This document shows, piece by piece, positions 1 through 64,000 of a stretch of 64,000 bases of DNA. The notes beneath the pieces are model-generated. The model did not search any database and was not told the DNA's origin. It saw only the letters and a list, made by a program, of their open reading frames with translations. The position numbers and the translations under genes were made by a program. Position 1 is the first letter of the stretch. Every line of letters begins with the position of its first letter. The DNA comes from Flaccisagitta enflata (Eukaryota), in assembly GCA_965153355.1 (NCBI GenBank), contig OZ231126.1:10106001-10170000 (forward strand), given 5' to 3'.

Positions 1-665
1 GCAGTGAGGGGTACTGAGACAATATTTTTCCGTCCTGATAGGTTCACAAGATTAGCAGGAGGGGGGGGGGAAGAGATCCCGCGCGCTCTGCTGAAAGAAA
101 AAAATATTCATTGCGCGACGCTCCTGTAATTTCATCTATTTACCTGTTATTCTTTCTTTTACTGGAAACGGGAGAGATAACATAATTTAGAAATAGACCG
201 GTGTGTCAGTGGTGTCGGAGGTATTGCTGAAACTCCCTCAAAGTTGACGGCACACGGCACAAATGACAGGATAACCAGTCATCCAAGGGCAATATGTGGT
301 CAGCGATACCCGTTGCCCTGCCTTCTATGTTTGTCAATGCAGATGATGGTTGGTAGGGCAGCTGCTCCAAAGAGGTTGATGTCCTGTAGAACCCAGGGGG
401 ACTCCTGTTCTATTAGGTTTGAGAGCACCATTGAATAACATGGAAAATTGATGAAAAAGTAAAAAAAATGCAAAAGTTTCTATTGAATAGCATAGAAAAT
501 TGACCAATGACCAATAAATGAAAAATGAGTAATCCACATCGAATGATATAGAAAATTGACAGGAAAATGTAAAAAATGTAGAATTATCATTGAATGACAT
601 AGGAAATTGACAAAAAATGATGGAATATAAGATCCCCATTGAATAGCATGGGAAATTGACAAAAA

Positions 666-848
666 ACAAGGCCGGATACACGGCTACCCCAGTCGCGTGC
701 GGGTGGGCAGGGGCCATAATTGAGGTCAACGGAGCATTTGGGCAGGAGCAGTAAGGTCAAAAACCCCATTAACGCCAAAAAAGTAGTGTGACGGACCGAC
801 GGACGGACGGACGGACAAAGCGGGGTGTAGTCGCGTAGCACGCGACTA
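666..848 (+). mobile_element. Short interspersed repeat, Helentron/HINE (DINE-1)-like non-autonomous element
   Basis: Starts aacaaggccggatacacggc; has internal gtcgcgtgcgggtgggcagggg, a (GACG)n microsatellite and a terminal hairpin gtcgcgt-agc-acgcgac followed by an A-run. Close copies in reverse orientation at ~53836-54033 and ~56117-56280; looser relatives at ~1684-1813 and ~8085-8270. Confidence 0.65.
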
Positions 849-2579
849 AAAATAAGAAATTATTATCCCTATTGAATAATAATGATAATAATAATAATGG
901 GAAATTAAAAAAATTATCAAAAAATAATATTGAATTCCGATTGAATAGTATGGAAAATTGAAAAAAATGTAGAATTCCCATTGAATATCATGGTGAAGTT
1001 GACAAGTCTCCCCATCGTCCCCCTCGGAGCCGCTGTCCATAAAAGGAATACAAGTATTAAGCAACAAGGGGTCTTTGATGTGGGGGGGGGGGGTAGAGAT
1101 GGTGAGTGGGGCCGAATTACCTATTTTTATTATTGTTTGTTTAGGTATATGTAGTGGGGTGTAACTGCAGGAGTCCTTGAAGGCGAGGGCCTTCATACTC
1201 GGGTGAATTTCATGTTATAAAGTGAAGATATAACCTTAAAGTACTTATGCAAGTCCTGATTGGGTTACCTTGGGCCTAACATGACTGAAGTGTTTCTCAA
1301 CGGCTTCCGTGGAAAGAAAGTCAAGATAAATAGGGAAAAAACAGGGGAAAGAAAAATGAAGAAAAGGTCGCAAAAGCGTTACATGGTCAGCCGTACCCGA
1401 TGTCCCTTGTTAAGTTGATTTATTTAAGGATGTGATAGTGAGAGGAGCAGTGGCTCTGGAGGGGCCGATAACTAATGATTCCGCCAAAGATGATTTTTTT
1501 AGTTAAGGTCTGAGACTCTGAGTCTTTTTTTAGAGGTGGATAGGGAGGGGCAAAAAATAAACTGGTGAAATCGCCCTATAAGGAATTATAGATCATCAAC
1601 CCCTCCGGCCGCTGCCCAAAAATGGAAGAAAGAAGAACAGGAAAAAGAATGATTGTGAAAGTCGTCGATCTAGATCTACGAAGAACAAGTCCGTATTCAC
1701 TCACCCTCAGTCGCGGACGGGTGGGCAGGAGCGGGAAATAACAAATTTGACGGATCGACGGACGGACCGACGGACGGACCGACAGACAAGTTCAAGAGTC
1801 GCGTGTACGCGACAAAAAAAGGGGATAGAGATATAAAGAGAGAATGAGAAAGCAAATAGAATGGAGATTGAAAGAAGAATAACGACAAAGCAACAAAAAC
1901 GTGATACTAAAAGTATCGAAAATGTATGAATTACAGTAGCTCACCATACAAAACGGTTCGATTTTGTCGGCCTACATTTTATGATGGAGTGGTCGGATCA
2001 TTTCTAATTGGGTGATGCAATCGTAAGCGTAATCTCCCATCTTTGAACGGATAAATCCCCAATCATTTAACTATTGTTTGAGTGATTGTGATAATAAATC
2101 ATTCATAATTTTATCCTCACTCTTTCCCCGCAGCTCCAAAAGGAACCACATAAACAGCCTTTCAAAGGATAACGTCTAATTGAATATTAAACATAAAATA
2201 CCATTTTCAACAATCTTCAACCAAAACTTACAGCTGTCTTGGCATTACTTCGGGTCGCGAGAAGTGAACTTTCTTTCATCTTTTTTATGTCCGGGGGCGC
2301 GCGATTGAAATTGAATTATCGCGCAATTCCGCGCACACAGTGGTTGCATTGGTACATTCTTCGTGTCCTAGACTTTCAGCAACTTTCAGCCTTTGACAAT
2401 ACAATTTAACTCCTCGTAGCCGCATCTCCTCCGTCGCCGCGGGCCTCTCTCTCTCTCGAGCGAGGAGGAGGTTTAGCCACAACCTCTTTGGACGATTAAG
2501 ACTTGAAAAGTAACAGAATTTCCGCCAACTTCCAGATTATATAGACTATATTTAAATAAAACTTTAACTTTAAATAAAA

Positions 2580-4731
2580 ATGGCGGACGAAGGCGCTGAT
2601 ACAAACGTCGAGATTTGGAAGATCAAGAAACTGATTAAACGTCTTCAAGATGCTCGGGGCAACGGCACGTCGATGATCTCGCTCATCATTCCGCCCAAAG
2701 ATCAGATCGCCCGCGTGGGCAAGATGCTTGCCGACGAGTTCGGCACCGCCTCCAACATCAAATCCCGCGTCAACAGACTCTCCGTGTTGTCCGCCATCAC
2801 GTCCGTACAACAACGACTCAAGTTGTACAACAAAGTGCCGCCCAACGGGCTCGTCATCTACTGCGGCACCATCGTTACCGACGACGGCAAAGAGAAGAAG
2901 GTCAACATCGATTTCGAACCTTTTAAACCCATCAACACGTCGCTTTACCTTTGTGATAACAAGTTTCACACTGAAGCGCTCTCCGAGCTGCTCGCCGACG
3001 ACAACAAGTTCGGCTTTATCGTCATGGACGGCAACGGCGCTCTCTTCGGCACGCTGCAAGGCAACACCCGCGACATCCTTCACAAGTTCACCGTCGACTT
3101 GCCAAAGAAGCACGGCCGAGGCGGTCAATCCGCGCTGCGTTTCGCCCGTCTTCGTATGGAGAAGCGCCACAATTACGTCCGCAAAGTGGCCGAGGAGGCG
3201 ACGCGACTGTTCATCACCAACGACAAAGCCAACGTCACCGGATTGGTGCTGGCCGGGTCGGCCGACTTCAAGACCGAGTTGTCGCAGTCCGACATGTTCG
3301 ACGGGAGACTTCAATGCAAGATCCTCAAACTCGTCGACGTCAGCTACGGAGGAGAAAACGGATTCAACCAGGTCGGTGTAAGATGTGTTGTTTTGGATTT
3401 TTACCTTCAAAATGCGTACCTCTCTGTGTACATGTGTGTCATTCCTTTGCTTTTTGGTGTTGTGTCTTCACTCCCTTTCGCCATGTATTTTCTTTCTCCT
3501 TGAAATGAATTAATCTCAGAGCTCTGCTTTTAATTGTGCCAACAAAATCAAAAGTCACTTATATCTGTAAATCAAAAGCTTTCATTACACAGAACTAAAT
3601 TTGAGCTAGTGCTGGGGCCCATTTTAAATTCAAATTCAAATACTCCAGTCAAAAAAGACGATTCGTCTGTAGGTCTGGAGATACAATAGTACATGATAAT
3701 ATATGATAATCTACATTCTAAGAAAAATTCCGTCGCACAGAGTTAATGGTTCACCACTCCTAACAGTTCATCCACATTCCATCACTTGCGTTGTCCCGTT
3801 TCGCCACTCTTATTGTTCCATTTCACATTGAGCTTAGTGGTTTAAATGGTCAATGAAACTGTTTTTCTAAAACCCTTGGAAATGTGTTTTTGGATGTACG
3901 TTTCTTACTGTATTTTCTTTCTCTGTATATGTCAATGTCTGTATTGTCAGTTTCTCAGTTCGTTTTCCTCTCTACACCATCGCTTTCCACAGTATTCACA
4001 AATGTCACTTTCCTTCTCTAGTCACTGTCTCGCTAAGTTGCTTCTCTTACTCTCATCTCTCTAGTTGACTCTACCATTCATTTCTCTCTCTATCACACAA
4101 ACGTCGCTGAACTCTCTCCTAATCTTCTTTTTCCTCAATCTGCCCCCTCCACTTTCCTTCTGCACACGCGCACTCACTCACACACCTCTTTCCCCCCCCG
4201 CTCTTACAGGCGATTGAGTTGGCTTCCGAGTGCTTAGCCAACGTGAAATTCATCCAAGAAAAGAAGTTGATCGGAAAATATTTCGACGAGATCTCTCAAG
4301 ACACGGGCAAATTCTGCTTCGGCGTCGACGACACGCTCAAAGCGCTCGAGATGGGCGCTGTGGAGATCCTCATCGTGTGGGAGAACTTGGAGATCATGCG
4401 TTACGTGCTCAAGAACCACGGCAACGACGAGGAGAAGATCCTTCATCTCAATCAGGACCAAGAAAAGGATAAAACCCACTTTATCGACAAAGAAACCGGC
4501 GTCGAGTTGGAGTTGATCGAATCCATGCCGCTGCTGGAATGGTTCGCCAACAAGTACAAGAGCTTCGGCGCCGCCTTGGAGATTATCACCGACAAATCCC
4601 AAGAAGGTTCGCAGTTTTGTCGAGGATTCGGCGGCATCGGCGGCATCTTGAGATACAGAGTCGACTTCCAAACCCTCGAACTGGCCGCCGAATTGGACGA
4701 CTTCGACCTCAGCGACGACGACGACTATTAA
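2580..4731 (+). CDS. ETF1: Eukaryotic peptide chain release factor 1 (two coding exons, 437 aa)
   Basis: Exons 2580-3371 and 4210-4731 with a phase-0 GT-AG intron 3372-4209 (cag|gtcggt...ttacag|gcg), joining ...[15 protein letters not shown].... Motifs GTS, TASNIKS, YLCDNKF, GGQ and the C-terminal [11 protein letters not shown] are present; stop TAA. Confidence 0.98.
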
Positions 4732-5849
4732 GATGATTGGAGGAGGAGGAACAGGCAGGAGAAAGATGAGGAGACAGACGTTGGAGACGCAGATTTTTTC
4801 AGACACAATAAGAAAAACTTTTAAGAGGGGGGGGGTGTTGCATGTCGAGTCGGCTATAAATTTGAAAGGGGGATGAGATGGCGAAAGAAGACCTATATTG
4901 TATAATTAGACCCTGGAGGGGAAAGTGGAAATGTGGGCGTATTTTGACGCCCAATTTTCCTAGTTTGACTGGGGGAGACAGAGGTCTCATTACATCTATA
5001 TACCAATATACGGATTGATGGATTCTACGGACCATATGACGAACGGACTTGGTCGTCAGTTTATTAAAAAATGCCACATAATTTAACGAGTAACAAAAGA
5101 TTGGATGCAAAAGGTACGTTGCTTCTTCTTTACACGGTCTTTTTCCTCTAATCGCGACCCGTCACCCGCGCGTGATACAACAGCTAACGTTGGTCTGACA
5201 ACGTTTGTGATGACAATTTCTTTTTGCATGGTGTTATGTACAACCAAGTGGATTCCTTTGGAAACGAAACTCTTTTTCTCTATATTAGTGTAAGAATTTG
5301 ATTTAATTATCTCTTTCCCTCATGACCGCAGCGCCCAGATGAAGTTTAATATTTCAAATGCCATAAATAGACGTTAGTGTATTTTCTATTTTTATTAACA
5401 AGAACATGTAATTTAAAATCGATTGTACGATGCATTATTGATATTTTTTTTAATTTTCACTCTCGGCCCATGTTAGGTACGAATTGTCTTCTCTTTTGTG
5501 TTTTCAAAGCCGACTTTCCGTTGTTATACGACATACAGCTAGTTATGGCCCATGGGCTTTGGACAATTATGCCTTTTTATGGGAGGTGCCGGTTTCCTAT
5601 AAAGATGCCCGACACTGACAGCAGTGAGCAGTCTCGGTTCCCTCCTGTGTAGTGCTCAACATGCCGATTAGCTTCTTGGCGATGAATTTAGGAAGAAACA
5701 CCTGGAAAAAAGCATGGCACTGTCGGACCAATACTTTAGGCGCTATGAATTTTTTAATCTTTTTTTGTTTGTTCACATTTTCCGCATGTATTTTTTATTG
5801 ATCTCAATTTTGAGCTTTAGGTAACAACAAAAATGAGGGCATAGGGCAG

Positions 5850-6259
5850 AGGGTATAGGGAGGGGGAGGGAGGAAGAGGGAGGGAGGAAGAAAGTGAGAG
5901 GGGGAGGGAAGGAGGGTGAGGGGGAGGGAGAGAGGGAGTGGGTGAGGGAGGAAGAGAGGGAGGGAAGGGAGGAAGAGAGGGAGGGAAGGGAGGAAGAGAG
6001 GGAGGGAAGAGAGGGAGGGAAGGGAGGAAGGAGAGAGGGAGGGAAGGAAGGAGAGAGGGAGGGAGGGAAGGAGAGAGGGAGGGAAGGAAGGAGAGAGAGA
6101 GGGAGGGAGGGAAGGAGAGAGAGAGGGAGAAAGAGAGAGAGAGAGAGAGAGAGAAGGAAGGAGAAAGAGGGGGAGGAAGAGAGAAAAAAGAAGACAGAGA
6201 GAGAGAGAGAGAGACAGACAAAGAGGGAGACATACAGACAGTGAGGGAGACAGATAGGC

Positions 6260-6295
<36 letters not shown>
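5850..6295. repeat. Purine-rich compound microsatellite (GGAA/GA) ending in (CA)n
   Basis: Directly visible low-complexity tract. Confidence 0.95.
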
Positions 6296-6297
<2 letters not shown>

Positions 6298-6602
6298 GCG
6301 CGTGACTATAATGAGAGAGAAGAAACTGAAAATAACAGACAATTTTACGATTTTTCTCCGGTCGGCGAGAGCCGCCTTCACTGGTATACCATATCGTTGC
6401 GTGCAGGGCCCTTCTCCCCCCTCCCCTCAGACACATTACTATTTTTTTTCTGCAAAGAGAGGAAGAAAAACAACAAATATAAAATATAAAACAGCTATGA
6501 TGTTGCGCAATGAATAAAAAAGAATAAAATATCAATAACAAATTTAACAATGATCGCAGAATAGAACGAGGAGACCACACGGTATTTTTAGGAAAGTTTC
6601 TT

Positions 6603-7400
6603 TTAAACAACATTGTCCAAAGATTCTGAGTCACGCTCAAACAGGAGGGCAGCGTTGCCTCTTTGAAGCTCTATTGAGAGTCGCTGGAAGAATTGTTTGA
6701 TAGCGATAGCGTTTGTAAGGCCCCATCGTCGAGATCCTTTGGTTGCGATCTTCTTGAGGAAATCGATGGCGTCTTTATCCCAGCCTCCGAACGTTTCGAC
6801 GACGAGAGGTTGGAAGAAGATACCCTCCGCGCGACAATTGTCGAAGTGAGTGCGAATTTTGGTGGCTTTCCTGGACTCAATTGCAGCCGCAGGCGTATCG
6901 GCCGCGCGATGAAGTAGCGCCTCCTGCGTTGGAGACACCACACTGACATCAAAAGCAATTTTCCTGCTGTCGAGCCACTTGGGGATGAAAATGTCGGCAG
7001 GACGTGATTGTCGGCCAGGGACCAAGGATGGCATTTCGTCAACGGGATGGAGGATTGCGCGTTGGGCTTCTTGGAAGATCTTCTTGCAAATGTTGTCGTG
7101 TCTTCCAATCCTGATGCCGTGATCGTCGGAGCAATGCATAGCGTGATCACCATATTTGTCTTGGGATTGATGGCATGATGGTGATTCGGAGTCCTTTTCT
7201 TGCATGAGGGTAAGGCCAAGTCGATAGCCCATCGCCGCCCCAAACGAACGAGAGTTCAGATTAAGGCCGAGAGACGGAGAGGGGATGACATCTACCCAAT
7301 CACCAGCGTGTGGGAGCGCAAGAGAATGAAGACGAGCTCTATTTCGATCGTCGGAGGACGCCAGAAGACTGCTGTAGCAGTGGCTGTCTATTACTATGCG
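6603..7400 (-). mobile_element. 5'-truncated non-LTR retrotransposon fragment with restriction-like endonuclease (CRE-like)
   Basis: Open frame with RARLHSLALPHAGDW..PSPSLGL, a Zn-knuckle-like C..HAMHC, RHD, RPADIF..AFDVSV and K..PLVVETFGGW..RLS..LQRGNA, typical of CRE-clade C-termini. RT core absent. A duplicated tctattactatgcg lies at the 5' junction. Confidence 0.85.
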
Positions 7401-7495
7401 TCTATTACTATGCGTTTTCTGATTCAAACGCTTTCGAACCATGTGGACCATCAGACCCATGCGCGCGACGGCGACGGACGGACGGATATATAGAG

Positions 7496-7976
7496 CACAG
7501 CGCAATCTGTAGTACAAAAAAGTGACATTAATGCCCGGGGCAAAAGCCCCAATATCCCCGGTAAAAAAAAGTTAGTTTGAATATGCCCGGTTCTATGCCC
7601 CGTTAAAAGTTAGTGAAAAAAATGATTCAGGGATTAAACGGGGACTTAACAGGGCATATGCCCCATTTAGTTTAGTTTTGTTTAATCAAAAATGTTTTGT
7701 CAAAGATCAGTAAACCCTTTTTTCAGTGGCTTTCTTCAGGTCGATTTCTATCGTGAACATTGTCAGGGACTAAATGGGGACTTAACGGGGCATATGCCCC
7801 ATTTAGTTTAGAAATGAAGAAAATAAGTTAGTCTAATTGGGGGATTCCCCGGGGAATTTCCCCAGGATCAAACTTTGACATGTTTAGACTATGCCCAGTT
7901 CACTTATGAATAATTGTAACGGGGAAATTCCCAGGGAATTCCCCGGGGCATTAATGTCACAACAAATTGCGCTGTG
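7496..7976. mobile_element. Non-autonomous DNA transposon, Transib/RAG-like (5-bp TSD, CAC termini)
   Basis: TAGAG at 7491-7495 and 7977-7981. Ends are CACAGCGCAATCTGT and its reverse complement ACAAATTGCGCTGTG; inner TIR block GTGACATTAATGCCC at both ends; duplicated internal ggggacttaac(a/g)gggcatatgccccatttagtttag. Confidence 0.85.
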
Positions 7977-8419
7977 TAGAGCTCCTCGTTGGTCTGCGAT
8001 TAAAAGGAGATGGACAAAATTTTGGTAGATTAAAGGTTTTTGATGTAGTTAAATGATAACACGTAATTGATAATTGCAAAAAAATTTAGTTGCGGACACG
8101 CAACTCTGAAAGAGGCTTTGTCCGTCCGTCCGTGGACACGAGTCGGCAAGTGCGAAAATGAGTGTTTTAGATAGTTTTTGTGTATGTGTTGGGGGGCATG
8201 GGGTATAGATGGGGGTTGGATGCCCCTGCCCACCCGTCCGCAACAATATTGTGACCCCGCGTCACTTGTTATACCAGTAAACCCTAAAACTTACCATGAC
8301 TGCTTTGTGGAGAAGAAGATTCTTTGACTGCGAGGAGAAAAAATCTGGAAGGGTAGTGGTTAATGCCGGAAAAGGGGGGGCCAATTTGACCAACCTCTTT
8401 ACACCTTCATCGCTACTGC

Positions 8420-9225
8420 ACGGCGGCAATTTGGGGCCCCATCAAGCATATTACTGCAACCTTTCACCAAACACCCAAAGCCACCCTAATTCACTTCGTG
8501 GCTAATTTCGGGCCCCCATCAAGCATATCGCTCCAACCTATCACCAAACACCCTTATTCATCTACACAGTGGTTAATTTGGAGCCCCCATTCAGCTTTCA
8601 GCATACACTTTTTTTATTTTATAAGAACGTCATTTTTTGAGCAAGCCTTCAATGTTCTTAAATTTTGAGCGGTTTCAAGGCTTGAACGTTCTTAAATTAT
8701 TCTTAATTTAAACACACTTTTTAACCTTCAATTAAGAACATTTTTAATTATTTTATGTTTGTTATTAATAAGAAAATAAAGGAAAATGTCAATGAAATAA
8801 CAAAGCAGCAGGTTTAAACATTATAAGTGAACAAAAAGATTAATAAAAGTAGAAAGATATATACTATATAAAGTGGAACTTGATTTGCTGAACAGAGTCT
8901 CTTGATTTACAAAGAACAATCGATTGAAAAAAGCCCAGAGAAAAAATGTTCTTAAATTTTTAAGATTTTAAGCTTAATGTTCTTAAATTTTTAAAGAAAT
9001 AAAGCCTTTGAATGTTCTTAGCATGTTCTTAAATTTTTGATGATTTGAAGCCTAACGTTCTTATAAACTTGGTTCTTATAAAATAAAAAAAGTGTATCAC
9101 TCCAACGTATCACCAAACACCCAAATCCAACCTAATACTCCTACACAGTGGCTGATTTGGGGCCCCTGTCAAGCATGTCACTCCAATTTATCACCAAACA
9201 CCCAAATCTACCCTAATCCACTTTT
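8420..9225. repeat. Degenerate ~70-80 bp tandem repeat interrupted by a MITE
   Basis: Recurring ggggccccatcaagcatatc(a/g)ctccaac.tatcaccaaacaccc units at ~8430, 8510, 9097 and 9160. Confidence 0.75.
8606..9094. mobile_element. MITE with TA target duplication (Tc1/mariner/pogo-type)
   Basis: TA|cactttttttattttataagaac ... gttcttataaaataaaaaaagtg|TA; repeated internal gttcttaaatt motifs. Confidence 0.85.
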
Positions 9226-10104
9226 CTGTAGGCTAGGCGTAGCAAGAAACTCTTTAATCTCAAGTGTCAAACTGAGATGACTAGGTCACCATTGCCGATA
9301 TTTCAGGAATAAGATCATGAATGGAGAACCCTTATCTTTTGTTCAAAGACTGAGTGTTGAAGGATTGGCTTTCCACCCTCTGTTATTGAAAACAACTCCA
9401 TCTTGGCCGTTTTCGTAGGGCTAGGAAAAAGTTCCGGCCAAAAAAGAAAGAAGTTATCATTTTTTGGTTAAAATGGTTGTTATCATCTGCTTGTCATCAG
9501 CACACCGAGGTGGATCTCCTAAATGAAGACACTAAATTATCTGCGGTATGCAAATGGTATCTTGAACCATAGGGTGATGTTCAATATCAAATCTTTTTGA
9601 TGTGTTTGCGATGGTTCCTTTAGAGGTCTAGAGACAGTGATTCCTATTTACAAGATTTCAGTCGACGTCCCGGACGTCACTATCACTATCACCGGAATTG
9701 CATTGTCCTGCAGTCGCAATTGTGATTTTGATGCTCATGAGTTTACTGATCGATCTGTGGTATTTACTACGCATCCGCCTCCTGTTTCTCCGACTGACAC
9801 AATTGACTTGTATCCAATTTTTGAATAGCAGGTCCTCTGGCGTTAGACTGAGGAAGAGCGTGAGCATTTTCCGCTGAAGATTTTGTAGGTTTAGGTTCCA
9901 CTTCCGAGCTGACAATTATGCTAGCGAGGAAGCTAAATGCATCTGCGTCCTAGATGCCATGTTTGGCTGTGCTTTTCCAAGTTCTCGACTGAGCTGATAG
10001 ATGCACAAAAAACTAACTAAGACGCGTACATTGATGTCTAAAGACGTTGATTGTTGGAGCAAAAAATAGGCGTTAATAAATAACAAAAATGCTCTAAAAC
10101 TCAA

Positions 10105-11847
10105 ATGGAGTTGCAACTATTATACGCCCGGATCGTGGTGTTGCTGCGCAAGGAATTCGTAGCGGCGAAATGGCGAGTTTATCTTCAGGAACACAAACAT
10201 CGACTCGTCATCGAAAAGGAGTCACGCTCTACGCTGCATCAGGAAAACATAGCCAATGGTGAGAGCTGCTGACGATGCAGAATATGTAAATGCGTCCATT
10301 AACACCTCAATTTGATTCGCCGCATTTCCACATTGACCCGCGAGCCTTTTAAGTTCAAAGCTCATAAAACTTGCTCGACTTCTCTTTGCTGGTTCGCTCA
10401 ATGGGACTGTGCGTGTTTCATTCATTCTTTCCCTCATCGCATTATTCAATTATCCATGTAGGTGGCGACGGATTTCGGGGAGTGTCGTTGGATGACGTCA
10501 AGTTCGAAGATGGAATCGACGATCTGTTGGGGGATCGATTTGGCGCTGCGGCGATGGGTTGGGGAGGTAGAGGAGCAGTTGTTGAAGCCGGGAGGAATAG
10601 ACTGAATGGCGTTGTCATCGGCGACGACGACGACGTGGTGGAGGTCAAGGAGGAAGGATTCTCGGAAACAGACGAACGCTCTTCTTCCCGTGTGTGGTCG
10701 AGAGACGACGCTGATGACGATCGCCACCACGATGATGATTTCGGCAGTCCGGTGAGGAAGAGGAAGAAGCAATCGATGACGGTTGGAAGAAGGAAGAAGA
10801 CCGCCAAGTCGCCTGTCGATGAGGAGGAGGATGAAGAACGGGATGATAGTCTGTCTCGTAGCGGAGATGAGGATGACGCCGCATTTAGTAACGACCATGT
10901 TGAAGACGAGGATAGTGAAAGAGGTCGTCACCAAGCTTCTCCCAACCATCTTTCATCGCCGCATCGTTCAAAGCCCAAATCCCTCGCTCCAAAAACCGCC
11001 TTCTGCACAATCTGCCACAAGTATTTCAGCAGCAAAAACTATCTGGCCAAGCACGCCCTCAACGTCCATAACGTGGAACTCTTTCCATCGGAATCATTAG
11101 CCGACAGCGAAGGCTTTCCCGTGAAAGGCGAGGATCATAATGATGGAGGAGGAGGAGAAGAAGATGATGACGCTAAAGCGACGAATGGTTCAAGCCGAGA
11201 CAATGGCGCCACGGAAGAGCCTTCCGCGTGCCGAGACTGCGGCGTCACGTATCCTTCCATGTTTCTACTTAAACGTCATCGAAGAATCGCTCACGGCGTC
11301 GGAGGAGGAGGAACTGCGATGAAACGAAAGAAACCAAAACTATCAACATCAACATCCTCTTCCGCCGTCGTCATCAACAAAGATCATCTGCGTTGCTGGG
11401 AGCCCAAATGCGCGGGTCAACGAGTGTTTAGTTCTAAAAGCAAATTAAGAAAACATCAGCAGACTATTCACGGCATTGAAGCCAAATGGAATTGCACTGA
11501 ATGTGATGCCGAGTTTAAGACGCGCCAAGGATGCCAGGAACATGTCAAATCCACGCACGAGGGAGTCAAAATAAAGTGCCTTCATTGCGACAAGGTGGGT
11601 CGAGCAGTTGTCGTGAAAGACCGGTAATTGCCTGATTGACCCTGTTGAGGTTTTGTCGCATATTGTGCCAGGCGACAGTAAACTTGGGTCCGACGTATTG
11701 ATTGTTGCAACGTTGATGGAAGTGTTCAGTATTGTTTTAAAACCTGTCCTGTGCCGGGCGCAGTACCGATCCAACTCTCATTCTATCTCTCTTTCATTCT
11801 CTTTCATTCTCTTTCATTCTCTTTCATTCTCTTTCATTCTCTTTCAT

Positions 11848-11922
<75 letters not shown>

Positions 11923-12840
11923 TTCTCATTCTCTTCTTTTCTTATTCTTTCTTTTCTCATTCTATCTCTCTTTCATTTTCTTTTTCTTTCTTTTTTCTTC
12001 TTTCTTCTTTCTTCTTTCTTCTTTCTTCTTTCTTCTTTCTTCTTTCTTCTTTCTTCTTTCTTCTTTCTTCTTTCTTTTTTCTTTTTTCTTTTTTGTCCCC
12101 GACGAACAGTTTTCGTCGGTGGACTATGAGGTGGACCTGATCGTGTAAGTCTGTTTGTGGGTTTGTGAGTGAGTGGGTTTAAGACCTTCTCATATCTTTG
12201 GATCCAGACTTCAGAATTTTATGAAACTTGGCTGGTGTTGTTTATAGGTCAATAGGAGCTTGTGTACCAATTTTCAAAAAAATTCATTAGCTTTTACTAC
12301 CCTTTGCCTATTATTTTTGTAGTAATATTTAGCTGGGACTTAGGTGGTTTACATAGGTAGAGGGTAGTAAAAGTTTATGAATTTTTTTTTAATTTGGTAT
12401 ACAAGTAGAGGGTAGTAAATAAACAACCCCTGCAAAATTCGAATTAAATCTGAAGTCTGGTTTAGAAGATATTAGCTTATTTATGTAGTAATATGTTACT
12501 AGGACTTAGGCGATTTACATAGGCAAAGGGTAGTAAAAGTTTATGAATTTTTTTCTAATTTGGTATTCAAGTAAAGGGTAGTAAATAAACAACCCCTGCA
12601 AAATTCGAATTAAATCTGAAGCCTGGTTTATGAGATATTAGCTTATTTATGTAGTAATATGTTACTAGGACTTAAGCAGTTTTCATAGGCAAAGGGTAGT
12701 AAAAGTTTATGAATTTTTTTAAAACTTAGTAAACAGGTAAATAATGTCAATTAAACAGCTCCTGCAAAATTCGATTTAAATCTGAAGTCTGGTTTATGAG
12801 ATATAAACTTATTTGTGTAGTAATATATTACTGTTGTTGG

Positions 12841-12933
<93 letters not shown>

Positions 12934-13401
12934 AGAGAGAGAAAGAGAGAGACAGTGTGTGTTTTTTCTTCCCGTGGACTGTTTTAAAAACAGATATTGC
13001 TAATATTGCATAAAATAACCCATGCCATTCCTCTAAAAAAGGTTTGCCGTCAAGGACTCCAAGGACCAAGGTTTGCTTTCTCGGACTTCAGTGTTTAATG
13101 TTCAAGGTATGCCGTCATGGACTTAAAAGTATGCATGCCATCATGGACATCAATTATTTTTTCAAAAAAATTTTTGAATTTTTTTTTTTAATTTTTTTTT
13201 TTTTTTTTGAATTTTTTTTTGAATTTTTTGAATTTTTTTTTTTTTTTTTAAATTTTTTTTTTTTTTTGAAATTTTTTTTTTTTTTTTTTTGAAATTTTTT
13301 TTTTTTTTTTTTTGAATTTTTTTCGTGTATCTTCTCGAGTCAGCGTTTATAGAAGTTTCAAAAATTACAGTCCCCAGTCAGGACTGTAATTTGCTTTTTC
13401 T

Positions 13402-13441
<40 letters not shown>

Positions 13442-13537
13442 TATTTTTCTTTTCATTCTATCTCTTTCATTTTCTTTTTTCCTTTTTTTTTCTTTTTTTT
13501 TCTCTTTCTTCTTTCTTCTTTCTTCTATCTTCTTTCT

Positions 13538-13585
<48 letters not shown>

Positions 13586-16500
13586 GCTCGCTCGCTCGCT
13601 CGCTCGCTCGCTCTCTCGCTCTCTCGCGCGCTCTCTCTCACTCACTCACTCACTCACTCACTCACTCACTCACTCACTCACTCACTCACTCACTCACTCA
13701 CTCACTCACTCACTCCTCCCTCCCTAACAAATATGCCAATTAAACACGCAGCAATTCACGAAGCAACGAACATTAAACTACCACATGGACAATTCTCATC
13801 CCGACAAAGTAGACCCGGCGTCACTGACTCACATCTGCGATTTGTGCGGGAAAGTGTTTTCCAGCGGCGAGAGTCTCTGCATTCATCAAGTCGCCTCCCA
13901 TAAAAACAAAAAAGATGACAAATCTCCGTCGTCCAAGTCGTCGCCAGTGAAGAGGAACAAGTGCGGAGGCATCAAAACAGAAGATGGAGGAGGAGAAGAA
14001 GAAGAGACGAATGGGGAATCCGTCTGTTGCCCGATTTGCGGAAGACAATTCGCCAACAAGTCTTATTTGAAGGTAAGAGGGGCTGCTCAAAAGAGGGGAT
14101 GGAATTGGGTTGATAGTTTTGGTCAGTTATGGTGACTAAAACGCTACATTGTAACCGCAGGAGTCTAGGTTCTGTATACATGAGTGAAACCAATCATACA
14201 TTGTCCTTGACAAAAATGAAAAGATTCTCTAAATGAAGGTAGCAGGAGCGTTAACCATTGAATTGGGTTTAAACCAGCCAGGTTTATGCAAAACCGAGTC
14301 GATTGTTAGCATAGGATTGTAAGATCAGCCAAGGAATGGCCAAGAACTGCTTTTTTGGCCGCAGGAGGGAGAGGAAGTCTGCCAATGCGAGGGTTCGTCC
14401 GCCCCTTTCGCGGAAGGGATTTCGCCGCCTAAAAATAAACGACGAGGTCAACAGAAAAGAGCGTCTTATTCCGTAGAGAAGAAAGCTGAAGTCATCTTGG
14501 AAGCCTACAAGTCCGGCCTGTCGCAAGGCAAGGTTAGTCATTAGGAGTTGCGTTGACGTGATTCAATTTTGGTCTGTTGTAGGTGGTTTGCGTTAAAATG
14601 TTATTTGAGATTCATTTGTGTCCGTTCTCAATCAAATGGAGCTTAGCGTCGTTGGTTTTCAAGTCTCTTCTTTTGCCTCTTTATTTTCTCGTCTAAAAAA
14701 AAACACCACCCGTTTCGTCCCTCTTTATCTGTGCCACTCCGCTCTTCCTCATCATCTTCCTCTCCTCTTCCTCCCTCTCTTCTTCCCTGTCTCCCTCTCA
14801 TCCTTAACCCTCCGCTTCCTTTCCTAACACCACCGCCCTTCCCTTTCCAGGTCGCTGCGAAGTTCAATATCAACCGTTCTATGGTGTCATGTTGGATGCG
14901 CGACAAGGACAAAATCATGGACGCCGCCAACAGTCGCACTTCCAAGAAATCAGCCCGCCTGCGTCCTTCGTTAAAACACGCTCGTCTCTTCGAGTCCTTA
15001 AATTCCCGTCTCCGTCAATGTCGCGGTCAAGGGATGTTGGTCGACTTCGGTTGGCTTTGGTCTCAAGCCCGGCAAATTTACGCTCAATCGACCGGCAATC
15101 CGGAAGCCACGCTCTGCGCCCACGTCGTCATTTTATTCCTCAAACGCAACGGAATCAGGCTGAGAGTGAAATACCCGCCCAAACGCCGGAAACTCGATCA
15201 TCGCGAGATCTTCGAGCCGAAATTGCGCCGCTGGCACGCCGATTTGAGGGAAAAGTTGATTCGCGTCGTCGGCAAACCGGGAGAAGGCGCTTACGACCGG
15301 AAGTGGGGTCGGTATCTGCCGACGCAAAGATATTGTCTGGATTCGTGCGTGCTGCCGATTTATCTATCCAGAAACCGAATCGTCGATCATTACAAAGCCG
15401 GAGAAGATGACGGGAGTAAAGGTGAGTGAACAGAGTGTACAGCATACAATTTCAGTTCAATTGTTCTAATAATTGTATTGAGAACAATTGTACTGAGGGT
15501 GAGGGAACTGGCAGGGACAACTTATGAAATCATTGCAGATGATAATTGATTAAAGATTTAAACGGTAGATAGAGACGGGAAGATATGAGAAGGGAGAAAG
15601 TTATGAAAGAACTGCAAGGGAAAAAAAGGCAAGAAAAGAAAGAAACGAAGAACGAGAAAAATTAAGGCAGATCGTAAGAAAGATGAATTGAAAAAAAAAG
15701 AAAGACGTACCTGGAATTCGCGATTAAAAGAACCATGGCAAAATTAAATCTATTCCACTTCCTACCATCACCCTCTTCTTTTTCCACTCCTTCCTCATCG
15801 CAGACAAGATCTGTCAAACGGATCCATCTCACGGTTTGGATCGTCGTCATTGCTCTTTGGTGATATGCCTGCGGGCCGGCGGCGAGCAACCGAGATTGGC
15901 GGTGATCTTCCGCGGCGGAAGAAGATTCGGCGCCGACGAGAAACAACTCTGGAATCCGCAAGTCGACGTCTACTTCCAAGAAAAGGCTTCTTTGGACACG
16001 GCCATCGCCTGCGAGTGGGTGAAACACACGCTCGGGAAGAATCTCGAACGCGGCGGCAGCCGAAGATTCGTCTTATTCTGTGGCAATTCCGCGGCGCTGC
16101 GCAGCGGGGAATTCCACGGTCAAATCTCGTCGAAAGGCGGCGTCGTTTGGCACGGACTCGACGACGCCGAGGAAGTGGCTACGGCGTTGTGGCAGCCCAT
16201 CGAAGCCGGTCCCGCGCAACTGCTCAAAGTCCTCGTCGGTCAGGCGCAAAGAAGTTGGCTGGAATCGAAAGAGAACGCGGCTTTATGGCACGGAGAAACC
16301 AAAGGGTTCACGGCCAAAGACCGAAGAGTGTTGATCACGCATTGGGCCGCGCAGGCGTGGAGCAAATTCATCACCGAAGAATACTCGCAATTCAATCTGA
16401 CGGCGTGGCAGAAAACCGGGTGCCTCATCACCGCCGACGGATCGGACGATCATCTCATCAAACCCGAAGACATCGGCGCCGATTACGTCGTCACGCCACC

Positions 16501-16999
16501 GGCGCCGTTTGAACCGTATCTGCAGGCGCCCATTTTGCAACGGTTTGAACAACATCCGGATGAGTCGTCGTCGGACGATATTCTCGTCGGCGGCGGCGGC
16601 CGCGGCGGTGGCGCCGAAACGCTGGAATCTTCGCAACGTCTTTTGTTATCCATGGGATCATCGATGCCATCGTTGGCCAATGGATTTAACCTGCCGCCTA
16701 TGGAACCCAACGCCGGCGCCGTGGTCGCCTCCGCCGTCAACGACGCCGCGGCGGCGGTGGCGGGTTGGAACCACGACGCCGCCGACGCCGACTCGCCGTT
16801 ACGCGACGACCCGGCCGATCGAGACTTTAACCACGAGCTGGTCGGTCGGCAGTTGAAAGTGTGGTACGAAGACGGATGGGCCACCGGCAGAATCAGTTAC
16901 TACAACATCAAATTCGCGATGATGAAAGTGGATTTCAACGAAGACGCCGACTTTGTAGCGCCTCACGATATCGACGGAATCGAAGTCGTCCTCTTGTGA
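10105..16999 (+). CDS. C2H2 zinc-finger protein fused to a pogo/CENP-B-type HTH, a degenerate DDE transposase and a Tudor-like C-terminus (POGZ-like architecture)
   Basis: Phase-consistent GT-AG exons 10105-10258, 10462-11594, 13752-14072, ~14365-14532, 14851-15421 and 15804-16999. Finger 5 is completed across the exon 2/3 junction (CLHCDK|QFTKQRTLNYHMDNSH). HTH: SYSVEKKAEVI..VAAKFNINRSMVSCW. Pogo-like motifs KWGRY, LAVIFRG, WQP and KTGCLITADGSDD. Exon 1 and the start of exon 4 are less certain. Confidence 0.85.
11780..12095. repeat. (TTTC/TTC)n pyrimidine microsatellite
   Basis: Directly visible, intronic. Confidence 0.95.
12204..12830. repeat. ~180-bp tandem repeat (about 3 units) preceded by an inverted partial unit
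   Basis: gggtagtaaaagtttatgaatttttt...aaaattcgaattaaatctgaagtctggttta recurs at ~12362, 12528 and 12693; 12204-12310 is a reverse-complement copy. Confidence 0.8.
12843..13720. repeat. Microsatellite cluster: (CA)n, poly-T, (TTTC)n, (CTCG)n, (CACT)n
   Basis: Directly visible tracts at ~12843-12950, 13155-13323 and 13395-13720. Confidence 0.95.
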
Positions 17000-19167
17000 T
17001 CCAAAGAACGGTCCGTCTCCAAACAGTAACAACAAATACATAGTGCAATGAATAATGCAATCAAGACGTAAGTGGAGTGATGTTTATCAGGGCCATGCGT
17101 GTAATCAGAATGGAGCATGGAAAATGGGATACATTTCTAAGACAACGCTCCACTTGGTAGTAATCGCGGGAGAGATTTCTCACAGACAATCACTCAGAGC
17201 ATGCAGTCGTTACTTGTCAAAAAATGTCCCTCGGACGGGTCAGTTAACGTTAAAAAATGTCGGACAAATTTGTTGCATTGAATGTGATTGATTATCCCTC
17301 GGAAGAAGTCCTCTTTTAGTTCGGAAATTTATTTACAGTTTACAGGATGGGATGGTCTTCTGGAAGGTGGATGGGCGTATTGTTTTCATTCTCATCTCAT
17401 TTTCATCGTATTTGTGTCATTGTCATGTTTCTTTTAACTCTTTTTCCAGTTGCTCGATATCACGCTGTATTTTTTCCATGTCTTGAGAATTTTCTTCAGT
17501 AAGATTCAGTCTTTGGTTCTGTGAAGTAATTTTTCTAGCCGCAAAGGAGTGAACGGGTTTGTAACAAAAATTCTTAGCTGTAGTTGTTACACATGAAGAC
17601 CAAGGTTGGAGAACTGATTCAACTTGGACTTTACATTCCAAACAAATATGAGGCGATGAGAGAATGAGACCACGATAGCGATTTTTTTTGATGACGAAAT
17701 AAAATCAAGCCCATTAATGATGGTAGTTTTTTACAAAGTTTTTACAAAGTTTTGACCCTTCCCGTTGACTGATTGAGATGAAAATTTGCAGTTGGGTGGA
17801 GAACAAAAGATGATTTTGAGTGTATTTTCAGCTGATTACATTATGGTTAAAGGAGTTTTTTGATGATTTTTAGAGGAAAGCCACGAAGGTCGAAGAGAGA
17901 TCGTGTTTCTTCGCCACGTCGCATTATTATCTCCGATACAAAAAAAAAAAAAAATCAAGAATAAAAAATTCGGGATCTCAACTCCTTATACAGAACTCCT
18001 TATACTCCTTATCCCAGAAAAAATAACAACTCCTTATACTCCTTATCCCAGAAAAAATAACAAAAATGGATGGTAGGGTTACTTTTTGACATTTTTAACA
18101 AAAATCACTTAAAATTCGCATAAAATAACAGAAATTATTTAACCACCTATTTTTATTTTTTTAAGTATTAAGTTCTTGAAGATCCAATTTTTATTCTTGA
18201 TTATGAATCCACAAACACAGAAGAATGTTTTGCCATCTTTTTTTTCTGAAATTTCAACGTACTAGGTACCCATTACCCCAAATGATCCACCTAGGTAGAA
18301 ACACAAATGATTTTTTGGTTCCAAATTTGCACTGTCCAAATTCTTTGTGTTAAAACTTAAAGATTGACACCAAGATTGTCCATTTACTACACAAAATGGC
18401 TGAGATATGGCTTTTTGAAGTTTTGGAGTACCCAGGGGCCCCAAAGTTTCAAACCCCCGTAAAACAAGTATTGGTCTAGAGCAAAAATATTTGGGATTCT
18501 TGAATATCTCCCCAAGGGCTACCTTTGCACCAAAAATGAGCAAAATCTATTTTTTTAGGGTTTTCAGTTTGTACATTTTGAGATGGAATCACCCTACTAT
18601 GCTTTTCAAGCCTCAATTCCTCATGAATAACATGCAAAATTGAATAATGCAAAATTGAATAATGCAAAATTCCCATTGCATTCTAAAATTTACAAAAAAG
18701 TACAAAAAAGTGTATAATTCCCATTAAATGTCATGGAGAATTGATAAAAAAAGTTGACGAAAATGAAAATTTCCATTGAATAACTTGAAAAAAAATTGCC
18801 CTAAAGACCTCTAATGGGCCCCCTCAGGATTTCTGAAAATTCACCCCCCGGACATCGGCCCCTCCGTTTTTAGAGGAGTCCTCGCATGAGAGCGTGTGTC
18901 TGTCCGTCTGTATTTCCGATACTTATGTTTTAACATAGTTTCTTTGATTGTTTTTCTCAGAAATTCGGAGTCTTTCCGTCTTTCCAGCTTCTCAATATGA
19001 GGAGGACAATATTACATTTAAACCAAAAATTAGAATAAAGACAAGAGCTTTCGGAGCTTTAACTCTTGTTTAATGCGCACCAACCCCATTTATCACACAT
19101 ATTCAGCACGAAATTCAGGACGCATTCTTTTGCTTCCATTCTTCGCCCGCGATTTTTTTTCGTTCAG

Positions 19168-22264
<3,097 letters not shown>

Positions 22265-22839
22265 TGAGCTGGATGAGGCAAGCAGGCATTTAGTTGGGCT
22301 TAGAGATCTCAAGCCAAAGTCACCTCTTCGTTAGCTAGGTCATGAGAGGGAATTGCAGACAGTGTTGTCGTGCGTCTCAACAAAAAAAAACTTCATTGAT
22401 CGCGATGAAAGCGTTGTTCTTTGTCAGCTATGTAATGATAATTTTGGTAACTTTCCTCCTACTTTCCCTTCTACATAGGGTAGTGGAGTCACCCACTTTT
22501 TTTTCTCGAGAAAATGAGGAAAATATTGGTGAATTTGAAAATTAAGGAAGACAGTGAGTCTAGTCTTTGATGAAAACAGAAATGTTTTAAAAAATCTACC
22601 TGGGCTGTTTAATTGGGTGACCTATTTTACACCATCACCCCCTTAATTTTAAATTCTTTGTCCAAGCAAACCGCACCGACTTTGCTAAGCTTTATCCGAA
22701 TTTAGTCTTTCTCTAAATTACATCAACTTTTTTGGAAAAGTTAGCTTTTGTAACGACGATCTACCAATTCCTTTTACTGCCATCTTCCCACAAAGGACGA
22801 GAAAAACAACTTGAAAGTGAAAAAAAAAACTACATCAGA

Positions 22840-25800
22840 ATGTCTAATTCCGAACTGACCGGAAGAAATCGCGCCTTAGATGAACGTGACAAGGCCGTAA
22901 ACTACTACGAGGATACTGGTTTACGTGGAAGCATTCAGGATCTGTTGAATATTACTTATTTCGAGGTGGGGGTCGATATTGTGACTTTAGTGGTAGCTCA
23001 CCTTGATCTGGGGGCTGAGAAAAACCCGAGATGAATCTAGCATGTTTCAATAGCTTAATTTCATGAAAACATGCTTCTAGGTGTAGTGAGATGAAATTTT
23101 TAACTGAAGCTCTAAAACCATCCTTTCTTCATGTAAAATTTCATCTCACTGGGGCAACTACAAGTGTGCCTTTCATGTAATTTAAGCTATTGAGATTCAT
23201 CTCGGGGTTTTCTCAGCCCCCAGATCAAGGTGTAGCTGTGGTGATGATATCGATGGAACAATTGGCACAGGCACAGGTACACTGGTACAGCCGTGCAGGA
23301 ACTGGTGTATTTGGTACTTAATTATGGCACGGTTTTGCTCAGAACCCGACAGACGTAAGTGGTTTCGTCGCCGGATTTTTCAACGCCATTTCCAAGGATA
23401 AACTTCTGGAAGGAGTCAGGTGTTTTTGTTGACGGCAATTGGCTTGGACGGACGGACGTGTCTCAAGAGTTTCTAGAGTGGGCCCCATGCCGTAAAACCA
23501 AATTGGCTAGGTACATAATTTCTTTTATTCAGTCTGGACTTCACGTCGCTTGACTGCGAGCTTCGAACCCGACCCAGCGTCCAGATACTTCACCTGAAGT
23601 TCAACGAACCTCGGTAAATTTTTCTTCGCAGCTTAAATCAAAGGACGCCGTTTTCACGCACTATAATGATGGATAGCTGCTTTCTCCCCCTCTTAAATGA
23701 CGATGTGTTGTTTCCCCCGTAACATTCAGCGTGGTGGCGTCCCTTCCTTGTTGGCTCACCTCAGAGCAATTGGATTTTGGGGATGCCTTCTCCGCAACCG
23801 CCATCTTTGGTGACAAATTGAAAGGCATTTGCTTTTGGGTATGTCTTTGCTTTTGGGTATGTCGAGTTAATGTCTGTCCGTATATACTAGTCCCCATAGT
23901 GTAATCACAACGCTATTGCTAGCCAATTGGTCTTCTGTGAAGGACTACGAGGATGTGGACGCGGCCATGATGGCAGTTGTGATGGATTTGCGAGAGAGAC
24001 ATGCTCAACTATCAACCTCCTCACCCGAAACTTCTCTCGAGAACCAAGGTTATTTTCACTTACACGAAATTCTCACGTTTGCTTATAACTTCTGAATGAC
24101 TGTAAAATGAACAAGCCCAATCGGGCAACGTTGTCCTGTGTCGATGTTGCAATGAAATTGTGCGGCAAGCACTTGCTATCTTGCTAATAAATATATCAAC
24201 ATCTGAAAAGAAGCATCAACTTTGGAAGAGTACTGCTCCTAAACGAATAAAGCTACAATTACCAGATTGGTCGCATTTTAAAGCATTAAAACAAACATCT
24301 AAAGTGAGACCAATCTGATAATTGTAGCTTTATTCGTTTTGGAGCAGTACTCTTTCAAAGTTGCTTCTTTTCAGATGTTGATATATTTATTAGCAAGATA
24401 GTAACGTAGTTCTGCTGGGACGCATCTGATAAGCGAAAAATTTTGTGATTGGCATTTGTATCGCTAAAACCTGATGGGCTTACAGACAGAAGGACAAGAA
24501 TTGTGAAAAGAGATGCGAGCACGAATCTTGATAATTGACAGGGTATGTTGGGGGGCGGGGGGGGGGGGAAATAGCAAGGCAATATCTGGCCTTAATGCCT
24601 CAAGGTTGCTGGTCAGAATGCTGTACAATTTGGAAAAAAAAATGACGGAATCAACCATGACTAATCATTAATGCGATGGATCACAGAAACTGTCAAGATT
24701 ACCATGGCCGCTATAAGTGAAGTGCCCGAAGACAAAGCAGATGTCACCGTCGTTTCGGCTAACGTTGATAAGCCGCCGTTGGATGAAGAAGCTTTCGATC
24801 GTCTGCTTGAGTTTCGAGCGTGCGTGTCTTTGGCAGTGGCGTCGGCCGGAGTGGCGTCGGCCGGAGCCGCTTGCGCCGAGGCTCGTCGTCATGGGCAATG
24901 TGAGTCACGTGGCAGCGACGCCGCCGGCTTGTATCGCTATCTTTGGCATTGTATGGAATCATGTAAAGCGAAACGGTTTCCAGGAGCTTCATTCATCGTA
25001 GACGAAGCTGGAAACGTCACCGATGGAGGAGAAGTCGGTTAGGGTTTTGGTCATGGTTTCTTTCTCGTGCTAGTTTTTGTTCCGTCTGAATCACTAATAA
25101 GAAGATCCTATTCTTTTCCTCTTTTATCATGTCTGTTTGACACTACGTCCATCTGTCTCTCCATGTTTGTCACACGTTTAGGAGAAGATCCATTGTTGGC
25201 CTCAATGGAAGGAGTTACTTCTGCCCTTGAAGCCCCCGTCGACATGCGATCCAAGGGCGATCTAAATAAAGAAAAATTGAATAAAGAAAAATTGAATAAA
25301 CTACCAACTGCGTCCTCGGAAAGAATTCAGACTTACGTCGACGAGACACTTTCACCCAAGTCTCGCCTAAAACCCATTTCTACCAAGAAATCTTCGGGAA
25401 ACGAAGCGAAATCTCTCAATCAGCCATCATCGTTGCCCGACACTTTAGTCGTAGAGAAAGAGGAGGAGGAGGAGGAGGAGGAGGATTCGCCGACACCTCA
25501 AACGATAGATTATGACGTCACGGCTTGGCCGCTCGTCCGTGACCGTCTCCCGCGGCCCGTCGTACCCCTCTTCTCATTCAGATCATCTTCGTCGTCGATG
25601 CCGCCGTATTCTCCTTATGGCCCCATCACTTACGTTGACACGGTCTTTGTCGTACCTACGACGAACATACTGCCGGAAGATTATGGCCGCATGATAAAGA
25701 CGACGATGCAGGTTCTTGACAGTCAGTGAACAAAATGGTATTTGTAGATATGTCAGCAGTTTGGCAAATCTCAAAACAGTGAGATCTTTCATTCTAGTAC

Positions 25801-27195
25801 ATTTCAACGCGTTGAGATTTCTCATTCTGGCATATTTCAACATGTTGAGATCTCTCATTCTGGCATATTTCAACATGTTGCGATTTCTTATTCAATTAGA
25901 TTTATCTCAGTAGAATGAGAGATTTCAACGTGTTAAATTGTGCCTGAATAAAAGATTTCAATATGTTAAAATATACTAAACTGCTGATATATCAACAAAT
26001 ATTGTAATGTCCATAGACTGTTGACGTCATTTTACATGTGAAACACTTTTATTTGGTTACTTGTTCATGTGGTTGAAATATTTTCATCCCTCCTCAACTG
26101 TACGTACAGGCCATCTTCAAACTGCTAATCCCGCCGGAAGGAGGAGCTGAAGGCGACCAGATGACAAATTCATCGAGAGCGAAAAAGGCCGAAGTGTCGT
26201 CCAAGAAGGGATCGAAAGGCAAAAGCCGGAATAACGAGAAAGATTACTACGCGGGTGACGACTGGTGGTCCGAAGATGAAACGGCCAACTTTGAGTTTGA
26301 TAGCGACGTAGACGTTCTCGATGGTAATTTGACGGGTCTGTCTAACATGATAAAGATCATGACTACGTCTGTCAGAGTGCCCTGAAAAGCCAAAATTGTA
26401 CTTCGCCTGGCAAAAATATTTTTCCTTTGCAAAAATGCTTTCAAATGAGCCATTGCACAACTTTCAAATCAATCGGGATCCATCTTTAGGGTAAGGTTGA
26501 AGATTACATTGAATCATCATTGGAATCTTTTTTTCTATTATGCAAATTTTGTCTCTCTCATACAGATCTATGGAAACTTCAAAGTCATCCTAAAGATGGT
26601 TCCTGATTGATTTGAAAATTGCGCGTTAGCTCATTTGAAAGCATTTTTGCAAAGGAAAAATATTCTTGCCAGGCGAAGTACAATTTTAGCTTTTCTGGGC
26701 ACTCTGACAGACGTAATCATGACGCTTAGTATAGGGGGTAAAAAACGGTTGTAACTTTAGTACGACGTAGGCAGAGGCAGTGGCAAACTGTTGTTGGTGA
26801 TCTTCTCGTCTCCGTTTCCCGGCGTCAGGTGAATGATAAATCTCCTTAGTCACTTAGGAAGGGGCACCGTTTGAGATTCGGTCAATGTCAATGACGATTC
26901 TCAATGAAGTTCAAACTGCTAAAGAAGACATCGTGACATGTCTATCAATGTCTTGTTCTTCAGCGAATTTCAATGCGAGAGCCAAAGCCGCGGCGAGGAA
27001 AAAGTTCATGGCCACTGCAAAGTCAAAAGGGAAACCGGCGGGGCCTCCGGTAGTCCACACGGAGTATGGCACCCTTGCATTCCCACAGGCCGATTCTTTA
27101 GGTGTGCAATTTTCTGTCATCTGTCGATCTCAAAACGTTTCTAGGGTCTTTCGCTCTCAGGTGGATACTGTGTTATCATCTCATACAGTAGTCAA
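22840..27195 (+). CDS. ENO4: Divergent enolase-4-like protein, truncated at the fold-back point
   Basis: Phase-consistent exons 22840-22965, 23343-23510 (needs a -1 T-run correction; the mirror copy has 4 T), 23533-23613, 23900-24048, 24687-25037, 25182-25711, 26110-26323, 26761-26828, 26858-27101 and 27161-~27195. The N-terminus KAVNYYEDTGLRGSIQDLLNITYFENPTDVSGFVAGFF resembles the ENO4 N-terminal docking-type motif. CVSLAVASAG..LYRYL and LPRPVVPLF resemble enolase motifs. Confidence 0.7.
22999..23232. mobile_element. Fold-back MITE in intron 1 of the ENO4-like gene
   Basis: caccttgatctgggggctgagaaaaacccgagatgaatct pairs with agattcatctcggggttttctcagcccccagatcaaggtg; inner arms are also complementary. 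Confidence 0.75.
24177..24401. repeat. ~225-bp near-perfect hairpin (probable fold-back MITE)
   Basis: ctatcttgctaataaatatatcaacatctgaaaagaagc pairs with gcttcttttcagatgttgatatatttattagcaagatag; no clear TSD. Confidence 0.8.
25780..25890. repeat. 33-bp tandem repeat (about 3 units)
   Basis: gagat(t/c)tctcattctggcatatttcaacatgtt repeated. Confidence 0.85.
26364..26715. mobile_element. hAT-like MITE with 8-bp TSD
   Basis: ATCATGAC at 26356-26363 and 26716-26723; ~85-bp TIRs starting tacgtctgtcagagtgccc. Confidence 0.85.
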
Positions 27196-30100
27196 CTGAC
27201 TTGCTGATTACTCCATAGATACCGTCTTGGAATCGTAGACCGTCGAGCCTCGGTGGTTGCAATCTCCGGACGCGTTACGGTGGTGACGAAATTTTGCCTA
27301 AAAGAGTCGGCGCTGGAATGCGGTGCCGTATTACCGAGCCCCGCCGTTTCCGACGCGACAACCGCTGTTTCCTATCGCCGCGGCTGGCTGGACATTGGTG
27401 ACATGTCACGATATAACAGCTAGCGGACTGAGCTTCGTGAGATGTCATTGACATTGACGAATCTCAAACTGACGCTTCTGAAATTGACTGAGGCTATCGT
27501 ACCTGACGCCGAGAGGCGGAGACAGCGATCACCAGCAACGGTTGCCACTGCCTCTGCGTCATGCTATTGCTTTAAACGTCATGATTACGTCTATCAGGGG
27601 AGTCTTAGAAAGCTAAGGGTAGCCTTCGCACAGCAGGAATATTTTTCTCGCTGCAAAATGCCAGTGACTAACATAATTTCAAATCAATCAGGAATATCTT
27701 TAGGATGACTTTGAAGACTCATCGTCTATGAAGAGAATAAACTATAATAAAAATAAATTCAATGTAAATTCAATGTATCTTCCCAGCCTTACCTAAAGAT
27801 GGATCTCGATAATTGAAAGTAAAACCGCAATAGCTCATTTGAAGCATTTTGCGAAACTATTTTTTGCCAGTAATATAATTTAACTCGCGCTCTGACGGAG
27901 CATAATGATCTTATCATGTTAGACGAACCATCAAATTACCATCAGGCGTCTACGTCATATCAACCAAAAATTGGCCGTTTCACCAATCGTCACCCGCGTA
28001 ATAATGCTCGTTATTCCGGCACGATGCTAGACGGCTGCGCTTTCAGCGCTTTCGCCGATAATTTGTCATCTGGCTCGCCTTCCTTCCCGCCAACGTGGCC
28101 TGCTTATACAGTGAGGAGGATAATGGCCGCATGGCCTGAATGACAAATGAGATGTTTCACATGTAAAATGACGTCAGCAATCTATGGACATTGCAATATT
28201 TGTTGATATCAGCAGTTTAGTATATTTAACATATTGAAATCTGTATTCAGGCACAATTTAACTACTTACGTTGAAACCATTCTGCTGAGACAAATCTAAT
28301 TGAATAAGAAAACAGCATGTTGAGTATATGCAGGCGAAGATCTCTTTATGTGCCGGTCATCTCAACGTGATTAATCTTGCCCAAGAATGAGTCTCACTGT
28401 TGGACGCCGGCTGCTGGCATATCTACAAATACAAATCGCGCTGTCAGAACGCATCGTCTTTATCATGCGGCCGTATCTTCCGGCAGCGTGTTGGAGTAAG
28501 CCAGATGCGGTAAAGACCATGTCAGCACGTGATGGGGCCAGCAGAAGAATGCCGGCGGCTATCGAAGCGGCAGTGTCTGGGCGAGAGGAAGTACGACAGG
28601 CCGCAGAAAGGCGTTAGGCGCTGTCGCGTCATCGTTTGAAGCGTCGGCGATGCCTCATCTCCATCTCTTCTCTACGACTAAAGTGTCGAGGCAACAACTG
28701 GTGAAGACACCAGCCGTTTCCCGAAGACTCTTGTAGAAAATGAGTTTAGGCGGGCAGGTGAAATGTCGTCGACATGAAGTCTGAGTGTCCGAACAGTGTG
28801 TATTCAGTTTTCTTTATATAGATCGCCCTTAGTGCATGTCGGCAGGGGCAGAGGCGAAATACTCCTTCATTGAGCCAACAATGGATCTTCTCTGACGTGT
28901 GACATATGGAGAGACCATAAATGAAAGATGATAAGAAGGAAAGAATAGATCAGATGGCACAAAAACGAAAAACCATGACCAAAACCTAACCATTCTCCTC
29001 CATCATTGACGTTCCGCTTCGTCTACGACGAATGGCTCTGAAACCGTTCCGCCCCATGCAATGCCGGAGTGAAACTGTACAAAGTGCGCTCGAAACAGTC
29101 AGCTTCTTCATCAACGGCAGCCTCGGTCAGCCAGGCTGACGATGATCTTCGGGCGCTTCGCGCCAGCAGCGCGTAATCTTGACGGTTTCATGATCCATCA
29201 CGTGGCGTCATAATTTGATTCACGTCATTTTCAAATTGTACGGCATTCTGACCGCGGCAGCGAAACGTGCAGACCCAGATGACGCCTTCCCCCCCCCCCC
29301 GCCCCCCAACATACCCTGTCAATTATCAAGATTCGTGCTCGCATCTCTTTTCACAATTCTTGTCCTTCTGTCTGTAAGCCCATCAGGTTTTAGCGATACA
29401 AATGCCAATCACAAAATTTTTCGCTTATCAGATGCGTCCCAGCAGAACTACGTTACTATCTTGCTAATAAATATATCAACATCTGAAAAGAAGCAACTTT
29501 GAAAGAGTACTGCTCCAAAACGAATAAAGCTACAATTATCAGATTGGTCTCACTTTAGATGTTTGTTTTAATGCTTTAAAATGCGACCAATCTGGTAATT
29601 GTAGCTTTATTCGTTTAGGAGCAGTACTCTTCCAAAGTTGATGCTTCTTTTCAGATGTTGATATATTTATTAGCAAGATAGCAAGTGCTTGCCGCACAAT
29701 TTCATTGCAACATCGACACAGGACAACGTTGCCCGATTGGGCTTGTTCATTTTACAGTCATTCAGGTGTTATAAGCAAACGTGAGAATTTCGTGTAAGTG
29801 AAAATAACCTTGGTTCTCGAGAGAAGTTTCGGGTAAGGAGATTGATAGTTGAGCATGTCTCTCTCGCAAATCCATCACAACTGCCATCATGGCCGCGTCC
29901 ACATCCTCGTAGTCCTTCACAGAAGACCAATTGGCTAGCAATAGCGTTGTGATTACACTATGGGGACTAGTATATACGGACAGACATTAACTCGACATAC
30001 CCAAAAGCAAATGCCTTTCAATTTGTCACCAAAGATGGCAGATGCGGAAAAAGCATCCCCAAAATCCAATTGCTCCGAGGTGAGCCAACAAGGAAGGGAC

Positions 30101-33100
30101 GCCACCACGCTGAATGTCACGTAAGAGGGGGAGAAAGCAGCTATCCATCATTATAGTGCGTGAAAACGGCGTGTAAAGTCCTTTGATTTAAGCTGCGAAG
30201 AAAAATTTACCGAGGTTCGTTGAACTTCAGGTGAAGTATCTGGACGCTGGGTCGGGTTCGAAGCTCGCAGTCAAGCGACGTGAAGTCCAGACTGAATAAA
30301 AGAAATTATGTACCTAGCCAATTTCAAAGCACTGTAGCCATTAGAAACTCCAGAGACATGTCCGTCAGTCCAAGCCAATTGCCAACTACAAAACACCTGA
30401 CTCCTTCCATCAGTTTATCCTTGGAAATGGCGTTGAAAAATCCGGCGACGAAACCACTTACGTCCGTCGGGTTCTGGGCAAAACCGTGCCATAATTAAGT
30501 ACCAAATACACCAGTTCCTGCACGGCTGTACCAGTGTACCTGTGCCTGTGCCAATTGTTCCATCGATATCATCACCACAGCTACACCTTGATCTGGGGGC
30601 TGAGAAAACCCCGAGATGAATCTCAATAGCTTAAATTACATGAGGCATACTTCTAGTTGCCCCAGTGGGATGAAATTTTACATGAAGAAGCGGTGGATTG
30701 CGAAACTCGGTAACCCTGATCACAATATCGGCCACCTCAAAACTCAGCGAATCTGAATGCTCCACGTATATTCAATATCCTCGTAGTGAACACGGCCTTG
30801 TCGTTCATCAAAGCGCGACTCTTGGTCAGTTCAGTGGAACATTCTGATGTAGTTTTTCGCTTTCAAGTTGTTTCTCGTCGCTGTGGAAGATGGCGTAAAA
30901 GGAGATTGTGAATTTACAAGCTCTTTTCCCAAAAAGTGATATGAGCAGAGAAGACTAAATTCGGATAAGCACAGCTACTGAACAGAAGCCCACAGGGGTG
31001 ATATTAAAATAACGAATAAGCCCAGTGTTTAAGGCCTATTTGCAAAACTGTACTGTGCTCACTGGGCCTCAGAATTCACCAATATTTTCCTCATTTCTTT
31101 CGAGAAAAAAAGTGAACGACTCCTGCTGCGTGAACAGAGAGAAACGGAAGAAGTCTCAAAATTATCCTATGACAAGAACAACGCTTTCATCGCGATCGTG
31201 ATTTTTTTAACAGCGACGCGACAACTGTCTGCAATTCCTCTCATATTTAGCTTTAGAACGAAGAAGTGACTTTGGCTTGAGATCTAAACTTAACCCAATG
31301 CCTGCCTCATCAACTGCGTGCCACTGCGCTTCAATTGCAATCCTTACCTGTGCAAATAGTGGAATGGCGAGTTTCTTCAGTCGTGGAAGGATCACCGAGT
31401 GAAAGAGTGTGAGGACGCACGTACTCGCACAAGTCTGAAGTTCAGGCGTCAAAAAAAATCGAATCACCGAACGGCAAAAGGCTCGGTGACCACAAAATGA
31501 TGTGGTGGAGTGTTGTCGACAGGTGGCCTGCAATCGCATGACGGAAGCCGTCAGTCTGAAGCCATTATCAAACGGGCATTACGAACGAAACCATTATCCC
31601 AGCAGCAGGCGCGCTGCAGTGAGCAAAACGGCGATTAAAAAATCTGAAAATAATGGGTGCGCGACTGGAGTCCAACGGCGTTGTCCGCGGCGTTGTCAAC
31701 GGCGGCGTTGTCCAACGGCGTTGTGCAACGGCGTTGTCAACGGCGTTGTCAACGGCAATCAACGGCGTTATCCCAACGGCGTTGTCGCGGCGTTGTCAAC
31801 GGCGTTGTCAACGGCGTTGTCAACGTCAACGGCGTTGTCAACGGCGTCAACGGCGTTGGCTAACGGCGTTGTCCAACGGCGTTGTCCAACGGCGTTGTCC
31901 AACGGCGTTGTCCAACGGCGTTGTCCAACGCCGGAATGATATTCCGTCGCGGACAAAAAGGCAAACCATGCATTTGGGATAGAGCAGTAATGCAGAATTC
32001 GCCTGTAAAATTAAAATAAGACTGAAAAAAATTAACTACTCGTTGTCCAACAACCAAAACCATTACAAAATTCCCAGCGGCAAAAAATAAATAAATAAAT
32101 AAAACAGAATAAAACAAATCGAAACGTGCCTTGAAGAACTGACATATTCTTGGAACGCCGGCAAAGTGGCAAGAGACGTCTTTGGACTTGTGATGGGGTA
32201 ATGAATTCATATGATCAAAGAATTGAAAATTATGATGAGTATAATTAACGATTGTGATGATTTTTTTCCATTGAGATTTCGCCTCCATATAGGCATGTGT
32301 ATAGTTCCACCGGAGGGGGGGGGGGGAAGAATTAATCAGAGGGTTTGCAGATGGGGAAAAAAATCAGCGGGGAAAATTTTTTTTTTGACAGTACCAAATC
32401 ATAAAAACTGACTTGTAAAACATTAACACTATTTAAACTTTAAAAACAATGTTTTATTGCTTGATGGGGAAGAAAATGAGATTTTGAAATGCAACGCGTC
32501 TTGTTGCGGGGAACAAAATCAAAGGTGGCGGTGAGGGGGGGGAGAAAGAATTAATCAAAGGTAATGGAATTGAACTACATACACCCCTGTCTCCAAAATT
32601 GTCTCGAACTAGGACACCGCTAAGAGAGAGGGATTCAGCACAACAGTTTGGATTTACGGTCCGGGATACTGTTACTAAAGAAAACCTACGTGAATGGTCC
32701 CCGAGGCAGCATCGGCTGCAAACATCTGAAACTGGGGAATATAGGGTGTGAACATGACAACGTTCAGTGGCAGGCCCATGTCGACAATCCACTCATTAAG
32801 TTTATGAATATGACTTTCCCGAAAATTCAAGTTGAAAACTCGGGCGTGTATGAAGTTGAGTATTTCCACACAATTTCACACAGTTATGACTTAAATTTGA
32901 ATTGAATTTGACAACAGTATAATCATTCTCCATGGGGTAGATTCTCCATCCGGCTGGGGAAGGAAATCAAAGACCAGGGGGGCAGGAAAGCAAAGACCAG
33001 GGGGCAGGAAAGCAAAGACCAGGGGGGCAGGAAAGCAAAGTCCAGGGGGAAAGAAATATAAGTCGCTCAACTTTATACACTCCTGTTAAAAAACTTTAAC

Positions 33101-33360
33101 ATACATGTAACACCTGTCCCTCAAATAATGCCAAAGCAGCACCTTAAGGCTTAGACCATGACAGAAATGCTTCTTATTGGCCGAGTGAGATGGGATTTTA
33201 GCCGAAGTGGTCCAAGTGTCCCATAACACATAGGTAAAATTTCACGTTACTGGGCCAACTAGAAGTAAGTTGTTATTAGTTTACTTTGATTGCTGCGTTG
33301 ACAAAACAGTACTTCAGGGAGAATCATTCTTGAACCCTAGGCAAGCCTGATGTGGACTTA

Positions 33361-34215
33361 CTTTGATTGCCGAGTTGCTGGTTGGCACCTTGCGAACGAA
33401 CATAAGCATATCGTCTCGAAGCTCGTGATCAGAGGCTTGGATGAAATGCTCGAGAAAGAGATGCGACCAAAAAGTATCTACGTTGACCATCACAAAACCA
33501 CTCGTCCGCTCCTCGCAATTGAAACGATTACGCGGAACCTTTGATCGATGAAGAGCACGTTACATTAGAATGGCAAGACCACGGGTATTGTTCAATATTG
33601 TTGTTATTGTTCAATTGTCCTATGCAGATCGTGACATATTCAAAGATGGTGTGACGCTTTTCCAACCCATCCCCACCCACAGCACAAACGCGACAAGCTA
33701 GCGACTTGAAATCTGACATGCAGGGCCTACAGGGGGAGAGCCGCCATGGCTCCCCCTGGAACTCGGGCTGGTCACGTTAGCGATGTCAATCAAAAGCGTC
33801 ACACCATCTTTAATTTTGTCGCGATCTGTACAGTTGAGTGTCCCTCATCCCGCGAGAGAAGGACCGGGGATGACTGTTTGTAAAACCGTCCAATATCAAA
33901 TCGTCGTTTCAGCGTAGTAATCTTTGTTCCCTAAAGGGATCAAGTGACAGCGAGATGCCTACAACTCTGACTCACCTTTAACCTACTGCTTTCCCCCACA
34001 TCTTTGTTCCTTTCGTGGAGTATGGATGAGATTAAATCTTCGAAGGAAGAGCTTGGAGTCGGTCCGAGGACGGAGCCGTGGATGGAGTCGGCGTCATCGG
34101 CCGGCACGCCGCCACTCGGACTCGGAACCGTCGTTGAAGGGGAAGGAATGCCGATAGACGCTGGCGGTGTCGCCGTCGGTGTCGTGCTGTTACTACTGTT
34201 CCTGATGTAATCCAC
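33361..34215 (-). other. Mirror copy of two KIAA0930-like exons in the palindrome right arm
   Basis: Reverse complement of 19168-20036 with a few substitutions (DLGES becomes DVGES). Confidence 0.85.
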
Positions 34216-35874
34216 CTGAACGAAAAAAAATCGCGGGCGAAGAATGGAAGCAAAAGAATGCGTCCTGAATTTCGTGCTGAATATGTGTGATAAATGGGGT
34301 TGGTGCGCATTAAACAAGAGTTAAAGCTCCGAAAGCTCTTGTCTTTATTCTAATTTTTGGTTTTAATGTAATATTGTCCTCCTCATATTGAGAAGCTGGA
34401 AAGACGGAAAGACTCCGAATTTCTGAGAAAAACAATCAAAGAAACTGTGTTAAAACATAAGTATCGGAAATACAGACGGACAGACACACGCTCTCATGCG
34501 AGGACTCCTCTAAAAACGGAGGGGCCGATGTCCGGGGGGTGAATTTTCAGAAATCCTGAGGGGGCCCATTAGAGGTCTTTAGGGCAATTTTTTTTCAAGT
34601 TATTCAATGGAAATTTTCATTTTCGTCAACTTTTTTTATCAATTCTCCATGACATTTAATGGGAATTATACACTTTTTTGTACTTTTTTGTAAATTTTAG
34701 AATGCAATGGGAATTTTGCATTATTCAATTTTGCATTATTCAATTTTGCATGTTATTCATGAGGAATTGAGGCTTGAAAAGCATAGTAGGGTGATTCCAT
34801 CTCAAAATGTACAAACTGAAAACCCTAAAAAAATAGATTTTGCTCATTTTTGGTGCAAAGGTAGCCCTTGGGGAGATATTCAAGAATCTTAATCTTTTGT
34901 CTCAGACCAGTACTGGGACTAGAGGTTTAGGCTTTGGGGCCAGTGCACCAAAAGACTCAGCCATATCTCAGCCATTTTATAGTAATGGTTGTCTTGGTGT
35001 CAATCTTTTGGATTACAACAAAAGAATCAGATGAAAAAAATTGAGCAAAAAATCATTTGGTTTAAGTGTCATTTAGTACCCAGTACCTAGTACGTTGAAA
35101 TTTCAAAAAAAAGATGGAAAAATATATTCTTCTTTATGTTTGTGAGTCATAATCAGAATAAAATTCAGGATCTTCACTATATACTAAAATAAAAAAAATA
35201 GGTGGTTAGGTAATTTGTTATTTCTGCAGAATTTTAACATTTGACAAAATATATTTCATCCATTTTATTATTTTTCTGGGATAAGGTATAAGGAGTTGTT
35301 ATTTTTTCTGGGATAAGAAGTATAAAGAGTTATGAGTTGAGATCAGGCTGATGTTGATTTTTGTATCGGGAAGATAACTCGGCGTGGCAGGCCGATCTCT
35401 CTTTCATTCCTCCGCATCAAACTCCTTGCTCATAATGTAATCAGCTGAAAAAACTACTCAAAATTCCATCTTTTAACTATCAAATTTCATCAGTCAACAG
35501 GAAAGTGTATGAGCTACCATCATTAATGAACGATTTTTATTTCGTCATCCAAAAAATCACTATCATCTCATCTTCTCATTGTTTGGAATGTAGTCAGTTG
35601 ATCATGTGGCTGCTACCGCTAAGAATTTACATTTAGACCTTCCTTTCCTTTGCGACACAAACGTACTTCTGAGCAAAAAAGACTGAATGTACTGAGCCAG
35701 GAACAATATGGAAAAAATACACAGCGTGATATCGAGCAACTGAAAAGTTAAAAACAGATAGTGGAAAACAGATGAATGTGACAGCCGAAAAAGTTTGAGA
35801 TTTTGAAAATAAGTGAAAAACTGATAACAATAATCGCCCTGGCAGATAGAGTAATTGCCATGTAACCGACCAAA

Positions 35875-37925
35875 ATGGCGTCGCGAGTGCTGATTCTTCA
35901 AAGCGAAGTGGTGCTCGGGTTGCCTCAAAAAACAGTTAAGCGCTGGAAAAGAATTGACCAAATCCCGGCAGCAGCAACAACAACAACAACAACAGTTAGA
36001 TCTGTGAAATCACTGGTTGAAGGAAAACGAACAGGGCGTAGCTGGATAGTGAAGGTATGCCGACGGAGAAAGGCAGCATCCGCTGGCGTCCGAATTTTAG
36101 AATCCAGACGAGAATTTCATGCCATCAGGCTGAAATGAATGAATCACAATTCTGAAATTCAACCTTCTGCACAACTTAGCTACACCTGTCTGGTGGGGAA
36201 TGATTTACTGCGCCCGAGCAGAAACAACATCATCGTACAGTCAGCGAAGAACGTGGCGATGCTGCCTTGATCAAATTGCTGCTGTGACTTGGATAATCCT
36301 CAGCGAACATTATTCATTTGACATCAAACGTCTGTCGTTATTTAATACCACAGGAAAAGAACCTTCTGATGTAAAAGAGATTGAATGGAGAAAGAAATGG
36401 AAGCGAAGGAATATTATCACTCATGACATGACACAAAAAAGTAGATATCGATGGAAAAGCATGGAAATTAAGTGCGGCAAGATGCTGAGCATTTAATTCA
36501 ATTCTCTCACTGCAGAATAGTATTTTCAAAGATTATTAGCGACCAATATGGCGAAAATCTGACAAATGACTTCACTAACTAGAGACCATAAGAGCACAAT
36601 GATCAAATATTTCTCTACAAATGAATTTCTATCATAAATTTTAGTATTTGCTTCAGTATACGCTATTATTATTTTGCATATGGCAATGTTATTTCTGTTT
36701 GAGATGTTTATAGTCTTCATTTTTAGTCGCGACTCTATAAGGCTGTCAGTCAGATCACGCGCTCGGCTAGATTGATCGTGGTGTTGGCCAGAATATTAAC
36801 TTACCGTCATGGCAACAACGTATCCAGCCTGTTCTGTATTGGAAAGTCGTTGGTACAGTGAAATGCAACTCTTCTGGCTGTTTAAATGAAGTGACTGGTC
36901 AGTGGGGCTATTTTGAACATGTTCATTTTCAATTTTAGAGATTACATGTGCTGATCTTTGAGTGTAAGAATTACTAACTGGTTAATTTTCTTTGCCACGT
37001 GAATTGTAATTGTTGGTAAAGCTATCACCTCGATGAGCAAGTCGTAAAAAGCTTGCTTCCTTTGATAGCTGTACTTTTATATTATATTTATATATTATTA
37101 TGAATCCACAAACACAGAAGAATGTTTTGCCTTCTTTTTTTTCTGAAATTTCAATGTACCAAATACCCAGAGGTACCCAAATTGACTACCCCTAGAGGTA
37201 AAAACCCCAAAGTGATTTTTTTTTGTTCAAATTTTTTTCTGATCTGATTATTTGTGCTAAAACTTAAAGATTGACATCAAGATTGTCCATTTACTGCAAA
37301 ATATGGCTGAGATATGGCTTTGAGAAGTTTTAGTGGTACCAGGGGGCCCCAAAATTTCAAACTTAATAAACAAAATATTCTATTTATAAATATATTAAAT
37401 TTCATGAATAACTCCCAAGAAAAGTACACCAAAATGAGCAAAATCTATTTTTGAGGGTTTTCAGACTGGCGCATTTTGAACAATAAGCATGCGAGAGCAG
37501 GCGACAGCCGGACATGCAGCGGAAAATTACACTGGACATTGGCCTTTAGGCCGCTATCGCGGAATAGGTATGCAAAAGAGATGGTGTGGAAAAATTGACG
37601 AAACCAGTGAAAAATTGAATTTCCGACTGGAACGCCGCGATCAGCAAAACGCGAATAGGCAGATAGCCAATTGAACGAGCAGCTGTGAGCGTGTATTTCA
37701 TGGAAAAAAGCGCGAGAGGCGGTGGGCGTGAGGTGGTGGTGGGGAAGGAAGGAAGTTGATCATGTTTATGGACGACATGGAGGAAGACTTTTGGTTGAAT
37801 GTTTGGGAGATCGACCGGCGCTAAGTTTGAGATCAAGTGCATCCCGCGTCATTCCCGTGGAATCAGACATGTTGTCTGGCACTTCCACTTGCGTACAGGC
37901 AAGACCGGGACGAAAAAGTGACTAG
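35875..37925 (+). CDS. Possible unknown gene, largely unreadable
   Basis: Kozak-like aaaATGGCG start (MASRVLIL...) at 35875 and a coding-like terminal stretch (DDMEEDFLVECLGDRPALSLRSS...KSD*) convergent on MED25; the intervening sequence is error-rich. Confidence 0.25.
37097..37478 (+). repeat. Dispersed repeat, direct copy of ~18201-18580
   Basis: Shared attatgaatccacaaacacagaagaatgttttgcc ... caccaaaatgagcaaaatctattttt. Confidence 0.8.
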
Positions 37926-38316
37926 AATTTCGTGTAAAGCTAGATTCATTAGTTTTTAAACGTTACATGACGTTTGTTTCTTTGGAATAATCACAGATGA
38001 GCTCCCGAGTTTCATGGCCACAGGCCAAAACCAAACAGGCCGATGGGTTTACAAGCTCATATTCGAATCATGGTTAATCACCTGAAAAGAAATGAAGATT
38101 AGAGCACAACATGGTTAGAATAAGAAGAGAAAAGAGGGTAGAGCATTCAAATTTCAATTTCGGCTCCAAAAGGGAATGATTTTGTTGGTTTTTTTAAAGT
38201 TGATCGCAAGCAGCATAACGCTCCCCCTGCAGGTTTTGGTCAACAGAAGTGAGGGACTTTATCCCGCTCCTTCCCCTTCATTTTCAAGACACAAAAGAGC
38301 TCGACACACAACGAGA

Positions 38317-41300
38317 TTACGAAAAGAAATCCTGGTTATGTTGTTGAACTTGCTGTTGCTGTTGCTGCTGCGCCTGCGCGGCAGCGACCACGGCGGTCTG
38401 TCCCCCGGGACCAACACTCGTCATTATGCCCATCGGATTTCCGCCTCTCATTGGCCCCATCATCATGGGCCCCGTAGGATGACTACCCCCGGGACCCATA
38501 GGGTTTCCTTGTGTCATAGGTCCCCGATTCATCATCATCTGTCCATGCATCATTTGAGGACCCGTTTGTCGCATCCATTGCTGGGGTGGTCCCCCCACGT
38601 TTGGGTCTCCTCCGCCTTGCTGCATCTGTTGTTGCTGTTGCGGATTGGCCATAAGTAGGTTGCGTAATTGCACCGGTTGACCCGTGGTGTGCATTTGCGG
38701 TTGTTGAGGTATCGACATGATTCGGATAGATTGATTCTGTGGTCCTCCCATCATGTTAACCATAGGACCCTGACCACGGATCATGGTGGGGCCCTGCTGT
38801 TGAAGTTGGTGGGTGGGCTGCTGTTGTTGTTGCATCGCATGTATTTGCGGCTGTTGTAACTGCTGCATGGGCAAAGTGACGCCAGTGTTGATGGGGTTGT
38901 TGGGGCCACCGACCCATGTATTGTTGGCCGACGAAGTTTGCATTCCAGTCATCCCAGGACCGCCCATGCCACCCGGCCCTGCTGGGCCTCCTGGTCCTCC
39001 TGGTCCCCCAAGACCAGCTGGACCTCCGGGAGCCCCCGAACCTCCTGGACCAGATGGAGCGCCCCCTGTATTTCCGTCAATGGCTTCCCGACTACGTTGT
39101 TGTTTTTCTTTGTGATCTGTTGAGAGATATGCGAGATTAAAGACCGTTACCGTGTGTTCATACTTAAGTAAAATACATTCAACTCATTCATCATCTACGG
39201 GCGGGTTCGTTCTAAGCAGGAATCCATGGTTTCGTAAGGAAGATAGTGGCTATTCGGGGCAGAGGAAACTCGGGACTAATTCACAGATTCTTCATGCCTG
39301 GCTGAATAGCAATTGTCACTGGTCAGTTTTATAGTGCTGGATGAGGGCTAGTTGGGTGACAAAAATTGAGCAACACATCCTAACCAGGAGGAAGCAATGA
39401 GCGTTTTTCCCGAATTTCCAGTGTTCCAAAAAGCCCCACTTGTCTCTGGTTGTCTCCTATTCAGTAAAACCCAGCCGCATGGCCCCGCCAAGCAGGACCT
39501 AGTACACGCTTTTCATTTTATACATGGATTTCTTAAATGAGCCTCAGCGTTCTTATTTTAAACCCTATTTTGAAGTTCAAGTGTTCTTGACATGTTTTTA
39601 TTTTTTCATTTGAATAGTTCTTCTAAAATTATGCAATTATAATATGTAATTTATTATTCTAAGAAACTTTTGGAAAGATTAAGGTTTTTAGAACAATAAA
39701 TAGTTTTTTCAAAAATTCTCATTACAATATTGATTTTTAAAGATATTCTGTTTTATTTCTTCAAATCAATTTAAAAAACAATATTCTTATCTTTAAATCT
39801 GAGGCTCAGCATGTTCCTAAGATGGTCTTATTTTTTTGCCAAATCTAAGGCTGATGCTCTTATAAACAGTGTTCTTATAAAAAGAAAAGCGTGTATAGGA
39901 TCTAAAACGTTTTATTTTTGTCACTAAGCATTTGCTAGATATCCATCTTCAGCTTCAAGACAAAAACATCACTGGCAAATGGAAGAGCTTGGGCCTTAAG
40001 AAATGGTAACCTGTTATGATTTGATGCATCCCGTTGACGAATCCCTTCTGATCATCGGGGATGAAGCCGATGAACCCTCGCGTCTTCTTGTTGTACAACA
40101 ACATCAACACTTTGATGTCGCATTGAGTGTTGTTGCCGAAATGGACGCAGCCGGAGAAGCCCGTTTCCATGACGTTGTGAAGGGATTCGAGGGAGGATTG
40201 ATCGTTTTTCGCGAATTGAAACTCCACGGTTCGAGATTTCGAAATGAGTGGGCGGAGCGGCGAGAGCAACTGTGGGTAGTATAAAGTACAATCAAGAAAT
40301 AAAAAATATTTTCAAACCATTTTTAGATGCGTCCTCGCATCTCTATAAGAGGCTCTGTCCGTATCAAGATCCGTGATAGGAAATTTTCAGAAGGGAAATT
40401 TTAGGGTTTTCTCTTCATTTCTCTTCATATCTCTTATATGGATCTCTTCATATCTCTTATATGGATCGCGTGGGGGTGGTAGGAATCAGTTTATATTTTT
40501 CTCTTTGTCTCAATCTCTTTATATCTTCATATCATTATATCTTATATCTTTATATCTTAATAATTTGTATATAAAAAGATATAAAATATAAAAGAATTAT
40601 AAAATATCTAAGGAGGACGCATCTATTGGACATCTCTTGGCCTTGTTTTGTACTCATGTGCAGGCTGGCAGAAACAGGGGCACACTTGGCACATTGTGCC
40701 TCGGAACTATTTTTCTCAAGGGGTTCTCAGCAGATATGGATAATTGCACTTCATTTAAATTGTTCTCACTCAAATCATCATTTTCCTCTGTCAGAATTGC
40801 CAAATTTGGATAGAAATTCAGACCGTAGCTTCCAGACTACATCTACCACCATTACATGAAACGTCATGAAATTTTAAAGTCAATAGGATGTACATGCTTT
40901 TCAAATAAGTAGATCAGGCTAATTTGTATATGAAATGACATCCAATGAAAGGCGGTGGGGGGGGGGAGAGAAGAGAGAAAATCAATGAGGTAAATGGCAT
41001 TCAAACACAAATTCGCTTTCATAAAAATGACAAATTTACCAGAATATTGAGATCCTGGTCAGACAAATAACCAACAAGGCCGAATGCAAGGCCGTCAGTA
41101 GCGGAAGCGAAATGGCCAAAAGGCAAAATGCATTTTCTAAATTTTCGACGATATTAATTTGAACGGACAAAACTCTTATGCGGTGCGTGTCCGCAACGTC
41201 TTCAGTCGAATCAACGACTTCCGGGACTAGATGGAAGGTGACAGGAACTGAATACGCAGTATTTTCAGAATAATGGTAAAGAACTTTAAAGCACAAATCT

Positions 41301-43384
41301 GGCGCAACGACTATTGGATTCTGTATTATGGTTTATGAAGGAAAAAACCGCCATGATGACGATTGATTTTCAGTATGAAGCGAATCGTCAGCCAAAAAAC
41401 GAGCGATCTCAGGCTGGCCTCCTTTAACGGCAAACGCAATGCGTAATGAAGTAGCTTAGGCCATTTATCATCGGCGTGTATCCTGTCGTCTTTCTGCAGG
41501 TGAAGCATCAACGATGTATACTAAACTACTCCAGTGCAGCAGCGCCTATTATACCGGATGATAAACATGAATTCATAGTCCCTTTCTGATCTTTAGAAAA
41601 TGAGGGCATGAGAAAGGAACTACATAAAACGTCAATCGAAGTACTGATGAAGACGTCAATCGCGTCGTGTGCTCCAATCAGAAATATAAGCTACAGTGAG
41701 ACCCATAAATCAATCCCATTGGCACAATTTTCACGTTTACCTTCAGGATCACTGCTAGAGATGAAATGCATTAAAACTACCATTTAGAACCTCAAAATGT
41801 TGTGTAGGAGACCTTGAGGCTGGTGTTACTTGTATGTTGCAGAGCACAGAAAGGCTGGCACAAATTTGGGAAATCATTCATGTGAAAATTATTAATCTCT
41901 CTGAATGCAAAAATTTCATTTCTAAGAACAGCCCTTTCTTATGTTACACAGAACAGGGCCATATTCTAAGAAATGCAAATTTCTGAACAGTGAAGCTTCA
42001 TAAGCTGGAGTGAAAAGACTGGTACCTCTCTCAATTTTCCAACTGGTTTTGATCACATAAATGATTCTCAATGCTAATAGATAAATGATTTACACTGAAA
42101 ATATGATTTCTTTTCAAAAAATTGTGAATTCATTTTTTTATTTTTCTTCTAGAACATGATTTGACCGTAAAAACTGCCCCTTCGTGTACACCTTAACGTA
42201 TGCTTGTATTTCCACTTTAGAGAAAATAAAAAACAGTCAACCTCGTCACCTTTTCCTTTTTCTTGCCATTCGAGCGTTCCATTCCAGATAATGATCCTCT
42301 CATCATTTTCAGAGACGGAGGGATTAACGTTAGGAGGCGCGGCCCCAGGCGCCATCGATGACGGCGGCATCGTCGAGGGTATCGAGGAAACAGGTTGTTG
42401 CATCGGGGGCATATTGTTAGGATTAGATACGGATGTCGGAATTGAATTAGGGTTCATTGGTTGTCCCACGCCACCTGGCATATTGGGGTTCATCATGTTG
42501 GGGTTGTTGTAGGGATTCATCGGCGTTTGTTGGTAAGGTTGACTGTGTGGAGGTAAGGAGACGGGAACAGATGGCGTCACTGTCGTTATGGGCGGTTTGT
42601 TACCGGGGTACATGGGGTTGGCGGAGGAATTGATAGAGACGGCGGGAGCGTTGTCCATCGGCACGTTCGCTTTGGTTACAGTTGTATTCTTGGGTGGCTG
42701 GGGATCCGGACAACTCTTGAGAGGAATAGGCATAAAACTTTTAATAAAAGAAACATTGGAGGAAACGTTGTGAGCTTGTAAAACGAGATTTAACCTATCA
42801 TGAACCAACAGAACTTCATCACTTAACTGTGGAGAAGTGCCCAAATGTTTCTAGCTTCAGAGATGACTTACAGAAGTTTTTCTAGCTTCGCCTAGTTTCG
42901 ATTTGTCAGTGAACATCGCTGGTTTATTTTCATCATTTGACAGTTTATTTCATTTACACATACCTGAGGATTCTTTTCAACGGGTAAAGAAAAGCCTCTC
43001 AGCAAAACTAAGTGCCGTGGGTCCCAGGCAAAATCGCCGGAAACCTGTAGGAGCGATATCGAAAGAAGTCTAATCGAGATGAGCACTTGTGCATTGCTCG
43101 AGATGAGCACTTGTGCATTGCTCGCAGTTAAAATTTATGCCCTACCGGTTTCAAAGGACAAACTTACCTTGTCCGCTCCGCACGCGTGAAAGAGCTTATT
43201 CAGCTCGGGAATTCTTCTCGGAGAGAAAATGGAAAAATGAATTCCCCTTTCAGCCATTTTGACGACCAAATTGTCGGCCGTGAAACCGGGATAACGGAGC
43301 GAGTATTGGGACGGCGTCGCGTAAGGAGCCGAATTGCAAATCAAAATGCAATATTTATGCACTTTGCCTTGAACGCTGGATCCA
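38317..43384 (-). CDS. MED25: Mediator subunit 25, 3' part (end of VWA domain, ACID domain, G/P/Q-rich tail)
   Basis: Exons 43384-43168 (VHKYCILICNSAPY..GIHFSIFSPRRIPELNKLF), 43044-42964 (WDPRHLVLLRGFSLP), 42715-42242 (IIWNGTLEWQEK), a garbled exon at ~41500-41400 (DKWPKLL), 40269-40011 (GFSGCVHF..CDIKVLMLLYNKK..FIGFIPDDQKGFVNG) and 39116-38317. N-terminal exons are not readable. Confidence 0.92.
39505..39893. mobile_element. TA-flanked MITE related to 8606-9094
   Basis: TA|cacgcttttcattttata ... tataaaaagaaaagcgtg|TA; shares the gttctta motifs. Confidence 0.75.
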
Positions 43385-44421
43385 CTATATTCGGACGGGA
43401 GGGGGGAAGAGGAAGAGAGAAAGGGAGTAAAAGATATATGTACCATCATATATATCATCATGTATATCATCGACCCAGTAGAACTGAAGGAGTTACAGTT
43501 GACGACCATACATGTACACGGTGTGTAGGCGGTCATCGCGGTTATAATATAATTATAAGGCGACAACCCATGCCGTGAGTCTTGGTTGTGTAAAACGCTT
43601 GAGTGATACTACGGTTCCTTCCATTAAGTGAATGGCCAGATTGGGTGGGATAATGGGGTGAAAGATACTTATTACTCGTGGTGGTGGGATCCATGGCACT
43701 GTAGGTGAATAGGCAAGTGTAGAAAAGGAATAATCAGGCGCTAACACGGGCAGTAACCAGATTTTCAGAGATGACGATGGAACACAGAAGTGGATGTTGA
43801 ACAGTTTTCTGCATCATCGAAGATATGTCGAGACAGCAACAGCCCAACGCCCAGCCCACGCTTGCGTTTTTAAAAACCATTGTCTACATTGTAAAACTGC
43901 TGAAAATCAGGAATGCACGCTCACCATATGACGTATTAGAATGAGAATTTCGTTGCCTTAGTCGGTTCACGTTGTTAAGCTGAAGTCTATATGTCATACG
44001 AAATTGGTGAAGACTGTGGTCGTCTTTTCTTTCTCTTTGCGTGCGTCTAAAGCATTTGATGGTGGCAACTAAGCAGATATTATGTCGATGATGGAGTAAG
44101 TGATGACTGACTGAATGTTGAATGGGCGTGAATGGGTGGTGAATGAATGAATGGTAGTGAATGAATGTTTAACGAAATTGAAAAAGTGGTGACGAACGAA
44201 ATGAAAGATGGCCAAATATTGTGCGTACAACATGTGCGTGATGAACAACGGTGAGATCATTGGCATGTTAGTCTGGCCTTTATACATAAGGGCGTGCACA
44301 GCAGCTGCTGCCTCTGCACTGGTGCTGCTCATTCTTGTCATGCTCATGTCACATCAGCTCAGTGTGACTCAGCCACCACGTCAGTCTTCACTCATATCAG
44401 AGCGATGATTCATCTTAAAAT

Positions 44422-44800
44422 CACAGCAATCTGTAGTGACATTAATGCCCCGGGAATTCCCTGCAATTTCCCGTTATTCATATAAGTGAACCAGGCATAA
44501 TCTAAAAATGTCAGATGATCGAGCGATCTATTTCTAAACTAGGGCATATGCCCGTGCGTCCCCATTTGGTTTGTTCTTTCCGCGATAGAAAATGCGACAC
44601 AAGCCGCTGAAAAAGGGTTTACTGCAATTTTGGCGAACATTTTTGATTAAACAAAACTAAACTAAATCGGGCATATGCCCTGTTAAGTCTCGTTTAATCT
44701 TATAGTCATTTTTCCTTTAACTTTAGAGATAAACGGGCGTATTCAAATGCTTTTGCGGCGTTCGGTGCATTAATGTCGCTGTGCCACAGTTGCCTTTGTG
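44422..44800. mobile_element. Second, error-rich and inverted copy of the Transib-like MITE
   Basis: cacagcaatctgtagtgacattaatgccccgggaattcc ... gggcatatgccctgttaagtc ... gcattaatgtc..tttgtg; flanks aaaat and aaatg. Confidence 0.75.
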
Positions 44801-47800
44801 AAATGCTGCCGACAATCAGCAGCCGTGACCGGTCAAAACCGACGTTCATTCATGCACACAAATACATATGAGGAAAATATCATCGTACCCCTACATCGGC
44901 CCAAGCAAAATTACCTAAGCATCTCGTCGGAAATAGAATCGAATCCCGTAATGAAAACTCGGCGGCGTGGCTGCGTTCTTCCGATCGCTCGCCAGCGAAT
45001 CGCAGCCTCAAACCATGGCCCGACTTTCGTCGTCATCGTCGAAATCGCAGAACACGGAAGGCAACAGGCGTTGAACAAATGGCACCATGCTGCGGAAGAT
45101 TTAATACAAGACGAAAAGAATGATCCCGTATATGTGAGACTATCTCTCTCCTTCCTCTTTGCCTAATAACACGTCGCGTCGAGAACTTGCGAGCAAGAAA
45201 AGGATTAACCATAATTCCTGGAAAAAATGCGAATGGCGTTGTTCGCAATTAAACACGAAAATGAAGCCATCAGGTGACCTGGCGACCATGTTTAACATGT
45301 GTAATGCTACGCGATGTTTCAGCACCGCTGAAACATTAATCCCTGAAGAAGATGAGGAATCAAGGAAAAGAAGGAATGAAAAACCGCCGTGCCAGATATG
45401 TGTTTCGTATAATGAACGAAAAACGCATTTACCTGTGCAGTTGAGTTTAGTACGCAGTATTAATATTTCTGAAAGGCAAACCTCAAAATCAACATTTTGA
45501 TCAGTGAAATTCCACAATAAAAACAATGCAAATGGCAATTCAATAACTTTCAAGCACAATAACGATTACTCTTCGAAGAAGGCGTGTTGAAAATATCAGA
45601 GCATGGTAAACTGAACGAAGTGAGACAACCGTCAGATACAGCCTACTGCCCCATGAGGCGGATTCATCCATGTATTCTGCAATAATTGGATTCGCACCGC
45701 AATCACGCATCGAAAACGAGTACTGGGCCTTTTTAGTAACGATCGCCGAATAAACCGTAGAAGACTTAAGATTCCTGTGCAGGGATTTCATGGGCGCTGG
45801 GTGTCGGTGCTTGCGATCGCAACTGGCATGAACTGGAAAAATGCGACAGCTCATCAACAAGCTCCCGCTTACTGCGACGGCAAATCGATCGACCTGCAAA
45901 CAGTCGGAGACTCCTCGGAAAATAACAGGAAGAGTCACAATCCCGTCCCGTCCGGATGTGAAAAATACTGAATGGTCAGTAACGTCTGGCACCTGCCATG
46001 GTGGCGATGTTCGTGATCCATATGGTGCCGTTAATGTAACGGAAGTCGGGTGATGTAAACCGTTACGAAGTGTCGATGTGCGGGCTAAGTGGCGTTGAAT
46101 TCCCACGAAGAGCTTCCATTTGTGGCATCTGCACCGTCATCGAAAGTCGTAATGATGAGGAAGATGCCGCTGGTATTGTTATTCATCGCCGCGCCGCCGC
46201 CCTCAACGTCGTCAGCCAAGGATAACAATCGCTGCGTCTCTGGTTTCGGAAAAGGAAGAAAGAGATCAGCTGCGATACAACGGCGTATGCTGCGACATGT
46301 CTTAAGAAATGCAACCGCGTGACTCAACAGCAGGTCGGGCCTGCAGTGGACTTCTTGGGATCCCACTTTTAAAAGTGTCTGCTAATTCTGGTTTCGACAA
46401 TAAAAACTGCAAGCTGATACCACTGCTTGTCATCCGCAAACTTTTTTGGTGATTTTGGTCCCAGAATCGGACCACTCCCTAACACAATATGAGAATTCAC
46501 CAGAAACAGGCCAGTGTTACAAAATACTGCGTATTCTGGAAAAATTTGAATAATTTTTTATAACATATTTTAGATAGCAACAACATTTTCATATAGGAGC
46601 TGTGAATCATAACATGACATAAGAGTAAAATATTTCTGATAGTATTCTGCTGAGCACACCTCATTATTTCCATACGTATCTTTTAACTGTTTTCATATTT
46701 TCATCTTTGAGCATTCTCAACCTGAGCAGACGTGAGAACCTGGGTGGAATCTTGAGCTGCTGTTTGGTATATCGTGGATTACAACTTTGGTGATTTTCGA
46801 AGCAACTGATCAATGTCACAACCCCTTATACAAGATTTTATTAATCTGTGTGTGAAGCCTCGCCAGAATCGAGCATCAAAGCTCATTAAATAGTCATCAC
46901 CATCTTTGAAATCTTCAGTGCAAATTGTGATAGCTCGCAGTTAGCTCTTCAGCAAGCGATAGCAATAACCTCATAGACTGTAGTGAAAATGGTCGATTTG
47001 GCTATAGGAACGAAGCAAACAGAGCAAACAGATGATAGGCAAAACAGAGCGCCAGACACGGTACCAAATCTTTAACGAAGGTAAATACTACAAATGCCCA
47101 AATTTGAGGAAAATAAAGTCTTTCTAATGCTTGCCCGGGCACTTTGAAGTGGAAAATATTGTCATTTTACCTCAATGCTTTAGCAATTCATAAACATTCT
47201 CTTTCCTGTATTTTTGTGAATGCTATTTAGAATATCAGAAATGTGATATTGTCATGAAGTGTTGAATTTTTAACTGTCAATCTGATAATATTTATATAAT
47301 AAGCAAAATCATTTCTCTTTCAATGGTGTGCTATTCATCTTCCTCAACACGAGAGCAGCAGGGGAAGGCGGAGGGAGGCAATAGCTGGAAAAATGCGTGC
47401 TAATCATCCAGCTTTGCGTGTTAACCATTGTCCCAGCCATCAACGTTCTGCTCGACAAATTCCTTCATAGCAGTGTGATGGAGATAGCATTGAGAAAAAG
47501 GGCTGGGACGGCAGCCCTGTCTTGAAGCACGACAAAAAACTGAGCAACGCATTCTTCACTGTTTAAACTGTATTGAACAGAAGGCATTAGAGCACTATGT
47601 GAGCGATGAGAAACTACGGTGCAATAAACAAGACAAGTAATGGAAGTATATGATGAAACAAGATTACATTATTCTTTAAATCGTATATTATCCTGTATAA
47701 CAGCACGTATAGTAAATGTAGTCTGGGCTTGGAAATACGGAGGAATTCAATAAAGAAAACAAACCAAACTTTGCTAGAGACTGATATTAAAAATAATGAG

Positions 47801-50800
47801 GAATGAATATATATATATGCCTCGCTGATTAGAATCAGCATTCTACAGACAAGTACTTATATTAGGCATGACTATATATGATGTGTTGCAATATTTTTAT
47901 AGGACTAAAGAATGGTTAACAAATCATTTTCAACAATATTCTTTACAAAAAATCAGTCAAAATATTGACATTTGCTTCAGATACATGTGCAAATCATGGC
48001 CCAGCAGTGTGAGTAGACCAACCAAGCTGTGGGGCAGAACAGTAACCCACCAATATATTGAACTGATAAGTGTTCGACAGCTCAAACGCAAAGGTCTTTG
48101 TCACTATAACTGGCACCATTAGCATCAGAGGCAATAAAACATTTAACAAATATTGCAAGTATCAATCCCTTATTGTATTCCTTTATGATATTACCTTATT
48201 TCAATCTGAATAACATCACTGTTCTTATAAACCGTATTTCTTGCATTTATCGCCCCCTCATCGCGCTTGCCTGAGCAGCGGCTAAAATATAGGAACAGAG
48301 CAGGCTAACTTTGCCAAATCTGCTAATAAATTCTGAAAATATGGTACATTCTGTTTGATGAAATACTCAAGGGACAGCATTTAACGATTTTGTTTTACAG
48401 CACACTAGATACCATGCAATAAAGTCTTACTTTACATAATACAGTAGATATTTCTAGTTCACATTGTACTAAATTGCAATACTTACTGTGTCAATTGATG
48501 TGCTCTCAGGCGTGCTAGGTGTTCGTCACTTCAAATCTGAAATCTAATAGTGCTTGCTGTTTCCGTGAACAACTTCACAGATACCAGCTAGAACGGATAC
48601 ACAGCTACCTGATCACGTCTGTTAAAAGAATTAATCACCAGGTACATCTGTGCAGAACATATGCTCAAAAGCACAAAAGCCTGCATAAATGTGAAATAAA
48701 AAACGTAGATGATGTATTACTATTTTCTTGGGGTATGAGATTGATGTTGATATTAGTCGTGTTTTAATTTTCTCTCCCTCCTCCTCAAAGAATGGCGTGC
48801 CTTATTAAATCCCATAACAAAATTACTATAAAATCAATATTCAACTTTATGACCAGCCTAACATCACGCAGCACTTATCTAGAGTGACTTAAAATGATAA
48901 AGGACAAAAACAGCAAAGAGTAGAAGATATGTTCAATCGACAGCGAATGTTCAGTGGTTTAATAGCACAAAGAGTAAAGGTCTTATTCAATATTTTGTCT
49001 GTTCTAAGAAAAGTCTGACACAAATTTATTATACCTTTTACTGTGATTGAGAGAGGCGATGTTATGCAATTACAATGGTGAAACAGGCAAAATGCATGTT
49101 TGTACGCGGCAGGGCAGTCTGTAAGCCTGAGGGACCTTTAGTTGTTCAATCATGGTCGTCCCCTGCAGGCTCTGGGCCTGGGTCTGCCCTCTCCAGGCTA
49201 AAATCTGTCTCGTTGCCGCTTTCAAGCCTTAAATCTGCCCTTTGGGCGGTGACGCTCCCGACCAGCCTGTCCTCTTAGGCCCTAAAATCTGCCCCTCCCG
49301 GGCACAAGTCTGCCTCTCGGATGCTGGGCCTGGGAGGTGAATTTCGAGGCTGGAGGCAGGTTTGAGGCCTAGGCGGCAGGTTTCAGGCCTCGGGCCTGAG
49401 TGGCGGTGAGGTGGGCCAGGCAGTGGATGAATGAGGTGGACAGGCTGGGACCGACAGCTGGGATCAGATGGTGAGCATTGGCGGATGGACGAGGCGAAAA
49501 GTCTACCTGGACCGTCCCGGGCAGCTGCCTGCCATTCGATTTACAACCATGCAAAAGCAGCGGCGAATTATCATATTGCGTATTACCCTTTGGCAACATA
49601 TTCCTTTCGTGGATGAACGGTGAACGGACTGAGAGGAAGCCTCTTACAATCTTCACAAAAAGAATCTTTCCACCTGAAATCCAATCGAAACTTTGGAAGG
49701 CACTAAATGAATAGGTATAACAACAGATTGATCCCATTTGAAAAGATTTGTTGCTCATTAATATGAACCAATCTACAGTCAATAGCAGTCAGAGGCAGTA
49801 CGTTTAGGGTGATGCTGAATGAAAAGATTTTATTTGTGGTGTATAAGGTTGTGGTCGTGACATAGGCTGCTGAGTCTGGGAGCAGAAAGAAATTGAGATA
49901 TCACAACATGTGCCATCATAGATAACTAATGTAGTGATAAATACTGAGTAGGAAGTATAGATGATAGTCATGCTAATGGTCATGTTGTGAAAAAAATATA
50001 TACTATATTTGCCAAAACAATTTTGCTGTCTGTCAGTCTGCCTCATTGGGCAACAATGTCTCTCAGACTGAAAATCTCCATGGCCGAATGTGGCGCCAAA
50101 TGTGATCTTGAGACCATGACATGGGATGCAATATTGACGCCAGCAGGCATTGTATGTACCATCCACCTATACTATCAGCACCCATACTGAAAACATTTAA
50201 ACTGCACATTTGCACTTTTCCTTCATGTTATATGGAGGTAATATGAATAGAATAGCGGACGACGAATGGCCGATAGTTGGTACTAAATAGCTTCTGGAAG
50301 TTGCGTAATCTGCTAAAAAATAGCACTCGTAAGATTACGGAAACTCTTAAACATGTTTGTTATCATTTAGTTCAGGCTAAGACAACATGAATAACCGAAA
50401 AAAGCGATTTTACCGCCAGGAATGAATGGATAGACAACGATGAATGGCCTGGCGGACAGACGAACGAACAAATGCATAGACGAACAGGCTAAACCGGCAT
50501 TCAGATGTACGTAAAGAGTGTACGTATACAGACGTGCTGGATTCTTCGTGTTCAGAAAATAATTTGCATATTATGACATCACAGCAAACTGGAAGGAGTT
50601 TAAGTTCAATGTATCAGTTGTAACTGATACATTGTCTGCAGTTTTATCCGTTCTTTTATAGTATATGTATACCCAGTTTGTTCAGTTAGGCTAAGAAAAA
50701 CAAGCTCAAATCTGACTGAAAGTCAGCAACCCCAGAGTATGTGATATATATAGTAGTGAGACAGTAAGGTTGCTTTAAAGCTCCGTATATGCATACTTTG

Positions 50801-52988
50801 TTGGTGTGTCGGGGGTATCTGCTTACACTGCGACAAAACTGACAATGAATCAGAATATCTGTGTCTCCGAGTTTGCCATCTTCTTATGAAGAATGCTTCA
50901 TGATTTTTGAAAAACCGGGCTAAGGACAAATAGGTGCGCCGTGTAGATCGTGAAGCGTTTGCCTTTCCAACCAACCAACAAATGGACACATCCAATTATA
51001 GAGGTGCTTTGGCCTTTGGCGAAAAAAAGCTTGAAAACTACAGCCCACGTCGCATCATGGCCTATTATATTTGAGCTAATCGCATTAGTAATCGCGCAAG
51101 CGCGACTAAAAGAGACAATCTATTGATTTAACAGCCAGGCTACTCCATGAGACCCGGCTCAATCCAATCTCAAATCAGGCCTCAGAACAGCCCTTAGGCC
51201 TAAGAACAGCTCTTAGGCCTCATATAAACCTTCTCAGAGACTTTTTTCAGCCCTTTAAAGCGCAAGCGTCAAGTGAGGAATGAATGATTGAATTTCCCCC
51301 GTGTTCTCCAGGACCGTGTCCCTTTTGGAGCCGCTGCCCTGCATCTTCTCACTCAATTCCATAATTGAGCACATAATCTCTGAGCAACTGGTTCTCCTCT
51401 TGTGGGCAGCGGCCTCTAAGGGAAGTCTTTTATAAAGAAAAACTTTACTTTGTTAGTCCATCAGTCGGTTCATCCCCGACACGTGCCTCAAATGCCTCTT
51501 GTGCCCCAAATCAGCCCTCCCAGGCGGCCAGTCCTCAAATCTGCCCTCTCAGGCCCTAGATAAGCCCTCTCAAGACTCAAATTGGTCCCTCAAAGGATCG
51601 AATCTGCCCTCTCAAGCTTTATATCAGTCCTATCAGGCCTAAAATTAGTTCTCCCAGGCCTCCAACAAGTCGACCTAGGGCAATATGTGGTCAGCGATAC
51701 CCGTGGCTCAGCTTTACTTTGCGTGAATTGGAGTGGGAGGGAGCAGGGTATCTGCCCTAAAGAGGACAAAGTCCTGTAGAACACAGGGCGACTTTTGTTC
51801 GTTTGTCCATCCACATCCCCCTACCAGGTCTCACAGGCCTGAAATTCACCTCTCAGGCCTGAAATCCACCTCTCAGGCCTGAAGTATGCCATCTCAGGCC
51901 TTGAATCTAAGAGGGAAGATTTTCAGCCTGAGAGGGCAGATTTCAGGCCTGAGAGGGCCGATTTCAGGCCTAAGAGGGCAGATTTCAGGCAGGAACAAAT
52001 TTGGCTTATGAGCCTGGCGGCCTGAACTGGCTGGACAGGCAAATGAAAATCCCCATCTTCTACCTAATTTGTTTAACATAGCTGCTCTCCAGGCTCAGTC
52101 AATATCTCAGGCCCAAATCAGCACCATCTCAGAGGCAGCAATCAGCAGCCTTCTCGGTCTTATCATACTATCAATTCTCAGCAACCTCTTCCCTCCATCT
52201 AGGCACCAATCAGCTCTCTCAAACTGTTATCTTATAATGGACAAATGGAACAAGAACAATTGCCAGAATATGTGATCAGCGTCCCCAGCTACATGTTAGC
52301 TAGAACTGTGTGAGGAAGAAAATCTATATTTACAGGGGTTGCACTAGATTTGTCTACTGTTGATGGTATGCTATGTCTTGCGGGCAGTCTGAGGCTGCCA
52401 ATGCTGGGCGAGGCAGGTTTGGGCCATGGCTGACCAGCTAGGTGAGCCTGAGGCCAATTTGAACACAGTTGAGCAAGGCGGTTAAGGCCTGAGAAGGCAA
52501 TTTAGGTGCCGGGCGGGTGCAGGCCGTATAGTGAGCCAGACCTGTTGGCCTGAGCCAGGCTGAGGCTGGGTGCAGGCTTCAAGCTACGATTTGGGCTTGT
52601 CGGGAATACAAGCCTGAGCAATTTGGGCCTGATTTGGGCACTGTGGTTGTTGGGGGCCTGATGGGGGAAGAGGCAAGCAGACCGAACAAGCGGTTGGACA
52701 AACAGCGCTATTCTGCAGGACCGTCCCCGCCCAGGCATGCTCAAGCTATTCGTCTATGAATTGCGTATGATCAACCTTCACAGAAATGATTGAGTGAAGT
52801 GAGGCCTTTCCGGCTGTCTGTAAGTTACGGGCATTCATATTTATCAAATGGGATATCCTTCTCAATTTCTATGTTATCTGTAGGGTTTTTGCATCTTTAT
52901 CTGGCCTCATGTTACTTTCAATAGGATTTTAATATTTGAGCATTTTTGTCAATTTTCCATGTTATCAATAGGAGATTATTCCATTTTA

Positions 52989-53505
52989 GGCAGCGGCTTG
53001 GCCCCAAAGGGGACAAAGTCTGTAGAACACAGGGGACTTTTCCGTATGTTTGTTAGTCAGTCCATCCGTTTGTCCCCACCTGGCAGGCCTGAAATCTGCC
53101 CTCTCAGGCCTGAGTCTGCCCTTCAGCCTGGCTTCACTCTAAGGCAGCTAATGTGGTCTCAGGCTGTAGTCTCTGCCCTCTCAGGCTTGCGAATCTCGAT
53201 GTAGACAGTATCTGCTAATTTGAACCTCAAGCTGTAGACCCTCTCAGGTCTGAAATCTGCCCTCAGGGCCCAAATCTGGGAGGCAGGTTTCAGGCCTGAG
53301 GAGGTAGCTGAGAGGCTGGATTTGAGGCCTGAGAGGCTGGATTTGAGGCTGAAGAGGCTTGAGAAGCTTTGGAGGGGGGGGCGTACGGACGGACGTACGG
53401 ACGGACGTAAGGAAATTCACCCCTGTGTCCTACAGGACATCAAGGAGAAAATCCCCCATATGTGTGAAAGCATAGGTCATCGACCCCTTCGGGGCCGCTG
53501 CCCAA
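52989..53505. mobile_element. Interspersed repeat with GGCAGCGGC...GCCGCTGCC ends and an internal ~21-bp minisatellite (HINE-like family 2)
   Basis: ggcagcggc..ggggacaaagtc.tgtagaacacaggg, ctctcaggcctgaaatctgcc units, (GACG)n and terminal ggggccgctgcccaaaa. Related pieces at ~290-410, ~1440-1620, ~49190-49400 and ~51290-52000. Confidence 0.6.
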
Positions 53506-53835
53506 AAATGAAGTTTAGGAAATGAAATTAAACTAACAAAAATTAATCCTCCAGTTTTAGCCGGGTTTGCTCGGAAGGTACTGTAAGTTTGTTTCATATT
53601 TTACATGATGTGCAAATCTCATGGAAAAAGGCAGGAAAATGAAGATTTCTAGTCAAATTTAGATGACACTTTTTTCTGATTTCTGAGGTCGAAACTAAAA
53701 GAAATCCACACACAGGAAAATTTTGCATTTTCAAAAATGTATAATATGAGCTAAATCTCAATCTCTCGCTAAATGGATGAAAATTTTGCTTTCCAAGATG
53801 TTTGTGTCATCTCAATCACTTTTACTCACTTGTTT

Positions 53836-54033
53836 TTAGTCGCGTGCAACGCGACACTACATTCCGCTTTGTCCGTCGGTCGGTCGGTCGGTCGGTCGGT
53901 CGGTCGGTCGGTTGGTCCCCATTTTACTTTTTTTATGTTTTGGCCTCGCTGCACTTGCCCAAGTGCTTTAGTAACTCAAATACTGCCCCTGCCCACCCGC
54001 ACGCGACTAAGGTAGCCGTGTATCCGGCCTTGT
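53836..54033 (-). mobile_element. HINE-like repeat (copy of the 666-848 family)
   Basis: gtcgcgtgcaacgcgac hairpin, (GGTC)n, cccctgcccacccgcacgcgac and gccgtgtatccggccttgtt. Confidence 0.75.
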
Positions 54034-54299
54034 TTTTAGGTGCGCCATAGCACCTCTATAAGAGGCTCTGTCTTTCGGTTGGTCACGTCACGCTCGAGTT
54101 GAAAATCTCGAAAAGAAGCAAAAACCACTGGAAATGGTTCAGAAATATGCTAGGATGATTTCATAGCATCTCTATAAGAAGCTCTGTCCGTCCGTCCGTC
54201 CATCCGTCGGTCACGCTCGAATGAAAAATCGCTAAAAATGTTTGAAATCAATAGAAAACTCACTTTGTCCATCATAAATGATACTAATATATTATAAAT

Positions 54300-54890
54300 G
54301 AGATATATCATAAATGAAATCATATATATCATATATATCATCATATATATCATATATATCATATATATCATATGTATATATATCATATATCATATCATAT
54401 ATCATATTATATATCATATATCATATCATATATCATATCATATATCATATCATATATCATATCATATATCATATCATATATCATATATCATATCATATAT
54501 CATATCATATATCATATCATATATCATATATCATATATCATATATCATATCATATATCATATCATATATCATATCATATATCATATCATATATCATATCA
54601 TATATCATATCATATATCATATCATATCATATATCCTGTCATATATCCTGTGATATATCCTGACATATATCCTGTGATATATCCTGTCATATATCATATC
54701 ATATATCATATATCATATCATATCATATATCATATCATATATCATATATATCATATCATATATATCATATATATCATGTATATCATATATATCATATATA
54801 TCATATATATCATGTATATCATGTATATCATATATATCATATATATCATATATATCATATTTATCATATTTATCATAAATATCATAAATG
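54300..54890. repeat. (ATATC/ATATATC)n satellite
   Basis: Directly visible. Confidence 0.97.
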
Positions 54891-54914
54891 ATACTAACAT
54901 AATCAGCTACGGTT

Positions 54915-55253
54915 AGGTCTTATAGAGCTGGGGATAGGTCGGATAGGTCTGGTGATAGGTCGGATAGGTCTTAGGATAGGTCTGATAGAGCTGGGGATAG
55001 GTCTGATAGAGCTGGTGATAGGTCTGATAGAGCTTAGGAAAGGTCTGAAAGAGCTCGGGAGAGGCCTGATAGAGCTCGGGATAGGTCTTATAGAGCTAGG
55101 AATGGTCTGATAAAGCTAGGGATAGGTCTGATGGAGCTAGGGATAGCTATGGATTAATAATGCCCGGCGGGATAGGTCTGATAGAGCTAGGAATGGTCTG
55201 ATAGAGCTAGGAATGGTCTGATAGAGCTAGGGATAGGTCTGATGGAGCTAGGG
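54915..55253. repeat. ~20-bp minisatellite
   Basis: gataggtctgatagagct(g/a)g repeated. Confidence 0.9.
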
Positions 55254-55261
55254 ATAGCTAT

Positions 55262-55905
55262 TAGCTTGTACCTAAATGACTAAAAGCAATGAAATCAGAA
55301 TTCTACAAGTAGTTCTTGTCGTGGGGCTGTCTTGGGCTTCTAATGGTATCAATTTTGGTCTGAAAAATTTGCATCTTGCTGTCCGCGCCTTACCTTGAAT
55401 TTTCCTTCAGCCTATGGGAAACCAAAAATTTCAAAGTGCTTAAATCTCTGTTTTGACTGCAGATTTGAAATCTGCAGAAAAAACTGTTAATTGAAAGTAC
55501 TTTCCTTTTTTCAATATTCCTTCGGGATCATAGTCAAAATTCATCTTAAAAGTAATAAAAAAGGTAAGTTCGGCGATTTTACATATAAATAAAAGAGAAA
55601 GGTAAGTTTTGCAAACTTTGACACTTATTTTGAGCACCTTCTACTTGGAATATTGAAAAAAGGAAAGCACTTTCAATTAACAGTCTTTTCTGCAGATTTC
55701 AAATCTGCAGTCAAAACAGAGATTAAAGCACTTTGAAATTTTTGGTTTCCCATAGGCTGAAGGAAAATTCAAGGTAAGGCGCGGACAGCAAGATGCAATT
55801 TTTTCAGACCAAAAGTGATGTCATTGGAAGCCCATGACAGCCCCACAAAAAGAACTACTTGTGGAGTTCTGATTTTATTGTTTATTGTCATTTCGGTACA
55901 AGCTA
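55262..55905. mobile_element. hAT-like fold-back MITE with ~260-bp TIRs and 8-bp TSD
   Basis: ATAGCTAT at 55254-55261 and 55906-55913; ends tagcttgtacc and ggtacaagcta; arms complementary inward to ~55520 and ~55647. Confidence 0.85.
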
Positions 55906-56116
55906 ATAGCTATGAATAAACAACGCTCGGCGCACCGTCTTGGCCCGTGTATCCGGCCTTGTTTTTACTCGCACATCTTTTCTATCTTGACCCAATTTGA
56001 TAACCTAAACATTGGCTTCATGGGCACGCTGTTTATGTCCCGCACGCGACTTATAGTCGGGAAAAAAGTCAAAGTCAGTCTTCGACTTTTTGACATATTC
56101 AAGGGATATAGGGTTT

Positions 56117-56280
56117 TTAATCGCGTGCTACGCGACTCTACACCCCGCTTTGTCGGTCCGTAAGTCCGTCGGCGTTAATGGGGCTTTTGGCCTTACTGCT
56201 CCTGCCCAAATGCTCCACTGACCTCAATTATGGCCCCTGCCCACCCGCACACGACTAGGGTAGCTGTGTATCCGGCGTTA
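56117..56280 (-). mobile_element. HINE-like repeat (copy of the 666-848 family)
   Basis: Reverse complement of most of 666-848, including gacctcaattatggcccctgcccacccgcac. Confidence 0.75.
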
Positions 56281-56831
56281 TTTTCTTATGCAAAAGTTGA
56301 GAATCTCCACCGACCAAATGAGCCCTCCAATGAAATTGATAGGGTAAGTGAATTTGATAATTCTTTCATTTGGCGCCAAGCATAATGCTTTACAATAAAA
56401 AATTTCGCGTTATGATTTTTTAAAGATTCATTTACGAAAATTGTAAAATTGAATTTTTTTCGATTTTTTATGATTTTAAGTAGGATAAATAAAGGAGTGT
56501 ATTTATGTTTGTTTGAGCATGCAAATACAAGAAAACATGTCTATGATCATAGCTGCTTATCTGTGAGGGTGTTTTGGAGGATTTTAGCTCATTTAGTTAA
56601 TTTAGCTCGTTTTCAAATTCATTTAAATTCATTTACTCCATAAAAGTAAGGCAGTATGCCTGTTGACATGGAGACAAAAATCACTACAATCTACATCCCA
56701 GTTTATCGACCATCACTATCCGAGTCCATGTTCCATCACTATCAGAGTCCATATTCCATCACGAGCAAAAAGTCGGGCATTCCACCCCTAAATACCGCCG
56801 AGTAAAGTCCCGTCACTTTTCAATCATCCCC

Positions 56832-58994
56832 TCATTGTTGTTCTTCCAAATGATGCTCCCGGTCTGGGCGCCTAGTGCCCAGGGCGTCGCGAAATTCCGC
56901 CATGAACTGCCGCAATTCCTGCGCAATTGAATTCCCCGAATCTTCGTCCGGTTGTTGTTGACGCTGGTGTTGTTGCAGATGCTGTTGCTGACGACTGCGA
57001 TGGTGTTGGTGTTGGTGTTGTTCCGGTTGGTAGAATTGGCTCGGTTGTCGTCCCCTTCCTTGGAATTGTCCTCTTCCGCGGTTTGGCGATCGCGATCGAA
57101 AACGCCCGGGTTGGTGTTGCTGTTGGTCCTGGTCGTAGAATGACGATGATGACCCGTGGTGATTTGATGCCGCAAGACCTCCACGGTAGCCTCCGCCGCG
57201 GTAGCCGCCGCCGTTGCGGCCGCCTCCGCGATGGCCGCCACCGCCGTGATTTCCTTGCGCTGAGACGACGGAGTTTTGTGAGGGCGACGACCCCCGTCTT
57301 GCTGCGTCATCACCGTGACGAGTTTCCCATGCATACCTTTTGCACACTTCCAATTCCCTCTTCTTTTCTTCCAACATTTCATAAGCTTCCTTTTCCCGTC
57401 TTTTTTTCTCCATCCACCACTGTTCCTCTTCCTTTCTTTTTTCTTCTCTCCTTTTCTCTTTCCTTGCTTCTTTCTCTCTCCTATCATCTTCTTTCCTTTC
57501 TTCCTCCTCCCTTTTCATGCGATCCTCCTTTATCTGCTCTTCCGACCACCCCTTCTTTCTCTGCACCTTAGCCCTGTGCTCGGCCAAGTACTGGAGAGCG
57601 TCATGCCTCCGTTGGGATCGATTTTCGGGTTTAGTCGGATCATCGTCTCCCACTTCTATTTCTTCTAAGTGCTCCTCCCTTTTTCTTTTTTCCCGCTTCG
57701 CCTTCCTGTCCCTCTCCTGCTGTCTTCTTGCATTCTTTTTCTTCCGTTTTTTTCGTTCAGCAGCCTCCTCCCCCTCCTCCTCCTCCTCCTCCTCCTCCTC
57801 CTCGCTGCTGCTGCTGCTGCCGCCGCTTTCACTTGTTTTTCCTTTTTGTGATTCGTTTAACTCGTTTGATTCGTTTTTGTCCAGGGGTGCTAAAAATTTT
57901 TAACTTTTAACTTTAACTTTTTTTTTTTTTAAAGTTGTAAAAAGTTAAAAAGTGTTAAAAATGTTAAAAATGTTAAAATACTAAAAGTAAAAAAACAAAA
58001 AGTTAAAAAGTTAAAAATGTTAAAAAGTTAAAATGTTAAAAAAGTTAAAATATTAAAAACTGCAGTCCAAAAAGCACTGGCTGAAAACCATAGGCTATCA
58101 AGTTTTTTCTTTTTAATTTTTAACTTTTTTTCTTTAAACTTTTTTAATTTTTTCTTTAACCTTTTTTTATTTCTTTCATTTTTTAACTTTTTTTAACTTT
58201 TTAACTTTTTTTAACATTTTTTAACTTTTTTTAACTTTACTTTAAAAGTTGTAAAAAGTTAAAAAAAGTTAAAAACGGTTAAAAACTTTTTAGCTTTTGT
58301 ACCCCTGTTTGTCACTATCCTCCACTTTTTCATCATCACCACCCCCACCATTTCCCGCGTTCTGTTTTTCACCTCTCTTTGGTGATTCGTCTCTTTCCCT
58401 GTATTCTCCTACGTCTATGGTCGCCCCAAAAAAGGACGGCCATAGGCGCTCCGGTAAATCCGGCGGAGCAGGGTCCTTCTCTTTTTCTCCTTCACGGAGT
58501 CGTTCGAGTAATTCTTGGATGGCTACATGCCCCATGTTTTTTCCTGTCACGTTCGCTCGTAACTCGCAGATAACTGTATCCGGGTCCCACACCGATTTCT
58601 TTTCCAACACCGGCCATTGTGGTGGCAGCCATTTGCGTTGGCAGCCAGGGCCCATGACCGCACATCCGATGGCCCCTTTTAGACTCTGGGCCTCGATGAG
58701 TTCGTTTACCGCATATGTTACGTTTTCGTGCGGCGAAATGAAGAGCAGGTTCATATCGTCAACTTTCCCTCCACTCAGCGCCTCGGCGATGCAGCCGGGT
58801 TCGTTGATGTCACTTACAAGTACGTAGTCACGCTCCCCGGTCGTTTTGAGAATCTTGATGCACGCCATTTCGGTGTATTCTGGCGTTGGCGTCAAGTTGA
58901 TTGTCAGAAGCGCCTGATTTTTGAAAAACACTGATCGATTTCCATCTCGTTTTTTCGCCATTTCTTCAGCTAATTCTGGGGATAGATCATCAAG
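56832..58994 (-). pseudogene. Unknown protein reading frame disrupted by insertion(s)
   Basis: Frames 58994-58308 and 57875-56832 join in frame (EDSDK-NESNEL) when 57882-58307 plus one TSD copy is removed. Globular N-terminal part, then E/K coiled-coil, RGG and Q-rich segments. Confidence 0.7.
57882..58307. mobile_element. AT-rich TIR element with 6-bp TSD
   Basis: TTTGTC at 57876-57881 and 58308-58313; ends CAGGGGT and ACCCCTG; internal aaaagttaaaa/ttttaactttt arrays. Confidence 0.75.
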
Positions 58995-59379
58995 CAGGGA
59001 ATGTCATTAAACAGTGATGAAAATCAATCGCGGGTTCATATTGACAACGAATAAATAGCATAAATAGCATAAACAAAATCCATCAGGATTAAAATGATTA
59101 TTATTTAACCAACGGTCATCATTAAGTATTATTCATCCATCTCTTGGTACAATCGTTACCAACAAACAAGCACTGAGCTCACCTAGGCGTTAGGTGAGTA
59201 CCACGTATACCTCTCTTCAAACAGTAGTTTAGACACAGTAAGCAGTAAAAATAAGTCAGCGGGGTAAGTCAAGTTCAAAGAAAGAATAAAAGTAGATAGA
59301 TCAACCAACTGATAAAAAGCAGTTAACATGATTTGATGCATCAACATTAGCAAGAGATCCCGTACATGGTCTCATGTTT

Positions 59380-62280
59380 CTAGGCATTCTCTTTCATGAT
59401 TTTCTCATCAAGCTTATTTTTGAAAATCTCAAGAGATCGTGCCATTTTGATGTCTGCTGATAGCAGATTCCATTTTTGAATTACTCGGTATGAAAAGAAT
59501 GATTGCCGTTGTCTTCGCCCATTTTCGGCTCTTTCCTTGATCAGCCTAGAGCCTCCTCTCGCGTCTCTCACTTGCCAGAAATAGTTGGGATTGATTCTCG
59601 TGAGTCCATTAAGAATCTTGAATACTTCAATCATATCCCCTCTCTCTCGTCTCTGCTCCAACGACATCAGCCCGAGTTTTTTCCTTCTTTCTTCTGAGTT
59701 CAGTTTCTTCATTCCATAAATCATTGCTGTGGCTTTGGACTGCACCGCTTCCAGCAGTTTAGATTCCGCCGATGTGCCTGGGGGACATGCCGTCATTCCA
59801 TAGTCCAGATGAGGTCTGATTCTCTGATTATAGAGGATGCAAAATGCACGTTTGTCTATATAGGTGAAGTTTCGCTTTATTCGTCCAATTTCCGCAAGTG
59901 CTTTACTTCGGGCTTTCCCAACATGGGTCGAGGTTGACAGATCATCCGATATCCAGAAGCCGATGTCTTTCTCCAGCACCACACTTTCTATCTGTGTTCC
60001 CATCATGACGTAAGGCAATTTGGGGTTATCATTCCCGATGTGCATGATCTTAGACTTCTTTTGGTTGATTTCCATCTTCCAGTCTTTGGCCCAGTTGGCA
60101 ATTTGATCGATCCTTCTTTGCAGCTCGGCTCCGTTGTTTGCGTGCTGGCTTTGGTCTCTCATGATCTCCTGGTAGCTCTTAGTGTCGTCAGCTAGTAGCA
60201 TTATCAGGGATTCATCCGCAGGGCTACACTGTTTTGGTAGGTCATTGATAAATATCAAGAACAGCAGGAAACCGAGCACTGTTCCCTGTGTTGTGCCGCT
60301 GACTACCTCTAGCCACTCTGATTTGGCATTACCAACCACTACTCGTTGCTTTCTACATTCCAGGTAGCTTTTGAGCCAGTTAAGCAGCTTGCCATCAATT
60401 CCATAAGCTTTCAGCTTCACCAACAATAGCCTATGTGACACTTTGTCAAAGGCCTTAGCATAATCAAAATAGGCCACATCCACACTATTTCCAGCGTCCA
60501 CAATTTCTGTCCATTTCTCAAGGCATAAAAGTATGTTGGTCTGGCATGACCGGCCCTTGACAAATCCATGCTGTTGCTCTGTGATCAGTTTGTTTGCCAT
60601 CAGGTGACTCATTATGGCCGAACATAGGATTCTCTCCATTGCTTTACAGATGATTGATGTGAGCGCCACGGGTCTGAAGTTGGCCATGATTGCCTTAGAC
60701 CCCCCTTTGTGGATTGGGACAATGTTTGCTTCTTTCCATTTTGATGGGACCTCACCGTCGTCCAGAGATTTCCGGTAAATTTGGCTCAAATGTGGTGCCA
60801 GTTCTTTCGCACATTCCTTCATCAACCTGCTTTCAACTTCATCTGGTCCAGCCGCTTTGTTGGGGTTCAGCTTGGATAGGACCTCTTCCACATTTTCTTT
60901 GCAGAAGTAGACATCATCGATACTTTGACTGGTTTGCTTTTGTATAGGGGGGGGAGGAGTTTCCCCATTATCTTTGGTAAACACCGAGTGGTAGTAATCA
61001 TTCAGTGCATCTGCTGCTTCTTCTTCTGTCTCTGTTAGTTTTCCATTAGCGTCCAGAACATTGGAGACCCCCTGTTTTGTTTTAAGAAAGCGTCGGCAGT
61101 GCCCGTGAAACAAGTTTGGGTTCTCTTTCATGTCTGTAATAAGCCCTTTTTCATAATTAGCCTTCTTGGTCCTTTTCATATCTTCCAGCTTATTTCTTTC
61201 CATTTTGTATGCGTCATAGTCTCTGGGCAGGCCAGTCTGCCTAAATTTTTTCCAGCTTTTCCATTTCTCTTTTCTTTGTTCCTTCATTTTCGCTCCTTTC
61301 ATCCAAGGCAGGCGGTTTTTGTCCTTTCTTGGGCCGCAGAGTGGCACGTACTTTAGTTTGAGCTCTTGAATTTTCTTATTGAGCTTCTCATTCATTGTGT
61401 CAGTTGAGTCTTCTTGGTCCAGTTCAAAACTTTCCAGTTCCTCTTTGATACCTTTCCAGTTAGCTTTTTTGAAGTTAGGTCGACAGAGCGCTGTGTTTCT
61501 GAACATCAGTTCCGTTACCACTACTTTCCATTTCTGGCATAAGTGGTCGCTTTTTCCAAGAGGGGGTATCTCTTCCATCTCGTTTATCATGTCTTCCTCA
61601 TTTGTTAGAACAAGGTCGAGGCATGAATTCTGCTGTCCTCTGAACCTAGTGGAGGTCAGAACATGCTGGACAAGGTTGAGATCTTCCACCATTTCTAGGA
61701 AGGCATCAGAATGGGAGCCCTCTGTGTCCTGGCATTGGTTTGTACTCCAATCAATCTTCGGTAAGTTGAAGTCTCCGCATAATACAAGAAAATCATGTTT
61801 CAGCGAGACCGCTCGCCTAATCATTGAAAGCAAGTTTGAGTTGTTCTGATCGTCAGAGTTAGGGCTTCGGTAGATTGTGCCTACCAACATCACTTTGTTA
61901 TTAATTAGCTTGATTACGCACCATGCTGCACAATCAAAGTTTTCATTTTCAAGGGCAGGGCAGGCCGAGTGATTTAAGGAGTTGTGAACATAGATGGCCA
62001 CTCCTTTGCCCAGTCCTCCTTTTCCATCGGAGTGGTCTCCACGGTATATGGTAAATTCATCAACACCAAGTTCGTCATCCCTTATTGTGCTAGCTGCACC
62101 AAATTCAGTTAACGCCAAAATATGTGGTTTCACAGTAGAAATAAGATCAAGGATTTCACTCCTTTTATTCATTGCCGATTGACAGTTTGTATGAATCATT
62201 TTTACTTCATACTTTTCGCTGTTGGGCCGGCTTGCCCTATTCATTCTGTACAAAATACTAGGTCTACTTTCACCATTCAT
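59380..62280 (-). CDS. LINE ORF2: APE endonuclease and reverse transcriptase (966 aa)
   Basis: APE motifs TNCQS, LTE, IYRSP, GDFN, LDLV and SDH; RT motifs KAAGPD, FRPVALTS, QHGF, DYAKAFDKV, QGTVLG and LADD; CR1-like tail (LEQRRERGDMIEVFKI, FFSYRVIQKWN). Confidence 0.97.
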   Translation of the reverse strand: MNGESRPSILYRMNRASRPNSEKYEVKMIHTNCQSAMNKRSEILDLISTVKPHILALTEFGAASTIRDDELGVDEFTIYRGDHSDGKGGLGKGVAIYVHNSLNHSACPALENENFDCAAWCVIKLINNKVMLVGTIYRSPNSDDQNNSNLLSMIRRAVSLKHDFLVLCGDFNLPKIDWSTNQCQDTEGSHSDAFLEMVEDLNLVQHVLTSTRFRGQQNSCLDLVLTNEEDMINEMEEIPPLGKSDHLCQKWKVVVTELMFRNTALCRPNFKKANWKGIKEELESFELDQEDSTDTMNEKLNKKIQELKLKYVPLCGPRKDKNRLPWMKGAKMKEQRKEKWKSWKKFRQTGLPRDYDAYKMERNKLEDMKRTKKANYEKGLITDMKENPNLFHGHCRRFLKTKQGVSNVLDANGKLTETEEEAADALNDYYHSVFTKDNGETPPPPIQKQTSQSIDDVYFCKENVEEVLSKLNPNKAAGPDEVESRLMKECAKELAPHLSQIYRKSLDDGEVPSKWKEANIVPIHKGGSKAIMANFRPVALTSIICKAMERILCSAIMSHLMANKLITEQQHGFVKGRSCQTNILLCLEKWTEIVDAGNSVDVAYFDYAKAFDKVSHRLLLVKLKAYGIDGKLLNWLKSYLECRKQRVVVGNAKSEWLEVVSGTTQGTVLGFLLFLIFINDLPKQCSPADESLIMLLADDTKSYQEIMRDQSQHANNGAELQRRIDQIANWAKDWKMEINQKKSKIMHIGNDNPKLPYVMMGTQIESVVLEKDIGFWISDDLSTSTHVGKARSKALAEIGRIKRNFTYIDKRAFCILYNQRIRPHLDYGMTACPPGTSAESKLLEAVQSKATAMIYGMKKLNSEERRKKLGLMSLEQRRERGDMIEVFKILNGLTRINPNYFWQVRDARGGSRLIKERAENGRRQRQSFFSYRVIQKWNLLSADIKMARSLEIFKNKLDEKIMKENA

Positions 62281-62309
62281 GGTGTTGCCGGGATTCCGGT
62301 CACAATGAC

Positions 62310-63581
62310 TTAAAAAACTTGTCCACCTTCAGTGGATGACAGGGGAAGCATAATCGCTAATGGTGTGCCGGGCTGTCCTTTTGTTCCACTGCTTACCTGG
62401 GTTGGGGTTATCTCCCCTTGTGACATTTGTGACCCTGATCCGCCTTGGCCACTCAATTCTGGCTCATTTCCAGTTTTCCTCCTCTTGGCATTGCCCTCTT
62501 CATCACTTTTTTGTCGTTTTCTGGATCCTGCCCTTGAGCCGCTTGCGCTCATTGACGGACGTCCCCGCATTGATCCCCGATTTCGTCCTCTTGTTCTTCC
62601 TCCTCTTCCTCCCCTTCCGGTGCCTCTTCCGCGCTGGGGGGCCACCCCCTTGTTTTCTTCCCTTTCTCTTTCCAGTCGGTACATCCTGGCTTCTTGTCTT
62701 TGGTTATACGTGCGGTCTCGTGCAATGAATACATCATTCGCTAATGTGACCTCTTCTGCCGCCTTTGCGATTCTTTCACATTCTTCCGTACTCTTGAAGA
62801 TGGCCAGGACCTTCCTTGCGTAACGGCCTTCATGACCAACTCGGATGACTTTTCTCGGCTTCAGATCATCAATTTTCAGCTCTGCCAGGATCTCTTTCAC
62901 TTTCTCCTCGTCATGTTCGATTCGTTCATCAGTTTCCGTTGCTTTTGATTCAGGGATATTGGCGAAAACCAAGTTTTTCTCTCTTTTTTCAATCTCCCGG
63001 ATCTCCTTTACCACGGCATTTGTCTGTCTGATACTAAGTTGGTCCCCATCCAATTTGTCCAAACGATCTTCTAATTCCGCGGTTTTCTTTGTCGTCTGTT
63101 CCACCTTTTCCGTGGCCTTTTTCAATATTTCCTCCTGTGCATCGAGTCTGGCCTTGTTGTCAGCTTGCGTCTCTTCTACCTTTCCCACTCTCTGTGCGAT
63201 ATCATCGATCTTTTGCAAGCCTTCAAGCACCTTCTTTCTTTCCTCTTGTTGCTCTTCTTGCCCCTTCTTGATGCCATCAAGTTCTGCCATTACCCTTTCT
63301 CTCTCCGTTTGTTGCTCGTTTTGACCCTTCTTGATCGTGTTCAACTCTTTGTGGATCGTGTCAAGCGCTGTTTGAAGATTTTTACCTTTGGCTTCGCATT
63401 CACTGCATTTCCAGAAGCTTTTTCCGTGGTCGCGCATCATTCTGCATAATTCCTGGGCCAACTCTGCACATGAGAAGCAGAATTCCTTTGAGCAATCCGA
63501 GCACTTTAATCCAGGTCGAGGTTCCCCTTTGCGGTTTGTAATGATCTCGCATTTGGAACATTTGCCCACGACGGCAACCAT
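62310..63581 (-). CDS. LINE ORF1: PHD-like finger, coiled coil, RRM-like region, RG-rich tail (423 aa)
   Basis: CSKC..CSDC..CFSC..WKCSEC, a long heptad region, REKNLVFANIPES and VFIARDRT; lies 29 nt upstream of ORF2. Confidence 0.92.
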   Translation of the reverse strand: MVAVVGKCSKCEIITNRKGEPRPGLKCSDCSKEFCFSCAELAQELCRMMRDHGKSFWKCSECEAKGKNLQTALDTIHKELNTIKKGQNEQQTERERVMAELDGIKKGQEEQQEERKKVLEGLQKIDDIAQRVGKVEETQADNKARLDAQEEILKKATEKVEQTTKKTAELEDRLDKLDGDQLSIRQTNAVVKEIREIEKREKNLVFANIPESKATETDERIEHDEEKVKEILAELKIDDLKPRKVIRVGHEGRYARKVLAIFKSTEECERIAKAAEEVTLANDVFIARDRTYNQRQEARMYRLEREREENKGVAPQRGRGTGRGGRGGRTRGRNRGSMRGRPSMSASGSRAGSRKRQKSDEEGNAKRRKTGNEPELSGQGGSGSQMSQGEITPTQVSSGTKGQPGTPLAIMLPLSSTEGGQVF

Positions 63582-64000
63582 CTTGACTGCGTCCGTTTCT
63601 TGCTCGATCCAGAGTCACAATTTTCACTTTATTTTCGAGTCACAGTGTTCACTTTATTTTCGAGTCACAATGTTCACTTTATTGCCGGTCATGTAATTTT
63701 CTGAAGTTTGTGTCACTGTTCCACGGTAATGCGTGTGAGTTAATTGGCCACTTTTATATAACATAGGCACATTAATCTGAAAAGAAATCGCTTGACCAAG
63801 CGCGGCCTCCAGCCCTCGTCGACAACAATCGGTGACGCCTGGAGCTCGCGCTTAAACAAGCGAAGTAGTAGAAATTAGCTTTATCTTTTTTTCTGATTTT
63901 TAATGCAATAAATAAATTAATATTTTGTTAATATAATGTTAAAGCAAGCAGATACAAAAAACATGTCAGTGAGCACAACTGCTTTTCTGTGAGGGTGTTT

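Follow-up and report, generated by a model that had tools for sequence, protein, structure and literature searches.

What is the 481-bp segment at positions 7496–7976 of the 64,000-nt stretch of DNA analysed here (hereafter the window), what kind of enzyme might have placed it there, and does the unequal construction of its two ends reflect a rule by which such an enzyme pairs them? A first-pass annotation had read the segment as a MITE of Transib or RAG-like type with RSS-like ends offset by one helical turn, and had proposed that the genome has or had a transposase that may follow an asymmetric pairing rule. These propositions differ in strength, and they are taken up below in the order in which the sequence and the public sequencing runs bear on them.

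Anatomy of the element

The segment has the outline of a non-autonomous MITE. This copy (copy 1, plus strand) holds no confined ORF of more than 54 aa and must therefore move in trans; an Rfam search returned 0 matches. The perfect 5-bp TSD recorded by the first-pass annotation, TAGAG, is present at 7491–7495 and 7977–7981; in public sequence data, the left-flank contig of run X1 (record 2) stops at 7490, and contigs of runs X1, X2 and X3 stop exactly at 7977. Both tips read CACAGCG, one mismatch from the V(D)J heptamer as had been claimed (6/7 to CACAGTG, and 5/7 to CACAATG). At the left, the heptamer-like tip (7496–7502) and 10 conserved nt form a 17-nt terminal module at 7496–7512 on the plus strand; at the right, the module of the short end lies at 7961–7976 on the minus strand, with its heptamer-like CACAGCG at 7970–7976. 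The two ends agree in 15 of the 17 outermost nt.

Internal to these modules lies a 15-nt block, GTGACATTAATGCCC, which occupies 7522–7536 on the plus strand and recurs as an exact match at 7946–7960 on the minus strand. In public-run contigs, position 7537 is C in ~98% of depth, so that the left block is identical to the right one for 1 further base. The distance from tip to GTGACATTAATGCCC is 26 nt at the left and 16 nt at the right, a difference of exactly 10, and on this point too the first reading of the locus was accurate. Alignment of both ends places the additional 10 nt of the long end at 7513–7522 on the plus strand, with an ambiguity of ~2 nt, and an A-rich 9-mer inside them, ACAAAAAAG (7514–7522, plus strand), gives the left end the layout of a CACAGCG heptamer, 11 nt and ACAAAAAAG.

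A second feature of the element is its density of GGGCAT/ATGCCC motifs, which occur 9 times in the 481 bp where the rest of the window would predict 0.11, many of them sitting in GGGG-N-CCCC palindromes. The inner block at each end holds the outermost copy (ATGCCC in the left block), and the 10-nt offset thus displaces the first of a series of likely, if only predicted, protein-binding sites. The CAC-initiated 17-nt terminal module would serve as a recognition site for a transposase acting on the element, as probably would the GGGCAT/ATGCCC motifs along its length.

Could such a structure arise by chance? The whole window was scanned without bias for 16-nt TIRs (first 7 nt exact, at most 2 mismatches) combined with an exact 5-bp TSD, the tip sequence being left free. 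The scan returned 5 pairs: 2 sit within a longer palindrome around 55.4 kb, where flank matches of 3 bp occur one base further out, 1 is a low-complexity pair at 58.2 kb, and the two that remain, the 7496–7976 element and a 234-bp element at 22999–23232, both start with CAC. Forty Markov-1 simulated windows yielded a mean of 0.075 TIR/TSD pairs. The structure of the element exceeds chance. That the locus holds no mobile element, and owes its appearance to an inverted repeat arisen by chance or to faulty assembly, is so improbable as to be negligible, given that a CAC pair with a 5-bp TSD appeared in 0 of the 40 simulated windows, that a second copy is present in the window, and that sequencing depth jumps at the exact tips in 4 of 4 runs from 3 studies. 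Two further candidates were rejected. The pair at 39970–42911, with CACTG ends, 2 TIR mismatches and flanks that match over 5 bp, extends across a MED25 exon and has no transposase-like ORF, and a terminal-motif match with 2 mismatches at 28431–28445, considered as an element end, has no partner and was taken as a chance match.

The 234-bp element is an unrelated, near-palindromic MITE of the form CAC...GTG, with CACCTTG tips. Its TSD, TAGCT, lies at 22994–22998 and 23233–23237, and this target begins with TAG, as does TAGAG. Its ends match over 39 nt with 1 mismatch, after which the left arm has 9 extra nt. It represents another family that bears the insertion signature of copy 1.

A high-copy family in public sequencing runs

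A search of public runs found the stretch in two runs of one organism and in many marine metagenomes. Contigs of four runs from 3 studies (X1, X2, X3 and X6) were aligned to 7200–8300 at 80% likeness, with depth bins that by chance start at 7496 and end at 7976; summed contig depth is no copy number, and it is used here only to call the family highly repeated, while parts without coverage carry no weight as evidence. In the four runs, summed depth rises several hundred-fold exactly at 7496 and 7976. For X1, the figures are 766 over 7459–7495, 151,492 over 7496–7532, 86,493 over 7940–7976 and 662 over 7977–8013; for X3, the same bins give 10.2, 1,371, 353 and 7.39. Across the whole element, summed depth ranges from 60,852 to 172,019 in X1, against flank contigs at 154.5 and 200.3, and from 329 to 2,612 in X3, against 7.39 on the flanks. 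The element is a member of a high-copy MITE family bounded exactly by its CAC/GTG tips, and the MITE label it was first given is upheld by these edges in contig depth.

Several contigs represent other copies. X2 record 9 (~91% alike) covers 7496–7679 with 17 differing letters and 2 gap letters, the latter corresponding to an AG insertion behind 7573 in the indel table; X6 record 29 reaches 7976 with 13 differing letters and 0 gaps, and X1 record 5 reaches 7978 with 28 differing letters and 0 gaps. At least 14 of the 40 substitutions listed (there are 79 more) fall in the element, and among those listed none lies in 7496–7536 or 7940–7976. Indels at a share of at least 5% comprise 8 rows across the four runs, 2 of them inside the element (7573 and 7924) and 0 in the terminal 75 nt of either end. 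Scans for further copies in public metagenome contigs and viral contigs gave 0 matches. The sole match in a genome contig, inside a bacterial coding sequence and with a 5-nt spacer, was rejected; by our own estimate ~0.5 chance matches were expected.

The same contigs speak to whether the locus also exists without the element. Contig record coordinates follow each record's own direction, as is shown by X1 record 1, a minus-strand record whose letters 1–144 lie on 7200–7343 and of which 43 more letters run past the start of the stretch. Read in this way, X2 record 12 (310 letters) places its first 138 letters on 8114..7977 and has 172 further letters left of 7977, none of them on the element, while X3 record 21 (305 letters) shares those first 138 letters and continues for another 167 left of 7977, again off the element. 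From the other side, X1 record 2 (203 letters) follows 7318–7490 without a difference and then carries exactly 30 letters beyond 7490 that do not match 7491–7520. The depth figure is equal on both flanks, at 123.5 in X2 and 7.39 in X3. An assembly graph of 31-letter words, which we take to be the word length in use, leaves 30 letters where an empty allele merges with the filled one at 7977. It is likely that these contigs of X1, X2 and X3 join 7490 to 7977 with a single TAGAG and represent an empty allele; among the 15 of 311 joint rows listed, none is 7490>7977. Such a joint would amount to an insertion polymorphism and hence to recent movement, and an empty site with a single TAGAG would support a 5-bp duplication. 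A search for a paralogous empty site within the window found none. Together, these data suggest that the family has apparently been mobile in recent times.

End asymmetry as a family trait

Had the long end of copy 1 gained its 10 additional nt by a private insertion, as the first-pass annotation had allowed, the asymmetry would say little about the family. A second, old and diverged copy (copy 2) lies in the window at 44422–44800 on the minus strand, in the opposite orientation to copy 1; it is 379 bp long, ~70% alike and, by global alignment, homologous with copy 1 end to end, and it carries the GGGCAT/ATGCCC motif 5 times. Copy 2 has 23 nt at its long end and 15 nt at its short end before the GACATTAATG core, with the same polarity as copy 1. 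Its offset is 8, not 10, its A-run being 5 nt shorter and its short end lacking 2 nt. A row in which the 10 nt are left out is absent among all 8 indel rows at a share of at least 5% in the four runs. Private insertion is thereby contradicted by X2 record 9, by the indel rows and by the polarity of copy 2, and the long/short asymmetry is a trait of the family. The comparison of TSD length among copies that had been suggested alongside has a mixed outcome: the duplication is perfect over 5 bp at copy 1, but the flanks of copy 2, AAAAT and AAATG, match perfectly over 4 bp only (AAAT) and in 3/5 positions at 5 bp.

By default, the 10-nt offset is read as inherited from a founder copy. That an asymmetric pairing rule stands behind it is something we purely infer, family-wide asymmetry being equally expected from a founder. 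What, then, do the contents of the two ends add? The earlier reading had likened the left end to a 12-RSS. Its layout holds, and ACAAAAAAG matches the RSS nonamer ACAAAAACC in 7/9 positions, at the left end only and with a spacer of 11. The likeness is weak, a match of at least 7/9 having a chance of 0.0026 per position in the window and of ~0.03 over 12 end/spacer trials; at the right end no nonamer-like 9-mer was found at spacers of 22–24 (best 2/9), and in copy 2 the A-rich 9-mer is not kept and scores 5/9. A different 9-mer offers a more economical description. The AT-rich ACATTAATG is shared by both ends and begins 22 nt past the heptamer at the left and 12 nt past it at the right, a start that was chosen by the analyst within a block of ~20 nt, and of these figures the difference of 10 alone is robust. 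Identical at the two ends and placed at 22/12, ACATTAATG has a 12/23-like geometry, more economical than a left end of 12-type; a 12/23-type pair has spacings ~11 bp apart, and the offset here is 10.

This geometry invites the stronger proposal that the element is of Transib/RAGL type with a functional offset of 10 nt, or one helical turn, its transposase pairing a long with a short end in a 12/23-like manner by reading ACATTAATG. We regard this as unlikely. The offset is exactly 10 in copy 1 and copy 2 keeps the polarity, but in copy 2 it is 8 rather than 10. The terminal 75 nt of either end are free of indels at a share of at least 5% in four runs, which speaks for the proposal; a MITE family, however, inherits the indels of its founder, and asymmetry across the family therefore does not show selection. 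The shared 9-mer at spacers 22 and 12 fits the proposal, although the 12/22 reading hinges on where the 9-mer is taken to start within its ~20-nt block, and the other CAC/5-bp-TSD family of the window has ends that match gap-free over 39 nt. Published work falls on both sides. Assays show that ProtoRAG favours its asymmetric 27/31 pair (PMC8289069), and several Transib families as well as PflRAGL-A have 12/23-like or 10-bp asymmetric ends, but invertebrate RAGL enzymes have been argued to be relatively insensitive to asymmetry and to rely on the terminal 15–17 bp (PMC7204232).

Superfamily assignment

Our best reading, held with a modest preference, is that of a high-copy, non-autonomous cut-and-paste transposon of Transib/RAG-like type whose offset is a founder trait; when the version with functional asymmetry is included, an assignment to the Transib/RAGL type in all is probable. 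It is favoured by the 5-bp TSD, by the CAC tips with their 6/7 heptamer, by the 17-nt terminal module and by the second, unrelated CAC/5-bp-TSD family in the same window. If the assignment holds, the element would have inserted at TAGAG via a 5-bp staggered cut, and a Transib- or RAG-like transposase (a RAG1-type DDE enzyme) encoded elsewhere would most probably move it in trans, presumably by nick-hairpin chemistry. Of the 41 ORFs in the window that reach 150 aa or more, 30 were scanned and gave no RAG1-like Pfam domain; the remaining 11 overlap these in alternative reading frames.

A high density of subterminal motif repeats fits hAT and CACTA elements better than Transib as described, and subterminal short repeats are common in hAT. 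A perfect 5-bp TSD is seen at just one locus of the family (n = 1), and the targets TAGAG and TAGCT are each 2/5 G+C, unlike the GC-rich preference reported for Transib (n = 2, a weak sample). In the literature, a 5-bp TSD and a CAC heptamer define Transib and RAGL ends, which agrees with the earlier statement that these features typify such transposons; the 5-bp TSD is no longer unique to them, since hAT5 elements also make 5-bp TSDs (cited in PMC12730594). A 2026 preprint shows that even Transib elements differ among themselves in tip sequence and in the length of the TSD.

These points bear on a less probable alternative, that of a MITE from another superfamily, CMC-related or hAT5, whose 5-bp TSD and CAC tips merely resemble Transib. 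hAT5 makes 5-bp TSDs, and the lineages of the CACTA-Mirage-Chapaev-Transib (CMCT) clade have CA..TG ends in common and TSDs of 2–5 bp. For CMC in the narrower sense (CACTA/Mirage/Chapaev), TSDs of 2–4 bp are reported, against 5 bp in copy 1 and in the second family here. The third terminal base, C in our element, is reported to be G throughout hAT (PMC1131882, Figure S7 legend). The many short motif repeats, subterminal as well as internal, the perfect match of the copy 2 flanks over 4 bp and the targets TAGAG and TAGCT, neither of them GC-rich, would suit such an origin, but two independent families of the window combine CAC tips with exact 5-bp TSDs. We retain the Transib/RAG-like assignment as the preferred one.

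Other features of the window

At 8085–8270, summed depth in X1 reaches ~1.5e7, roughly 100x that of the MITE, with many joints that go back 186, loose ends rich in T and a neighbouring (GGAC)n run, and this segment looks like a satellite-like or SINE-like hyper-abundant repeat. To the left of copy 1, 7200–7347 stands at ~10x single-copy depth, and the MITE may adjoin an older repeat. Contigs of the metagenome run X3 over 7200–7392 and over 7394–7490 each continue into unlike sequence at about 7392–7394, a point at which the structure of wild relatives seems to depart from that of the window. A 322-aa open frame that has no Pfam match (6603–7571, minus strand) extends into the left end of the element.

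Further candidate mobile sequences lie downstream. A 423-aa open frame at 15728–16999 (plus strand) gives a weak match to DDE_1, the pogo/Tigger-type transposase domain (E 0.0018, below the Pfam cut-off). A large inverted duplication relates 21500–24700 to 29175–31933, with arms of up to 725 nt at 99% and ~1.6 kb at 91%, and its right arm carries at 30584–30689 just the right half of the 234-bp MITE, with the right flank shared; the duplication is thus younger than the insertion, and half of the MITE was subsequently deleted from one arm. The 352-bp element at 26364–26715, with a perfect 16-nt TIR (156-nt arms at 88%) and the 8-bp TSD ATCATGAC, looks like a MITE of an 8-bp-TSD superfamily. At 59380–63614 (minus strand) lies a non-LTR retrotransposon whose uninterrupted, intact-looking 982-aa ORF has an endonuclease and a reverse-transcriptase domain; a 434-aa ORF precedes it.

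The window also carries eRF1 exons at 2574–3503 and 4123–4731, MED25 exons on the minus strand and a C2H2 zinc-finger ORF. The eRF1 product is 99–100% identical to unnamed database proteins and ~90% identical to those of animals of many phyla; in a tree it falls within none of the sampled clades (arthropods, molluscs, tunicates, ambulacrarians and cnidarians), and no position it could take has support.

Comparison with known systems

Among the closest parallels are Transib5, Transib2_AG and TransibN1-N3_AG (PMC1131882), which share with the element the 5-bp TSD and CAC heptamer-like tips, include non-autonomous members, and have, as here, a second conserved block that lies deeper at one end than at the other by about one helical turn. 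They differ in having the heptamer CACAATG where the element has CACAGCG, and their hosts are flies or mosquitoes, whereas the host of the element is a marine metazoan. Unlike theirs, the displaced block of the element is no A-rich nonamer common to both ends, its targets are not GC-rich, and it is full of GGGCAT/ATGCCC repeats.

PflRAGL-A from Ptychodera flava (10.1101/2023.08.20.553239) has ends built as heptamer, TR2, spacer and nonamer, with a 10-bp length asymmetry. It resembles the element in its heptamer, in an adjoining conserved region of 9–10 bp, in a spacer with that 10-bp asymmetry and in an AT-rich inner element, as well as in 5-bp TSDs and signs of ongoing mobility. It is autonomous and encodes RAG1L and RAG2L, whereas our element is a 481-bp non-coding derivative, and the two are likened by layout, not by TIR sequence. 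Amphioxus ProtoRAG (PMC8289069) likewise has a CAC tip, bipartite conserved elements and spacers of unequal length. It too is autonomous; its spacers of 27 and 31 differ by 4 bp, against 10 in the element, and its pair preference is experimental.

The TIRs of protostome RAGL elements (PMC7204232) share with the element the CAC tip, the 5-bp TSD and a terminal module of ~15–17 bp. Non-autonomous derivatives have been reported there, and the terminal module is functional (PMC7204232). Against the RAGL consensus CACTWMCAAACKTYKBB (PMC7204232), the element matches in 9/17 positions by eye, with CAA at positions 8–10 where RAGL has AAA. The hAT5 group is comparable in its 5-bp TSD (PMC12730594) and differs in the third terminal base, G in hAT and C in the element. 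Comparison with the Transib and RAGL families was by description of their ends only, and identity with a named family is possible.

The idea of asymmetric ends is itself well established for these transposons. Kapitonov and Jurka (2005) described several Transib families with RSS12-like 5' and RSS23-like 3' ends and wrote that "even the 12/23 rule can be derived" from Transib (PMC1131882); a later hypothesis by Yakovenko et al. is built on the 12/23-like Transib ends (PMC8355894), and the preference of ProtoRAG for the asymmetric 27/31 pair was tested in 2019 (Tao et al., PMC8289069). The element, well preserved and ordinary in kind, is one more case and introduces no new principle.

Implications

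If its partner enzyme is RAG1-like, the family would add to these systems a substrate that is present in many copies and probably active, and whose ends differ cleanly by one turn. The many diverged copies would offer a population-level test of the constraint on spacing, and with its long and short ends cloned, asymmetric pairing could be tested directly. The fullest version, in which an abundant and apparently still mobile family serves an active Transib/RAG-like transposase of a marine planktonic animal as its natural substrate, the enzyme pairing each 12-like end with a 22-like one, is a doubtful one, slightly more so than functional pairing by itself. Should 12-like/22-like pairing nevertheless prove true, the family would provide hundreds of natural 'signal pairs' with which to study the origin of the 12/23 rule outside vertebrates.
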